This document shows, piece after piece, positions 1 through 64,000 of a stretch of 64,000 nt of DNA; positions within the stretch are counted from its first letter, which is position 1; each line of letters opens with the position of its first letter. The notes under the pieces were generated by a model. That model saw only the letters and a list, made by a program, of their open reading frames with translations, ran no database searches and was not told the origin of the DNA. The stretch covers positions 1 through 64,000 of the forward strand of contig CAVTCR010000058.1 of assembly GCA_963733195.1 (NCBI GenBank). The letters run 5' to 3'. Origin of the DNA: an uncultured delta proteobacterium. Its GTDB lineage: Bacteria; Desulfobacterota; Binatia; Bin18. The position numbers were made by a program, and so were the translations under genes.

Positions 1-176
1 GGAAGCGGCTCTGGTGCAGAAAAGTCAGTGATGACATCAGGGCTTACCTCTTCCAGCTGCTCCGCCAAATAGGTACACGTGCAGTTCTTCGGCGGGCTCA
101 CCAGATATTCAACGTACTGCCTCTTGGTCATCATGCCCCTAAAATGCTATTTCCCCCCTGCAAGCGTAAGTCCTAA
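1..176 (-). mobile_element. Left end and transposase N-terminus of an IS701-like element running off the window edge
   Basis: The minus strand from 134 reads MMTKRQYVEYLVSPPKNCTCTYLAEQLEEVSPDVITDF, resembling IS701-family transposase N-termini. The terminal motif TTAGGACTTACGC lies on the minus strand at 164-176. Confidence 0.6.
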
Positions 177-193
177 CATTGAAAGAAGGAACC

Positions 194-917
194 ATGAGGA
201 CGAAAACTATAGGCAGTATGGCTGTCCTGTGCCTGGCGATGGCGCTGGGTATCGACCCGAACGTTAGCGGCGGGGGATAACGAAACGGAGCTGGCCAAGA
301 AGACCCAGAATCCGGTAGCTGACCTCATCAGCGTCCCCTTCCAGAACAACTTCAACTTCGGCGCGGGCAGCAAAGATGAGATGATCTGGATCATGAACGT
401 CCAGCCGGTGATTCCGATTAACCTGAACGCGGACTGGAATCTGATCACCCGGACCATCCTGCCGATCATTAGCCTCCCGCTGCCGTTTCCCGAGCGCCGA
501 CAACGCCTTCGGGTTAGGGGATATCAACCCGTCGTTCTTTTTTTCGCCCTCTAAGCCCAGCAAGTTCATCTGGGGGGCTGGGCCGACGCTGACGTTTCCG
601 ACCGCGACCAATCGCAGCCTGGGCAGTGGCAAATGGAGTATGGGACCCGCAGCCGTGGGCTTGTTCATGGATGGTCCCTGGGTGCTGGGTGCGCTGGCCA
701 ACCAACAATGGTCTTTTCGCTGGCTGGGGTGACAAAGACGTGGACTTCTGCTGCTGATCCAGCCGTTCTTGAACTATAATCTGCCCGCACGGGTGGTACC
801 TCGTCCCAGCGCCCCGATTATCACAGGCTGACTCTCGGCTCAGCTAGCGGCAATCACTGGACCGTCACCTGTAGGCGGTGGTGGAGGGAAGTCTGTGGGA
901 GAGTGGGCAAAAGTCGG
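194..917 (+). pseudogene. Outer-membrane beta-barrel protein ('neuromedin U'-annotated family), frameshifted and truncated by IS1
   Basis: SD-like GAAGGA precedes ATG 194, followed by a signal-like N-terminus. Manual translation gives ELAKKTQNPVADLISVPFQNNFNFG...NVQPVIPINLNADWNLITRTILPII...GLGDINPSFFFSP...WGAGPTLTFPTA. The frame breaks several times and stops at the IS1 end. Confidence 0.7.
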
Positions 918-1760
918 GGTCGTGTTCTCAAATTGTTGATGGTGTGGATTAGATCGGAGTCCCAAACTCGTAGCGATTCACAAAGAGGCCAATCACGGTG
1001 TCATGCATGAAGACGGATTTTGAAAAACAAATTGTTTTCCGTGCCAATCGCTTGATCCGTGTCCGTAGCGTCAGATGTTTGCGTTCGATCTGCTGGGTGT
1101 TGGTTTTGCCGATGGTATGAGCCGAGGCCGGCAGGGGCCGCGCATAGACTCCGGCCGCATCAGGGTAAAAGTGCTCCAGGCCAAAGGGCTTGAGCAACTT
1201 CTGTAACTCGACAAAGACCTTATCCGCTCGACTGCCGAACGCAGACGCCAGGACCACGCCACTCAAATGATCAATCGCATGCCACAACCAGCGTTGGTGG
1301 GCTTTGCTTCCCACACAACTCCACATCTCATCGACCTCCGCGGCTTCTACGCGCCGCACTTCGACCGTGATCGCCTCCGGACAACCGCCCTCCCCCACGC
1401 TCGTGTTGACCCGCGAGAGACCGGCGCTTTTTTTTATTTCCTTGAAGCCCCGTGTTGGGGCCGACCTGCAGGACGCGGGCAATATCGCGGATCCCACTCC
1501 CCTTGAGCGTCATGTCCACGATCTGCTGCTTCACGGTGGGCAAACATCCGGGATAGGCATAGCTGCGTAAAAACGTCCGGCCACACCGGTCGCTTTGCTG
1601 ACAGCGAAACCGCTCCTTGCCATTACTGGCTTTGCCATACTTCACCACCGCCTCACTCTGACAATGCGGACACCCACGACTGCTTCTGCCATCGGTTGTT
1701 CTCTCCTTCTGGCCACACGATAGCCGTCTTTTCTCCTATCAACAAATGGGAGACACGACC
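918..1760 (-). mobile_element. IS1-family insertion sequence
   Basis: Imperfect 23-bp TIRs: ggtcgtgttctcaaattgttgat (918-940) and the reverse complement of 1738-1760, ggtcgtgtctcccatttgttgat. It encodes InsA/InsB-like segments. No clear target-site duplication. Confidence 0.9.
949..1692 (-). CDS. IS1 transposase InsA/InsB, split across frames
   Basis: Zinc-finger/HTH part (CPHCQSEAVVKYGK...RFRCQQ..CGRTF...SGIRDIARVL) and DDE part (EVDEMWS...WLWHAID...NTQQIERKHLTLRTRIKRLARKTICFSKS). An A8 run on the minus strand at 1428-1435 lies at the junction. Confidence 0.85.
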
Positions 1761-1776
1761 GGGGAAAATGAAGGGT

Positions 1777-1961
1777 GGATTGCTCCCGGTATAAGAACCT
1801 GGGACAGGTCCCAGTAGGACTTGGGATAAACTGCGCGGGAATGTTCATGCATCTGCGGCACGCCCTAGACCATGAAAACAAGCTGGGCGGACCCTTTTTC
1901 GGGGAATGACGATACTTATTGACCCATGATGCTCTGGGCTACATCATGTTGCCCCGATGGG
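1777..1961. repeat. Degenerate REP-like cluster
   Basis: agaacctgggacagg...ctgcgcgggaatg and gggctacatcatg..gcccc recur at 2744-2910. Confidence 0.55.
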
Positions 1962-2061
1962 ATTCTACAACGGACTATTTGCTGATCGCTTCGATGTAAG
2001 AACAACACCTTTACGGTTCTATCTCTGTCGGCTTATAATCTGGTCTAAAAGGGGCGACTCA

Positions 2062-2367
2062 ATGGAAGCGAACAAAAAGGCCGTGCAGCAAACTACGTAT
2101 CCACATATTGTCAAGATTGATGGTGTGGTAGGTGGGCAGGCGGTTATTGAGGGGACCCGCATCGCTGTCTGGCATATCGTTGGCTACTACTACAAAGTAG
2201 GAATGTCTGTCGAAGACATCGTGGCGGAATGGTATTACCTGACTCCAGCCCAAGTTTTCAGCGCGCTCGCCTACTATCATGACCACAAACAGGAAATAGA
2301 CGAAATTCGCGAACAGAATAGCTACGAGCGCTGGCAGCAAGAACACCACGCCGATGCCGCCGCCTAA
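2062..2367 (+). CDS. DUF433-family antitoxin
   Basis: PHIVKIDGVVGGQAVIEGTRIAVWHIV...G.S.EDI..E...LT.AQV..ALAYY is the DUF433 signature; overlaps the next gene. Confidence 0.9.
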   Translation: MEANKKAVQQTTYPHIVKIDGVVGGQAVIEGTRIAVWHIVGYYYKVGMSVEDIVAEWYYLTPAQVFSALAYYHDHKQEIDEIREQNSYERWQQEHHADAAA

Positions 2368-2707
2368 GCTGCACTTGAACGAACACCTCTCTCCGCGGCT
2401 CGCTAAACAGTTGCGGCAGTACGGCTTCGATATTACCTCCACGGTTGAATTAGACATGTTAGGGGTGGACGATAGTGAGCACTTGGCGTATGCGGCATCC
2501 GCCCAGAGAGCGCTCGTGACCTTTAACCATAAGGACTTTGTACTGCTCCACGAACAGTATCGTGCTAATGCGAAAGAGCATTGGGGGATTATTTTTTCTA
2601 CTGAAGAGACGACCGCCGTCTTGCGCCGCCGTTTATTGCGTTTACTCAATACGCTTTCAGCAGAGGAACTCAGGAACCAAATCCGCTGGCTTAACGATTT
2701 CAAATAG
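2354..2707 (+). CDS. DUF5615/PIN-like toxin (VapC45-type)
   Basis: KLHLNEHLSPRLAKQLRQYGFD...DSEHLAYA...RALVTFNHKDF...HWGII; coupled to DUF433. Confidence 0.85.
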   Translation: MPPPKLHLNEHLSPRLAKQLRQYGFDITSTVELDMLGVDDSEHLAYAASAQRALVTFNHKDFVLLHEQYRANAKEHWGIIFSTEETTAVLRRRLLRLLNTLSAEELRNQIRWLNDFK

Positions 2708-2730
2708 ACTTCACTTCATGTTATGAGATC

Positions 2731-2960
2731 ACCCATAGCTCACGCTGTGGGCTACATCATGCCGCCCCTGGCGGGGCTCGATTGGTAATTGATTTCTTCA
2801 TGAGCCTTGAAGAGGCGATATAATGTAGCCCACGATGTGAACCGTGGGAAACTAACGAATGGATTCCCGCCCCCGGTAGAACCTGGGACAGGCTGCGCGG
2901 GAATGACGAAGACCACCCGCCCGTCATTCCGCGGCGAGATGAGCGAGACCCGGAATGAGA
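2731..2960. repeat. REP-like palindromic cluster
   Basis: cccatagc..gctgtggg, tagcccacg..cgtggg and gcgggaatgac..gtcattccgc hairpins lie between convergent genes. Confidence 0.6.
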
Positions 2961-2965
2961 GTCTC

Positions 2966-3734
2966 TCACGCAAATGTCGCCGACACCGATCCGACTCCAG
3001 AAAACGAACTTTCCCAGCGGTCTACCTTTGGCGATCGGTGTAGGTTTGGTGAACGAGCCGGTCATGATGTCCTGCCCTGGTTCGAGGGCTAAGCCGTACG
3101 TCGCTAAATGATTTGCAAGCCATGCGATGCAGTCGAGTTGATTGTCGATGACTTCTTTGCCGATGACTTTGGCGAACACTTCACCGTTGCGCTTCATTTC
3201 GACGACTACCTCTCCGAGATTCAGACTTGCTGGATACGGTGAGAGCGCAGCGCCAGTGACATAGCCCCACTGTGCAATGCCATCGGCCACACCCAGTGGC
3301 ATGTCCTCGCCCATGTTGACGCGCATGTCGACTACTTCAAACGCAGGCGCGACAGCCGAGACAGAGGCAAGTACCTGATCGCGTGTCACACCTGGACCAG
3401 CGAGGCGTTTGCCGATGGTAAAGCACAGCTCTGATTCGATAATCGGTTTACCGATTGTGGCATGCGAGAAATTTTGTCCACTAGAGAAATGACGACTCGC
3501 TAACAGCGGCGCACTAATCGGTGCAGACAGGTTGAACGCTTTACGTGCGGATTCCGCTGATAAGCCAATTTTCCAGCCTCCGAGTTTCTCGCCAGCTTGT
3601 TGTCGTCGAGCAAGAATGCCGAGTTGGACTTTGTATGCGTCAGCCATCGTCAGCGTCTTTTGTAAGGCCGGTGACGGTGCAGTGTTTTGTTGTGTGGCTT
3701 GCCACAGCAGATTGGTTGCTTCGTCGATATTCAT
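2966..3734 (-). CDS. 2-keto-4-pentenoate hydratase / fumarylacetoacetate hydrolase family
   Basis: DAYKVQ...GWKIGLS...IESELCF...PAFEVVD...WLANHLATYGLALEPGQDIMTGS. A frameshift near 3025; the corrected C-terminus ends ...GVGSVSATFA*. Confidence 0.85.
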
Positions 3735-3880
3735 AGTTTCCACTCCTTTGATGAAGGACGATATAGAACAGAGGAGAGGAGAAAGGCAAGAGACCGACTC
3801 ATAAACGATATTCCGAACCTGCAAAGAAAGTTTTGTAGATTACGCTGAGTATGCGAAGCCAACCTCCATGCATAAACAAA

Positions 3881-3912
3881 GTTGGGCAACGCTGCGCTTT
3901 TGCCCAACCTAC
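3881..3912. repeat. GTAG-type REP palindrome
   Basis: gttgggcaa-cgctgcgctt-ttgcccaac-ctac; a similar copy lies at 32678. Confidence 0.6.
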
Positions 3913-3980
3913 GTTCTTGGCATGGTGTACCATCGGCACCCGTGATAGAGCAGGCGGAAAGAGTCACGGGAGGAGGACAC

Positions 3981-4908
3981 ATGATACAGTTTGCTTGGGT
4001 GACGCTGCTTGGCTTGGTTGTTTGTCGGGTCAACAGCCTTTGCACAGCAACAAGACTTCTCGAAGATCGATGTCAAAGGGAGCAAAGTCAGTGGCAACGT
4101 CTATATGCTGCAAGCCGACCCAGGCAGTGGCAACATCGGAGCGTCGGTCGGTCCCGATGGTATCTTGATTGTCGATGATCAGTTTGTGCCACTGGCGGAT
4201 AAAATTCGTGCCGCGCTCAAAGAAGCCGGCGGTGGTCCGCTGAAGTTTGTTCTTAATACCCATTGGCATTACGATCATGTCGATGGCAACAAAGTGTTTG
4301 GGCGGGAAGCACCGATCATTGCCCACACCAACGTGCGTAAACGTCTCACGACTGATCAGAAGCTGATGGGACGAGCGTTTCCGGCGGAACCGAAAGAAGC
4401 CTGGCCGGTGATTACCTTTGATAACTCACTGTCAATTCATTTTAATGGTGAGGAAATCAAAGTGTTCCACATGTTTCCTGGACACACCGACGGTGACAGT
4501 GTGGTCTTCTTCACTGGGTCGAAAGTTGTTCATATGGGCGATCAGTACATTGCCAATGGCTTTCCGTTCATTGACTGGGAGAGCGGTGGTGACATGGAAG
4601 GTTTTACCAAAAATGTTGAAACCGTACTGACGCAGTTGCCCCCTGACACAAAAGTCATTCCCGGACATGGTCCGCTATCGACGCTTGAGGACTTAAAGGT
4701 ATATCACCAAATGTTGGTAGGGACGACTGACTTTGTCCGCAAGCATATGGCCGAGGGGAAAAGTCTCGATGCCATCAAAGCAGCAGGCTTTCCCGACCAA
4801 TGGAAGCCATTTGGTGCAGGATTTATTAAAGCCGAGATGTGGATCGAGGCAATTCACACTGGTCTCTCGAAGAAAAAAGCTCCGGCGAAGTCGCCAAGCA
4901 AACAGTGA
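3981..4908 (+). CDS. Secreted MBL-fold metallo-hydrolase (cyclase-like)
   Basis: NTHWHYDHVDGN, GHTDGD, HMGD and IPGHG motifs. SD GGAGGA precedes ATG 3981, with a frameshift in the signal peptide. Confidence 0.85.
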
Positions 4909-4921
4909 TGATGAGGGACGC

Positions 4922-6346
4922 ATGGAGAATCCTGATTTTACATTGGAACTGTCGCCTGAAGAGATGCGCCGTATGGTGGAACGTGCGCTTGAACATATTG
5001 TGAAACACGTCGAGTCGCTGCCACAACAACCGGCAATTGACATTGATGGGGGAGTGGACCTTGCACGTGGTCTCGTCGAGCCATTACCCGAAACCGGGCA
5101 ATCATACGAACAGCTCCTCGCTCTCTTATTTCATCAGGTCATTCCCAAAAGCTTCAATACGGCCGGGCCGGGTTATCTGGCGTACATTCCCGGCGGTGGG
5201 ATTTTTCATGCAGCAGTGGCGGATTTGATTACTGCGGCAGTCAATCGTTATATGGGTATTTGGTTGGCGGCTCCGGGCCTCGCACAGTTGGAAGCGACGG
5301 TCCTGCGCTGGTTTTGCGATATAGTTGGATATCCTGCGAGTGCGCGTGGACTCTTGACCACCGGCGGCTCATTGGCGAACTTCTCTGCCGTCGTAACTGC
5401 ACGCCGTGAGCGCTTGCCCGAGAATTTCTTGGCAGGAACGATCTATGTGTCGGACCAAACCCATCACTCAGTCCAGAAAGCGGCGTTGCTTGCCGGTTTT
5501 CCGCCGGACAATGTTCGTGCGATCCCATCGGACTCACAATTTCGTGTCCGTGTCGATCTTCTTGAACAACGTATTCTTGAAGATCGAGAAGCTGAACGCC
5601 TTCCGTTTCTGATCGTCGGTAATGCTGGGACGACGAACACCGGAGCAGTCGATGATCTTACGGCTCTAGCGAGCATCGCCCATCATGGACGGCTCTGGTT
5701 CCATGTTGATGCGGCGTATGGCGGATGTTTTCTTCTTACTGAACACGGGCGATCGATCATGCGAGGGATTGAGCAAGCGGACTCGGTCACTCTTGACCCA
5801 CACAAGGGACTATTTCTCCCGTATGGTACAGGTTCACTATTGGTGAAAGACGGTCCAGCGTTGAAGCGAGCGCATGGCGTCTCAGCGGTGTACCTGCCAT
5901 CGGTGGAAGATGAGGGTGACTTAGTAGACTTCTCGCAAATGTCACCGGAACTCTCACGTGAGTTCCGGGGCCTACGCGTGTGGTTGCCCTTCAAAATGCA
6001 TGGAGTCGCACCGTTCCGCCGTAACCTCGAAGAGAAGCTGGCACTTACTCAGTGGGCGACAGAAGAACTATGCAAGATTCCCGGCATCGAAATTGTCGCC
6101 GAGCCGCAACTGTCGGTGGTGGCATTTCGTCTCGTGCGACCAGAAATGGGGGTAGACACGTTGAACCAATTAAATCGTCAGCTGCTGCAATTGATCAATG
6201 CCGGTAACCGCGTGCACCTGAGTGGCACTGTATTGAATGGTAACTTTGTCATTCGCATTTGTGTGCTGTCGTTCCGTACGCATCTTGATCGTGTGCAGAC
6301 ATGTCTCGAAGATATTCGCGCAGCAGTGAATGCCTTAGCCGCGTGA
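4922..6346 (+). CDS. Group II PLP-dependent (aromatic amino acid/glutamate-type) decarboxylase
   Basis: TTGGSLAN, HHSVQKAA, GTTNTGAVDD, WFHVDAAYGG and DSVTLDPHK (PLP lysine). Confidence 0.92.
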   Translation: MENPDFTLELSPEEMRRMVERALEHIVKHVESLPQQPAIDIDGGVDLARGLVEPLPETGQSYEQLLALLFHQVIPKSFNTAGPGYLAYIPGGGIFHAAVADLITAAVNRYMGIWLAAPGLAQLEATVLRWFCDIVGYPASARGLLTTGGSLANFSAVVTARRERLPENFLAGTIYVSDQTHHSVQKAALLAGFPPDNVRAIPSDSQFRVRVDLLEQRILEDREAERLPFLIVGNAGTTNTGAVDDLTALASIAHHGRLWFHVDAAYGGCFLLTEHGRSIMRGIEQADSVTLDPHKGLFLPYGTGSLLVKDGPALKRAHGVSAVYLPSVEDEGDLVDFSQMSPELSREFRGLRVWLPFKMHGVAPFRRNLEEKLALTQWATEELCKIPGIEIVAEPQLSVVAFRLVRPEMGVDTLNQLNRQLLQLINAGNRVHLSGTVLNGNFVIRICVLSFRTHLDRVQTCLEDIRAAVNALAA

Positions 6347-6470
6347 AGGAAAAGGGGTGAAATGGTGGAAAAATGGGGATAAAGGGATAAAGGATAAAAG
6401 GAGTTTCGCTCTTTGTTTCCTTTTTCTTCCGTTTCACCATCTTCCCGTTTACCCCTTTACCCATTTCGCC
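6346..6470. repeat. Purine-rich then pyrimidine-rich short-period repeat forming an imperfect hairpin
   Basis: ggataaa-type units followed by tttaccc-type units between convergent genes. Confidence 0.5.
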
Positions 6471-6962
6471 TTATTTTTCTGGAGGTACCATCTCATCAAT
6501 CTGAATGAGAATACCGTCTGGGTCTTGGACAAAGGCGCTACGAATTGTCCCTGCCTTCGTCTTACCTAAGACATGCGGCGGAGCGACAAACGTCACACCT
6601 TTACTCTTTAAGTCTTCGTAGACTGAATCCAAACCTTTCACCCAAAAGCCGACATGTGAAATGCCGATTTGATCGACTTTGATACTCGTCCCAGTTGGCG
6701 GAGCATCCATCGGGGCGATTAACACGACGATTGGTGCATCTTCGTTCATGCCAAACGGTGTGGCGTTTGACTGGCCATAGCGCAACGTCACAAAGCGAAA
6801 CTTGCGATTGAGCCGTTCGTAGATACCTTGCTGATATTCATTGACTTCGCTTTCCGTGCCTTCCTGTGCGACCTGAAAACCCAGGAGATCACGATAGAAG
6901 TGTAATGAACGATCAAAGTCAGTGACACAGAACGCGACATGCGACATACTTCGTGGGATCAT
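6471..6962 (-). CDS. VOC/glyoxalase family protein
   Basis: SHVAFCVTDFDRSLHFYRDLLGF...SHVGFWV...FVQDPDGILIQI. Confidence 0.88.
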   Translation of the reverse strand: MIPRSMSHVAFCVTDFDRSLHFYRDLLGFQVAQEGTESEVNEYQQGIYERLNRKFRFVTLRYGQSNATPFGMNEDAPIVVLIAPMDAPPTGTSIKVDQIGISHVGFWVKGLDSVYEDLKSKGVTFVAPPHVLGKTKAGTIRSAFVQDPDGILIQIDEMVPPEK

Positions 6963-7074
6963 AACAGTGCCCTCCTTTGCGGTGTACTCTACTGTAAACG
7001 TGACGAGGCTGACAAGTAGAAAAGACGGGAACAGTCTGATACATGCGACGTGCTGCAAAAGAAGGAGGTCACTC

Positions 7075-7473
7075 ATGCCAAAACGAGAATCCATTGTTCC
7101 ACCAGATATGAAGAATATCCATGAACGCTTTCGTTACTCACCGGGAGTGAAAGCTGGGCACATGTTGTACATCGCCGGTCAGGTTGGCCGTGATGAGAAC
7201 CTCAAGGTGGTCGAAGGAACCGAAGCGCAGTTTGTCCAGGCATTTGAGAACGTAAAAAAAGTGCTCACGACGGCAGGTGCGACGTTTGATGATGTTGTCG
7301 AGATGGTAACGTATCATACCGATATGCGTGACTTGCAGCTCTTTATAAAAGTGAAGGACAAGTACTTCACGAATCTCGACCGATTACCAACCTGGACTGG
7401 CATCGGCACGACAGCCTTGGCGATGCCGGGATTGTTGGTGGAGATTAAGTGTACGGCGATGTTACCGGAGTGA
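7075..7473 (+). CDS. RidA/YjgF family protein
   Basis: YSPGVKAGHMLYIAGQVG...AGATFDDVV...PTWTGIG...LVEIK; SD AGGAGG. Confidence 0.88.
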   Translation: MPKRESIVPPDMKNIHERFRYSPGVKAGHMLYIAGQVGRDENLKVVEGTEAQFVQAFENVKKVLTTAGATFDDVVEMVTYHTDMRDLQLFIKVKDKYFTNLDRLPTWTGIGTTALAMPGLLVEIKCTAMLPE

Positions 7474-7479
7474 CGAATT

Positions 7480-7519
7480 CCCCCTCACCCTATCCCTCTC
7501 CCGCGATGGGAGAGGGGAC
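7480..7519. repeat. REP-like hairpin
   Basis: ccccctcaccctatccctctccc-gcgat-gggagagggga. Confidence 0.6.
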
Positions 7520-7540
7520 CTGAAAGTTGAGGAGACCTGT

Positions 7541-9571
7541 GTGACAACTCCAGCCTCTGACCTGAAACACGTCTGGACCCCGCTGACCATAGGTACCACT
7601 ACGGTGAAGCACCGCATCATGGTGACTGGTCACACGCAGTTGTATGGCAAAGATGAAACTATCAGTGATCGCCATATCGCCTATTATCGAGAGCGTGCTA
7701 AAGGCGGAGCCGCGCTTCTTACGCTGGAACAACAAGCTGTGCATCAGGCAGGCATGAACTACCACGCTGGTTGCATTGCCTGGGACCCCCGTGTGATCCC
7801 GCAGTACGAAAAGCTCGCTGAGGCGGTGCACGAGTTTGGTTGTAAACAATTCGTTCAGCTTTTCGCGTGTGGTGCGCAGGGGAAAGGGACGATGTACATC
7901 GACCGCTGGCGTCCGCTGTGGGCAGCGTCGCGTATTCCGTCGGCGATCTATAACGAAACGCCGTTGGCCATGGAGCAGGTGCATATCGATCAGATCGTCA
8001 TGCACTTTGGTTTGTCCGCACGAAATGCCAAGATCGCTGGCATTGATGGAGTCGAGATCCACGCCGCGCACAGTCAGTTAGTCGGTGAATTTCTTAGCCC
8101 CGCGTTTAACAAACGCACGGATCGGTACGGTGGGTCTGTGCGCAGCCGTTGTCAGATTGTGATTGAGATTGGCAAAGAGGTGCGGCGGCAGGTCGGCCAG
8201 GACTACACCGTAGGGGTGCGGTTGTCATTTGACGAATTTCTTGGCGACTGTGGCATTACACCAGAGCAGACTGAAGAACAATTAGAGATCCTTTCTGCTA
8301 CCGGCTTGTTCGATTTCTTCAACATCTCGGGTGGTGGTTATCATGCGCTGCACGTAGCAGTTGCCCCGATGGGCAGTGTTGAAGAAGGTTTCATGGCGCC
8401 GTTTGGTAAACGGGCGAAGGCAGTAGTTGGTGACCGTGCCAAGGTATTCGTCGTTGGTCGCATCTTAGATGTCCGCATGGCTGAGCAGATCCTCACTGAC
8501 GGTGCGGCGGACATGGTGGCGATGACACGCGCACATATTGCCGATCCATTCATCATCAACAAGTTTCGTGAAGGACGTGAAGACGAAACTGTCCGTTGTG
8601 TTGGAGCTAACGTTTGTGTGTCGCGCTTGATCGATAATGTTGATGTCGCCTGTGTGATGAATCCAGCGACTGGCCGTGAGCGTCAGTGGGGTGAAGGGAC
8701 TCTCCAAATTGTTTCTCCTGAAGAGAGGCGGAAAGTCGTCGTTGTTGGCGGTGGTCCTGCTGGTCTCAAGTGTGCAGCGATTGCTGCCAAACGTGGACAT
8801 ACAGTGATTCTATATGAGCAGACGCAAGAATTAGGCGGGCATCTTAACTTGCTCAAGCGACTACCAACCCGTCAAGGGTGGCAGAGAGCAATTGATAATC
8901 TCACGCGACCGTTGGCAAAAGCCGGTGTCGAAGTTCGTCTGGGAACGACTGTTACGACTGCGGTGCTCACGCAAGAAAAACCGGATGTGGTCGTGTGTGC
9001 CACTGGATCGACTTACGCTCGTACCGGGTACAGTCCGTATCGACCTGAACGAGACGCTATTCCTGGAACTGATCAGGTTCATGTGATTGATGTCGTCGTT
9101 GCGACTAAACGGGCGTTGACTGATCCTGGTTCTTTAGGCAAGCGCGTACTGATCCTCGACGAGACCGATACGTATTTGCCGTTAGGTTTGGCCGAAATAC
9201 TGGCACAAGCAAGCGTTCAAGTCGAAGTTGTCACACCACATCTATTTGTTGGCGAAGATACGCTCAAGACGCTTGAGATGCCCCATCTCTTCCCTCGGTT
9301 GAAGGCGGCAGGGGTAAGACTCACTGCCCAACAGTTTGTCGAGAAGATCAACATCAATAGTGTTGAAATCTACGACATTTGGGGAGGTGAACGGCGAACG
9401 ATGGAAGTGGATACGGTAGTAATTGCTATGATGCGCAGCCCCAATGATGCCCTCTTCCAGGAGATTCGTCAGAGCTTCAAGAAAGAACTTTACCGCATTG
9501 GCGATGCCGTCGCTCCCCGCAAGCTGGAAGCGGTCATTTACGAGGGAGAGAAGTTGGGAAGAGAACTTTAG
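7541..9571 (+). CDS. FadH/OYE-family NADH:flavin oxidoreductase (TIM barrel plus FAD domain)
   Basis: YYRERAKGG, DGVEIHAAH, NKRTDRYGGS, CVGANVC..C.MNP, VVVGGGPAG and IGDAVAPR. Confidence 0.92.
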   Translation: MTTPASDLKHVWTPLTIGTTTVKHRIMVTGHTQLYGKDETISDRHIAYYRERAKGGAALLTLEQQAVHQAGMNYHAGCIAWDPRVIPQYEKLAEAVHEFGCKQFVQLFACGAQGKGTMYIDRWRPLWAASRIPSAIYNETPLAMEQVHIDQIVMHFGLSARNAKIAGIDGVEIHAAHSQLVGEFLSPAFNKRTDRYGGSVRSRCQIVIEIGKEVRRQVGQDYTVGVRLSFDEFLGDCGITPEQTEEQLEILSATGLFDFFNISGGGYHALHVAVAPMGSVEEGFMAPFGKRAKAVVGDRAKVFVVGRILDVRMAEQILTDGAADMVAMTRAHIADPFIINKFREGREDETVRCVGANVCVSRLIDNVDVACVMNPATGRERQWGEGTLQIVSPEERRKVVVVGGGPAGLKCAAIAAKRGHTVILYEQTQELGGHLNLLKRLPTRQGWQRAIDNLTRPLAKAGVEVRLGTTVTTAVLTQEKPDVVVCATGSTYARTGYSPYRPERDAIPGTDQVHVIDVVVATKRALTDPGSLGKRVLILDETDTYLPLGLAEILAQASVQVEVVTPHLFVGEDTLKTLEMPHLFPRLKAAGVRLTAQQFVEKININSVEIYDIWGGERRTMEVDTVVIAMMRSPNDALFQEIRQSFKKELYRIGDAVAPRKLEAVIYEGEKLGREL

Positions 9572-9584
9572 CCCCTGCGGGGCA

Positions 9585-9690
9585 ATGCAAAATTAAGAAT
9601 TGAGAATGAAGAATTAAGTAAGGAAGAGCCTACGAGCGAATCAAGAATACAGTTCCTCATTTTGCACTCTCCATTTTACATTCTTCATTG
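9585..9690. repeat. Heptamer tandem repeat with mirrored complement
   Basis: aatgcaa aattaag aattgag aatgaag aattaag ... ttttgca ctctcca ttttaca ttcttca. Confidence 0.6.
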
Positions 9691-9789
9691 TCTTGTGACT
9701 TTCCCTTGACTCTCCTGTGCTCTCAGTATCTACTGTCTCAAATTGAGTCTGATCGGTTCTTATGCCCGTGCATAAATGAGGGAGGATTG

Positions 9790-11046
9790 ATGGAGCAGCC
9801 GCAACCGAAATTCTTCTATGGCTGGGTGATTGTCTTTGCCGGACTGTTTCTCAGTTTGATTATGTTCGGTATCGTCGATGCCTTCGGCGTAATGTTTAAG
9901 CCGCTTTCGGAGCAATTTCAGTGGGGCCGGGATACGATATCTGTGGCCTCGATGATCAACTGGATCTGCTTTGGATTGGGCAATCTTGTCTGTGGAACGC
10001 TGAGCGACCGTTTTGGTTCGCGTCGATTGTTGATTGTTGGTGGCACTCTTTTCATCATCGGAACACTGATGATGAGTCAGATTCAGTCGCTCATCCATCT
10101 TTATTTCGCATTTGGCGTGGTTATGGCGATCGGGCGTTCTGCGGCAGCGGTTCCACTTACCGCACTCATCACGAAGTGGTTTACCCGCAATCAAGGACTA
10201 GCCCTGGCCATTGCCCAGTCGCAGAATGTTGGTCCTGCCCTCTTTGCTCCGTTGTCGGTATATCTGCTTTCTCAGGTCGGGTGGCGCGGTGCGTATTTCT
10301 GGCTCGGCCTCGGTACGTTACTGATCATTCCGCTTGCGTTATTGATGCGGGATCATCAGGAGGGAGCTGTTGGAACGATACAAGGAGGGGGGCATGGACA
10401 ACCAATAGCCACAATGCCGCAAGTGCATCTCACATTGAGTGAAGCGATGCGTACGCGGTCGTTCTGGACGCTAAACCTTATGGTGTTGGGTTGTTGTGTG
10501 TGCCACTCCTGTATTCTCTTGCACGGATTTAACCACATGACGGATGTTGGTCTGCAGGCGACTACTGCTTCACAGATTGCTGCGGTGATGGCGATCTCCG
10601 GTATGATTGGAAAGATCATATGCGGCATGTTGGCGGATCGAATCGGCGGTAAATGGACAATGGCGATATTCCTAACGCTACAGGCCGTGATGATTCCGAT
10701 GTTTATTAACGCCCACGCTGTGCCGACCTTTTTTACTTGGGCAGTATTGTTTGGCCTTGGCTACGGCGGCCCTATGCCGGTCTATGCCATGCTGTTCCGT
10801 GAGTATTTTGGCACGCGTTCGATTGGCGCAATCCTCGGCGTGTTCTTTATGATTGCTGCGGTTGGCATGGGCTCTGGTGGACTCATGGGTGGTGTGATGT
10901 ACGACCACTTGGGGAGTTACGCAATGCCGTTCCTTACCAGTACTGGCACTGGACTCATCTCTGCATTCCTTGCACTGACTTTGCCCGCAGTGAAAAGGCC
11001 AGAGCAGGAAGTGGCAACGCCGCAAGTCGCGCTACAAGCGAGTTAA
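9790..11046 (+). CDS. MFS transporter (OFA/MCT-like)
   Basis: FFYGWVIV start, GTLSDRFGSRR and GMLADRIGGK motif A, about 12 hydrophobic segments; SD GGAGG. Confidence 0.92.
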   Translation: MEQPQPKFFYGWVIVFAGLFLSLIMFGIVDAFGVMFKPLSEQFQWGRDTISVASMINWICFGLGNLVCGTLSDRFGSRRLLIVGGTLFIIGTLMMSQIQSLIHLYFAFGVVMAIGRSAAAVPLTALITKWFTRNQGLALAIAQSQNVGPALFAPLSVYLLSQVGWRGAYFWLGLGTLLIIPLALLMRDHQEGAVGTIQGGGHGQPIATMPQVHLTLSEAMRTRSFWTLNLMVLGCCVCHSCILLHGFNHMTDVGLQATTASQIAAVMAISGMIGKIICGMLADRIGGKWTMAIFLTLQAVMIPMFINAHAVPTFFTWAVLFGLGYGGPMPVYAMLFREYFGTRSIGAILGVFFMIAAVGMGSGGLMGGVMYDHLGSYAMPFLTSTGTGLISAFLALTLPAVKRPEQEVATPQVALQAS

Positions 11047-11063
11047 AGAGGGGGCTCGACTGT

Positions 11064-11175
11064 GGTGCCCGACGATAAATCGCCGGGCTTACCAAACCAA
11101 GCCTGGTGAACCGGGCTCTTAGGGGACTTCAGTGCTCTTTAGTAAGCTGAGCCCGGAGTTTCGGTTCCGAGGCGA
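11064..11175. repeat. REP-like palindromes
   Basis: gcccgacgat-aa-atcgccgggc and agcctgg..ccgggct hairpins. Confidence 0.5.
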
Positions 11176-11180
11176 TGGTT

Positions 11181-11339
11181 ATGATGTCCTTCCCTCGCCC
11201 TCTTTTTTACGGTTGGATCGTCACTTCCTGTGCTTTCTCCGTTCTTTTTCTGACCTATGGTGTACAATATTCGTTCGGTGTTTTTCTTCCGGCGATGCTC
11301 AACGAACTCGGTTGGCAGCGGGCTGAGATCGGACGATGA
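11181..11339 (+). pseudogene. N-terminal fragment (52 aa) of a second MFS transporter
   Basis: Manual translation MMSFPRPLFYGWIVTSCAFSVLFLTYGVQYSFGVFLPAMLNELGWQRAEIGR*, equivalent to TM1 of the upstream MFS family. Confidence 0.75.
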
Positions 11340-11408
11340 CTCTACAAACCCGTTGTAAGAATTGCTATGCCTACAGATCAAGGAAACAAAGAAGAAAGAG
11401 GAGAGATC

Positions 11409-12392
11409 ATGCGCTACATCATATACGGTGCCGGTGGGGTCGGAGGCGCTATCGGCGCACGATTATTTCAGCATGGCCATGAGACGGTCTTTATTTGCCG
11501 TGGTGAACATCATGCAGTTCTTCAGCGGCAAGGGCTGACGTTCAAAACCCCAAACAAAACCGTGCAACTACGAGTACGTACCGTAGGACATCCCGCCGAG
11601 CTCAAATTCACCAGGAACGACGTTGTTATTCTCACTATGAAATCGCACGATACCGAAGGAGCACTGCGTGACTTGGAGCGAGTCGGGGGGAGCGATGCTG
11701 CGATTGTGTGTGCCCAGAATGGTGTCGATAACGAGCGGATGGCGGCACGCCACTTTGCCCGAGTGTACGGTATGATTATTGTTCTTCCGGCGACGTATCT
11801 CGAACCTGGTGTTGTTCTAAATCACTCAACGCCCATTGAAGGTGTTCTCGATGCCGGATGCTACCCAACTGGGGTTGATGAGACTATTACCCAAGTGACG
11901 AAAGATCTCACTGCGTGTGGGTTTAGTGCTAAGCCTGACCCGGCGATTATGCGCTGGAAATATGCCAAGCTCCTGACCAATCTCCAGAACGCACTCCAAG
12001 CAGCCTGTGGGCTTGAGATGCAGGAAAAGAACTTCGCTCGTGCGGTCCGTGATGAAGCCGTCGCTTGTCTCAAAGCGGCAAGGATCGATGCCACGCCACA
12101 GGAAGAATTTCGTCGTCGTATGGCCGAAGTTACGATCAAAGACATTCCTGGACATCCACGGACTGGCGGCTCCACCTGGCAAAGCCTCATGCGTGGTTTG
12201 CCTTCGACAGAAGCAGACTATTTGAATGGAGAGATCGTATTGCTCGGCAGACTGCACGGCATCCCGACACCGTATAATCGAGTCCTCCAACGCATTGCCG
12301 GTGAGATGGCTCGTGCTGGGAAGCGACCGGGAAGTGTAACCGTTGAAGATTTACAAAACATGTTGACCGAAGAGCAAACACGTAGCAAGTAA
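11409..12392 (+). CDS. Ketopantoate reductase (ApbA/PanE) family protein
   Basis: IIYGAGGVGG, ILTMKS, CAQNGVDNE, WKYAKLLTN and EADYLNGEIV. Confidence 0.88.
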   Translation: MRYIIYGAGGVGGAIGARLFQHGHETVFICRGEHHAVLQRQGLTFKTPNKTVQLRVRTVGHPAELKFTRNDVVILTMKSHDTEGALRDLERVGGSDAAIVCAQNGVDNERMAARHFARVYGMIIVLPATYLEPGVVLNHSTPIEGVLDAGCYPTGVDETITQVTKDLTACGFSAKPDPAIMRWKYAKLLTNLQNALQAACGLEMQEKNFARAVRDEAVACLKAARIDATPQEEFRRRMAEVTIKDIPGHPRTGGSTWQSLMRGLPSTEADYLNGEIVLLGRLHGIPTPYNRVLQRIAGEMARAGKRPGSVTVEDLQNMLTEEQTRSK

Positions 12393-12434
12393 GTGGAAGA
12401 GGTGAACAAACAGAGTAAAGCAAGGAATGAGGCA

Positions 12435-14087
12435 ATGAGTTACGTTGTTTTTATCCTTTATCTCGGAGCACTTCTGACGGCGTTACCAGCGTTAGCCGAA
12501 CATCAGCATAGTATTCACTCGTCTACTGGTGCCTCGACGACTCCACTGTTCAAAGGCCTCAGCACTTGGACTCATAAGGTAACAACAAGTTCTCCCGAAG
12601 CCCAGCAGTACTTCGATCAAGGGCTGCGCTTCATTTACGGGTTCAATCATGACGAAGCGACACGCTCGTTCAAAGAAGCGGCTCGGCTCGATCCCAACTG
12701 TGCAATGGCTTATTGGGGTATCGCATTCACATTAGGACCAAACTACAACTTACCGACCGATCCTGAGCGCGCCAAAGCTGCATATGAGGCCACGCAGAAG
12801 GCAGTCGCACTTGCGCCGCAAGTAAGTGAGAAAGAGCGAGCCTACATCGAGGCCATCGCGAAACGTTATGTGGCCGATCCGAGTGCAGACCGGAAGGCCT
12901 TAGATCTCGCTTTTGCCGATGCGATGCGTGAGGTGGCGAAGCGTTACCCAGACGATCTTGATGCCGCAACGTTGTTCGCTGAGTCAATGATGAATTTACG
13001 CCCCTGGGATTTGTGGACAGCTGACGGTGAGCCACAGCCAGGGACGGAAGAAATCGTTTCAACGCTAGAGTCTGTTCTGAAACGGAATCCCAACCATCCT
13101 GGTGCGATTCATTACTACATTCATACAGTCGAAGCTTCTCAAAAACCTGAGCGAGCGATTCCTTATGCCGACCGACTCGCCAAAGTGGCACCAGGTGCAG
13201 GGCATCTCGTACATATGCCCTCACATATCTACATGCGCGTAGGGCGCTATAAGGACGCGAATGTAAGCAACGCACGTGCAGCGAAAGTGGATGAAGACTA
13301 CCTCGAAACCCACAACGTCCAGGGTGTCTATCGCATCATGTATTACCCGCATAACGTGCACTTTCAGTGGGCTGCAGCAAGTATGGAAGGTCGTAGCAAA
13401 GAGGCTTTGAAGGCGGCACGGAAGCTGGTGGCCCAAACGCCAGTCGAGTTTGTCAAACAGATGCCAATGGTCGAGTTTGTTCCTCCAACGTTACTATTTG
13501 GCCTTGCACGCTTTGGGAAGTGGCAAGAAATTCTTCAGCAGCCAGCGCCACCGGAAGAATTACAGTACACCCTTGCAATCTGGCATTACGTGCGTGGATT
13601 GGCCTTTGCTGCGACAGGGCAGATTGATGATGCTGTGAGGAAACATGCCAAAGTTACAGAGATGGCTGCGGCGATGCCAGCCGACCGCCTGGTGGGGCAG
13701 AACTCCGCGGCGGCGTTGCTGAACGTTGCTGCGAAAACTTTACAAGGAGAAATTGCGGCCCGTCGTAACCAAACAGAGAATGCGATTGGTTTCCTTGAAG
13801 AGGCGGTCCGCTTGCAAGACGCGTTGAAATATGAGGAACCCCCACCGTGGTATTTTCCTGTGCGTCAATCCCTGGGGGCAGTGTTGCTTGCGGCAGGCCG
13901 GGCCGCTGACGCTGAGCAGGTGTACCGCAAAGACCTCCAACAGAATCCCCACAATGGCTGGTCACTGTACGGACTCACTCAGAGCTTACGGGCGCAGAAG
14001 AAAACACGAGATGCTGCGGCAGCGGAAAAACGTTTTCGCAAAGCGTGGGCCCGAGCAGATGTGAAGTTAACGGCGTCACGGTTTTAG
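12435..14087 (+). CDS. Secreted TPR-repeat protein
   Basis: Signal peptide, then AQQYFDQGL..YGFNHDEA, HPGAIHYYIH, AGHLVHMPSHIY and TPR repeats. Confidence 0.85.
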   Translation: MSYVVFILYLGALLTALPALAEHQHSIHSSTGASTTPLFKGLSTWTHKVTTSSPEAQQYFDQGLRFIYGFNHDEATRSFKEAARLDPNCAMAYWGIAFTLGPNYNLPTDPERAKAAYEATQKAVALAPQVSEKERAYIEAIAKRYVADPSADRKALDLAFADAMREVAKRYPDDLDAATLFAESMMNLRPWDLWTADGEPQPGTEEIVSTLESVLKRNPNHPGAIHYYIHTVEASQKPERAIPYADRLAKVAPGAGHLVHMPSHIYMRVGRYKDANVSNARAAKVDEDYLETHNVQGVYRIMYYPHNVHFQWAAASMEGRSKEALKAARKLVAQTPVEFVKQMPMVEFVPPTLLFGLARFGKWQEILQQPAPPEELQYTLAIWHYVRGLAFAATGQIDDAVRKHAKVTEMAAAMPADRLVGQNSAAALLNVAAKTLQGEIAARRNQTENAIGFLEEAVRLQDALKYEEPPPWYFPVRQSLGAVLLAAGRAADAEQVYRKDLQQNPHNGWSLYGLTQSLRAQKKTRDAAAAEKRFRKAWARADVKLTASRF

Positions 14088-14183
14088 CGAAACGATGAAC
14101 GGTGAATGATGAACAATAAACGGAAGGGATGCGAAAGACAGAAAGCCGAATGACAGACGAAGAGGGGAGCGAGAAAGTCAACT

Positions 14184-14516
14184 ATGGGAATGCTTGTGCA
14201 AGGTGTGTGGCATGATGTCTGGTATGACACAACAAAAACTGGTGGTGCGTTTGTTCGTATGGATTCCACCCGAGCCATCCAGCTCGGGTTAGAATATGAT
14301 CCTCAGCCGCCGTTCAATAGCGGTTCGACGAAAAGTGCGACACTAGAGACGGTGCTGATAGTACGAGAACGCGCGACGACGATCAGTGACGAACCATACA
14401 AAAAATCTTCAGAGCTGCTCACTGGCTCACCCTATTTTGATCCAGGAAAGAAGGAAGGGAGGTGTGAAATTTACCGTCCTTCCTTACTTCCTTATCCTGG
14501 TCCCAAATTCTACTAA
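14184..14516 (+). pseudogene. Chimeric remnant: YqjG/GS-hydroquinone reductase N-terminus fused to a DJ-1/InhA-like C-terminus
   Basis: MGMLVQGVWHDVWYDTTKTGGAFVR (YqjG-like start) is followed directly by AIQLGLEYDPQPPFNSGS (InhA/DJ-1-like end). Confidence 0.7.
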
Positions 14517-14808
14517 AATTTGAGACTTTCCTGTTCTGTAGGCGATATTCTATTCTGCTTACATCCTTTGTGTGAGTGAGAAGAATACAGACCAAAAGAG
14601 CACTCTTCCATGCTGAATGATGCTCCCTGATGCTTCAGCACGTTCAGTGTGAACAGGAATGCGGATAATGCTTCCGGAGAAAAGCTATGTTGAGGAGTAC
14701 TCGTCAGATGTATCAGGACGGGACGTGGCTATTCGCTGGAGCTTTCTCTTCCATTTTGGTAAGACCCACTTCTGCCGATGTAACTATAACTGAAATGCTT
14801 CTTCCTGA

Positions 14809-16338
14809 ATGAAAGGGCGTGGTGTTCTTATGCAACATCAGTCAACAGAGACTCACGGCGTTTCACTCACGACAAGATCGCGACGTGTAGAGACTACTGG
14901 CATGAACTCTGGAGAACTCAAACTGACGCCGCGTATCCTCGTTGTTGATGACGACGATTTAGCCCGCCGGCAGCTCGAGCGTCTGTATCGTTTTTATGAC
15001 TACGACATTGTTGGAGTTGATTCTGCAGAGGATGCACTCGCTCGACTGGAGAAGGATGATGACATTGACCTTGTGGTCACTGATCTGCGCCTACCAGGAC
15101 TCAGTGGTATAGATTTGACCGAGCGGATTGCGAAACGCTCACCTGATATCCCGATCATTGCGTTGACGGGATACGCTGATGTCGAGACCGCGGTGCAAGT
15201 GTTGAAACTCGGGGCAACGGATTACATCGTCAAACCGATTACCGCAGAGGCTATCCAAGAGTCAACGCGCTCTGTCTTGGAAAAGGCGTGGCCGTTTATC
15301 GAGCTTCGGCATCTGCGACGAACACTGAAAGACCGCTATGACTTTGGTGGGATGTTAAGTAAAACTCCAGAAATGCACCGGGTCTTCGAGATTATCCGTA
15401 TGGTGTCTGCCACGGATGTAACAGTGTTGGTGGAAGGAGAGACCGGGACCGGTAAGGAACTTGTTGCCACTGCAGTTCATCACCAAAGCATGAGGCAAAA
15501 AGGACCGTTTATTACTATTAACTGTGCTGGTGTGCCGGAAACGCTGCTCGAAAGTGAACTGTTTGGTCACGAGCGCGGCGCGTTCACAGGCGCTGAGCAT
15601 TCTCGCCCTGGGAAAATTGAGCTTGCTAATGGTGGGACCCTTTTTCTCGATGAAATTGAGAGTATGTCGCTGGCGATGCAAGCCAAGCTGCTCCTGGTTC
15701 TGCAAGATCGCAAAGTGCAACGCTTAGGCGGAGGTCACCGAAAGCCAATAGATATGCGAGTTATTGCAGCGAGTAACGTTCCGCTCGAAGAACTGGTTGC
15801 GCAAGGGCAGATGCGTAGTGACTTTTATTACCGTATTAAAGTTATACCTATCCGCCTGTTGCCGTTACGACATCGCCGTGATGATGTCCCGCTGCTCGTC
15901 CAAGATTTTCTTCGTCACCATCCTGTGGCGCTTCAGAAACGGATCAGTAAAATCTCTCCCCGCGCCATGCACCAACTGTTTCACTACTCGTGGCCAGGCA
16001 ATGTGCGAGAACTGCAAAACGTCCTTGAGCGCGCAATTGTCCTGACGAGTGGAAACATGATTGAAGAGGTGAATCTGCCCGGGGTAGAAACTGCTACGCC
16101 TGCAGATAGTACCTCGACTCCAATCGACCGGCCGCTTCGAGAATGGCTCAACGAACAAGAAAAATACTATCTGACCCGACAATTAGAATTATGCAAGGGG
16201 AAAATTAGCCTCACTGCGGCGCAGTGTGGGGTGGACACTAAGACCCTGTATCGCAAGATGCGCTTGTACGGACTCGACAAGCGCACCTTTCACCACAATG
16301 GAGAGGAAATCACGACTCCGGAGGAGCAAAAATCGTAA
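14809..16338 (+). CDS. Sigma54-dependent response regulator (NtrC family); start uncertain
   Basis: REC domain (ILVVDDD, VTDLRLP), [27 protein letters not shown] and a Fis-type HTH. Confidence 0.93.
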   Translation: MKGRGVLMQHQSTETHGVSLTTRSRRVETTGMNSGELKLTPRILVVDDDDLARRQLERLYRFYDYDIVGVDSAEDALARLEKDDDIDLVVTDLRLPGLSGIDLTERIAKRSPDIPIIALTGYADVETAVQVLKLGATDYIVKPITAEAIQESTRSVLEKAWPFIELRHLRRTLKDRYDFGGMLSKTPEMHRVFEIIRMVSATDVTVLVEGETGTGKELVATAVHHQSMRQKGPFITINCAGVPETLLESELFGHERGAFTGAEHSRPGKIELANGGTLFLDEIESMSLAMQAKLLLVLQDRKVQRLGGGHRKPIDMRVIAASNVPLEELVAQGQMRSDFYYRIKVIPIRLLPLRHRRDDVPLLVQDFLRHHPVALQKRISKISPRAMHQLFHYSWPGNVRELQNVLERAIVLTSGNMIEEVNLPGVETATPADSTSTPIDRPLREWLNEQEKYYLTRQLELCKGKISLTAAQCGVDTKTLYRKMRLYGLDKRTFHHNGEEITTPEEQKS

Positions 16339-16656
16339 ACCCGAAGAGTGAATCACTGCCAGTGCATAGGCTGTGCGTGCGCCTGCAGGAATCATCAGTA
16401 AATCTCCTGCTTTAAGTTCTTGTTCTTTGCCCGATACCCGGGCTGTGGCTTTTCCATCGATTACGTAGATAAGCTGATCTCCCTTATGGGTGTTCTCACC
16501 ATCGCCGGTGTGGCCTGCCGGGAGAGTGAAGACGCCCGTTTGGCTCTGGGGAGTCTTCTGCAACATCTCGAACATCTTACCTCGCAGCTGTAAAACGTTA
16601 ACGATGTCGAGTCCGCCTGCTTTCCCATTCATTGAGGGAGCGTCAAGCTCTTTCAT
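16310..16656 (-). CDS. Cupin domain protein (frameshift near 16375)
   Basis: ENTHKGDQLIYVIDG...LKAGDLLMIPAG; the shifted frame ends ...FTIFAPPES*. Confidence 0.75.
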
Positions 16657-16765
16657 CTGCGCTCGAACAGATCGTCGGAAATGAATCCTTTACGATACGC
16701 TTTCAACACCTGTTGAATCTCGAATTCCTTGGTTGCCATACACCCTCATTTTCTTCAAGAACTAG

Positions 16766-16791
16766 GAGGGCAACCGCAAAAGGTTGCCCTT
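16766..16791. terminator. Stem-loop downstream of the OmpA gene
   Basis: agggcaacc-gcaaaa-ggttgccct. Confidence 0.45.
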
Positions 16792-16803
16792 ATGGGGATC
16801 TAC

Positions 16804-17523
16804 TTAATTCTCGATAATGACTTCGACCCGGCGATTCTTAGATCGGCCGGATGGGTTATCCGTGCCGTCTGAATTCTTGTTTGGTGCAACCGGATAACGT
16901 TTTCCGTAACCCTTCGTGACGATGCGTTCTTTATTTACGCCTTCGCTTTCAATCGCGGCTGCAACACTATCGGCTCGGCGTTCTGACAGTACTTGATTCG
17001 CAGCGTCACTGCCGATGGAGTCAGTATGTCCCTCGATTGAGACGCGTCGCCCCTTGGCTTGATTTGTGAGGACGCCAGCGATGTCGCCAGTTTTCTCACG
17101 TGCCCCGCTAGTCAGGTTCGCCTTGCCAAACTCAAACAAGACATCTGGCAAATTAACGATAACTCCACGCTCTGTTTCCCGCGCTTCAAGATTTTGTTTT
17201 TTCAGCTCATCAAGGAGCTCTCGGTTTTTAGCCAGTTCCTGTCTCTGTTGAGCAATGATTTGGTCATTTTCATTAGCAACTTGCTCTCGTTTCTGTAGTT
17301 GGTTGCCGACGAGAGCGCCGCCTGCCGCGCCCACCGCTCCGCCGATCGCGGCTCCAGCACCAGGATTGCCGACCGCAGCCCCGATGATCGCACCAGTAGC
17401 GGCGCCAAGACCCGTGCCAACCAGGGTGCCTTTCTCCCGTGTCGAGAGCGGCTGCGAACAGCCTGCCAAGAACACGACAATTGCGACAATTGTAGCCTTC
17501 CGGACAAAATCATACCTCTTCAT
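16804..17523 (-). CDS. Glycine-zipper plus OmpA-C (peptidoglycan-binding) lipoprotein, YiaD-like
   Basis: Lipobox LAGC, GAATGAIIGAAVG zipper, coiled coil, IEGHTDSIG...NQVLSERRA and NRRVEVII. Confidence 0.92.
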   Translation of the reverse strand: MKRYDFVRKATIVAIVVFLAGCSQPLSTREKGTLVGTGLGAATGAIIGAAVGNPGAGAAIGGAVGAAGGALVGNQLQKREQVANENDQIIAQQRQELAKNRELLDELKKQNLEARETERGVIVNLPDVLFEFGKANLTSGAREKTGDIAGVLTNQAKGRRVSIEGHTDSIGSDAANQVLSERRADSVAAAIESEGVNKERIVTKGYGKRYPVAPNKNSDGTDNPSGRSKNRRVEVIIEN

Positions 17524-17535
17524 GATCCACCCCTC

Positions 17536-17898
17536 TTAGTATTCATCATCAACGGATCTTCTCTGTTGCCGCTTTAATTGCTCCAATTCTTGGCGTTGTC
17601 GCTGGATCTCTTGCTGCTGTTCTTCCATTTGCCGTTGCTGTTCTGTCTGTCGGACTTCTTGGCCTTGCATTTGATTACCGACAACGGCACCGCCAACTCC
17701 GCCGAGCGCACCCCCGATGGCTGCGCCGGCACCTGGATTACCTACGGCTGCGCCAATAATCGCCCCGGTTGCAGCGCCTAGTCCGACGCCACCCAGCGTA
17801 CTTTTCTCGCGTGTGCTTAACGGCTGTGAGCAACCACTTAGCACTACTCCCAGCATAACCATACCCACTACAACGGTCATTGTTTGTCTTGCCCGCAT
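17536..17898 (-). CDS. Glycine-zipper lipoprotein with Gln/Arg-rich coiled-coil tail
   Basis: Lipobox LSGC; the zipper is nearly identical to that of the adjacent OmpA protein; SD AGGAGG. Confidence 0.88.
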   Translation of the reverse strand: MRARQTMTVVVGMVMLGVVLSGCSQPLSTREKSTLGGVGLGAATGAIIGAAVGNPGAGAAIGGALGGVGGAVVGNQMQGQEVRQTEQQRQMEEQQQEIQRQRQELEQLKRQQRRSVDDEY

Positions 17899-17974
17899 AA
17901 CAACCTCCTATTCTACAAAGTCTCTCAAAGTAGAAGTTATGTTACCTGACGTACCCCACCGACTCAACAATAGC

Positions 17975-18481
17975 TCATGAGGTCGTTGCCTGTTCGTGCG
18001 GTGTCGCGGGGGATTGCTTCCACGAAGCCCATAATAATCCAATAACACCAATTGTGATGCAGCTATCCGCGACGTTGAAGGCTGGCCATGCCCACTCTCC
18101 CCAGTAGAAGAGTAGGAAGTCGATCACCTCCCCGTAGAGGAGACGGTCAATCAAATTACCAATTGCCCCACCCAGGATACTGGCGGCAGCGACGACAAGC
18201 AGGAGTCCTTCATCTTTGGCATAGACAATAAAGAACAAGAGTGCAGTCACAGCGACGCCAGTCGCGACAAGAAAAAATGGCTGGCGAAACCATTCTGGGG
18301 CTTGGGCGAGAAAACTAAACGCAGCCCCAGGATTGCGCATGTGCGTAAGATCAAAAAAAGACGTAATCACCGGAATGCGCTGGCCGATCTCTAGACTCTG
18401 AGCGACCAAGAGCTTCGTGATCTGATCAAGGAAGAGGATAACTCCCACAATACCGGCAACGAGAAGCATTCTGTTGTTCAC
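17975..18481 (-). CDS. lspA: Lipoprotein signal peptidase II
   Basis: DQITK, NPGAAFS, GGAIGNLIDR, VIDF and FNVADSCI; directly downstream of ileS. Confidence 0.95.
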   Translation of the reverse strand: MNNRMLLVAGIVGVILFLDQITKLLVAQSLEIGQRIPVITSFFDLTHMRNPGAAFSFLAQAPEWFRQPFFLVATGVAVTALLFFIVYAKDEGLLLVVAAASILGGAIGNLIDRLLYGEVIDFLLFYWGEWAWPAFNVADSCITIGVIGLLWASWKQSPATPHEQATTS

Positions 18482-18494
18482 GTGTATCTCTCGA

Positions 18495-21400
18495 TTATCC
18501 TTCTCGTTGCACGCCAAGAGTGATCTTCATTCCCTCGATATCAACCGCCTCGACGCGATCACCCTGTGGTTGCATTGGTTGTACCGATCGGGCCAGGGTT
18601 TCTTGCTGAATGTATAACTGATGCTGCCCGATAGCTGACGCAAGCGCAGAATCGGTAGCATAAGTGACACGAATCCGATCTTCTACTTGATACCCGGCAT
18701 CTTTGCGCATCTGTTGAATAAGATGGACGACCTCGCGAGCCAACCCTTCAGCGATCAATTCTTCAGTAAGTAGACTTGATAGTTCGATGGAGATGAAACG
18801 ATCCGAACGGACGTCAGGCGCACCATCGCGAGCCTGACGTAGGATCTGGATCTCATTGGGTTGAAATGATTCCCCATCAAGAGTAATCGGATTCCCGCCT
18901 TCGATAGTAAGCATCTGCTCAAGGGAAAGATTGGCAATTTTCTTTCCGACCGCGCCGAAATTCTTGCCAAAGCGCGGTCCCAACAACTGCGGGTTGGGTT
19001 TTGCGTTCAGTACGACTTTTTCTTCTTCTGCTGTACTATACATAATCTCTTTCACATTGAGTTCTTCGCGGATGTAGGTTTCCAGCGGCTTTAACTCGTC
19101 CAACACCCATTGTTGACGGTGCAGAATCGTCAGTTGTGGCAGCGGCATACGTACCTTCACTTTGCGTTCGTTACGCAAGCTCCGGCCAAGTAAGACCACG
19201 CGTTGCATCCGAGTTACGCCATCTTCAAGTGCCAAATCGACTAACCCTTCATCGTAAGTAGGGAAAGACTCAAGATGCACACTGTCTGAGACTACCCCGT
19301 CCTGTAGCGTGACAAGGTTACGATAGATGGTATCAGCCAAGAATGGCGTAAATGGCGCCATCAATTTGGCAAAGCCAACCAGCACCTCGTACAGCGTGCG
19401 ATAGGCGTAGAATTTGTCGGCATCTTCACCTTCGCTCCAGAAGCGACGACGGTTGAAACGGATGTACCAGTTCGTCAACTCATCGAGAAAATCAACGAGT
19501 GCAGGAACAACATTATAGAGTCGATACGCTTCCATCTCGACGCTGGTGCGATGAATTAACGTTTGCTGGCGCGACAAAATCCAACGATCAAGAATATTGG
19601 GCGAGAGGCCAGGCGGGGTCAGTGTCGGTTTCCACTGATCGACCAGGGCGTAGGTGACAAAAAACTTGTACGCATTCCACCATGGCAAGAGCAGACGACG
19701 CACGGTGTCGCGCACTCCTTGTTCGCTGAAACGTAATTCTTCGGCACGCACCAGTGGTGAGTTGATCAGATAAAGCCTCAGCGCGTCAGCACCATGCTCG
19801 GCTAGAATTTCTTCCGGCTCAGGATAATTCTTGAGCCGTTTGCTCATCTTCTTGCCGTCTTCGGCGAGCACGAGACCATTCACGACAACGTGATGGAAAG
19901 CCGGTTTGTCGAACAAACCGGACGCCAGCACCATAAGGGTGTAGAACCATCCGCGTGTTTGATCGAGTCCTTCGGCAATAAAATCAGCAGGAAATGAACG
20001 GGAGAAGTCTTCCTTATGCTCGAACGGATAATGGAGTTGCGCGTAGGGCATCGACCCGCTTTCAAACCAACAGTCGAAAACATATGGAACTCGTCGCATA
20101 ACGCCGTTGCCAGAAGGAGCAGGGAAAGTAAGGTCATCGACAAACTCTCGATGCAGATCCGTGACTCGTGTCCCGGTCTGCTGTGCTAACTCCTCGACGC
20201 TGCCCAAGCACATCACTTCTTTACCGTCATTGCTTTGCCAGATCGGGAGTGGGGTACCCCAATAGCGATTGCGGCTGATTGCCCAGTCGCGTGCACCTTC
20301 AAGCCAATTGCCAAATCGACCATCACGCAGATGATCAGGTACCCACTCGGTCAGTTTGTTATTCGCGACGAGGCGATCACGAAACGCCTCCACGCGCACG
20401 AACCAGGTATTGACGGCACGATAGATCAACGGCGTGTCACTCCGCCAGCAAAACGGGTAGCTATGATTGATTGTCGCTTGATGAATGAGGTTCTTGTCTC
20501 GTTTGAGCCGCTCAATGATTTTCGGGTCGGCGTCTTTGACATGCAGCCCAAGAAAGTCGCTGACTGGCGCGGTGAATTTTCCTTCGTCATCGACCGGATT
20601 AACCATTTCAATCCCGGCTTTTTGACATGCATAAAAGTCTTCTTCACCGAACGCCGGTGCGATGTGAACAATGCCAGTACCGTCTTCGGTGGTAACATAG
20701 TCGGCAGGAAGGACACGAAAGGCTCCGGCTTCTTTCCGTTCAGCAAAATATGGGAAGAGCGGAGCAAAGCGGCGTCCGACGAGATCAGTCCCTTTGTAGC
20801 GTGCTTCGACGGTGTACGTTTCGGATTTCGGGAAGTACGCTTTTACTCGCGCTTCAGCGAGAATATAGCGAGTGCCATCAGCGTGATCGCGCACTTTGAC
20901 GTAGTCAATCGTTGGGCCGACCGCGAGCGCGAGGTTACTTGGTAAGGTCCAGGGGGTGGTTGTCCAGGCGGTAAAGAACGTGTTTTCTTCACCGTCAGCA
21001 GCAAAGCGAACGGTGATTGCCGGGTCCTGAACGTCTTTGTAGTTCAGGTTGGCCTCGAAGTTCGACAATACCGTGCCAAGACGGGTGGAGAAAGGCAACA
21101 CTTTGTGACCTTCATACACGAGGCCCCGATCCCACAACTGTTTGAAGGCCCACCACACGGTTTCCATGAACGAGAGGTCCATGGTCCGGTAGTCGTTGCG
21201 AAAATCCACCCAGCGACCCATGCGGCGAACCGTCTTTTCCCATTCCTGTGTATATCGCAATACGATCTTGCGACATTCCGCGTTAAAACGGGCGACTCCG
21301 AAACGCTCGATTTCGCTCTTGCCATTCAATCCGAGCGCTTGTTCGATTTCCATTTCGACCGGGAGGCCATGGCAGTCCCAGCCAAAGCGGCGTTCAACGT

Positions 21401-21629
21401 ACCGGCCCCGCATCGTCCAGAATCGCGGGATGATGTCTTTAATTGTCCCGGCTAAGAGATGTCCATAATGTGGTAGGCCGGTAGCGAAAGGAGGGCCATC
21501 GTAAAAAATAAACGGTGGCAGGTTGCGGGTTTTCTCTAGGCTTTTCGCGAAAATATCCTTCTCGTCCCATAATTTAAGGACGGCTAATTCCACTTCAGCG
21601 AGCTTAACGTTTTCTGCCACCGGTTCCAT
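18495..21629 (-). CDS. ileS: Isoleucine-tRNA ligase (type 2, eukaryote/archaea-like)
   Basis: FYDGPPFATGLPHYGH, GWDCHGLP, WTTTPWTLPSN, DWAISRNRYWG, AEGLDQTRGWF and KMSKR. Confidence 0.97.
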   Translation of the reverse strand: MEPVAENVKLAEVELAVLKLWDEKDIFAKSLEKTRNLPPFIFYDGPPFATGLPHYGHLLAGTIKDIIPRFWTMRGRYVERRFGWDCHGLPVEMEIEQALGLNGKSEIERFGVARFNAECRKIVLRYTQEWEKTVRRMGRWVDFRNDYRTMDLSFMETVWWAFKQLWDRGLVYEGHKVLPFSTRLGTVLSNFEANLNYKDVQDPAITVRFAADGEENTFFTAWTTTPWTLPSNLALAVGPTIDYVKVRDHADGTRYILAEARVKAYFPKSETYTVEARYKGTDLVGRRFAPLFPYFAERKEAGAFRVLPADYVTTEDGTGIVHIAPAFGEEDFYACQKAGIEMVNPVDDEGKFTAPVSDFLGLHVKDADPKIIERLKRDKNLIHQATINHSYPFCWRSDTPLIYRAVNTWFVRVEAFRDRLVANNKLTEWVPDHLRDGRFGNWLEGARDWAISRNRYWGTPLPIWQSNDGKEVMCLGSVEELAQQTGTRVTDLHREFVDDLTFPAPSGNGVMRRVPYVFDCWFESGSMPYAQLHYPFEHKEDFSRSFPADFIAEGLDQTRGWFYTLMVLASGLFDKPAFHHVVVNGLVLAEDGKKMSKRLKNYPEPEEILAEHGADALRLYLINSPLVRAEELRFSEQGVRDTVRRLLLPWWNAYKFFVTYALVDQWKPTLTPPGLSPNILDRWILSRQQTLIHRTSVEMEAYRLYNVVPALVDFLDELTNWYIRFNRRRFWSEGEDADKFYAYRTLYEVLVGFAKLMAPFTPFLADTIYRNLVTLQDGVVSDSVHLESFPTYDEGLVDLALEDGVTRMQRVVLLGRSLRNERKVKVRMPLPQLTILHRQQWVLDELKPLETYIREELNVKEIMYSTAEEEKVVLNAKPNPQLLGPRFGKNFGAVGKKIANLSLEQMLTIEGGNPITLDGESFQPNEIQILRQARDGAPDVRSDRFISIELSSLLTEELIAEGLAREVVHLIQQMRKDAGYQVEDRIRVTYATDSALASAIGQHQLYIQQETLARSVQPMQPQGDRVEAVDIEGMKITLGVQREG

Positions 21630-21743
21630 GTTGTTGTTATCCCTACAATGAATTTTCGCTGCAAAAGAGACACATAGGCTATAGACTGAGTCCGACTTTG
21701 GCTAGTGGGCAAACTGTTCGACAAATTTGGTCGGTCCGAGGAT

Positions 21744-21773
21744 TTGACAGCAAAGAAGAAGACGCCGCATAAT
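21744..21773 (+). promoter_or_regulatory. Sigma70-type promoter of cyclase 1
   Basis: TTGACA-N18-CATAAT, ending 7 nt before GTG 21781; no SD. Confidence 0.6.
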
Positions 21774-21780
21774 CGCCGCT

Positions 21781-23711
21781 GTGCCAGAAGAGCAGTCACA
21801 AGTACGGTCGGAGACCCGCAAGCTGGCGGCGATCATGTTCACGGACATCGTCGGCTTTAGTCGCCAGATGGGGACGGACGAAGCCCGCATGCTGCGGTTG
21901 CTGGAAATCCATAATCAGATTATCCAACAAGCAGTGACTGACCATCATGGCCACGTCATCAAAACCATCGGTGATGCCTTTCTCGTGGACTTTCCCTCCG
22001 TCGTCCACGCCGTGCAGTGTGCCCAGCAGATTCAGCGCAGTTGCGGACGCACAACGCCGAGCAAGAGAAAGCCGAACAGATTCACGTGCGCATTGGCATT
22101 CATCTGGGTGACATCGTGCAGCAGGATGGCGATGTGTTCGGTGATGGGGTGAACATCGCCTCGCGGCTGCAGACGTCTAGCCGAGCCGGACACGATCTGC
22201 ATCTCACAGGATGTGTCTATCGAGGAGGTGGCCAAGAAACTGGACCTGGGCACGGTGGTCTCGTTGGGCAAACCGAAGCTCAAGAACATCGCCGAGCGGT
22301 TCCAGGTCTATGCCCTATTACCCGAGCAGCCCACAGGGTTGCGCCAACAACTGCAAGTCCAGCGCCTGAAACTGTCGCATCGTGTTGGCTTTGCTCCACG
22401 AATGGCAATGGTGGCGCTGGCCCTCATTGCTACTACAGCCGTCATCATGCGCTATCTCTCCCTTTCCAACCCTAGCACCCAGTACCTAGCACCCAGCACC
22501 CAGTCCCTCCCCCTGCCCGGACAAACCCTCCATCGTCGTGCTGCCCATTCACCAACATGAGTAACGATCCCGAGCAGGAGTATTTCAGCGATGGCATTAC
22601 CGAAGACATTACGACAGGACCTCTCAAGATTTCCAGTCTCTTTGTCATCGCTCGCAACTCTGCCTTTACCTACAAGGGCAAGGCCGTAAAGGTGCAAGAG
22701 GTGAGCAGAGAGATGGGGGTACGGTATGTGTTGGAAGGCAGCGTTCGTCGAGCCGATAACCAAATCCGCATCACGGCGCAGTTGATTGATGGCCTGACGG
22801 GGAGTCACCTGTGGGCGGAACGCTATGATCGGCCTCTCAAAGACATCTTTGCGATACAGGATGAGATCGTGCAGAAGATTGTAACGACACTAAAACTGCA
22901 ACTAACTCTAATGGAGCAAGGATTCCTGGTGCGTAAACGCACGGACAATCTGGAAGCCTATGACTACTACTTACGCGGGGTAGAGTCTCTTTGGCGTGGA
23001 TGGAGAGAAACGAGGAAAGAGGCGAACATTCAAGCGCGGCAGCTTTTTGAGCACGCTACAGAGCTAGATCCAACGTATGCCGAGGCATACTCCTGGCTGG
23101 GAGGGACCTACTATTTCGACTGGTTCTTCGGGTGGAATCGCACTCCTCAGACTCTGGCACGGGCAGGAGAACTAGCGCAACAAGCCATGGCCTTGGACGA
23201 CACCTTTCCTACTCCTTACGCTTTATTGGGTATCCTCCACCTGTGGAAGAAGGAACATGACCAAGCCATCGCTGAGGCGCAGCGAGCTGTCACACTCGAT
23301 CCCAACAATGCTGAAGGGTATTTCAATCTGGGGAGCATCTTGGCCTTTGCTGAGCGGGCCGAGGAGGCGATCGAGTTGATTGAGAAAGCCATGCGCCTCA
23401 ATCCCCGCTATCCACCTACTTACGTATTCCAATTAAGTGTTGCCTATCGTATGGCGGGACGCTATGAGGAGGCCTTAGTATCGGGAAAACAAGCCCTCGC
23501 CTTCATGCCCAACTCTGGCCCCACCCATTTTAATCTGGCGGTCATCTATAGTGAGTTAGACCGAGCAGCAGAGGCCCAAACTGAGGTAGCAGAAATGCGA
23601 CGGCGTTTTCCTAATGCTTCTGTCGAGAATTTCAGACAGTTTCTTCCCTTCAAAAATCCAGCAGACGTAGAACGTCATCTTGCTGCCCTGCGCAAGGCGG
23701 GGCTCAAATGA
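21781..23711 (+). CDS. Class III adenylate cyclase - TM - TolB-like N domain - TPR protein, copy 1 (frameshifted)
   Basis: LAAIMFTDIVGFS, KTIGDAF, RIGIHLGD and DVFGDGVNIASRL; LPFTNMSNDPEQEYFSDGITEDI; TPRs ending ALRKAGLK. Spread over 4 frames. Confidence 0.9.
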
Positions 23712-23720
23712 ATTAAGATG

Positions 23721-23776
23721 AATTAAGAATGAAGAATTAAAAATTAAGAATGGGGGAATAGGCTAAAGGCTGAAGG
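23721..23776 (+). repeat. 56-bp direct repeat, copy 1
   Basis: aattaagaatgaagaattaaaaattaagaatgggggaataggctaaaggctgaagg is identical to 26561-26616. Confidence 0.9.
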
Positions 23777-23888
23777 CTCAAGGGAGGGAGGCAATGAAGA
23801 GGCAGGAGAAGCGAAGTGACGGCTTTCAGCTGTCAATCCTACTGTCCTCATGCTAAGGCTAGAGAAAATTCTCGTTTAGGAGGACGGA

Positions 23889-24239
23889 ATGGTGCAAATG
23901 ACCATGCAGGTCTCCGAAGAGCTTGCCCAACGACTACGGCCTCTTGGGACTTGGCTCCCGACCGTCTTGGAACTCAGTCTGGTCGGATGCCGGACCGTAG
24001 CTGCGGCAACGGCGACAGAAGTGATCGAGTTTCTCTCTCGGAATCCGACTCCTCAAGAGGTCCTTGCCTATCACGTGTCTGAACGGGCGCAGATACGCCT
24101 CCAACGCTTATTAGCGCTGAATGCCGCCGGAATGTTGGGGGAAGAAGAACAACTGGAACTCGACGAGGTGCAGCGTATTGAACATCTCCTCATTCTGCTC
24201 AAGGCACAGATCGCGACACAACTGCGTCAGGAGGTGTAA
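23889..24239 (+). CDS. Small helical hypothetical protein, putative partner/antitoxin of the HNH nuclease
   Basis: SD AGGAGG; MVQMTMQVSEELAQRL RHH-like start; stop overlaps the HNH start (TAATG). Confidence 0.75.
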   Translation: MVQMTMQVSEELAQRLRPLGTWLPTVLELSLVGCRTVAAATATEVIEFLSRNPTPQEVLAYHVSERAQIRLQRLLALNAAGMLGEEEQLELDEVQRIEHLLILLKAQIATQLRQEV

Positions 24240-24679
24240 TGGCAGCGGAGGTGTCAGTTGGGTTGCGCCAACTGGTTGCTAACCGGGCCGACTCTCGTTG
24301 TGAGTATTGTTTACTCCCTCAGGCAGTAGCATTGCATCGGCATGAGCCGGATCACATTGTGCCGCGTCAGCATGGGGGTGAAACGCAAGAGAACAACCTT
24401 GCGCTGGCATGCGTGCGCTGCAATCGCTACAAGGGGCCGAATGTCGGCTCGTTTGATCCGTTTACCAACGTCCTTGCTCCCCTGTTCAATCCTCGCACGC
24501 AGGTCTGGGCAGAACACTTCAGGTGGGATGAGGCAACGATCCTCCCTTTGACTCCGGAAGGCCGAGTAACCCTGAGGATTCTCCGGTTGAATGAGGGCGA
24601 CCGGCTCGTTGAACGACAGCGTCTCATAGCAGCTGGGTTGTATTTCTCCCCATCAAGGCACGACGATGACCCAAGCTGA
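24239..24679 (+). CDS. HNH endonuclease
   Basis: RCEYC...DHIVPRQHGG...NLALACVRCNRYKG...LFNPRTQVWAEHF. Confidence 0.92.
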   Translation: MAAEVSVGLRQLVANRADSRCEYCLLPQAVALHRHEPDHIVPRQHGGETQENNLALACVRCNRYKGPNVGSFDPFTNVLAPLFNPRTQVWAEHFRWDEATILPLTPEGRVTLRILRLNEGDRLVERQRLIAAGLYFSPSRHDDDPS

Positions 24680-26561
24680 AACCCGCAAGCTCGCGGCGAT
24701 CATGTTCACCGACATCGTGGGCTTTAGCCGCCAGATGGGCACCGATGAAGCCCGCATGCTGCGGCTGCTGGACGTCCATAACCGGATTATCCAGCAGGCA
24801 GTGGCAGAACATCACGGCACGGTCATCAAAACCGTCGGTGATGCCTTTCTGGTCGACTTTCCCTCGGTCGTACATGCGGTCCAGTGCGCCCAGCAGATTC
24901 AGGCGCAGTTGCAGACGCATAACGCCGAGCACGAGAAAGCCGAGCAGATTCACGTCCGCATCGGCATTCATCTGGGTGACATCGTACAGCGCGATGGCGA
25001 TGTATTCGGCGATGGCGTGAACATCGCCTCACGGCTGCAGACTCTAGCCGAGCCCGACACGATCTGTATTTCACAGAATAGTCTATCGAGGAAGTGGCCA
25101 AGAAACTGGCATTGGGCACGGTGGTCTCCCTGGGCAAGCCCAAGCTCAAGAACATTGCCGAGCGGTTTCCCAGTTTACGCTTTGCTGCCTGAGTCGCCCA
25201 AAGGCGTTACGCCAAACATTGCGGTCCAACATCTCAAATTGTCCCGGCGGATACGCCCGGCGCACTGGCTGAGCGTAGCTGGACTGTTATCATCGCTGGC
25301 GCTCTCCTCACTGTCCGCTACTTTTCTTTTTCTATCCCCGACACCCAACCCTCAACCCCTAGCACCCAGACTTTGCCGCTTGCCCGACAAACCTTCGATA
25401 GCGGTGCTGCCCTTCACCAACCTCAGCAACGACCCCGAACAGGAGTATTTCGGCGATGGCATGACAGTGGACCTTATCACCGACCTTACGAAGCTCTCAG
25501 GCCTGATTGTTACCGCCCGCTGTTCCGCCTTTACCTACAAGGGCAAGGCGGTGAAAGTGCAGGATGTGGGTCGGGAGCTGGGGGTGCAGTACGTGTTAGG
25601 GGGCAGTGTGCGCAAGGTCAGTGACCGGGTATTGATTACAGCCCAGTTGGCCGATGCCGCCACCGGAGGTCAAGTGTGGGCCGAGCGTTATGAGCGACCA
25701 TACGAGACCTCTTTGCGGTGCAAGAGGAAATCCGGCGAGAAATCTTCACCCATCTGGCGCTGAAGCTGACGGATGAAGAGCAAGAGCGGTTCGAGCGCGC
25801 CTCTGCGCCTCACCCAGAGGCCTATGACTATCTGCGGCGCGCGCAGGAGTACTATTATCGCGGCACGCCAGCAGACAACGCCCAGGCGCGGCAACTGGGC
25901 GAGAAAGCCATTGAAGTAGACCCGGCCTATGCGAGGGCATACGCCTTGCTGGCTTCGACGTATTTTGTTGAGTGGGTGAATCAGTGGAGCCACGACCCCC
26001 AGACGATAGAACGAGCCTTTGCCTTGGCGCAACAGACCCTCACGCTCGATGAGTCCTGGCTTGGCGCCCACGAGCTGCTGGCTCTCATCTATCTTTTGCG
26101 GGACAAGCAACCTGAACAGGCCCTAGCTGTGGTCAAGCGGTCCCTCGCCCAAGTGCCGAATTGGTTTGCTGGCTATGTAACCTAGGTGTACTCTTTAACG
26201 CTACAGGGCGGCCAGAGGAAACTATTGGGTTGCAAGAGCAAGCGGTGCGTCTCAGTCCCCGGTCTGACCGCTTCCTCCCGGTCTTAGGTGGTGCTTATCG
26301 CTTGCTGGGGCGGTATGAGGAGGCGCTCACCGCCCTCAAGGGAGCCCTCGCTGTTAATCGCAATCATCTCGGTGCCCACTTGGACTTGGCCGCCACTTAC
26401 AGTGAGCTAGGCCGAGAAGAGGAGGCCCGAGCCGAGGCAGCAGAGGTCCTGCGACTCAGTCCCAATTTCTCTCTGGAAGTTGACGACAGAGGCTTCCCTA
26501 CACAGAGCCAGCGATAACTGAGCGTTTGCTTGCCGCCCTGCGCAAGGCGGGGCTCAAATAA
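24666..26561 (+). CDS. Class III adenylate cyclase - TM - TolB-like N domain - TPR protein, copy 2 (frameshifted)
   Basis: Same cyclase motifs, PDKPSIAVLPFTNLSNDPEQEYFGDG and TPRs; the final frame ends ...AALRKAGLK*. Confidence 0.9.
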
Positions 26562-26616
26562 ATTAAGAATGAAGAATTAAAAATTAAGAATGGGGGAATA
26601 GGCTAAAGGCTGAAGG
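26561..26616 (+). repeat. 56-bp direct repeat, copy 2
   Basis: Identical to 23721-23776. Confidence 0.9.
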
Positions 26617-26765
26617 GGAGGAAATGAATGAGGATAAAGGAAGGAAAGAGCCAGAATATGTTCCCCGGTTTTTCCTTTATCCCTTCTCCTTTATCCTTTC
26701 TCCGTTATTCGGCTCCTTTTCCCTAACCGCTTACGTTTTACGCATTACGTTTTGCACGTTTTGTC

Positions 26766-29514
26766 TTAAGCCTTTCGTTGCTGAGCTTGTTCCAACCGGT
26801 CGCTGAGAATCTTCGAGATATTGAAAAAGATTTCTGTCGCGATACGTGGGTAGCGTCGTTTGAGGCGCTCTAAAAAGCGTTCGTTTACGGCTAACACTTC
26901 GACATCTTGGGTGGCGACAACATCGGCCATGCGTTCATGGTGACGAAGCAATCCCATCTCACCAAAGACATCGCCTCGCTCTAACGAGCCCAGCTTCCGG
27001 GACTGCTCCGAAGAGTGCATGAGGACATCGGCGGTACCATTAATGACCACGTACATTTCATTTCCCAGGTCTCCTTGCCGAATAATTGGTTGCGCCTTGC
27101 GGAAACGATTTCAGTTCGCCCATCAGCGTGACAATCTTGGCCTGGAGCGGACGCAAGCCGGCAAACAACGGAATGGTCTTATGCGGGTCTTGTCCCAGTT
27201 TCACGTAGAGCACATCCCACAGCGTGATGACCGGAGTAGTGGTGAGCAGGGCAGGTAGCAGCGCTAATTCCGCGAGAACCCCAAACGCGACCGTCGTGGC
27301 AGACAGCAGACCAAACTCTTGGATCGGAACAAAGGTCGAAAGTCCAAAGGAGAGGAAGCCGAGAAACACCAGCAGGGAGTAATAGAGCGTCGGTTTCCCT
27401 ACAGTGCAGAGCGAGCGTAAGAGCGCTTCTCGCTGATCCGACGTCCTGCGTGCCTCTGCGCTCAACCGGCTCATGATGTGAATGGTGTCATCGACGGCCA
27501 GACCGAGCACGATCGAGGCAATGGTATTGGTGCCGATGCTGAGCGTGGCACCACTCACTCCCATGAGACCAAAGAACGCGAGAATCGGAAAGATGTTGGG
27601 AATCATGGCAATAATGCCAACGCGAAAAGAGAGAAACATCACCGTCATTATGACGAAGATCACACCGGCAGTGAGTGCCAGGCTCTGAATTTGTCCGGAA
27701 ACCAGGCTGCTTGCCGTGCGCGTATTGAGAATCAGCGTTCCCGTGGGATGCACTTTGATCTCAGGAGGGAAATGCTCTTTGGCAAAGGTGTGGATTTTTT
27801 GTACGGCGTCAGCAATTTCGCGTGGATGCGTGAACGAGGTACGTACCTGAATGTTCGACCGCGAATACCACGGATGGTCAACGACATGGAGATGATCGTG
27901 GGACTGAGAATGAATGATCTGCATCACCCCATCCAGTTTTGCTTGATCCCCCCAAAAACTGGCGGTCACAGTTGGTGCAGGAGGAGGGGTGCCGTCTTCT
28001 GTTGGTGCCGTTTGGATACCTTGATCGACCAGCTCACAGAAATCGACAAACGAAACCGTCTTATCCACGCCTGGTAGAGAGTTAATGTAGAGTTGCAGAT
28101 CCTTGATCCGTTTGAGCGTATCCGCTTTCTTCATGATGTCATTTTCGTTCCCGTCAATCGTGACGTAGAAGGCCATGCTGCCACCTAACGCATGATTAAT
28201 GACATCGGTGGCTTGGCGGACGGGATGACTCGCACGGAAGAGGGACAGAAAATTGGAGCCTACCTGAATCGAGGGAATCGGTAACATCGCAAGCACCGCG
28301 ATCAGCGCGCTTCCGATAATGACCGCGGTGCGGTATCGAATAATAAACTGGGTGAACGTCCGCAGCGCGGCGGTTAATCGCGGAGAATAGGTTTCTTGAT
28401 GACGAGAAGGGAGTGGCATGAGTGCGAGTGCGGCGGGAATCAGAATCGTCGCCAGGAGAAAGGCAATGGTAATGCCAATGGCGGAATAGAGGCCCATCTC
28501 ACGGATACTGACGATGTTGTTGGTGAAGAGCGAGAGAAATCCCAGGACCGTCGTCAACGCTGCCATCAGGACAGGCGTATTCATGCTGCGCAAGGTCTCT
28601 AACAGCACCTCTTCTTTCGAGCGGCCTGGGAGAGCGAGTTCGTAGTACTCAGCAACCACGTGGAGAGAGTAGGCGACCCCAAGGACGAGCAACATCGGCG
28701 GTAATGACAGTGTTCCGAGGCTGAGGCGACTGCCGCCAAGCACCATGAGTCCCAGTGTCCAGGTGACAGTAATAATCACCGCCAGTGCGGGAAGAATGAC
28801 CCCGCGCACGGAGCGGAGGCAGAAGAACAACACCACCAGAATCAAGATCAGTGCTACTGGGAGCAAATACGAGAGATCCTCGACGATGGCGCGGGCGGAG
28901 ACCGCCTTAAAATGTGGTAGCCCCGTATAGTAGATCTGTTCGGGGCCCTGGGCCTGGTCGATAATCGCCTGGATTTTTTCGTCGATGCCGCGACGGACAA
29001 ACTCATTGTCGGTGATACTTTCTAAGAAGAAGATATTGATCGCTGCCGCTCGCCCATCCGCAGCAACCAAGTTCTTATGGTAGATGGGCTGGGTCGCCAC
29101 CTTCTCTTTAATGGTCGCTGCCTCTTCGACCGTGGCCGGGATTGTAGGAACCAGTAACTCCTGTTCTGCTCCGATGACCTTGGCAATAATGTCCGGAGCG
29201 TTGGTAAGACTAAAGGCACTCTTGACCTCAGGAATTTTGCGAAACTCGTCGGTGAGGCGTTGGATCTTCTGGAGGGTTTGCGGCGTGTAGATGTTGTCGG
29301 CGAGGATGCCGATGACCGCGACGTTTTCACTGCCAAACAAGCGAACGACGTCATTGTAATACTGCCGCTCAGGATCATTGTCGGGGAGCAGACTATCAAG
29401 GGAACTGTCGATCTGGATATGGCGAGCGTGGAAAGCGAAGAACACGGTGAGGGCAGCAATGAGAAAGAGAATGAGTCGCGGTCGGTGAATAACCAGCCGA
29501 TAAACAGAATCCAT
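26766..29514 (-). CDS. MMPL/RND-family transporter with C-terminal cyclic-nucleotide-binding domain (frameshift near 27080)
   Basis: Two RND halves ([12 protein letters not shown]; GLAVDDTIH), then IPLFAGL.. and [11 protein letters not shown]...[10 protein letters not shown]...RMADVVA (CAP/cNMP signature). Confidence 0.88.
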
Positions 29515-29559
29515 ATGCCCTCCTTATTTGTTGCACTCCCCGTGCGCGTGCAACCTCAG

Positions 29560-29576
29560 CGCAGGAACTGTGCCAC
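29560..29576 (-). promoter_or_regulatory. Sigma54 -24/-12 promoter for the MMPL gene
   Basis: Minus strand gTGGCACagttcCTGCg has exact GG-N10-GC spacing, about 45 nt before ATG 29514 (SD AAGGAGG). Confidence 0.7.
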
Positions 29577-29675
29577 GAAGATAGCCTTAATAAGGATAGT
29601 TTTCTAATATATTTTCGTGCTTTTCGACCTGATTCCCTCTTGGTCTCTTGTATCAACGTGATATATCACGCTGAT

Positions 29676-31197
29676 ATGTCAACCGACCTCGAACGAACAC
29701 GAACGCGTCTCGCGAGTTTGATTGAAATCAATCAGTTACTCATGGGGACTCTCGACTCGGATGAGTTACTGCGAGTGATTATCGAGTCAGCGATCCGCTT
29801 GTTTACGGTGGAAGCTTGCAGCATCGGCCTTATTGATGAAGGAAGGCAGCAGTTAGCCTTTGCCTTTTCGCTTGGTGGGGCAAATGTCGAAGAGTTTCGT
29901 ATCGCGCTGGGGCAGGGGATTGCCGGGTGGGTCGCACAGACCGGCGAAGCCGTCATCTCTAATGATGTGTCGCGCGATCGTCGGTTTTTTCAAGGCGTCG
30001 ATCGGCAGACTGGATTCAGGACGAGGTCTGTCCTGTGTGCGCCCTTGAAACAACACAACCACATTATTGGGGTTATCGAAGCCATGAATACCACCATCCC
30101 GGCAGGCTTTCTGCCGGAAGATCTCCAACTGCTGATGGCATTTGGTGGCTTGGCAGCAACTGCCCTCACCCGTGCGAAAGCGTTTGCGACAGTCCACAAC
30201 ACCAACACGGCATTTCAAGAAGAGGCACAGGAGCGATACCGCTTTGTCACGGGTTCGAGCCCGGCCATGCAAGAGGTCATACGGTTTGCGCGCACTACCG
30301 CTGGGACATCCACGACGGTCTTGCTTCTTGGTGAGAGCGGCACTGGCAAAGAGGTAGTGGCGCGTGCAATCCACCGCTGGAGCCCGCGCGCAGAGCATCC
30401 GTTTGTGGCAGTCAATTGTACCGCGCTGACGGCGGAGTTGTTAGAAAGTGAGCTGTTTGGTCACGAGAAAGGCGCTTTCACCGGTGCGGTGGCGCAGAAG
30501 AAGGGCAAGTTTGAACTCGCTGATGGCGGTACGATCTTTCTCGACGAGATTGGCGATCTTGCGCCCAACCTGCAAGTAAAGCTGCTACGGGTCTTGCAAG
30601 ACAAGGAGTTTCAGCGGGTTGGTGGAATCAAAAATCTCCGGGTCGACGTGCGTATTCTTGCCGCGACCAATCGTAAGCTTCCTCAGGCTATGCAAAAAGG
30701 GCTTTTTCGTGAGGATCTCTACTATCGACTCAATGTTGCCTCGATTACCCTGCCACCCCTTCGTGACCGATGCGAGGACGTTCCGACACTGGTCTGTCAT
30801 TTCATCGAACAGTCGTGTCTCGCAGTAAATCGTGTGCCGATGCCCATCGAGCCCACAGCGTTGGCATTGTTGTGTGCGTATGCGTGGCCTGGCAATGTAC
30901 GTGAACTGCAAAATGCGATTGAGCGTGCGGTGGTGTTTGCCGCGGGTCCAGTGATCACCGTCACTGATTTGCCGGCGGAAATCCGTCAACAGTCTGTGAG
31001 TCCTGCGGGAGTGGCGCTCCAGATCCCTGGGCTCGACGATGAGCTACCGTTAGCTGAGGCAACCGACGTGTTTCTCCGAGCCAAGATTCGCAGAACGCTC
31101 GACATTGCGGGTGGCAGCCAAACCGAAGCAGCGAGACTGTTAGGGTTGCCACAATCGAATTTGTCGCGCTCTGATGAAACGCTTGCGGTTACGGTGA
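29676..31197 (+). CDS. GAF-domain sigma54 activator (NifA-like architecture)
   Basis: [13 protein letters not shown]...[24 protein letters not shown] (GAF), [22 protein letters not shown] and HTH. A frameshift near 31170; the corrected end is ...MKRLRLR*. Confidence 0.92.
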
Positions 31198-32200
31198 GCT
31201 TAAGGATTGGGTGTTTGTTGCAATCACGGCTCCTTCAACATTGCCGATGTCCACTGTCATATAGTCCCGACAACCAAAGACCGGAATCGTGACTCCGTCA
31301 CTCGCGAGCGTCGTTCTGGCGATCTCCACAATCTCATCGACCTGAACATCTGATGAAGCTGGGTCGTGGTGTGTCAGTCCCAGTGCCTTGGCCCCAACTC
31401 GCTTGGCGACCCGGGCGCTGTAATCGGGAGTCGCATGGCCCCAGCCTGCGGTCATTTCCTCATACTTCTTGCGTGTATATTGCGCGTCCATGACGAGTAA
31501 ATCTGCATTCTGTAAGTGTGTAGCCAAGCGCGTCGGAATCCCATCCTGGTTTTCATGGTCTGTAAGAAAGGCGAACGTCTGTCCAGACGGTTGTTCCTCA
31601 AAGCGGTATGAAATCGTTCGCTCGGGATGATGGCTGCGGTGCATAGTAATGACCAGACACTCGGCAAGCTTGAAATGAGTCCCGTTGGGGAACGAGATCG
31701 GTACTCCTTCGGCGGTCAGACGTTCAAGCGACTCGATAGTAAGCATGTTTTGCCCACCTTGCGGATGGATGACGTGCACGGTGCTATTAGGATTGGTGAT
31801 GTCAACGCAATCGATATGGCTCCCGACTTCACGCAGATCGATGGGGAAATATGGTGATTGCATAAGAGTTTGATATACGGCACGCGGCCCCAGCCCTTGA
31901 TCGGTTGGTCCGTAAATGGTCACAGGCACATGTTTGAGGTAGGGAAAGGTTGAGAGAACAAGTCCCTGGGTGTGATCATGATGATAGTGGGTCTGAAGGA
32001 TAGTCACCGCTTGTCCGCCGCCCCGAGCAAAATCAGCAGACAGTGGAACGATGCCTGTCCCAGCGTCGATCAACAGCCAGTGACCAGTGGGGTAAGCATG
32101 GAGATTCGACCCACAGGCATGTGGTATTACCGCCGTAGATGGTTTTGCTGGGATGAGAGACCGGGCAACTACCGCGCGTTCCGTAAAATGTTACTCGCAT
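31189..32200 (-). CDS. MBL-fold metallo-hydrolase (PhnP/phosphodiesterase-like; frameshift near 32090)
   Basis: [11 protein letters not shown]...[35 protein letters not shown] and THHDP. Confidence 0.88.
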
Positions 32201-32234
32201 AATACCCCTCGTTGGGAATTTATAGGTATAATAC

Positions 32235-32251
32235 CGCACAGAATGTGCCAA
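32235..32251 (-). promoter_or_regulatory. Sigma54 -24/-12 promoter for the MBL gene
   Basis: Minus strand tTGGCACattctGTGCg has GG-N10-GC spacing, about 35 nt before ATG 32200. Confidence 0.65.
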
Positions 32252-32438
32252 GCAAAGAGAACCTGGAGGCTACGGATGAGGAATCTCATCTCCAACTTGA
32301 GGGTAATCCCTTGTCGACGAGAAACCGCATTGAGCGGAAATTGAATTGTTCCTGATTGTTGGAAGTGGTGGCTCTTGACCGCTTCTCTCATGATGTAAAG
32401 AATATCATACTCACGCGTGAATAGGAGAATCGACTGCG

Positions 32439-32637
32439 ATGGGCAAACGAAAGATGATTAATTTCGCTCGACCGGGTGCTGGCCAATATGAAGATGTCGA
32501 AGAAGAGGGTATGCCAAAACCCTGTGCGATGGGGATTCCGTGGGTAAATCCCGATACGCTGAGTACGCTTGAACAGTCGAAAAATCAATCGCACTGGTCC
32601 CAAAGGTGAGCCGCTACCAGAGCCAAAAAAATCCTAA
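32439..32637 (+). CDS. Small hypothetical protein not in the ORF track
   Basis: AGGAG precedes the ATG; reads MGKRKMINFARPGAGQYEDVEEEGMPKPCAMGIPWVNPDTLSTLEQSK. It is 56 aa as read, or about 65 aa if one A is removed from the run near 32580. Confidence 0.45.
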
Positions 32638-32677
32638 ACCAAACTGCTGACAGTGCGGGGTGCTAAGTTCAGATAGA

Positions 32678-32761
32678 GTAGGGTGGGCAAAAGCGGAGCG
32701 TTGCCCACCAGCTTAGTGGCTTTGTAGGGCGTTGGGCTTCACCAAGCTCAGCCCAACCTAC
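32678..32761. repeat. GTAG-type REP doublet
   Basis: gtagggtgggcaa..ttgcccacc and gtagggcgttgggct..agcccaacctac. Confidence 0.65.
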
Positions 32762-32837
32762 CTGTTAATCTTAATTCTCGCCTACGAGAGCGCAAGATAT
32801 AGGCGAGAATACACGCAGTGTTTCCGACAAAACTTAT

Positions 32838-33131
32838 CTACTCGTGAGGCAAACGTTTCGCTGCGGAAGCGCGGGTAGCACGTCGGCGAACGGTATCAAA
32901 CAACGGATGCGATTGTCGACGGATGCCGAAGTAATAGCAACAAATGTCGTTATCGAGGTCGTTGCTGAACGTACGTTGTTGGCCGTCGTCAAACAAAATC
33001 CGCACCAGACACGTACCACCAATCAACGTCGAGGTCATTTCTTCAACAACAACACCCTGCCCCCACTCTTCGTAGCGAAGGTGAATGACGTGGTCGCCAA
33101 GTCGTAAATAGAGTCGCGGTCCGTCGCGCAC
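32838..33131 (-). CDS. DUF3553-like small SH3-barrel protein
   Basis: LYLRLGDHVIH..YEEWGQGVVVEE...LVRILFDDGQQRTF.NDL...CCYY.G. Confidence 0.65.
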   Translation of the reverse strand: MRDGPRLYLRLGDHVIHLRYEEWGQGVVVEEMTSTLIGGTCLVRILFDDGQQRTFSNDLDNDICCYYFGIRRQSHPLFDTVRRRATRASAAKRLPHE

Positions 33132-33268
33132 GATGAATCCTACAATTTGGTTGACCTCTTGTAGCTGAAAACTCTGGAGTGAGGCAAGAAGGCAATTTTC
33201 GCGCCAATGAAGAAATTTGCTAAAGCAAAACAGACTCTGCTATGAGCCGAACCAGGAGGGTGACCACC

Positions 33269-34525
33269 ATGAGTGAAGGACAAACGCACGATGCACTGCT
33301 GGCTGGGATTAAGGTGTTGGATTTTACCCATGTCCTTGCCGGTCCTACATGTACACGTATTCTGGCCGATCTCGGAGCAGAAGTGATCAAGCTCGAAGCA
33401 GCGCCGAATGGAGATGTCGCTCGTGGTATGTTCTATGTCAAAGAGAATCTGAGTGCGCTGTTTCTATACACTTGCGCAGGCAAAAAGAGTCTCTGTCTTG
33501 ATTTGAAAAAATCGCAAGGGTTACAGATCGCCAAAGATCTGGTTGCTAAATTCGATGTGGTCGTGGAGAATTTTGCGCCGGGAGTGATGAAGAAACTCGG
33601 ACTCGATTATGCCGTGCTCAAAGAGATCAATCCTCGGATCGTCATGGCGTCAATTTCGGGATTTGGTCAATCCGGTCCCTGGGCTGATCGCACTAGCTTC
33701 GATATCATTGGTCAGGCAATGAGTGGCGTGATGCACATGACTGGCGAGCCGGATGGCCCGCCACAGTATGTGGGGAATTACATCGGTGATCCCAATGCTG
33801 GAGTGCAGGCGGCGCTGGCGATTTGTGCGTCGCTCTTCTATCGCGACCGTACTGGCAAAGGGCAGTACATTGACATTGCGCAAGTTGACTCACTGCTCTA
33901 CCTCGACTTGGTGAATATTCCTTACTACGCGCTTTCTAATGGCGCGTTTAATCCCAAGCGCTTTGGTGCGCATCACTATGCTGTCTGTCCTCTTGGCGTC
34001 TTCAAAGGAAAAGATGGATACGTTGTCCTGCAAGCGATCGAACACCAATGGCCGAATTTTGCCAAAGCTATAGGCCGGGAAGATCTGATCACAAATCCAA
34101 ACTTCGCAACCAATGCGAAACGGTTAGAGAATCGTGAAGAGCTGGCAAAAATTATCGAAGCCTGGTTGCAGTCGTTTCCGAACAATGATGCGGCCTTGAG
34201 TGCCCTTGCAGAACAGCGAATTCCTTGTGCCCCGGTACTTGATATGGGCGGGGCACTCAGCCATCCACAAACATTAGCGCGTGGTATGGTCACAGAAATC
34301 GAACACCCACTGTATGGCACAATGCCAATTGTTAATACTCCTTTTGTAATGTCCGAAGCTCCACGGCACATCCAAGGACCGGCACCGTTTCTTGGTCAGC
34401 ATAACGCTGAGGTGATCGCGCAGCATTTAGGCTATGATGATGGACGCATCGATCAATTGACTCAAACGGGGGTCCTCTTTGAAGAGGAGCGGATCAAAAA
34501 GCTGCGCCAGCAAGGGGTTATCTAA
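33269..34525 (+). CDS. CaiB/BaiF family III CoA-transferase
   Basis: LAGIKVLDFTHVLAGP...LADLGAEVIKLE, DVVVENFAPG, SISGFGQSGP and APFLGQH. Confidence 0.95.
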   Translation: MSEGQTHDALLAGIKVLDFTHVLAGPTCTRILADLGAEVIKLEAAPNGDVARGMFYVKENLSALFLYTCAGKKSLCLDLKKSQGLQIAKDLVAKFDVVVENFAPGVMKKLGLDYAVLKEINPRIVMASISGFGQSGPWADRTSFDIIGQAMSGVMHMTGEPDGPPQYVGNYIGDPNAGVQAALAICASLFYRDRTGKGQYIDIAQVDSLLYLDLVNIPYYALSNGAFNPKRFGAHHYAVCPLGVFKGKDGYVVLQAIEHQWPNFAKAIGREDLITNPNFATNAKRLENREELAKIIEAWLQSFPNNDAALSALAEQRIPCAPVLDMGGALSHPQTLARGMVTEIEHPLYGTMPIVNTPFVMSEAPRHIQGPAPFLGQHNAEVIAQHLGYDDGRIDQLTQTGVLFEEERIKKLRQQGVI

Positions 34526-34527
34526 CG

Positions 34528-36067
34528 ATGATGGCCAACGAAGTCGAACTCAAACTCCTCATTGCTCAGGGCGATATAGAGCGGCTTTTACATCATCCTG
34601 TACTCGAGACAGTTGCGCGTCGCGAATTGCTACCGCAGCAACTCCTCAGTGTGTACTATGACACCCCTGATCTCGACCTGAAGAAGCACCGCACGGCTCT
34701 TCGCTTGCGCCGCACTGGCACTCGGTGGATACAAACGGTGAAGACGGAAGGGAAGATTACCGGTGGGTTGCACGAACGGCCAGAGTGGGAGAGCGAAACC
34801 GCAGAGGGCACGTTTGATTTTGCTGCGATTCCTGATCCAGCCGTACGCGAGTTTTTTGCTGACGAGAAAATTCGTGAAACACTGCGGCCAGTATTTGTGA
34901 CCGAGTTTACACGCACGAGTTCCTTATTGGAGTTCGCCGGTGGTGATGTGGTCGAGCTGTCTCTCGACCAAGGAGAGATTTGTGCTGAAGAGAAACGATT
35001 GCCGATCAGTGAGGTTGAATTAGAACTCAAAGCTGGTAATCCGGCGCGGCTCTTTGATCTCGCTTTGCAATTGCAAGGATCAATCTCTTTGAAGCTGGAG
35101 AATGTTAGCAAGGCAGAACGCGGGTATCGGCTGATCGCTCCCATAGTTCTTACCCCGGTGAAAGCGCAAACTCCTGAATTTTCGCCGGAACTTTCTACGA
35201 GGGAAGCGTTTGTGCATATTCTACGGAGTGAGGTGGTGCATCTCCAGGCTAATGAAGAAGGTGTGATTACAAGGAGAGCACCCTGAGTTTATCCATCAGA
35301 TGCGCGTAGCACTACGGCGAATGCGTTCGGCCTTGCGGGTGTTCTCCGCCGTCGTCCCTCGCGAGACGAGTCTGCCGCTCAGTGAGGAACTCCGTTGGTT
35401 AACCAAGGAGCTCGATGCTGCTCGTAACTGGGATGTGTTTGTGTTGGAAACCTTACCGCCTATTCTTGCAGCGTTCCCTGAACACCAAAGTCTCATGTCC
35501 TTAAGGACAGAGAGTGATCAATTACGCCAGCGACAAAACCTCTGGGCAAGCGGAGCGATAACATCGGGGCGCTATCAACAACTGCTCCTGCGTCTTGGGA
35601 CGTGGTTATGTTCGCAGCCGTGGCAAGTGGAGGGAGAGGAAAACACTGCGCACATCGCAGAGCAGCCTATCTCGGTGTTTGCTGAGCAAGTTTTGCAAAA
35701 GTATCATAAACAATTCAAAAAACAGGGACGACATCTTGCGACACTCGCGCCCGAAGAGCGACATCAGGTAAGAATTGCTGCGAAGAGACTACGCTATGCT
35801 GCCGAGTTCTTCTCTTCTTTATATTCACACAAACGGACACGGCGATATATCGCGGCCTTGGCGAGTTTGCAGGAAATTCTCGGTTTGCTGAATGATGCGG
35901 CGACAGCAATATCATTGTTGAAGGACCTCGAGGGAACGGCGGATGACACGACGCAACAACAAACGAAGAACCTTGTGCTTGGTTGGGTCGGTGGGATGAG
36001 TCAGGCGCGAACGCAAGAACTCGCTGACGCGTGGAAGCATTTTGTGGAACAGAAAGTGTTCTGGTAA
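34528..36067 (+). CDS. CYTH plus CHAD domain protein (inorganic triphosphatase-like; frameshift near 35280)
   Basis: EVELKL, YYDTPD..L, EVELELKAG and SKAERGY; then HQMRVALRRMRS and HQVRIAAKRLRYAAEFF. Confidence 0.9.
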
Positions 36068-36101
36068 CAAGAACAAGATACTTGGAGAATGAGGGGACCT
36101 C

Positions 36102-36555
36102 ATGGACCTAATTCTATGGCGACATGCTGAAGCTGAAGATGGAGTTCCTGATACTGCACGTAAGCTGACGTCGAAAGGTGAAAAACAAGCGCAAAAAGTT
36201 GCTAAGTGGCTCAACGAACGTATCGGGCCGCCAGTGCGGGTGCTTGTGAGTCCTGCTGTTCGCACGCAGCAAACCGCTCGGGCGTTGACGAGTGAGTTCG
36301 AGACCAGTGGGAAAGTGGGATTAAGTACGTCGGTGAAGCAGTATCTTGTACGCGGCTGATTGTCCGAATGCCAAGGGAACAGTTATCGTCGTCGGACACC
36401 AACCGACCCTCGGCCAGGTTGCGGCCTTTCTTCTGACCGGCGAGGAAGCAGAGTGGGATGTTAAAAAAGGTGCGGTGTGGTGGTTTGAAGTTACTGACAA
36501 TGGTGGTGAACCTTATGCTTCTTTACGGGCGGTGATTGCTCCTCGAGAGGCGTAG
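36102..36555 (+). CDS. sixA: Phosphohistidine phosphatase SixA (frameshift near 36345)
   Basis: LILWRHAEAE..R.LT.KG, VSPAVRTQQTA and VVGHQPTLG. Confidence 0.85.
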
Positions 36556-36570
36556 CCCAGAGGGAGTACG

Positions 36571-36990
36571 ATGACGCGCCTGCGCTTTCATCTCGCTTTT
36601 CCTGTTACCGATCTGCCAACCACACGGCAGTTTTATATCGAGTTGCTTGGCTGCCGTGTGGGTCGCGAGAGTGATCGTTGGATCGACTTCGATTTTTTCG
36701 ATCACCAAATTACTGCACACCTCACAACGAGTACCACAGAGTCAAATGCCGCCAATCCTGTCGATGGCGATCAAGTACCCGTCCGCCACTTTGGTGTTAT
36801 CTTGGACTGGGAAGCCTGGCATGCCCTGGCGGATCGTTTACAATGTCAACAGGTACATTTTGTGATTGCTCCCCACATCCGTTTCAAAGGTGAGGTCGGC
36901 GAACAGGCGACGATGTTTATCAAAGATCCAAGTGGCAATGCGTTGGAATTCAAATCCTTCAAGGATATGAGCCGAGTATTTGCGAGTTAG
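36571..36990 (+). CDS. VOC/glyoxalase family protein
   Basis: [32 protein letters not shown] and [18 protein letters not shown]. Confidence 0.9.
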
Positions 36991-37101
36991 CTAATCGGTC
37001 CCTTTCGCGGCTGTTTTTACGGCTTTCCGGCTACCAACCTTGCTTTTTTGCAAAGCCATTGCTATCGGCGTCGACAGGTTTCACGCTAGGAGGGGCAATC
37101 T

Positions 37102-38440
37102 ATGCAGGGAGAAAGTACTGGAGGGTTTCGGCAGTTCGTTCGGTTTGTTGGGACACTTGGAGTGCTCGCTGGGTTTCCCACAACCGTCTTTGCTGAGGAT
37201 GCTTTGAATCCTGGCGATACCGCTTGGGTGCTCATTTCTACTGCCCTGGTACTCTTCATGATGATTCCCGGGCTGGCGATGTTCTATGCTGGCCTCGTCC
37301 GCAAGCGAAATGTTCTTTCTCTGTACATGCAATGTTTTACACTTACGGCGATTGTGACAGTGATCTGGACTTTCTACGGATATAGCCTGGCATTTGATAC
37401 CACCGGCATGCAGACTGGAGAGAAAGGGTTGCATGCGTTCATTGGGAGTCTGGAAAAAGCTTTTCTTGCCGGAGTGACCCCCGACTCATTGCGTGGCACG
37501 ATCCCGGAAGTCCTCTTCTTCATTTTTCAAGCGACGTTCGCTATCATCACTCCTGGTTTGATCCTTGGTGCATTCGCCGAACGCATGAAATTTGCTGCGG
37601 TGCTCCTCTTCTCGGCTTTGTGGGTGACCGTTGTCTATCTCCCGATTTGCCATATGGTCTGGGCCGGTGCTGGCGCGTACTTTGCCGATATGGGTGTGTT
37701 TGATTTTGCTGGTGGTATCGTAGTGCATATCACTGCAGGAGCGTCTGCACTTGTTGCCGCTATTGTCATAGGGAAGCGGCGAGGCTATCCAGAAACTCCT
37801 ATGCCGCCGCACAACATGACAATGGCACTGATCGGAACAGGCATGTTGTGGGTTGGGTGGTTTGGGTTTAACGGAGGCAGTGCACTGGCTGCCAACGGAC
37901 AAGCGAGCATGGCAGTTGTTGTGACACAGATTTCTCCTAGTGTTGCCGCGTTGGTCTGGAGCGCGATCGAGTGGTTGAAAGTCGGCAAGCCGAGCGCCCT
38001 TGGTTTAAGCCACTGGAGCGATTGCCGGTCTAGCGGCAATTACTCCAGCTTCTGGCAACGTTGGCCCAGCTGGAGCAATGGTTATTGGTGCGGTAGCTAG
38101 CGCGTTAGCGTATTTTGCAGTGGCCGTACTGAAACGCCAACTAGGCTACGATGATGCGCTGGACGTGGTTGGCGTTCACGGGGTCGGTGGATTGGTCGGG
38201 ACTATACTTGTAGGAATCTTCGCTTCTTCGGCGTTTGGTGGGAGTGTCCAAGACCTGAACATTGGTACACAGCTCGGAGTCCAAACCATAGCTGCGTTGA
38301 GTACTGTTGTGTACAGCATGCTTATGTCCTTAGTTATTTTGAAGATTGTTGACGTCTTGGTAGGACTGCGGGTTCATGAAGAAGACGAGTTTTCTGGACT
38401 CGATTTAGCCGAGCACGGAGAAGTGGGGTACGATTTGTAG
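37102..38440 (+). CDS. amt: Ammonium transporter (frameshift near 38005)
   Basis: GDTAWVLISTALVLFM, FQATFAIIT, DFAGGIVVH, LWVGWFGFNGGS, DDALDVVGVHG and GLDLAEHGE. Confidence 0.95.
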
Positions 38441-38459
38441 GCCTGCGATGGTCGAGTTT

Positions 38460-38489
38460 GTAGAGACGCCCTGCCAGGGCGTCTCTACG
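38460..38489. repeat. GTAG REP / bidirectional terminator hairpin
   Basis: gtagagacgccct-gcc-agggcgtctctac between the convergent amt and metH genes. Confidence 0.65.
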
Positions 38490-38505
38490 CCATACCGGTT
38501 ATCGA

Positions 38506-41500
38506 TTAACCTGCCAGCGACTGTTCAAATGCGGCCAACTCTTCTTCCAAAATGCTGAAATACTTTGCCTGCGGGTGATGGAAGACAAGTGCTGACACTG
38601 AAGCTTCAGGTTCCATCATGAATCCTTCGGTTAGTTCTACCCCGATCGTTTCTGTCACCTGCAACAGTTTGAAGAGTTTGGTTTGATCTTCCAGCCGTGG
38701 GCAGGCCGGATAACCAAAGCTAACTCGTACTCCGCGATAGCGGGCTTTGAAGCGCTCGCGCATAGTTAATTCCGCCGAGTCAGGGAAGCCCCACATTTCT
38801 CGCAGCCGCCGATGCAATAATTCAGCGAAGGCTTCGGCACCTTCAATCGCAATAGCTTGGAGCGTGTGGGATTTTGGATACTGCCCGTCTTGTTTGTACT
38901 GTTCGGCGAGGTTGCGCACGCCGTGGCCACAGGTAACAGTAAACATTGCCACGTAGTCACGCTTGCCTGAGCTTTGCGGAGCAACAAAGTCGCTCAAGCA
39001 CAAGCTTTCACCATGTGCTTGACGCGGGAAGTGGAAAGCTTCGATGACTTCGGTGCCCGTCGAGTTATAGATGAGGATCTGATCACCAGCGGAGTTGGCG
39101 GGGAAGAATTTGTAGACGCCACGCGCACGAAGGAATTTCTTGGCGAGAATCTCGTCTTCCAGCGCACGTACGAGCCGATCAAGGTCACGGGCTTTCTTAT
39201 CTCCTTGCTCTAGCAGAGTCTCTAAATTGCCCTTAAGTCCGAGGTGTTTTCCATACAGCATGGTTGGGTTGATGTAGGCGAACACATCTTCCAAATCGTA
39301 GTCATCGAGAACGTGCGAGCGCAGGTCCGGTGGCAGTGGAATCTCATGCCCATGTGCAATTGAGGACACACGCGGTGTTGACGCCGCTTCCACGATAATT
39401 GTTGCTTCCGCTGGTTTCTGTACTTGCTCAATAAGCCGTTTTCGATCAGTGGCAATTTTTTCATTTAGTACTGCCCGTTTATCAGGAATCACAATTTGAT
39501 TGGCGAGGTCAAGGCCATTCATGGCGTCGTTGGCGTAGCAGACTAGTCCTTCGTATTCAGGTGCGATTTTGGTCGCGGTAAAACGCGCAGTGAGTGCAGC
39601 TCCACCAACGAGAATCGGACAACTGACACCCGCGGTCTTCAAATCTTGAGCAGTGACGACCATCTGTTGAGCGGATTTTACTAGCAACCCAGACAAGCCG
39701 ATCATGTCCGGCTTGTGGGTCCGATACGCTTCGATCAGTGTCTCGGGTGGAACCTTGATGCCCAAGTTGATCACGCGATAGCCATTGTTCCCCAGAATAA
39801 TTTCGACCAGATTCTTGCCGATGTCGTGGACATCACCTTTGACCGTGGCCAAGATGATCGAACCTTTGAGGGCATCGGCGGCCTTTTCCATAAACTGCTC
39901 GAGATGCCCAACTGCCGCTTTCATGGCTTCAGCACTCTGGAGTACTTCGGCGACAATCAACTCGTTGTTATTAAACAGGCGGCCAACTTCATCCATGCCT
40001 GTCATGAGTGGTCCATTGATGACTTCGAGAGGCTTCCGCGCTTTCAGTGCTTCATTGAGGTCATCGACTAGACCATCTTTTGACCCTTCGATAATGCATC
40101 GTGCTAAACGCTCATCGAGAGGAAGGTCTTTACGGGTGTCGATTTTTTCTTTCGTGTTCTTCTGGCGAAAATGGGCAGCAAAAGCTGCGATTGGGTCCTC
40201 TCCACGCCAAGAGATCAAATCTTCGGACAGACGGCGTTCCTCCTCGGAAATAGAGGCATAGCGTTCGAGTTTTTCACTGTTGACAATCGCCATGTCGAGG
40301 CCAGCTTTGACGCAATGATACAAGAACACGGAGTTCAGGACCTCGCGTCCAGCTGGAGGCAACCCAAAGGAGACGTTGCTGATGCCAAGAATAGTTTTGC
40401 ACTCTGGGAAGGTTTCTTTGATCAGGCGTACGCCTTCGATCGTTTCTTCGCCAGCGCCAATGTAGTTTTGATCGCCAGTGCCAAGTGGGAACACCAGTGG
40501 ATCAAAAATCAGGTCTTCAGCTGGGACACCATATTTCCGGGTCAACAAATCATAGCTGCGTTTGGCAACTTCGACCTTGCGTTTACGCGTTACCGCCATA
40601 CCTTGGACAGGGTCTTCGTCGATACAGCCAACAACGACAGCAGCCCCATACTTTCTGACTAACGGCACGACCTTTTCAAACCGTTCTTCACCATCTTCGA
40701 GGTTGATCGAGTTGATGATCGCTTTACCCTGCGAGCGCTTCAACGATTCTTCGATCACACGGGCATCGGTGGAGTCGATCATGAGCGGAGCTTTGATCTT
40801 TTTCACTAACAGGTCGAGGAACTTGGTCATGTCGGCCAGTTCATCACGGTCTGGGTCAGCCAAGCAGACATCAACGACTTGGGCCCCACCGCGGACTTGG
40901 CGGCGACCAATTTCTGTTCCTTCTTCAAATGCACCGGCAATAATTAACTCTTTAAATTTGCGTGAGCCGATAACGTTGGTGCGTTCACCAACGAGCACCG
41001 GGCGTTTGTCTTCTTCAATCGTCAAAGGTTCCAATCCAGCAACCACACTCCGGCGCGGAGCCTGGGTCATGCGTGGTTTTTTACCGTCGAGCATTTGCGC
41101 CAGCAGGCGGAGATGTTCGGGAGTAGTACCGCAACAGCCGCCGAGCGTATTCACCCACCCCTGGTCAACGAATCGCTCTAGCTTTGTGGCGATCATTTCT
41201 GGAGTTTCGTTATAGCGGCCTTCCTCATCTGGCAGACCAGCATTGGGCATACACAGTACTGGAAAACGCGAGATCTGCGACAGCGTGCGGATATGATCAG
41301 TCATGAAATCCGGGCCGGTTGCACAATTGAGCCCAATAGCGAGTAAATCATTGTGGGCTAGGGAAACGTAGAGAGCTTCGATTCCTTGACCTGCGAGTGT
41401 GGTACCCATGGTCTCGATCGTGCCAGAGATGATCACGGGCACCCTGACTCCAGTTTTCTGGAAGGCTTCATGAATACCGATAATGCCAGACTTGATGTTC

Positions 41501-42036
41501 AGTGTATCTTGCGCGGTTTCGAGAATCAGAAGGTCTGCACCACCAAGTAGAAGACCCTCAGCCTGCTCAGCATACGCCTCACGCATCTGATCAAACGTTA
41601 CACCACCGGTGACAGAAATCGTTTTTGTCGTTGGCCCCATCGAGCCACAGACAAACCGCGGCTTATTGGGCGTGCTGTACCGTTGCGCTGCCTCTTTGGC
41701 AAGACGAGCCGCAGCTCGGTTGATTTCAAGCGCTTTGTCCTGCAGGCCAAATTCAGCAAGGACGATCCGAGTGGCTCCGAACGTGTCGGTTTCAATGATG
41801 TCAGAACCAGCGTGTAGGAAACCTTCGTGAATATCGGTGATAATTTGTGGACGTGTGAGAACGAGATATTCGTTACATCCATCGTACTGAGGGCCGCCAA
41901 AATCATCAACGTGCGGTTGGCAAGCTTGGATAGAGGTACCCATAGCGCCGTCGAACAACACGATACGCTCTCGCATGAGGGAGAGCAGATCCTTGGCGAT
42001 TGCAGAAGAAGGAAGGGTAGCTACTGGTTTTGCCAT
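38506..42036 (-). CDS. metH: Cobalamin-dependent methionine synthase
   Basis: FDGAMGT, GGCCGTTP, GERTN..GSRKF, ATVKGDVHDIGKNLV (B12 motif) and SFGYPACP. Confidence 0.97.
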   Translation of the reverse strand: MAKPVATLPSSAIAKDLLSLMRERIVLFDGAMGTSIQACQPHVDDFGGPQYDGCNEYLVLTRPQIITDIHEGFLHAGSDIIETDTFGATRIVLAEFGLQDKALEINRAAARLAKEAAQRYSTPNKPRFVCGSMGPTTKTISVTGGVTFDQMREAYAEQAEGLLLGGADLLILETAQDTLNIKSGIIGIHEAFQKTGVRVPVIISGTIETMGTTLAGQGIEALYVSLAHNDLLAIGLNCATGPDFMTDHIRTLSQISRFPVLCMPNAGLPDEEGRYNETPEMIATKLERFVDQGWVNTLGGCCGTTPEHLRLLAQMLDGKKPRMTQAPRRSVVAGLEPLTIEEDKRPVLVGERTNVIGSRKFKELIIAGAFEEGTEIGRRQVRGGAQVVDVCLADPDRDELADMTKFLDLLVKKIKAPLMIDSTDARVIEESLKRSQGKAIINSINLEDGEERFEKVVPLVRKYGAAVVVGCIDEDPVQGMAVTRKRKVEVAKRSYDLLTRKYGVPAEDLIFDPLVFPLGTGDQNYIGAGEETIEGVRLIKETFPECKTILGISNVSFGLPPAGREVLNSVFLYHCVKAGLDMAIVNSEKLERYASISEEERRLSEDLISWRGEDPIAAFAAHFRQKNTKEKIDTRKDLPLDERLARCIIEGSKDGLVDDLNEALKARKPLEVINGPLMTGMDEVGRLFNNNELIVAEVLQSAEAMKAAVGHLEQFMEKAADALKGSIILATVKGDVHDIGKNLVEIILGNNGYRVINLGIKVPPETLIEAYRTHKPDMIGLSGLLVKSAQQMVVTAQDLKTAGVSCPILVGGAALTARFTATKIAPEYEGLVCYANDAMNGLDLANQIVIPDKRAVLNEKIATDRKRLIEQVQKPAEATIIVEAASTPRVSSIAHGHEIPLPPDLRSHVLDDYDLEDVFAYINPTMLYGKHLGLKGNLETLLEQGDKKARDLDRLVRALEDEILAKKFLRARGVYKFFPANSAGDQILIYNSTGTEVIEAFHFPRQAHGESLCLSDFVAPQSSGKRDYVAMFTVTCGHGVRNLAEQYKQDGQYPKSHTLQAIAIEGAEAFAELLHRRLREMWGFPDSAELTMRERFKARYRGVRVSFGYPACPRLEDQTKLFKLLQVTETIGVELTEGFMMEPEASVSALVFHHPQAKYFSILEEELAAFEQSLAG

Positions 42037-42077
42037 AATCCGTAATCATACCGACCTGCTCGGCGAGAATAAAGAGC

Positions 42078-42107
42078 AAAAAAGGGGCGTTCATCGGAAC
42101 GCCCCTT
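42078..42107 (-). terminator. Rho-independent terminator
   Basis: Minus strand aaggggcgtt-ccgatg-aacgcccc-tttttt, after the glycine-zipper gene. Confidence 0.75.
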
Positions 42108-42143
42108 CATAAGGCCGGTAAGACGGAAAGAGTCTAGTGGGGA

Positions 42144-42518
42144 TTAGTAGGGGTTACGTCGGTCATAGTCGCGCGAATCATAGTCGTCATTATAACGATC
42201 TCTACGCAAGTCTTCCATCTCTCGCCGCTGTCGCTCAAGTTCGCGACGCTGTTCCTCAACCTCACGAGATTGAGTTTCTTGTCGTTGATACTGTCCTTCC
42301 ATCTGGTCGCCGAGAGCAGCTCCTCCGAGGGCTCCGATTCCTCCGCCGATTAACGCGCCGCGTCCTGGACGATCAAACGCACTGCCGATAAGAGCACCTG
42401 CGCCTGCGCCTAACACCCCACCAGTGAGAGTTGATCGCTCTCGTTGGGTTATTGGTGCGGAACATCCTCCAAGGAAGGCTACAAGGCTAAGTACGCTAAT
42501 CAATCGTTTCATGGACAT
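42144..42518 (-). CDS. Glycine-zipper lipoprotein with coiled-coil and Tyr/Asp/Arg tail
   Basis: Lipobox LGGC, then TQRERSTLTGGVLGAGAGALIG...GALIGGGIGALGG. Confidence 0.88.
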   Translation of the reverse strand: MSMKRLISVLSLVAFLGGCSAPITQRERSTLTGGVLGAGAGALIGSAFDRPGRGALIGGGIGALGGAALGDQMEGQYQRQETQSREVEEQRRELERQRREMEDLRRDRYNDDYDSRDYDRRNPY

Positions 42519-42571
42519 GTCCTCCTATTTCTATTTGAGACTGATTTGGCTTGAGTCAGCAGTTGTTTCCG

Positions 42572-43474
42572 TTAGTTCTCGATGACAACTTCCACGCGCC
42601 GGTTCTTGGCCCGACCAGAAGGGTTATCTGAACCGTTCACGTTCGTGTTGGGGGCAACCGGGTATTTTTCTCCATAACCGCGGGCTGTGAGATGGCTGTC
42701 GTCTACACCGTTGTACGCCAGTTCTTTGGCGACGGACTGGGCTCGTTTCTGTGATAACGCTTGATTGAAGGATTCACTGCCAATTGAGTCCGCGTGTCCT
42801 TCGATTGCCACACGACGGTTGCTGCCGCGCTTCTTGAGCACGTTGGCGATGTATGCCACCTTGTCTTGCGCGTCCACTGTTAAGTTGGCTTTTTTGTATT
42901 GAAAGAGAACGTCCGGCAAATTCACAACGACACCCCGTTCGGTCTCGCGGGCGTCCAACCGTTTGCGTTTGAGTTCTTCGATCAACTGACGGTTGCGAGC
43001 AATTTCCTGCCGCTGGTTTTCGAGTACGCTATCCTGTTGGTCGAGTGCAGTATCTTGGCCTTCGATTTGGCGACCCGCCATGTAGCCACCGAGAGCACCG
43101 AGACCGCCACCAATGAGAGCACCACGACCAGCTTTTCCTTTATGACTGCCAACGATCGCGCCACTGCCTGCGCCAAGAACAGCCCCGGCAATAGCTCCTG
43201 CCGTCGATTTGCTCATGCCAAAAGGAGTGCCATAAGCATTGGGAGAGCGTGAGCTGTACGGCGATTGTGAACGAGGTCAGGAGTGCGGTAGTACGACTGT
43301 TCTTCGCGTGTATTCTCTGTCGTAACGATCATAATCTTGATCTTGATAACGATCGTACGAACTGCGAGTTCCTCGGTCATAGTCGTAGCTTTGAGCAAAA
43401 GCAGGGACGGACGAGGTGAGCATAAAGCCCAAAGTCGCTGTTGATAGGTATTGCAGAGTGTATGAACGTTTCAT
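42572..43474 (-). CDS. Glycine-zipper plus OmpA-C protein with signal peptide and Tyr/Asp/Arg-rich N-extension (in-frame TGA at 43277-43279)
   Basis: SD AGGAGGAG precedes ATG 43474 (MKRSYTLQ...PAFAQ). The same frame continues past a TGA into GAIAGAVLGAGSG, NLPDVLF, IEGHADSIG and NRRVEVVIEN. Confidence 0.85.
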
Positions 43475-43530
43475 TGCCTTCTCTCCTCCTCCCGACAAGT
43501 GTCCCGATGTCGGCGAGATGTGATGAGAAA

Positions 43531-43555
43531 AACACTGCCGACAGGGAAAAGTTGC
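43531..43555 (-). promoter_or_regulatory. Putative ECF sigma promoter
   Basis: Minus strand gcaACTTTT-N10-AGTGTT; the same motif and spacing occur at 45574-45598. Confidence 0.45.
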
Positions 43556-43848
43556 TCTGCCAGGAGGGGGAATTGTGATCGGTTGGAAGAGGAAAGGCAG
43601 CTTTGTGACAGAGAAGAATGACGTTTTGTGTGTACTAAATCGAACCACACGACATTGTCACCCTGCTACCAAATCCTCATGCTTCGACTTCGCCCTGCGG
43701 GCTACGTTCAGGACGAGCGGGAAAATGCCCCACTGTGGGAGAGAGAGTGTACGAATCTTCTGTGGTTCGATTTAGGGAAGGGGACTTCGTAGAAAGAGAC
43801 AAGGGGCTGTAAGCCCCTTGTTTGTATGTCGAACAGCTGAGGGAAGAA

Positions 43849-44214
43849 CTATTCGTGCGGCTGTGAGCGCCAGCGTTTGTAGCGACGCGAGAAGTCTTCT
43901 TTCTGATCAGAGTTCATGTCACGATACCGACGATAGTTGCGCCGAAGCCGGTCCTGCTCTTCAGCGGGAAGCTGTTGCCACTGATTATAGCGCTCTTCCA
44001 GCGTACGCTGTCTCTCTGGGGGTAGTTTTTTAAAGCGATTATAATTGTCCAACGCGCGTGACCGTTCTTGGGGTGACAGTTCATACCAGTCTTGTCCAAT
44101 CAACTGAACGGTCGGGAGGCTTTGTGCCTGAGTTGGATGCTTCAGTGGCCACAGCGTGAGCGTTCCACCCACAAGTACGGTAGCAAGTGATATTTTCACG
44201 AACATAGATCTCAC
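43849..44214 (-). CDS. DUF3106-family periplasmic protein
   Basis: Signal-like N-terminus, then repeated W..L.P.E....R.Y..(F/W) units; third gene of the ECF operon. Confidence 0.8.
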   Translation of the reverse strand: MRSMFVKISLATVLVGGTLTLWPLKHPTQAQSLPTVQLIGQDWYELSPQERSRALDNYNRFKKLPPERQRTLEERYNQWQQLPAEEQDRLRRNYRRYRDMNSDQKEDFSRRYKRWRSQPHE

Positions 44215-44232
44215 TGCATGTTCCTCCCTTCC

Positions 44233-44964
44233 TTAGCCACGGCTCTTGTCGTCTCCATCTGGAGGAGCGTCGAGCACAGTCTCAAGGTTTTTCAATTCCT
44301 CCATCTTCCCCAACATTGGATAGTTGGCGAAGAAACCAGGCTTTTCCAACAAATCTGTGGGGATATCGCTTTCAGCAATGCTTACTGGAGGTTCCTCGGG
44401 AAGTTGCACCGCAGCGATCTCATCGAAGCGTGAGAATTTTTCCAGATCGCCGATTACACGATAGTCCACAAACAACCCCAGTTTCTCTTGTACCAGCGCA
44501 GGTATGTCTGTCGTTTTTTCTTCAGGCCCTGGTTTGAGAAGCGTATGTGCCTCTTCTTGTTGCGAATTATTCCCAGGGACTTGTCCGGTTTTCTCTGGAC
44601 CACGATCAGAAAGAATGTACCCGAAGAAGATGATAATGCTTGCTGCGCCAGCCAAGGCCGGAGCGAGTTGCCAACTAGCCAGAGATTCACGCCACTCGCG
44701 CCACCAGCGTGCGAAACGACTTTCCTGCGCAGGGACAACGTGGTTTTCTTGCTCTAGACGTTGCCAAAACGTAGCTGCAAAGTCTGGAGATGGAGTGACC
44801 CGCTCCACTTGTGTGATCAGAGTGTTAACGCGTGCGAACTGCGCGGCTTCCCGGCTGCAGGCCGAACACGTGCTAAGGTGTGCAGCAATCTGTACCCGGT
44901 CCTTCTCCGGTAATTCACCATCGCAGTAGGCGACTAATTCCTCTTGAATATCTTCACAGATCAT
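44233..44964 (-). CDS. Zinc-finger (zf-HC2) transmembrane anti-sigma factor
   Basis: MICEDIQEELVAYCDGEL...HLSTCSAC plus one TM helix; overlaps the sigma gene stop. Confidence 0.9.
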   Translation of the reverse strand: MICEDIQEELVAYCDGELPEKDRVQIAAHLSTCSACSREAAQFARVNTLITQVERVTPSPDFAATFWQRLEQENHVVPAQESRFARWWREWRESLASWQLAPALAGAASIIIFFGYILSDRGPEKTGQVPGNNSQQEEAHTLLKPGPEEKTTDIPALVQEKLGLFVDYRVIGDLEKFSRFDEIAAVQLPEEPPVSIAESDIPTDLLEKPGFFANYPMLGKMEELKNLETVLDAPPDGDDKSRG

Positions 44965-45571
44965 ACGAATCCACAATGTCTTTGAGTCCATCCTTGAGGC
45001 TCTGGGTCGCACGAAAGACGAGGCTTTTAACAGCTTTTTCCGTCACTCCGAGCACTTCTGCTACCTCCTGGTACGACAGACCCTCAAGTCGGCTCAAGGT
45101 TAAGGCGGTCCGTTGGGTCTCTGGGAGCCGCCGTAGAATTTTCGTTATTCTTGCTGACGTTTGCTTCGCCGCAAGAACATCCTCTCCTTTGCTTGGATGA
45201 GTATCGGGCAGTTCCCGTTCTCGTTCGTCTCCGTCGTTGTCTGCTTGGGGACTGATTGACTCCACGGTGACACGATACTCTCCTTTGCGGATCTCGTTCA
45301 AGCAGTGATTGTGGGCAATCTTAAACAACCACGTCGAGAACTTGGCCTTGGGTTCATAACGTTGTTGCCAGCGGTAAATCTGTAAAAAGACCTCCTGGGT
45401 AATTTCTTCGGCACGTGCACGATTACCGAGAAAGTGAAAGGCAAAATTGACCACGGGCGGAGTGTACTTCTGGAAGAGTTGCTGGAACGCCTCCTGACTT
45501 CCTTGCTGGAAGCGCAACATCAACTGCACATCCGGGTCTTCGTGTGGGGCAATCTGCTCTTTCTGTTCCAT
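44954..45571 (-). CDS. ECF sigma factor
   Basis: DVQLMLRFQQG..AFQQL, AEEITQEVF, FSTWLFKIAHN and LSYQEVAEVLG. Confidence 0.95.
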   Translation of the reverse strand: MEQKEQIAPHEDPDVQLMLRFQQGSQEAFQQLFQKYTPPVVNFAFHFLGNRARAEEITQEVFLQIYRWQQRYEPKAKFSTWLFKIAHNHCLNEIRKGEYRVTVESISPQADNDGDERERELPDTHPSKGEDVLAAKQTSARITKILRRLPETQRTALTLSRLEGLSYQEVAEVLGVTEKAVKSLVFRATQSLKDGLKDIVDSYDL

Positions 45572-45786
45572 TGAACACTCGTGGAGGCAAAAAGTCTCGC
45601 GTGGTCTAGGGGTTTGTGCTGATCGGCGGGGTAACCTTCGGCCTTGTTCAAGTCACCATACCGAGGAGAGCACGAAAAATGAAGAGACCCGGAGTTGTTG
45701 AAATATAGATTGTTCCGCGTGAGAAAAGGGGGATTGTCACAACTAGGAGCGGGCGCTAGGGACAGTGGAGGAGAAAGAGGACCTAT

Positions 45787-47403
45787 ATGCAACCATTGTT
45801 TGAAGAATCGCTAGAAGATCATCTTGGCCGTGTCGAACGGTATATGGACGGTTTTGAACTCCTCCGCTTTCCACGTGAACACAGTACGTTACGAACCGAG
45901 CTGGCTGCTTTTATCCGTGGTCACGTTGTAGCAGTAGTCGATCAGTGGGTTCAGTTACTTGCCCCTATCTTTTCACTTGCGGTTGAGCGGATTCCAGAGA
46001 CTCAACAGAATCAGCAGGACGCCTTGCTTCGTTGGGCGCGACATATCGAAAATCCCAATGACATAGAAACGTATGTTTATCTTCGTGAACACGCGCGACA
46101 CGGATTTATTTCCCATTCGCCACCGTCGCGGTTCCTGTCCGGCCAGATGAAGATTCGTGACTTATTCGTAGAACGATTACGAGAAACGTACGCGAAAGAT
46201 CGCAAACGCTTGGTGGAGCTGATCAACCTTTTGGACCAGGAATTCTCTGAACGGATACTGCACATCACCGATTTCTTTGTTGAGGCACGGGAAGAAGCTC
46301 TACGCGATGAAGAGGAAACTCATCGCAAAGCTGTCGACAACTCTCCGGCTCCCATTTTCAGTATCAGTTGTCAGGATGGTGCAATTCTCCACGCCAACCG
46401 CGAGGCCGAGAAGACGACCGGATTTTCACGAGAACAATTGGAGGGGAGACCTATCTGGGAGTTACATCCTCTTGAGGAAAGAGAAGAAGTACGTCAGCTG
46501 TACCTGCAGACCAATAGTCATGGGTATCTGAGCCGTGAAAACCTCCGCATGCTGACGCATGACGAGGGAGTCGTGCCAGTCTCAGTGTATTTTGGCTGTA
46601 TCGAGCATCGCGGGCGAAAAACCATCCAGGGTATCTATCTTAATGTGACAGAACGAAAGCGGCTGGAGAGTCAGCTCATCCAATCAGAGAAAATGGCGGC
46701 CATTGGGCAGCTTGCCGCTGGGATCGCGCACGAGTTACGGAATCCATTGGGCATTATTATGAATGCTCTTTATGATCTCAGCGAGATTATTCAGACTGAT
46801 AACCTCGAAGTGCGTGAGGATCTCAAAATTGCCAAAGACGAAATCGTTCGTGCCCAGGATATTATCAAAAATCTTTTGGAGTTTTCCCACGAGAGTAGGG
46901 CAGAGATGGAAGAGGTCAATCTGAACGACCTCTTGCGCAAGACCTTGCAGCTCATGGGCAAGTATCTACAGACGAATAATGTGAAAGTCGTTCCTGCATT
47001 GGGAAAAATTGGCACCTGTACAGCAAATCAGAACGCCTTGCGACAGGTCTTTTTGAATCTGATCACCAACGCAGTGCAGGCTATGCCCCACGGTGGAGAG
47101 TTGCGGATTCGCACCCAACGAGACACTGACAACCGTGTGATTCTCACCTTTCAAGATACGGGGTTAGGCATTGCTGAAGACCAGGTGCATCGGATTTTTG
47201 ATCCTTTCTTTACGACGAAAGAACCTGGTCAGGGAACTGGTTTAGGGCTTTCGGTCGTTCACTCGGTGCTGAAACGCTACAACGGTAACATCACCGTACA
47301 CAGCAAGGTAGGTGAAGGTTCTACCTTTTTGATTGAATTGCCGTGTCCATGCGCGACGGAGAAACGTCGCAAAGAGAAGCGCGTGAGCGAAGCCCGTACC
47401 TAA
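45787..47403 (+). CDS. Cytoplasmic PAS sensor histidine kinase with an all-helical (RsbRD/globin-like) N-domain
   Basis: PAS domain (NREAEKTTGFSREQLEG), H-box AHELRNP, NLITNA, DTGLGI, FFTTK and GTGLGLS; no TM segment. Confidence 0.9.
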   Translation: MQPLFEESLEDHLGRVERYMDGFELLRFPREHSTLRTELAAFIRGHVVAVVDQWVQLLAPIFSLAVERIPETQQNQQDALLRWARHIENPNDIETYVYLREHARHGFISHSPPSRFLSGQMKIRDLFVERLRETYAKDRKRLVELINLLDQEFSERILHITDFFVEAREEALRDEEETHRKAVDNSPAPIFSISCQDGAILHANREAEKTTGFSREQLEGRPIWELHPLEEREEVRQLYLQTNSHGYLSRENLRMLTHDEGVVPVSVYFGCIEHRGRKTIQGIYLNVTERKRLESQLIQSEKMAAIGQLAAGIAHELRNPLGIIMNALYDLSEIIQTDNLEVREDLKIAKDEIVRAQDIIKNLLEFSHESRAEMEEVNLNDLLRKTLQLMGKYLQTNNVKVVPALGKIGTCTANQNALRQVFLNLITNAVQAMPHGGELRIRTQRDTDNRVILTFQDTGLGIAEDQVHRIFDPFFTTKEPGQGTGLGLSVVHSVLKRYNGNITVHSKVGEGSTFLIELPCPCATEKRRKEKRVSEART

Positions 47404-47424
47404 TGTTGCCAGAGGAGGTGCACG

Positions 47425-48789
47425 ATGGTGGCGCGTGTCCTACTGGTTGACGATGAGATCAACATGGCCAAAACGCAGGCAAAGATCCTGCAACGGAAGG
47501 GCTACGTGGTTGAGACCGCGAGTAATGGGCGTGATGCCCTCCGCGTTCTTGGAGAAACCCCCTTTGATGTGGTGATCACTGATCTCAAGATGCCAACCAT
47601 GGATGGGATGCAACTGCTGCGTGAGATGAACGTCAAAGAGCGTGGTTGTGCGGTGATTGTACTCACCGGGCATGGCACCATCGAGAGTGCCGTAGAAGCT
47701 ATGCAACGCGGTGCAGCAGACTATCTGACAAAGCCGTGCAATCCAGAGGAGCTGTTGCTGAAGGTAGACAAACTGCTTGAAACTAAACGGCTACGCGAGG
47801 AAGTTGAGCAACTCCGACGTGAAATGCGCGCCTTCAAAAAGTTTGGTGAGCTTATTGGACAAAGTCCAGGAATGCGGAACATCTACCTCCTTATTGCCGC
47901 AGTCAGTGAAAATAAAAGTACGGTGCTGGTGACTGGCGAGAGTGGGACAGGAAAAGAGCTGGTCGCTCGAACGATTCATCGCCAAGCACCGTGGGCAGAC
48001 CGTCCCTTCGTCGCCATTAACTGTGGTGCGATGTCCGAGACGTTACTTGACAGCCAACTCTTTGGGCATCGGCGAGGAGCGTTTACTGGGGCCATTGCGG
48101 ATCACAATGGCGTCTTTCAAACGGCCAATGGGGGTACGCTCTTTCTTGACGAAATCTCGGAAATTCCTCTCTCTCTGCAAGTGAAGTTCTTGCGGGCGAT
48201 TCAAGAAAAAGAAGTCACCCCACTCGGGTCGAGCCGGCCAGTCAAGGTTGACGTCCGCATCATTGCTGCGAGCAATCGTGATTTAGAGGACGCAGTTCGC
48301 AGAGGAACATTTCGTGACGATCTGTTCTATCGGCTCAATGTCGTGCCGATTCATCTCCCGCCGCTGCGTGAACGACGGGAAGACATTCCACTCTTGATTG
48401 AGCATTTTGTCAGTACCTTCAGTACCGAATACAAAGTTGAGCCAAAAAAGATCGCTCCAGAAGCAATGGAGAAACTCAACGCCTACCCCTGGCCTGGCAA
48501 TATTCGTGAACTGCAAAATATGATCGAGCGGATGTTTGCGCTCTCGCGCAGCAGTGAGATCACGCTTTCTGATCTTCCGGGATTGATTGCTGGGTTTGAA
48601 GAGAAACCCCTGCAATTCCACGATCGAGCAGAATTGCCCACTCTAGAAGAGATGGAACGGTCACTCATTTTTGCTGCGCTGCAGAAGAGTCATGGCAACA
48701 AGAATGAGGCTGCACGGCTGCTCGCCATCGACCGTCAACGCTTGTACCGCAAAATTGATAAGTACGGGCTGGAAAACCTCTCTCTCTAG
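47425..48789 (+). CDS. Sigma54-dependent response regulator (NtrC/AtoC family)
   Basis: REC domain, [22 protein letters not shown] and HTH; follows the kinase. Confidence 0.95.
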   Translation: MVARVLLVDDEINMAKTQAKILQRKGYVVETASNGRDALRVLGETPFDVVITDLKMPTMDGMQLLREMNVKERGCAVIVLTGHGTIESAVEAMQRGAADYLTKPCNPEELLLKVDKLLETKRLREEVEQLRREMRAFKKFGELIGQSPGMRNIYLLIAAVSENKSTVLVTGESGTGKELVARTIHRQAPWADRPFVAINCGAMSETLLDSQLFGHRRGAFTGAIADHNGVFQTANGGTLFLDEISEIPLSLQVKFLRAIQEKEVTPLGSSRPVKVDVRIIAASNRDLEDAVRRGTFRDDLFYRLNVVPIHLPPLRERREDIPLLIEHFVSTFSTEYKVEPKKIAPEAMEKLNAYPWPGNIRELQNMIERMFALSRSSEITLSDLPGLIAGFEEKPLQFHDRAELPTLEEMERSLIFAALQKSHGNKNEAARLLAIDRQRLYRKIDKYGLENLSL

Positions 48790-48932
48790 AACAGGCTGTC
48801 TTTCGCAACGTCCCTCACTCTCGCCCTTGTTTTCTCTTGACAAACCCTCATGCACTCAGCAGACAATGCCGGATGACTTTTGGGGGAAGAGTGCATTTCG
48901 TTTTCTCCCACTTACAATAAGGAGGGCTTAGC

Positions 48933-50066
48933 ATGCGGATAATTTCAGCGGATTCTCATATGATGGAACCTCCTGCGCTGTGGCAGGAACGGCTCGATAA
49001 CAAATACAAGGATCGGGCGCCGAAGGTCATTCAAGATTTCGAGGGTAAGAAAGGCTACTTTTTTGTCGTGGAAGGAATCCGGCCCTTTCCCGTTGCTGGG
49101 GGGTTCTCTGCCGGTAATAAACCGGAAGACATGCCCAAAGCCTGGGAGAAAGGCTACGAAGGCGCCCGACCAAGCGGATGGGATCCGGTCGAACGACTTA
49201 AGGACCAGGACATCGACGGCGTAGAAGCCGAAGTGCTGTACACCACGCTAGGGATGTCCCTCTTCGGTCTCGATGATGCCGGTTTTCAACAGGCGTGTTT
49301 TGCGGCTTACAACGATTGGGTAGCCGAATTTTGCAGTCACAGTCCCAAGCGGCTTTTTGGTATTGCGCTGATTTCACTCGAAGATATTCAGGCTGGCGTG
49401 AAAGAGCTGGAACGCTGCGCAAAGAAAGGTATGCGCGGGGCGATGATCTGGGGATCACCGCCGCGAGAACATCCCTACAGCAGTGATGAGTACGATCCGT
49501 TCTGGGCCGCTGCTCAGGATCTCCACATGCCGATCAGTCTTCACGTTGTTACCAGCAAAAAAGGGAATCAAGAACGAAAAGCGATTGAAGGAGAGGAGAA
49601 GCCACGCCGACGACGGCAGACGGGGACAGAGGTCGGCTACATGAAGCTGATTCACGAGGTGCAGCAGTCGATTACTGACATTATCTTCGGCGGTGTGCTT
49701 GAGCGTTTCCCAAAGCTCATCATTGTGTCGGCCGAGAATGATACTGGCTGGTTACCGCACTACATGTATCGAGCCGACCACGCCTGGGAGAAATTCCGCT
49801 TCTTCAACAAAGCGCCGCTGCCGATGGCGCCAAGTGCATACATCAAACGGAACCTGTACGCCACGTTCCAAGATGATCCGATCGGCCCCTCGACGTGGGA
49901 GTATTTTGGCGAGAATAATTACATGTGGGCATCAGATTTCCCGCATACCGATTCGACTTGGCCGAATTCACTTGAGGTGATTAAGAAAGACTTCGCCAAA
50001 GTCCCGCCGGAAGTGACGCAGAAGATCGTGTTCGATAACGCGGTCAAGCTGTATCGTATGGCGTAA
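48933..50066 (+). CDS. Amidohydrolase 2 family protein
   Basis: IISADSH..EP, DQDIDGVEAEVLY, AYNDW and WASDFPHTDSTWP. Confidence 0.92.
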   Translation: MRIISADSHMMEPPALWQERLDNKYKDRAPKVIQDFEGKKGYFFVVEGIRPFPVAGGFSAGNKPEDMPKAWEKGYEGARPSGWDPVERLKDQDIDGVEAEVLYTTLGMSLFGLDDAGFQQACFAAYNDWVAEFCSHSPKRLFGIALISLEDIQAGVKELERCAKKGMRGAMIWGSPPREHPYSSDEYDPFWAAAQDLHMPISLHVVTSKKGNQERKAIEGEEKPRRRRQTGTEVGYMKLIHEVQQSITDIIFGGVLERFPKLIIVSAENDTGWLPHYMYRADHAWEKFRFFNKAPLPMAPSAYIKRNLYATFQDDPIGPSTWEYFGENNYMWASDFPHTDSTWPNSLEVIKKDFAKVPPEVTQKIVFDNAVKLYRMA

Positions 50067-50099
50067 AATAAAATTCGCTTGAGTTTGTCTAGGTATTAC

Positions 50100-50143
50100 T
50101 CTGTGCTGCCCTCTCTCACTGGGGGGGCTTTGCCTAATAAGTC
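50100..50143 (+). repeat. Left arm of a ~45-bp inverted repeat
   Basis: tctgtgctgccctctctcactgggggggctttgcctaataagtc versus the reverse complement of 51871-51912, tctgtgctgccctctcccagtgggtgctttgcctaataagtc. Confidence 0.85.
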
Positions 50144-50362
50144 TCGTTTGCCCAAAAAGTCAGAGGGTTGCCTAATAAGTCGGGAATCCTCTTCTCACAA
50201 TCTACCTTATCATAGGGTAGTGGATCATTCCCCTGACCCTTACGTCACCTCTCGTTTTGCATATTGGTAGAGAAAATAATTTTCACCAATGTCAATTTCT
50301 GTTGACTAATTTGCATATTGGCTTACGGTGAATATGTTTCCAATGTGCGAAATTTTTAATAT

Positions 50363-51705
50363 CAATAGTTCGGACAAAAATCAGGCAGCAATAGCGCCGT
50401 AAGTTCTGAGTTCCTCATACGCGGGGTGATTTTTCACCCATGTGGGGTCGAGAGCTAAGTTCTCAATAAATACGTCGAGCAACCGTTCATTGAACTGCCG
50501 TTGTTTCCAACTGGCCATGGAGAAGACGTGGGGGAGCGAGTCGGTCTGGGCCCGCAGTTCCTCAGCCCGTGCCAGATTGAGGGTCGCCAGCGCCGCATTG
50601 AAATGAAAATCGAGGACCGTGGCGGCGCGCGACTGACAATCGGCGAGGCCCGTAAATTGTTTGCTATCGCGGAAGAGAAACTCGATCTGGAACCGCGCCA
50701 CGTAGAACTGCCCGAGTTTGTGGCCGTGCAGTTCCAGATCGGTGGAGGCCAAGACAATATAACGGGGCTTGTGAGGATCTTTGCGGTTGACGAGCACCAC
50801 CACGCGCAACTGGCGCTTGAGCGAGACGTGCCAGACCGTGGCGGTGTAGAGATGGACATGGGCATGCTCCTCCAGCGTCCCAAGGTCTTCGAAGCGATGG
50901 AGATCCTGAAAGTTGACCTTGCCCTCATACTTGCGCTTCGCGCCGCGGCGCTTGGGGTGGGGGCCGGTATAAAGGAAGCGACAATCCGCATCGGCACGCA
51001 GCTTCGTGATCGGGATGCAGTTGGAGGGCCACGACTTCATCAATATATTTCTTTTTCGCAAAGTAGCCATCCACGCAGTGATATTGAACCCGCTCGGGCA
51101 AGCGCGCCCGCTGGTCGTGCAGTTGCTGCTTGTAGAAATCAATGCGGGTCTCCTCCGCGGCCTGCGGGCTGCCTCGGGTTGTCCTCGCCGGGGGGCGTCT
51201 GCGCCACCGCGAGCGTGAACGCACACCGGCGCGTCACGTCCACCACTGCCAGCGTGGAAATTTCCAGCCCCCGTTCCGCCCGATTCGCACAGCCGTTGAA
51301 GAAGTGCCCCAGCCCGAACGTCTGTTTGCCACTCTTGGGAATAAACGAGGCATCCTGGGCCGAGAGGAGTTCCGAGCGGGGATCGAGCGCCGCCGTTAGG
51401 ACGCGCTCATGAAAGTCCGGCCACTCAAAAGACGCGCGGAACTGCCGCGCAATCGTGCGCTCGGAGTAGTCGCAGTATCGACTCAAATTCCGCCCAGTGA
51501 CACGCCCTCGCAGGGCCAGGATCGTAGCAAACAACATAACGAGAAACTTCCGTTGTGGTTGACGCACGGTCGGCATCTGCGCCAAAATGTCAGTGACAAT
51601 TGTCATCGGCCAGGAACCTCTTGAGAGGGAGTTGCACACTCACATTCAAGCAGTTCGTGGCCGTTTTCGTTAACCCCTTCCGCTCAAAATCTGTCCGAAG
51701 TATTG
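50363..51705 (-). mobile_element. IS4/IS701-like insertion sequence
   Basis: TIRs caatagttcggaca (50363-50376) and the reverse complement of 51692-51705, caatacttcggaca. GC-rich inside AT-rich flanks; no clear TSD. Confidence 0.88.
50381..51606 (-). CDS. DDE transposase (frameshifted)
   Basis: MTIVTDIL...NLSRYCDYSERTIARQF...QDASFIPKSGK, CVDGYFAKK and YVARFQIEFLFRDSKQFTGL. Confidence 0.85.
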
Positions 51706-51870
51706 TTACTAATTTTTAGAAAGTTTAGAAGCGAAAATTTGACGAAAATTTGACGAAAGTGGCGCTAAAATGCCACGTAGGTACAATGTGCTTTAGTTTG
51801 TCTCGTAGGCTACTTCTTCCTGACTTTTTGGGCAGAAGTTGATTCTGCCCAAAAAGTACCCTAAATATGC

Positions 51871-51912
51871 GACTTATTAGGCAAAGCACCCACTGGGAGA
51901 GGGCAGCACAGA
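51871..51912 (-). repeat. Right arm of the ~45-bp inverted repeat
   Basis: See 50100-50143. Confidence 0.85.
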
Positions 51913-51985
51913 CGTGAAGCGGTTGCGGCTGAGGATTGAAAAAGTCGAAATAGGGTAGATAGAACTGTCATTTGCCCTTTCATTA

Positions 51986-52155
51986 GGACTATGGAACAAA
52001 ACTTCTACAGCCTGGCATAAAGCCAAGGCGTCATTGCGAGCGGAGCGAAGCAATCTTTGCCCGCAAACGAGATTGCGTCGTCGCGTACCACTCCTCGCAA
52101 TGACAGCATTGCTTGCTTTGCTCCTCTGTGCGGTTAGGGTTTTGTCTCACGGTCC
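51986..52155. mobile_element. 170-bp MITE with TTA target duplication, carrying a palindromic REP
   Basis: 17-bp TIRs ggactatggaacaaaac and ggaccgtgagacaaaac (13/17 match), TTA on both sides, and internal gtcattgcgag...ctcgcaatgac. Confidence 0.6.
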
Positions 52156-52483
52156 TTAGGATGATCGTCTTTTATTTTAGTCCCATTTGTTCAAATAAAT
52201 TGAGACTTTAAGAGGAGAAAAACGAAAAAAAGAAACGATTTTTCTTGAGGAAATTATGCCTGATCAGGCATTTTTGTCCTATTGATCTTCTTTGGATTAG
52301 CTTGGACCTTTTTTGTGTCAAGGAGAGACTCAGGCATTGTTACCCGGTTCCCAAACTTGCTGATGAATCTTAAGCAAATAGGGTTTTGAAAAGACTCATA
52401 TTTTTTCAGTATAAAGAGATCAAGAACAGAGTACACGATGGTACCTTTTTTGCTCATCCCTCGGGCAGAGGTACGAAACTATT

Positions 52484-53029
52484 ATGAGTCAAGAAGTGCA
52501 GCGGCAGTGGTATGTTGTGTACTCTAAACCGAATCGAGAAGAATACGCTCAGTATCATTTACAACGAAAAGGAATTGAGGTTTTCTTTCCGCGATTACGG
52601 CTGCCAGTTTCTTCTGCAAAACAGCGGCAGGTAATCCCACTCTTTCCGAACTATCTCTTCGTGCAATTGCACATTCCTGCGGAATACTCCGCGGTTGTGT
52701 GGTGTCCAGGGGTAAAATGTCTTGTCAGTTTTAATGGTACCCCCGCACCCATCGATGACGGAATTGTCCAATTCCTGAAGGGCCAAGCAACGGAAGAAGG
52801 GATGATTGGTGCACACTCGAACCTAGCCGTCGGGCAAGAAGTGTGCATTACCGACGGACCACTCGAAGGTTTGAAGGGAATTATTAAGCAGCCTCCTGAC
52901 GCGAAGGGTCGCGTAAGAGTCTTAATGACGCTTTTGAATCGCGACCTCACTGTCACCGTGCCGATTGCTTACGTGCAGACTGGCTGGGTAGTAGATCAAA
53001 GAGAAAGTATGGTGCCGGTGGGCGTGTAG
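52484..53029 (+). CDS. NusG paralog (RfaH/UpxY-like transcription antiterminator)
   Basis: WYVVYSKPNREE, PLFPNYLFV and KOW GQEVCITDGPLEGLKGII. Confidence 0.9.
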   Translation: MSQEVQRQWYVVYSKPNREEYAQYHLQRKGIEVFFPRLRLPVSSAKQRQVIPLFPNYLFVQLHIPAEYSAVVWCPGVKCLVSFNGTPAPIDDGIVQFLKGQATEEGMIGAHSNLAVGQEVCITDGPLEGLKGIIKQPPDAKGRVRVLMTLLNRDLTVTVPIAYVQTGWVVDQRESMVPVGV

Positions 53030-53097
53030 TGCGAGTCCGCTGTGTCACTCAATGTGGATAACAGAACGACAGATATTGGAATGATGTGAGATCGCGA

Positions 53098-54213
53098 TTA
53101 GCCGCGATAAAATTCCTGACAGCACTGAACAACATGGTGCTGCTGGCTTTCCGTCAATTCTGGGTAGATAGGTAATGCCAATGTTTGACGGGCGGCGGTT
53201 TCTGCTTGAGGAAAACTACCCTGATGATACCCCAGAGAGTGAAAACATTCCTGAAGATGAAGCGGGTGAGGATAGTAGACTTCGGTTGCTACCCCATGTT
53301 CATGCAAAAACTGTTGTAGTCGGTCACGCTCAAGGCAACGTACCACAAACTGATTGTAAATATGGCCAGGAGTGTCTTCTGGTAGCGAGACATACTGACC
53401 TAGTCCGACCTCGTCAAAGTAACGTCGATATCGCTGTGCGTTTCTTCTTCTTGCTTCTGTCCAGGCGCGGAGATACTTCAGCTTCACGCGCAGGACAGCG
53501 GCTTGGATGGCGTCCAGGCGAAAATTCCCGCCGATGAGTCGGTAATAATACTTCCTTTCGCCTCCATGGACGCGTAGGAGGCGAAGACGCATGGCGAGAT
53601 TTGCGTTTCCAGTGATAATCATTCCAGCATCACCGAAGGCCCCGAGATTTTTACTAGGGAAAAACGAGAGACATCCAGCATAGCCGATAGTTCCCGCCTG
53701 TCGTCCCCGATCGTCTGTGGCGCCGATGGCCTGAGCCGCGTCCTCGATAACGGGAATGGCATAGCGAGTCGCGGTTTGCATCAACGTCTGCATATCGGCG
53801 CAACGACCAAAGAGGTGCACCGGAAGAATAGCTTTGGTGCGGGCCGTAATGCTGGGCTCTACGGCTTCAGCCGCAATGTTCAAAGTTTGTGGGTCAACGT
53901 CAACAAAAACTGGGCGTGCACCAACACGAGCGATAACCCCAGCGGTTGCAAAGAATGAATACGGAGTCGTGATAACCTCATCACCCGGACCAATCTGCAA
54001 GGCCATCAAGGTTGCTAAGAGAGCATCTGTCCCAGACGATACACCGACAGCAAAGAGAGACTCACAAAGAGTTGCTATCTCTGTCTCCAACGCCTCGACT
54101 TCTGGGCCAAGGATAAACTGTTGTGACTCGCAAACACGATCAAGAGCCGTGCGAATTTCGTCCCGGATCGTTCCGTATTGCTCTTTGAGATCGAGCAAAG
54201 GTACATACATCAT
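53098..54213 (-). CDS. DegT/DnrJ/EryC1/StrS sugar aminotransferase
   Basis: FILGPEV, SSGTDAL, IEDAAQAIG, SFFPSKNLG and NFRLDAIQA. Confidence 0.95.
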   Translation of the reverse strand: MMYVPLLDLKEQYGTIRDEIRTALDRVCESQQFILGPEVEALETEIATLCESLFAVGVSSGTDALLATLMALQIGPGDEVITTPYSFFATAGVIARVGARPVFVDVDPQTLNIAAEAVEPSITARTKAILPVHLFGRCADMQTLMQTATRYAIPVIEDAAQAIGATDDRGRQAGTIGYAGCLSFFPSKNLGAFGDAGMIITGNANLAMRLRLLRVHGGERKYYYRLIGGNFRLDAIQAAVLRVKLKYLRAWTEARRRNAQRYRRYFDEVGLGQYVSLPEDTPGHIYNQFVVRCLERDRLQQFLHEHGVATEVYYPHPLHLQECFHSLGYHQGSFPQAETAARQTLALPIYPELTESQQHHVVQCCQEFYRG

Positions 54214-54234
54214 CAGTAACTGCCTTTTGGTGTG

Positions 54235-55862
54235 TCACCGCTCGAGATAATTGGTTGTAGTTGTACCGAAGGGGGTGACATTGGTCAGGACCACTCCGAG
54301 GACATTGGCATGTACCGCTTGGAGTTGCCCAGCTATTCTATGAGCAGCAGCCATTGGGGTCTTATGGCCCCGTATCACGAGGATGGTCGTATCAGTCAGT
54401 TGTGACAAGAGTTCTGCGTCGCCGTAGGTTGTCGCCGCGGGCGAGTCAATCAACACACAATCAAACTGTCGCCGCAGAATTCTCAAGACCTCTTGCATTG
54501 TGCGAGAAACAAGCTGTTCTTCGGGGTCGGACCAGACTTGACCACCCGCAAGAAGAGAAAGTCCTTCTATGGTCATTGTCTGTATAGCTGTTTCAAGCAA
54601 TGCTTTGAGTTTCTGTGCATGACTCATGCTCTGCTGCTCATTGTTTTCCCCTCCCTGAGGGTGTTGGTGAGAGGAGACTTCAGCTTCAGCGTAGTTCTCT
54701 TCAATGTTCTTCTTCTTCGGCCGCGGGAAGAAGAAAGGACTGCACCCTCGAGAAGAACCTCTTCTTGCAAAATAGTTTCTGTATTCAGTGCCGCGATATA
54801 TTCGGCCTCAAGCTTGCTGACGATAGAAGCGAACTCCTGCTCTAGACGTTGCCGTGCGGTATTCTTGGCGGTACTCAGTTCACTGAGACGAGGGTGGGTA
54901 GAAGGAAGCGTTGCGGTGAGTCGTGTATGTTCGGTCTCGACTTTTGTAAAAGTAGCTCGGAGTTGATCCACCCGATCGCTTTTGATGATGGTTGCGAGCT
55001 GGGCGGTTTCTTTTCTCTCAGTCAAGCGGTAGAGGGTTTCAGTCTCAATTCGCATTGCCCTGGCGTTTGTGAGGTGCTGATGGGTTTCTAGAAGACGTTG
55101 GGCAGTCAGATTGTCTTTGCCTGGGGGGGAAACATCGACATGTTTGCTTCGGAACTGCTGCAGCGTTGCTTCTGCTCGAGTCAGGGATTCTCCTTGTGCA
55201 GCAAGGAGTTTACCAAGAAACTCTCTTCCTTCCGGAGTCAACTCAAAATTGGCCCTCTGTGCGGTACGGACGAAGGTTGTCGCATGAGCATCTGCGAGTT
55301 CTTGTGACAGTACAGGGTCAGGAGTAGTGAACGAAACCTCGGTCGAATAGGTATATGGGTCAGGTGTGACAGTGAGCAATTTGAGATAACGAGCAACAAT
55401 GGCCGACGAAATCTCCGAACTGACTTTCGCGGGATTCGAGAGACTAGAGTGGGAAGAGGGGGTCGCACCAACAAGAGAAGAGCTGGAGGTCAGTAAGACT
55501 TGGAAGCGATGGAAGAACCATGTTCCTAGACGCCAGAGTCCTATACGCTTCGTCTGCGCTGCAGCAAAAGCAGGGTTCGACTCGAGGTTAAGGCTGGTAA
55601 CAATCTGGGCTGCAAATTCGGGACTACGAAGCAAATCGATCTGCTGTTGATAGTAGCGATCCTGTGCATCTTCTGCGTCAAGGTTTTCGGAGAATTCTTG
55701 CGATGGTTCAATAAGGAGGAGCGTACTTGCGGTATATAATGGGACTTGGGAAGTGATCCAAATTCCTCCGAGAGTAACCGCAGCAAGTATTGTCAATCCC
55801 ATGAGCCGCCAACGATTGATCAATAAGGTCCAAAAATTCGGCAAGGTCCAAAAATTTGGCAA
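54235..55862 (-). pseudogene. Wzc/GumC polysaccharide co-polymerase/tyrosine kinase, frameshifted and internally deleted
   Basis: Wzz-like N-terminus (TM, PLYTASTLLLIEP) and coiled coils, then the late kinase region (VLIDSP..., VLGVVL). No second TM or Walker A is visible. Confidence 0.75.
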
Positions 55863-56126
55863 GTCCTATTCTCCCCTGGTTGAGGCGACGATAGCGCCCA
55901 CGTTTCCTAAGTGTCTACTGACACATAGGGCAAATTGCCCTTTCTTATTAATTCTAGCACAACAGGAAAAGGGCTTTACAGGTTTTCCTATTGTTTGATT
56001 GAACAGAGGGGAATTTCTAAGGGGTTGACGCGGACCGACGGAGTATCGTAATCAGCAGGGTAGAGAATGTGAAAAGATACTTCGTTGTTTGTTATTTTTC
56101 TGACCCCGCCTAGCAAAGGAGGCCTA

Positions 56127-57830
56127 ATGCAATACGATCTTCTCATAAAAAACGGGACTGTTATCGACGGTTCAGGAATGCCTCGATTTCGTGCTGATGT
56201 GGGTATTGTTCACGGGAAAATTGCTACTATTGGCAAGATCCGGGAAGGCGCAAAAGAGGTCATTGATGCCGAGGGACATGTGGTTGCTCCTGGTTTTATT
56301 GACGCGCATACCCATATGGATGCGCAAGTCTTCTGGGACCCACTAGGTACCTGTTCCTGTTGGCACGGGATTACGAGTGTCGTGATGGGGAACTGTGGGT
56401 TCTCGTTGGCGCCCTGTGGTGAAAAAGACAAATTGCTAGTGATGCGCAACCTCGAACGCGCAGAAGACATTGCGCCAGAAGCGATGGAAGCTGGTATTAA
56501 ATGGAGCTGGACAACGTTTCCTGAGTATCTGGATGCTGTCGATCGCTTACCGAAAGGCATCAACTACGCCGCCTACATGGGTCATTCTGCGTTGCGTACC
56601 TATGTCATGGGCGAGCGTGCTTTTACCGATACGGCGACGAATGATGACCTTGCCGCAATGAAACAGGAAGTTCGCAACGCCATTCGCGCTGGTGCTATTG
56701 GCTTTACGACTTCTCGCACCCGGAACCATCAAACCCCACAAGGACAACCAGTGGCCAGCCGCCTTGCAACATGGGACGAGGTGCAACAACTTGTTGGTGT
56801 GATGGGAGAGCTTGGCGCAGGAATCTTTGAAATTGCCGGTGAAGACACTGGCCTCAATCCTGACCGCATCAACGACTACCTTGGTCGGCTGAAAGCTCTC
56901 GCTTTGGAAACGGGAGTGCCAGTGACCTTCGGCATGTTCAGTAATCGTAAAGCTCCAGACTATTGGCGGCACTTTTACTCTCTTGCGCAAGAAACAGTTG
57001 CTGCTGGTGGCCGAATGTTTGTTCAGGCTCACAGTCGCTCATTGAATCTTGTTCTGTCGTTTGAGACTGTTATGCCATTCGATCGGTTACCCGTGTGGAG
57101 GGATATCCGTAAGTTGCCATTGGCAGAACAAGAAGCAGCGCTGCGCAATCCCGACCTGCGGCAGAAGCTGGTCGAAGCTGCGAGCCAGCGCAGCAATGAA
57201 CGGATCGTTGGAGCTGAAGCTCGTCCTGCGAATTACAAATGGCTTTTTGTGATGGACAAGGCGGACCCGCCACATCGCTCGGTGGCCGAGATTGCCGCCG
57301 CACAAAACAAACATCCCGTCGAGGTCATTATCGATCTCGCGCTGGCGAAGCACATGAAGCAATTCTTCCTCCAGCCGCTCGCGAATGAGAACGAAGAGCA
57401 TGCATTGGAGATGATCAAACATCCCCATTCTGTGGTGACGTTCTCAGACTCAGGGGCCCATGTATCGCAGATCATGGATTCTTCATTACAGACGCACCTT
57501 CTCAGTCACGTGGTGCGAGAGAAACAAAAAGTGACTTTGGAAGAAGCCGTTCGCATGCTCTCGCTTGTGCCGGCCTCATATTGGGGATTGAACGGGCGTG
57601 GTCTCTTGCGCGAAGGCTGGAATGCCGATGTCGTGATGTTTAACCCCGACACCATCGCGCCCATGATGCCGGAAGTGAGTTATGATTTGCCAGCCGGGGC
57701 TCGCCGCTTGAAGCAGAAAGCTACTGGTATTATGGCGACGGTAGTGAACGGAGAAGTCGTTCTCCGCAATAATGAACACACTGGTGCGTTGCCAGGGCAG
57801 TTGCTCCGAGGACCGTTAGCGCAACAATAA
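56127..57830 (+). CDS. N-acyl-D-amino-acid deacylase family amidohydrolase
   Basis: YDLLIKNGTVIDGSG, APGFIDAHTHMD, GNCGF and SDSGAH; SD AGGAGG. Confidence 0.92.
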   Translation: MQYDLLIKNGTVIDGSGMPRFRADVGIVHGKIATIGKIREGAKEVIDAEGHVVAPGFIDAHTHMDAQVFWDPLGTCSCWHGITSVVMGNCGFSLAPCGEKDKLLVMRNLERAEDIAPEAMEAGIKWSWTTFPEYLDAVDRLPKGINYAAYMGHSALRTYVMGERAFTDTATNDDLAAMKQEVRNAIRAGAIGFTTSRTRNHQTPQGQPVASRLATWDEVQQLVGVMGELGAGIFEIAGEDTGLNPDRINDYLGRLKALALETGVPVTFGMFSNRKAPDYWRHFYSLAQETVAAGGRMFVQAHSRSLNLVLSFETVMPFDRLPVWRDIRKLPLAEQEAALRNPDLRQKLVEAASQRSNERIVGAEARPANYKWLFVMDKADPPHRSVAEIAAAQNKHPVEVIIDLALAKHMKQFFLQPLANENEEHALEMIKHPHSVVTFSDSGAHVSQIMDSSLQTHLLSHVVREKQKVTLEEAVRMLSLVPASYWGLNGRGLLREGWNADVVMFNPDTIAPMMPEVSYDLPAGARRLKQKATGIMATVVNGEVVLRNNEHTGALPGQLLRGPLAQQ

Positions 57831-57858
57831 GACCACTATGTTGAGAATCTTGTGAGGT

Positions 57859-57890
57859 AGGGGCAGTCACATCGACTGCCCCTCTTTTTT
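57859..57890 (+). terminator. Rho-independent terminator
   Basis: aggggcagtc-acatc-gactgcccct-ctttttt. Confidence 0.75.
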
Positions 57891-57926
57891 CTTTTCCCTA
57901 AGTGGGAGAGGGAGAAGGTGCAGAAG

Positions 57927-58775
57927 TTACGCTCTGCGTCCAGCCATCGCTTCCAATCGTGCAATCCGCTCTTCCATCGGCGGGTGGGTGCTAAACCATT
58001 TTGCCCAGCCTCCGCCAAGCAACGGGTTGACGATGAAGAGGTGAGAGGTCTGCGGCGAGGCCTCCATTGGGATACGCTGTGACATCACTCCAAGCTTACG
58101 CAGCGCTGAGGCAAGACCACCTGGGTCACCACTGATTCGTGCTCCAGTCTCGTCCGCCCCAAACTCGCGTGTACGGGAAATCGCCATCTGAATAACCATC
58201 GCCGCTATCGGCGCGAGGATAATCATAATCATCATGCCAATAAAATTGCTTCCACCTTCATCATCATCACTTCTCCCGAATCCGAACATCGCCCCCCATT
58301 GCAACATGTTGGCAACGTGAACAATGACACCAGCGAGTGTTGCAGCAATTGTGCTGATAAGAATGTCGCGGTTTTTCACATGACCGAGTTCATGAGCAAG
58401 CACCCCGGTGATTTCCCGCTCGTCCATCATCCGCATAAGCCCTTCAGTCACAGCGACCGCCGCGTGACTTGGATTACGTCCGGTAGCGAAGGCGTTGGGG
58501 GACTCTGACGGAATAATGTACACCTTCGGCATTGGCATTTTTGCTGCCAACGTGAGGTTATGGACAATTCTGTACAGCTTCGGGGCTTCTGCCTCTGTTA
58601 CCTCGCGAGCACTGTATGCGCGAAGAACCATCTTGTCAGAGAACCAATAGGCGCCGAAGTTCATGACCAGAGCTATAACGAAGGCGATCGTCATGCCACT
58701 CGACCCACCCATGTAATTCCCCATCGCCATGATTACGCCAGTGAGAGCACCGAGCAAAAGCGTCGTTCGTAGCAT
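57927..58775 (-). CDS. htpX: Zinc metalloprotease HtpX
   Basis: [23 protein letters not shown] and FSTHPP. Confidence 0.95.
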
Positions 58776-58874
58776 AGTTTTTTCCTCCAATTATCAAATA
58801 GTTAAGACTGCTTTGGGGCTCTGTCAATTGGAAAACGGCAATAGGTTATAGAAGTCAAAGAACAGTTCTCAGAA

Positions 58875-59804
58875 TCAGGAAAACAAGTGGCTAATGAATA
58901 GTCCGACAATCAACAAGACTCCATACTCTAGGTGCGACTTTACTGTGTACATTAACGCTTCATTCAGATCTTCGACTTTCTCTGTGCCGAACGGAATACG
59001 TACAGCAGGGATGGCATGCCGTAACGCTATAAGCGTAAGCAGAACCGGCCAGGGGGCATAGCCGAAGAGGACCAACGCTACGGTAATCACAAAAGCACCG
59101 TACACTAATCCGAGCAATTCCCAGTTGGCGGCGTCGCGACCGATTACCGTAGCCAACGTGCTTTTCCCCCGCTCTTTATCCGACGGTAGGTCACGAATGT
59201 TATTAGCGTGAAGAATGGCAGCGACCAAACAGGCAACAGGAAGTGAGATCAGGAAAGACGTTAAGGTGAACATCTCTCGCTGAACAAAGTACGCGCCAAC
59301 GACGATTACCGGTCCCATGAAAATGAACACCGTCGCTTCACCCAGTGCAATATAGGCCAAGGAAAGCGGATTAGCGGTGTAAAAGTATCCGGCCAGAACA
59401 CTGATGAGGCCCAGGGCAAGAATTGGCCAACCACAGAGTGCAACGAGAATGAGGCCAAATACGCTGCCGATAGCAAAGGCGGTAATACCTCCCCAGAACA
59501 TTTCGTCAGCGGAGAGTAGGCCTCGTTGAATGACTTGACTCGGGCCGAGGGTTTCGGGCGTGTCTACGCCGTTCACATAGTCGTAATAGTCGTTGATCAT
59601 GTTGGTACCGACCTGGATAAACAACGAACCAAACAACGCCAAGAAAAATCGTCCCCAATGAAACGGTCCATCGATCGCGGCCAAGACCGATCCAATCAAC
59701 ACAGGTGTTACAGAGGCTGTAAAAGAGAAAGGTCGTGAGGCCTCAAGCCATACCCGCCAGCGGCTTGGGCCTGTGCCAGCGGTGAGGACATTGCCATACG
59801 TCAT
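58875..59804 (-). CDS. menA: 1,4-dihydroxy-2-naphthoate prenyltransferase
   Basis: ASRPFSFTAS, NDYYDYVNGVD and NNIRDLPSD...K.TLA. Confidence 0.88.
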   Translation of the reverse strand: MTYGNVLTAGTGPSRWRVWLEASRPFSFTASVTPVLIGSVLAAIDGPFHWGRFFLALFGSLFIQVGTNMINDYYDYVNGVDTPETLGPSQVIQRGLLSADEMFWGGITAFAIGSVFGLILVALCGWPILALGLISVLAGYFYTANPLSLAYIALGEATVFIFMGPVIVVGAYFVQREMFTLTSFLISLPVACLVAAILHANNIRDLPSDKERGKSTLATVIGRDAANWELLGLVYGAFVITVALVLFGYAPWPVLLTLIALRHAIPAVRIPFGTEKVEDLNEALMYTVKSHLEYGVLLIVGLFISHLFS

Positions 59805-59957
59805 AGTCCAGTTCCTCCAGTGCCATTATGATCGCCGCGGGTTGCTTCGACAAGTATATCTTGAGGATTGGGGGTGGAGAGAAATGTTTTTAGTGGTTGC
59901 CTTCTGGCCTTCTTTCGCTGTGAAAAACGAGGTAAACGCTTTCGCATGGAGGAACAT

Positions 59958-60404
59958 ATGTCGACTGAACCCATCGGACGTCTCGATCATGTTGCTATTG
60001 CTGTCCAGAGTATCGAACAAGCCCGCACGTTTATTGAAGGTTCTTTAGGGGCGAAGTTCCGCTACGTCGCTGAAGGACGTGGCGGTGGTTTCCGCTACGC
60101 TGTTTTTGATCTCCATGACTTCACCATCGAACTCATCGAGGGAACTGATTCCAAGAATTTCGTTTCCACGTTCATCGAAAAGCGTGGCGAGGGAGTACAT
60201 CACATCACGTTACAAATTCCTGGATTGAAGGAGAAAATTGCGTTTCTAGAGGGGAAGGGAATCAAAGTTGTCGATAAACGAGAAGATGGAGACCGGACAG
60301 TGGAAGCGTTCCTCTCGCCCAAGACTGCTTGTGGTGTCCTTTTCCAGTTGGCCGAGGAGCAACCTGCTCTCAACAATGAGCCGTATTGGAAACAAGAAAA
60401 GTAA
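59958..60404 (+). CDS. VOC family, methylmalonyl-CoA epimerase-like
   Basis: LDHVAIAV, IELIE, FIEKRGEGVHHI and AFLSPK..GVLFQL. Confidence 0.82.
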   Translation: MSTEPIGRLDHVAIAVQSIEQARTFIEGSLGAKFRYVAEGRGGGFRYAVFDLHDFTIELIEGTDSKNFVSTFIEKRGEGVHHITLQIPGLKEKIAFLEGKGIKVVDKREDGDRTVEAFLSPKTACGVLFQLAEEQPALNNEPYWKQEK

Positions 60405-60455
60405 AGAGATAGTGAACCATAGCCGCGTGTACGGCGAAACTGGGTATTGCCCCTG

Positions 60456-60560
60456 TCCTTCGACTTTACCGCTTCGCGCTTACGCTCAGGATGAGCGGCA
60501 TTTTTTCTCACAAATTTTCCGTCCGTTCACCCTGAGCATAGCGTTAGCGGAGTCGAAGGG
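60456..60560. repeat. REP doublet (cttcgac...gctcagg / cctgagc...gtcgaagg); a related single unit lies at 43681-43720
   Basis: Inverted pair read directly from the sequence. Confidence 0.6.
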
Positions 60561-60835
60561 TCGTATACCCTACCGTAAAGAAGATCTTTGCCCATCTCTA
60601 AGGACACCTCAGTGCCTGTTTCGTCGGGTTCCAGTGTGCTTCCGCGCCGCAAGCCGGGCACGAGTGCTTTGCGTGGGCGGTAATTGGGGGTTGGAACATA
60701 AAAGAATGAAGAAGGAAAAGTTAAGAATGAAGAAGGAAAAAACACAGAGCGTTGTTGATCTCATTTCCCTTTTTCAATTCTTCACTCTTCATTTTTAAGT
60801 CTTCATTGATTTCTCTTACTGACTACCGACTACTT

Positions 60836-60952
60836 TCACGCCTTCAGAAACTCCTCCACTGCAGCTCTGGTAATCCGAAATGTATCGCGTGAGTCATCCG
60901 TCCACTGAATGATGTCAATAAACTGACCGCGGATAAAATCCACCAACGCCAT
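60836..60952 (-). pseudogene. 38-aa remnant of an SPFH/YdjI-like gene
   Basis: SD AGGAGG; MALVDFIRGQFIDIIQWTDDSRDT followed by an unrelated FRITRAAVEEFLKA*. Confidence 0.6.
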
Positions 60953-60991
60953 GCGACCCTCCTGAATTGGACTGCAGCAATAATCTTAAAC

Positions 60992-61978
60992 CTATGCTGA
61001 CACTGATTCCAACTGACTATTTGCAACCGATCGATAACATGCCTCTGCGATAGCCACGGCGCGCAGCCCGTCTTCTGGCGTGATGGGAAACGGGGTATCG
61101 TTCAGGAGGCAGTCGACAAATATCTGCAGCGCTTCTCGTACTGTTGGGACTGGAGGATCGACTGGGAGTGGGATGCGTTCTCCACCTTTTATGAGGTGCG
61201 CAAATCCGTGATGATGATCGCCAACGAGTTGACCCTTCTCGCCAGAAATTTCGATCAATCCAGAGCGACTCGAGGTTGAACGAGAACCTGCCACTGCTCC
61301 GTGAATGGAGTGCAAGTGTGATGTATCGCTAAGCTGACAGAACATGGAGAAGTTATCTTCCGTCTCTTTTGTGAAAACCGTCTTTGTCTGGCACCAGACG
61401 TGAGTAACCTCGTAGCCGCTGAGAAAGCGAAGAAGGTCGAAACTATGCACCCCCGTATGGAGAATAATGCCACCACCACTTTCGGCTTTATGATCAAGCC
61501 ACACAAGTGGTGAAGGTTCAAAACGCTGACTGAGATACAACGAATGCAATGGTGCGATCTGGGGAATGTGTTGCTTGAGCGCTTGGACAACGGCATTGAA
61601 TCGCAGAGTGTGAGCGACCATGCATCGATTTGGACTATGAGAAAGAAACTCTTGTAACCGTCGGCCTTCAGCAACACTTACCGCAAACGGCTTCTCAAGC
61701 AAGATGTGTTTCCCAGCGTGGCAGGCAGCAGTGACAACCTCTCGATGGAGATACGGAGGAACCGCAACGGCAACAGCGTCGATCCGATCATCGGCGAGCA
61801 GTTGGCGATAGTCAGTGTAATATGTGCAATTGTATTTTGCTGCTAAGGCTTCACCTTCCAGTCGATCGCGGCGGCATACCGCAACAAGTTCAGCCTGTGG
61901 GATGTCTTCAACGATATGCTTAGCGTAACGACTGCCATGTTTCCCAGTGCCAACAAGTCCAAAGCGTATTGTTTCCAT
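60992..61978 (-). CDS. Gfo/Idh/MocA oxidoreductase
   Basis: FGLVGTGKHG, GKHILLEKP and GGGIILHTGVHSFD. Confidence 0.92.
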   Translation of the reverse strand: METIRFGLVGTGKHGSRYAKHIVEDIPQAELVAVCRRDRLEGEALAAKYNCTYYTDYRQLLADDRIDAVAVAVPPYLHREVVTAACHAGKHILLEKPFAVSVAEGRRLQEFLSHSPNRCMVAHTLRFNAVVQALKQHIPQIAPLHSLYLSQRFEPSPLVWLDHKAESGGGIILHTGVHSFDLLRFLSGYEVTHVWCQTKTVFTKETEDNFSMFCQLSDTSHLHSIHGAVAGSRSTSSRSGLIEISGEKGQLVGDHHHGFAHLIKGGERIPLPVDPPVPTVREALQIFVDCLLNDTPFPITPEDGLRAVAIAEACYRSVANSQLESVSA

Positions 61979-62141
61979 GAGAGAAACGTAACTGATCTCT
62001 AGTGGTCGGGCAAAGGAGACTTTAGTTTTTCTCATCCATCATTCATCGTAGAGTGAAGAATTGTGATTCGTTCTTCTTCTTGTCCCCGCGTTCGTAGAGG
62101 AGAGAAACTCTATCGGTTAGGCTACCTGTCCTTTCGGCTGT

Positions 62142-63411
62142 TTATCCTAGCTGCGAAAACACATACGGTCCCTCGGGGATGACAGCAACGGTCGCGTCTT
62201 TTGGCAGTTCTGCACACAGTGTGTCAACGGCACGCTGCGGTTCTTCAAACGCTGATCCCCATAAATAGCGACGATCCTCTACAGGAATGCCGGGCGTGCA
62301 AAACCAGACGCGGGCTCTTTGCATCACCAGTGCGAGTTTCTCTAATTGCCATTGATCAATCACCACTGGCTCTTTCGCCATCGTCTCAAGACACGTGCGT
62401 GAGTCAGGAAAAGCGACGAACGAACGCCGTGAATTCTGGACTCCCGAGTCCTTCCTGACACGCAGCTGCTAGGAGAATGGTGCCACCTTGCTTGACGATA
62501 TGTGAAGCGGCAGTGACGCCTTTGACCGCTTGATAGTATGTAAGATCAAGCGGATATCCAGCACAGGTTGTGATCACCGCATCGACTGGCTCAGCAAGTG
62601 ACGCGAGTGTCGTTGCTCGGACAAACTCGACACCTTTGGCATGAGCGGCAACTGGATTCCCGGCAAAGACTTGCGCAATCTGCCGTGAACGGGTGAGAGC
62701 GACATCAACGATAAAATCATGCCGTACCATCTGGGCGATCTCTAGTAACTCGTGGTGCAGTGGATTGTCGGGAAACGACCCTTCGACCACTTTAGGATCA
62801 CGCATGAAGAATGGACTGTGGAGTCGTTTAATCGTTTCTTCGCCGGCGAGACCAGGAGCAACCAGTTTTCGCCCACCAGAAAAGCCGAGCATCAAATGTG
62901 GCTCGATGAAGCCCAGGGAAATATGCAGATCGCTGTCAACGAAGCGTCGATCGATCAACACCCGCGTACCAGAACGAGTTGTGCCAAGGTCGGCGTGAGA
63001 AGCTGTGTCACGAGCATCATGGGAAGCAATCGTATAGCGACTGAGGATTTCTGGTCCGACGATAGTGTGAAGTTCTTGCTCGGTTGCTGCACGATGTAAG
63101 CCCGTCGCGATAAGAATAGTAATGCTTGAGCGCGGAATTCCAGCTTGCTCTAAGGTTGCCAAGACGTGTGGCAACACCACACGATTTGGTGCCGGGCGAG
63201 TGATGTCGCAGATCGAGATGGCAGCGCTCTTCTTGCCTCGCGCGAGATCAAGCAAAGCCGGAGCGTTAATCGGCTGACGTAATGCTTCGGCCAATGCCGC
63301 ATCAGCAGAGGGTACGGCTGCGGCAAACTTGGGTTCGAGTACATTTGCCTGTACGTGCGATGGAATCTCTACCTCTGCCCCTTGACGACCGAACGCGAGT
63401 TTCACTCTCAT
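62142..63411 (-). CDS. larA: Nickel-pincer-dependent LarA-family racemase/epimerase (frameshift near 62400)
   Basis: ICDITRP, IATGLHR, IEPHLMLGFSGGRK, GYPLDLTYYQAVKG, DQWQ and IPEGPY. Confidence 0.88.
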
Positions 63412-63485
63412 GGTTGACAGTTCTCCTCTCTCCTTCCTATAACCTGTCACTTGTTTTCTGTCACCTGAGCGAAAAAGGAGGAATT

Positions 63486-63935
63486 ATGGCAAAAAGTGTC
63501 GAAGCCCGGTTACAAGAGATGGAAGACCGCGAAGCAATCCGTGAGTTGCCACTCAAGTATTGTGATTTGGTGTGGAAAAAAGATGTCCCAGCGATCGTCA
63601 ACCTCTTCACTGAAGACGGTGAATTTGATGCCGGTGGTGCAGTCGCTCCTGCCAAAGGACGTGCAGGACTCCTGAAGGCGTACAACGAAGGACTTGGACT
63701 CGATCCCCGTCCTTACATTCACAATCACGTGTTTGAATTGCAAAGCTCGACCTGGGCAAAGGGCAACTGCTACTTGGATCTGCGCGCGACGCAGAATGGC
63801 AAAAGCATGATCGCCTCAGGCTATTATGATGATGTGTACAAGAAAGTCGGCGATGAGTGGAAATTTCGCTCCCGCAAGTTTCACATCCTGTTCTGGACGC
63901 CATTGACGGAAGGGTGGGCAGAGCAAAAAAAGTAA
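63486..63935 (+). CDS. SnoaL-like/NTF2 family protein
   Basis: LQEMEDREAIREL..Y...LFTEDG...GYYDD.Y.K....WKF; SD AGGAGG. Confidence 0.88.
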   Translation: MAKSVEARLQEMEDREAIRELPLKYCDLVWKKDVPAIVNLFTEDGEFDAGGAVAPAKGRAGLLKAYNEGLGLDPRPYIHNHVFELQSSTWAKGNCYLDLRATQNGKSMIASGYYDDVYKKVGDEWKFRSRKFHILFWTPLTEGWAEQKK

Positions 63936-64000
63936 CGAGGGTTGAGTAATGAGTGAAAAAGGCTACAGGCCGCAGGCTGTAGGCGGTAGAGGTTCTTCCC

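Follow-up and report, generated by a model that had tools for sequence, protein, structure and literature searches.

A conserved pair of a GAF-type sigma-54 activator and an MMPL exporter with a cyclic-nucleotide-binding tail in Candidatus Binatia, and a possible cyclic-nucleotide circuit around it

Our analysis of a 64,000-nt stretch of a contig from an uncultured soil delta proteobacterium (GTDB lineage Binatia, Bin18; hereafter the window) revealed a divergent gene pair, conserved across several Candidatus Binatia genera, that consists of a GAF-AAA+-HTH activator of sigma-54 (bEBP) and an MMPL exporter with a cyclic-nucleotide (cNMP)-binding domain (Table 1). We consider it plausible, with a likelihood that we put a little below even, that the pair forms a regulatory module in which a cNMP acts through sigma-54 on a cNMP-gated exporter. 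In such a module the activator would bind a palindrome that ends at the start codon of its gene and, from about 90 bp upstream, would open the -24/-12 promoter of the divergent exporter gene. The exporter would be an RND pump of the MMPL/HAE3 type, with a probably lipid-like cargo and a cytoplasmic cNMP-binding tail, and the signal would most likely be cAMP, supplied by some of the many class III cyclases of the genome. Because the GAF of the activator is of the cAMP/cGMP-binding type, one nucleotide could induce the pump by way of GAF, AAA+ and sigma-54 and also gate it by way of the tail, in a feed-forward arrangement; a convergent MBL-fold phosphodiesterase-like gene with a similar promoter may trim the signal, in this genus and in one other. 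If this is true, a single small signal molecule governs the synthesis of a pump as well as its activity. The preliminary description of this DNA knew of no described system with such an arrangement, and our literature search likewise found no description of one.

Table 1. Features of the locus, with positions in the window.
Feature	Coordinates	Strand	Basis and remarks
Class III cyclase - membrane/TolB-N-like - TPR gene, copy 1	21781..23711	+	at least 4 frame pieces
Class III cyclase - TPR gene, copy 2	24666..26561	+	PF00211 72.7 bits, domain 24666-25100
MMPL/HAE3-like RND exporter, C-terminal cytoplasmic cNMP-binding domain	26766..29514	-	PF03176, PF00027
Exporter cNMP-binding domain, shifted frame	26766..27059	-	PF00027 49 bits
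Exporter -24/-12 (sigma-54 type) promoter, TGGCACAGTTCCTGC	29561..29575	-	TGGCAC-N5-CTGC, ends 46 nt before ATG 29514
26-bp palindrome, core GTGATATATCAC	29651..29676	.	ends at activator ATG; arms 94% complementary
Sigma-54 activator (bEBP): cNMP-type GAF, AAA+ with GAFTGA, Fis-type HTH	29676..31197	+	Pfam, frames
MBL-fold phosphodiesterase-like gene	31189..32200	-	PF12706, motif THYHHDH; convergent with activator, 9-nt overlap
MBL -24/-12 type promoter, TGGCACATTCTGTGC	32236..32250	-	TGGCAC-N5-GTGC, ~35 nt before ATG 32200

The MMPL protein with a cNMP-binding domain that the preliminary description had read here was recovered by Pfam, the MMPL protein (PF03176, 122 bits) running from 29514 to 27058 and PF00027 following in another frame; a genome scan gave the latter domain 69.5 bits at 26853-27107. 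The tail keeps the Gly-Glu and the Arg of the phosphate-binding cassette (FGEMGLL...ERMADV here, ERTADV in the orthologue consensus, alignment A1). Exporter orthologues are 916-926 aa long with PF00027 scores of 65-68 bits, and the domain is present in every intact orthologue seen. The fusion itself is widespread, being found at 46 of the 80 loci fetched (Binatia, Desulfobacterales, Myxococcota, Acidobacteriota and others), and our literature search found no paper on it. The exporter shares with HAE3/HpnN-like MMPL exporters the twelve-helix RND core and matches to the MMPL and sterol-sensing domains, scores under the curated cut-offs (HAE3, 231.8 vs 351.9; HpnN, 122 vs 752), and differs from them by its C-terminal cNMP-binding domain. 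Pairing was evident from both sides: six of the 15 other activator-centred loci contain an orthologous exporter with its cNMP domain (G001, G003, G010, G017, G004 and G005, the last with the exporter 3 kb from the activator), and, of 10 close orthologues of the exporter with 2 kb or more of sequence upstream, four (L025, L026, L027 and L035) have an activator beside them.

The GAF-bEBP proposed to lie between two target genes was called by Pfam as GAF, Sigma54_activat and HTH_8 (region as called, 29640/29676-31292; PF00158 239 bits, GAF_2 73 bits, HTH_8 18 bits), and its translation shows GAFTGA and Walker motifs. Its start is likely ATG 29676, an in-frame stop lies at 31195-31197, and its orthologues are unbroken and 513-529 aa long. 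The architecture, GAF - AAA+ (GAFTGA) - Fis-type HTH with -24/-12 promoters and an upstream site, is that of NifA, FhlA and NorR. Among curated models NifA fits best (416.6 bits, below the cut-off of 528.85), and the scores are also below the cut-offs for NorR (376 vs 476) and FhlA (298 vs 830). The activator differs from all three in that its target would be an exporter, and from NorR and FhlA in its GAF subtype.

This subtype was evident in both sequence and fold searches. The eight best sequence matches were all cAMP/cGMP-binding GAFs, with phmmer values against the PDB of 1.7e-22 for CyaB2, 5e-22 for PDE2A GAF-B, 3e-19 for Lcd1 and 2e-14 for PDE10A, compared with only 9e-6 for the NifA-like Nlh1. 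The top fold match was the cAMP-bound GAF of Lcd1 (E 1.3e-13, TM 0.77/0.82, 28% identity), and eight of the 10 top-ranked fold matches were cAMP/cGMP-binding GAFs, the exception being the HD-GYP entry 4mcw. In the same searches the GAF of NorR, used as a control, obtained one match, which was not a cNMP GAF, and that of FhlA obtained five, none of them cNMP GAFs. By sequence and modelled fold the activator GAF is therefore nearest to the cAMP/cGMP-binding GAFs (Lcd1, CyaB2, PDE2A/5/10) and unlike those of NorR and FhlA, in line with its earlier assignment to the cNMP-binding kind. When aligned to CyaB2, its Ser, Phe and Asp correspond to T293, I308 and D356, which PMC4411481 lists as contacts. 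Across 18 relatives, Ser49, Asp109 and the TGF-T stretch do not vary. The NKFDE motif had been described as partial, which is correct by its letters: N and F-x3-D are present and invariant in the 18 relatives, with D in place of K and R in place of E. Orthologues differ at the stacking position F64 and at the residue next to it (FS, AM, CM, DM), which may reflect another ligand or a local misalignment. The same cNMP-GAF matches are obtained with another, unlinked group of GAF activators in Binatia, and therefore the GAF subtype is not special to this locus; paralogues of the activator adjoin unrelated genes.

Relatives of this GAF serve other outputs, as the cAMP-binding GAF is fused to a GGDEF cyclase in Lcd1 of Leptospira interrogans (PDB 5w10) and resides on adenylate cyclase in CyaB1/CyaB2 of Anabaena (PDB 1ykd). 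The activator resembles both in its sensor GAF, Lcd1 being the top fold match and both being among the best sequence matches, and differs in its output, a sigma-54 AAA+ motor and HTH in place of a nucleotide cyclase, in its partial NKFDE motif, and in that its ligand is predicted from sequence. As in the cAMP-CRP system, a transcription activator would read a cyclic nucleotide directly. CRP does so with a CNB domain and acts with sigma-70 polymerase, whereas the activator at this locus is of the ATP-dependent sigma-54 kind and would be driven by a GAF.

The genome encodes one rpoN, and the two TGGCAC-N5-(C/G)TGC motifs reported as promoters of the genes flanking the activator are real, recur in relatives and are the only matches to the pattern in the window (29561-29575 and 32236-32250). 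The exporter promoter has counterparts in G001 (TGGCATGGTTCCTGC), G003 (TGGTACAGTTCCTGC), G010 (CGGCATAGGTTTTGC) and L025 (CGGCATGGTTCCTGC); the motif was not found in the orthologous pairs G017, G004, L026 and L027, and in G005 it points outwards from the activator. The three other exporter paralogues of the genome, which have no adjacent activator, showed no such promoter within 260 nt. The MBL promoter is found in G002 (TGGCATACTTTCTGC), G010 (CGGTATGATTCCTGC) and G001 (TGGCACATTCTGTAC, with the -12 GC lost) and is absent in G016 and G008, where the MBL gene is not beside the activator; this gene has the sigma-54-type promoter only where it adjoins the activator. The centre of the palindrome precedes the exporter's -24 GG by about 90 nt. 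The palindrome occurs once in the window and nowhere else in the 6.95-Mb genome, and no copy lies upstream of the MBL promoter. In G001, G003, G010 and L025 a palindrome with a GATATATC core is found at a distance of 90-134 nt from the -24 element. We propose that the activator would bind the palindrome, which may act as an enhancer (UAS) and in autoregulation.

The other neighbours are more loosely tied to the pair. In cyclase copy 1 the PF00211 domain (21781-22475) spans two frames and the TPR region lies in a third; copy 2 is 76% identical to it in DNA over 1067 nt (blastn), with 3mr7 as its best solved relative (E 1.3e-29). Searches of the genome gave at least 63 cyclase loci (tblastn) and at least 150 domain pieces (HMM), about 60-100 cyclases in total, and 5.5-12.5% of the genome is within 3-8 kb of a cyclase locus. 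In G005, of another genus, the cyclase next to the pair is matched better by loci elsewhere in the genome studied here than by the two window copies. The two class III cyclases assigned to the circuit by the preliminary description are confirmed as PF00211 domains; both are only loosely associated with the pair and are weak evidence, because cyclases are so numerous and those next to the pair in different genomes are not orthologues of one another. A synteny comparison, which that description had suggested, upheld the activator-exporter pair and extended neither to the cyclases nor consistently to the MBL gene, which is beside the activator in three of seven genomes with an orthologue.

The Lactamase_B_2 domain of the MBL gene was called from 32073 to 31189, and its orthologue in G010 is unbroken (327 aa) with an identical 9-nt overlap. 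The model (pLDDT 94) has as its top fold match B. subtilis YhfI (TM 0.62 by query length and 0.82 by target length), which is reported to cleave cAMP/cGMP preferentially (PMC9117128). As PMC9293780 and PMC9117128 describe, Rv1339, YhfI and C. glutamicum CpdA share the PF12706 fold and [T/S]HxHxDH, the motif of 'atypical class II' phosphodiesterases (PMC9293780); the MBL protein has both, and differs by ~80 extra residues and by its 19-20% identity. It scored far below the cut-off of every curated phosphodiesterase model: 35 bits against the cNMP phosphodiesterase model NF041851 (cut-off 400), slightly less than against RNase Z (53 bits), and 28.7 bits against TIGR03307 (cut-off 272), which leaves the earlier label 'PhnP-like' with little weight. 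Members of the family in candidate-phyla-radiation bacteria and Firmicutes are 50-64% identical, a spread that does not point to a signalling role. The role of signal-degrading enzyme proposed for it retains the YhfI match, with the low model scores and inconstant adjacency against it; we regard the gene as accessory to the pair and its likeness to YhfI-type cNMP phosphodiesterases as distant.

It seems very improbable that the genes are neighbours by chance, without common regulation, and that the motifs arose fortuitously. The pattern is not rare, as window shuffles held a mean of 0.78 matches and at least two in 22 of 100, and TGGCAC-N6-TGC is barely enriched genome-wide (82 sites vs 65 expected from base composition). 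However, the position, strand and start-codon distance of the motifs suit promoters, the chance of right-strand placement just upstream of both activator-flanking genes being roughly (5.9e-6 x 85)^2; they are kept at equivalent places across genera and are missing from exporter paralogues and from MBL orthologues without the activator, and the activator-exporter pairing is conserved. A more serious alternative, which we consider less likely than our main reading, is that the activator controls the exporter via sigma-54 while its GAF senses another ligand, such as the pump cargo or a metabolite, with a cNMP acting at most on the tail and the MBL gene and cyclases being unrelated neighbours. Efflux genes commonly adjoin substrate-sensing regulators. 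GAF domains bind diverse ligands (PMC4411481), the pocket positions matching CyaB2 I308/T309 vary among orthologues, the NKFDE motif lacks its K and E, chance alone would place a cyclase near 5-12% of loci, and the MBL gene is an inconstant neighbour. Against this reading stand the predominance of cAMP/cGMP GAFs among the best sequence and fold matches, with none for NorR and FhlA, and the cNMP-binding domain borne by the regulated pump itself.

The preliminary description was right in its five domain calls and overlooked that all five genes are frame-broken in the assembly by 1-nt shifts, none having an intact reading frame. Cyclase 1 shows at least three frame changes, and cyclase 2 passes through frames 3>2>1>3 with an internal compensated shift. 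The exporter breaks near 27060-27094, where the assembled ORF ends at 27058 and the cNMP-binding domain continues in another frame; an extra base at 31169-31171 puts the final 9 HTH residues of the activator out of frame, and one near 32086-32088 does so for the first ~40 residues of the MBL protein. Real mutations in a module decaying in this strain, with the cyclases, pump tail, activator HTH and MBL gene as pseudogenes, would agree with the density of breaks, ~10 within the 10.5-kb region compared with ~3-4 suspects (Amt, LarA, CYTH/CHAD) in the other 53 kb of the window, where the frames of ileS (3.1 kb) and metH (3.5 kb) are unbroken. We consider decay improbable and the frameshifts probably consensus errors, because metagenome contigs from four other samples, 97-99% identical, lack the extra base at both checkable sites: X1 and X4 have one base fewer at 31169/31171, and X2, X3 and X4 at 32086/32088. 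The three breaks read in detail (exporter, activator and MBL) are each a single inserted base outside homopolymers, and many other cyclase genes of the genome are split likewise.

The layout of the region at 21.7-32.3 kb was taken from an ORF list and Pfam matches; the genome comprises 6.95 Mb in 87 contigs at 54% G+C, and the window is on contig C58. These bore out the five domain assignments made in the preliminary description, namely two class III cyclases, an MMPL-family exporter with a domain for cyclic nucleotides (cNMP), a GAF-containing sigma-54 activator (bEBP) and an MBL-fold gene. The group of genes that it had described is real, but it had not noticed that all five genes are frame-broken as assembled. 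The stop regions of the activator and the MBL gene overlap convergently by 9 nt, and an identical overlap is found in a relative's genome, G010. A search of Rfam over 21000-33500 at E up to 0.1 gave no match.

Features of the region and other probable frame breaks (window coordinates)
Feature	Position	Strand	Frame changes as assembled	Source
Class III cyclase-TPR gene, copy 1	21781-23711	plus	at least 3	ORF list, Pfam
Small ORF and HNH endonuclease, between the cyclases	23889-24679			ORF list, Pfam
Class III cyclase-TPR gene, copy 2	24666-26561	plus	three, and an internal compensated shift	ORF list, Pfam
cNMP-binding domain (3' part of the exporter, in another frame)	27059->26766	minus		Pfam
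MMPL-family exporter	29514->27058	minus	one, near 27060-27094	ORF list, Pfam
-24/-12 motif of the exporter	29561-29575	minus		
Palindrome (candidate enhancer)	29651-29676			
GAF-AAA+-HTH sigma-54 activator	likely start ATG 29676	plus	one, 31169-31171; cuts the HTH recognition helix	ORF list, Pfam
MBL-fold gene, convergent with the activator		minus	one, near 32086-32088	ORF list, Pfam
GG-N10-GC motif of the MBL gene	32236-32250	minus		
CYTH and CHAD domains in two adjacent ORFs	34528-36067		likely break	
Ammonium transporter (Amt), profile positions 1-254 of 399	37102-38100		likely break	
LarA, positions 4-59 of 152 of the C-terminal domain	62404-63450		likely break	

As rulers for the reading frames we used the intact orthologues of relatives (exporter 916-926 aa, activator 513-529 aa, MBL 327 aa, cyclase-TPR 611 aa). 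The breaks are concentrated at the five-gene region, since the rest of the window holds only about three to four suspect genes (Amt, LarA, CYTH/CHAD); the 3.1-kb ileS and 3.5-kb metH frames are open, and splits of this kind recur in many further cyclase genes of the genome. Real decay of the genes in this strain is a possible explanation. Contigs 97-99% identical to the window, from four public sequencing runs of other samples (X1-X4, compared over 21700-32300), bridge the breaks of the activator and the MBL gene only, and not those of the exporter or the cyclases; they carry one base fewer at 31169/31171 (X1, X4) and at 32086/32088 (X2, X3, X4). X4 is an RNA library containing fragments of the exporter, activator and MBL genes of relatives; being contigs, these say nothing about transcription or a 5' end. 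The HTH_8 match of the activator reached 18.1 bits, below the cut-off of 22, because the last nine residues of the HTH are out of frame in the assembly; orthologues are intact, and the extra base is absent from close relatives' contigs. Most probably, then, the frame breaks are assembly errors, and we read the genes through using the orthologues.

Wedged between the cyclase genes are a 116-aa ORF without a family match and, directly after it, a 146-aa HNH endonuclease (PF01844) with a weak match to the HNH domain of IscB/Cas9, whose stop overlaps the start of cyclase 2; this stretch of DNA has no second copy in the genome. The two cyclase genes and the exporter are followed, immediately past their stops, by short tandem arrays with a 7-base unit (GAATTAA, AATTAAG, TTTATCC; 23720-23751, 26561-26591 and 26669-26708).

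The activator has the feature needed for interaction with sigma-54: its AAA+ domain matches PF00158 at 239.3 bits and its translation reads EKGAFTGA, which contains the GAFTGA loop, along with GESGTGKE and FLDEIG. The genome has 34 activator-type matches and one copy of rpoN (C62:310592). The neighbours of the paralogous activators, on C62 and C65 and at loci in the relatives G007, G018, G019 and G003, share no cNMP theme. Two further sigma-54 activators in the window (14809-16338 and 45787-48789) are of the response-regulator type, one of them accompanied by its PAS histidine kinase.

The activator was used as query against 30 relatives, and 15 loci were fetched around the best matches. Six of these contain an exporter orthologue with the cNMP-binding domain, which is divergently adjacent to the activator in G001, G003, G010, G017 and G004 and lies 3 kb from it in G005; the remaining nine are paralogues or short contigs, including G018, where an IS66 transposase takes the exporter's place. 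In the reverse survey from the exporter (80 loci, one genome per species) the activator stood beside it within Binatia only, at four of the ten close orthologues with at least 2 kb of upstream sequence. Two promoter-like motifs had been reported from the sequence, and both are present at exactly the positions given, on the minus strand, 46 nt and about 35 nt before the starts of the exporter and the MBL gene, respectively. The -24/-12 motif of the exporter reads TGGCACAGTTCCTGC in the window, TGGCATGGTTCCTGC in G001, TGGTACAGTTCCTGC in G003, CGGCATAGGTTTTGC in G010 and CGGCATGGTTCCTGC at L025, another fetched locus. A 26-bp palindrome with a GATATATC core, a candidate enhancer, is placed 90-134 nt further upstream and is kept in relatives; in the window it ends at the A of the likely start codon of the activator. 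No further copy was found in the genome, and a search of the window at up to two mismatches yielded three unrelated sites only. In a further genus (genomes G017 and G004, loci L026 and L027) the gene pair is kept together with half of the palindrome, and no -24/-12 motif was found between the two genes. The exporter paralogues on C70, C10 and C18 of the genome have no adjoining activator and no -24/-12 motif within 260 nt. From the pairing, the conserved motif and palindrome, the motif-free paralogues and the presence of rpoN we infer, with strong support, that the activator would drive the exporter through a sigma-54 promoter. The expected co-occurrence of the genes holds for activator and exporter, which are kept together across genera, but the MBL gene and the cyclases are only loosely attached.

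Two other elements considered in this part of the locus were dropped. A sigma-70 promoter (TTGGTC-16-TATATC) that would give a leaderless activator mRNA does not appear as a site in a consensus scan, and a palindrome at 32400-32431, considered as a second copy near the MBL promoter, is weak (76% complementary) and unlike the one beside the activator.

Because the GAF pattern pointed out in the preliminary description is generic for canonical GAFs, the subtype was tested directly. In sequence comparisons with solved structures, GAF residues 1-195 come closest to CyaB2 (1.7e-22), PDE2A GAF-B (5e-22), Lcd1 (3e-19), PDE5A and PDE10A GAF-B, whereas the NifA-like Nlh1 reached only 9e-6. A model of the domain built from 18 relatives (pLDDT 82) has the cAMP-bound GAF of Lcd1 as its best fold match (E 1.3e-13, TM 0.77/0.82), followed by 4mcw (an HD-GYP protein), PDE10A, PDE2A, PDE5A and CyaB2. 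The NorR and FhlA GAFs of E. coli, run as negative controls, gave one and five matches at E up to 0.01, none of them a cNMP-binding GAF. For a second, unlinked group of GAF activators in Binatia, with about 42% identity (L122 = G010:C36:57553-59106; L124 = G027:C1), cNMP-binding GAFs are likewise the best matches (CyaB2, 1e-24). Judged by sequence, the cNMP-type subtype is real and common to more than the pair's locus, and activators of this type may form a wider class in the Binatia lineage. The assignment of the GAF to the cNMP type is thereby upheld by sequence, fold and controls, but not by the motif pattern first cited for it.

The NKFDE motif is partial, as had been noted, with N and F-x3-D kept and K and E replaced by D and R. 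For the cAMP contacts of CyaB2 named in PMC4411481 (R291, T293, I308, T309, D356 and N359), a HMMER alignment pairs R291 with an Ala of the window, T293 with Ser49, I308 with Phe64, T309 with Ser65, D356 with Asp109 and N359 with Thr112. All 18 relatives keep Ser49, Asp109 and the TGF-T stretch unchanged, and positions 64-65 (I308/T309) vary in orthologues (FS, AM, CM, DM). This pattern is compatible with a pocket for a cyclic nucleotide, which we consider the candidate ligand; taking the GAF for a cNMP sensor is a specific reading, and an unproven one.

The circuit proposed from the sequence had cNMP activating the GAF protein, which in turn would drive a cNMP-regulated exporter and a signal-degrading enzyme. 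The link from activator through promoter to exporter has stood and the cNMP subtype of the GAF is specific, but the MBL gene is loosely attached and the cyclases are weak evidence. Our tentative proposal, which we hold to be possible rather than probable, is that activators with cNMP-type GAFs are an unrecognised class wiring cyclic-nucleotide signalling directly to sigma-54. In Binatia, whose genomes hold 60-100 cyclases each, one such activator would be joined in a feed-forward unit to an RND exporter that the same nucleotide gates, and some lineages would have a co-regulated phosphodiesterase that resets the signal. Enhancer-binding protein modules of the GAF type are known already; newly proposed, and unproven, is that a sigma-54 activator senses cNMP. 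The titles and abstract openings found for bEBP or sigma-54 with GAF and cAMP or cyclic nucleotide describe no cNMP-sensing activator, and literature searches found no paper on adenylate cyclases of Binatota or on a fusion of MMPL with a cyclic nucleotide-binding domain, in agreement with the initial statement that no described system with this arrangement was known. To our knowledge, cAMP reaches bacterial transcription via CRP-family proteins and the sigma-70 polymerase. If the GAF binds cAMP, it would connect cAMP to gene expression by a second route, one driven by ATP, and would give a first handle on the purpose of the very large cyclase families in soil Binatia.

The cyclase domains match PF00211 (72.7 bits for copy 2), and FTDIVGFS, IKTVGDAFL and GDVFGDGVNIASR align to 3mr7 and Ma1120. 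The catalytic set, which we take to be a metal-binding Asp pair, a Lys/Asp base pair specifying adenylate and an Asn/Arg pair, is present in both copies, which carry the predicted catalytic motifs of adenylate-type class III enzymes. Cyclase-TPR genes recur beside the pair in G003, G005, L025 and L032, more commonly than by chance, the cases being partly non-independent. This adjacency says little, because cyclase loci are many (at least 63 by tblastn, with at least 150 PF00211 pieces by HMM; 5.5%, 8.5% and 12.5% of the genome lie within 3, 5 and 8 kb of one), because C43, C86 and C5 offer better matches to the cyclase next to the G005 pair than the window does, and because the window copies, with 76% identical DNA, are old paralogues. 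The idea that the neighbouring cyclases are a dedicated signal source was discarded as evidence on these genome counts, and the cyclases are weak evidence for the circuit. G010 has a response-regulator-cyclase gene 2.5 kb past its MBL gene (L012, 8976-10244).

The MBL protein (PF12706, 49.8 bits) belongs to a large family of 2244 homologues at E up to 1e-5 that carry generic names only in the sources; homologues 50-64% identical occur in candidate-phyla-radiation bacteria and Firmicutes. Its THYHHDH motif fits [T/S]HxHxDH, with H71, H73, D75 and H76 invariant in 32 homologues. YhfI of B. subtilis is reported to prefer cAMP/cGMP (PMC9117128); together with Rv1339 and CpdA it is placed among the 'atypical class II' phosphodiesterases, which share the motif [T/S]HxHxDH (PMC9293780). 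The best fold match of the MBL model (pLDDT 94) is YhfI (E 1e-13, TM 0.62/0.82, 19-20% identity), followed by ElaC/RNase Z proteins, with yeast PDE1 at rank 40. The HxHxDH metal motif occurs also in RNase Z proteins (PMC9117128), so the motif cannot separate the atypical class II phosphodiesterases from RNase Z. The curated models for both stayed below their cut-offs: the cNMP phosphodiesterase model NF041851 gave 35.1 bits against a cut-off of 400, and the RNase Z models TIGR02651 and NF000801 gave 47.7 and 52.9 bits against 292.95 and 252. The label 'PhnP-like' is weak, as TIGR03307 gave 28.7 bits against 272.25 and PhnP ranks only 37th by fold. The protein is likely a phosphodiesterase of some kind; that it degrades cNMP in a negative feedback we regard as rather unlikely.

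Orthologues of the MBL gene were found in seven of the 61 relatives searched: beside the activator in three (this genome, G010 and G002), elsewhere in G016 and G008, and cut off by contig ends in two. Ahead of the gene, this genome, G002 and G010 have a promoter-like GG-N10-GC motif, which is broken at -12 in G001 and absent in G016 and G008, where the gene is not beside the activator. The motif correlates with adjacency to the activator, a small and suggestive correlation, and we see the MBL protein as a plausible phosphodiesterase loosely attached to the module.

The exporter's tail matches PF00027 at 49-69 bits in the window and at 65-68 bits in intact orthologues. Its phosphate-binding cassette contains the Gly-Glu and Arg that presumably serve this function (FGEMGLL...ERMADV in the window, ERTADV in the consensus). 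Against curated families the exporter stayed below every cut-off (TIGR00921, 231.8/351.9; TIGR03480, 122.3/751.85; NF052374, 53/1100), so that it is a member of the MMPL superfamily (PF03176) only, outside HAE3/HpnN. The tail is present in 46 of the 80 exporter loci, and those with it span Binatia, Desulfobacterales, Myxococcota, Acidobacteriota, Gammaproteobacteria, Verrucomicrobiales and Omnitrophota. This fusion, widespread among phyla, would represent a second messenger gating an RND-type transporter.

The exporter and its leader vary among relatives. One or two small hydrophobic or membrane ORFs (about 35-70 aa) lie between promoter and exporter in G003 (L018, G003:C330, 1850-2564) and at L025 (3774-4629), and none in the window. 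In the G010 exporter (L012, G010:C64, 1603-3700) the first periplasmic domain is shorter by about 200 residues, the N-terminal 30 or so residues continuing at residue 235. In G001, of the same genus (L017, G001:C836, compared with window 27058-31292), the activator is 93% identical and the exporter only 60%, with promoter and palindrome kept; a paralogue may have taken the place of the exporter.
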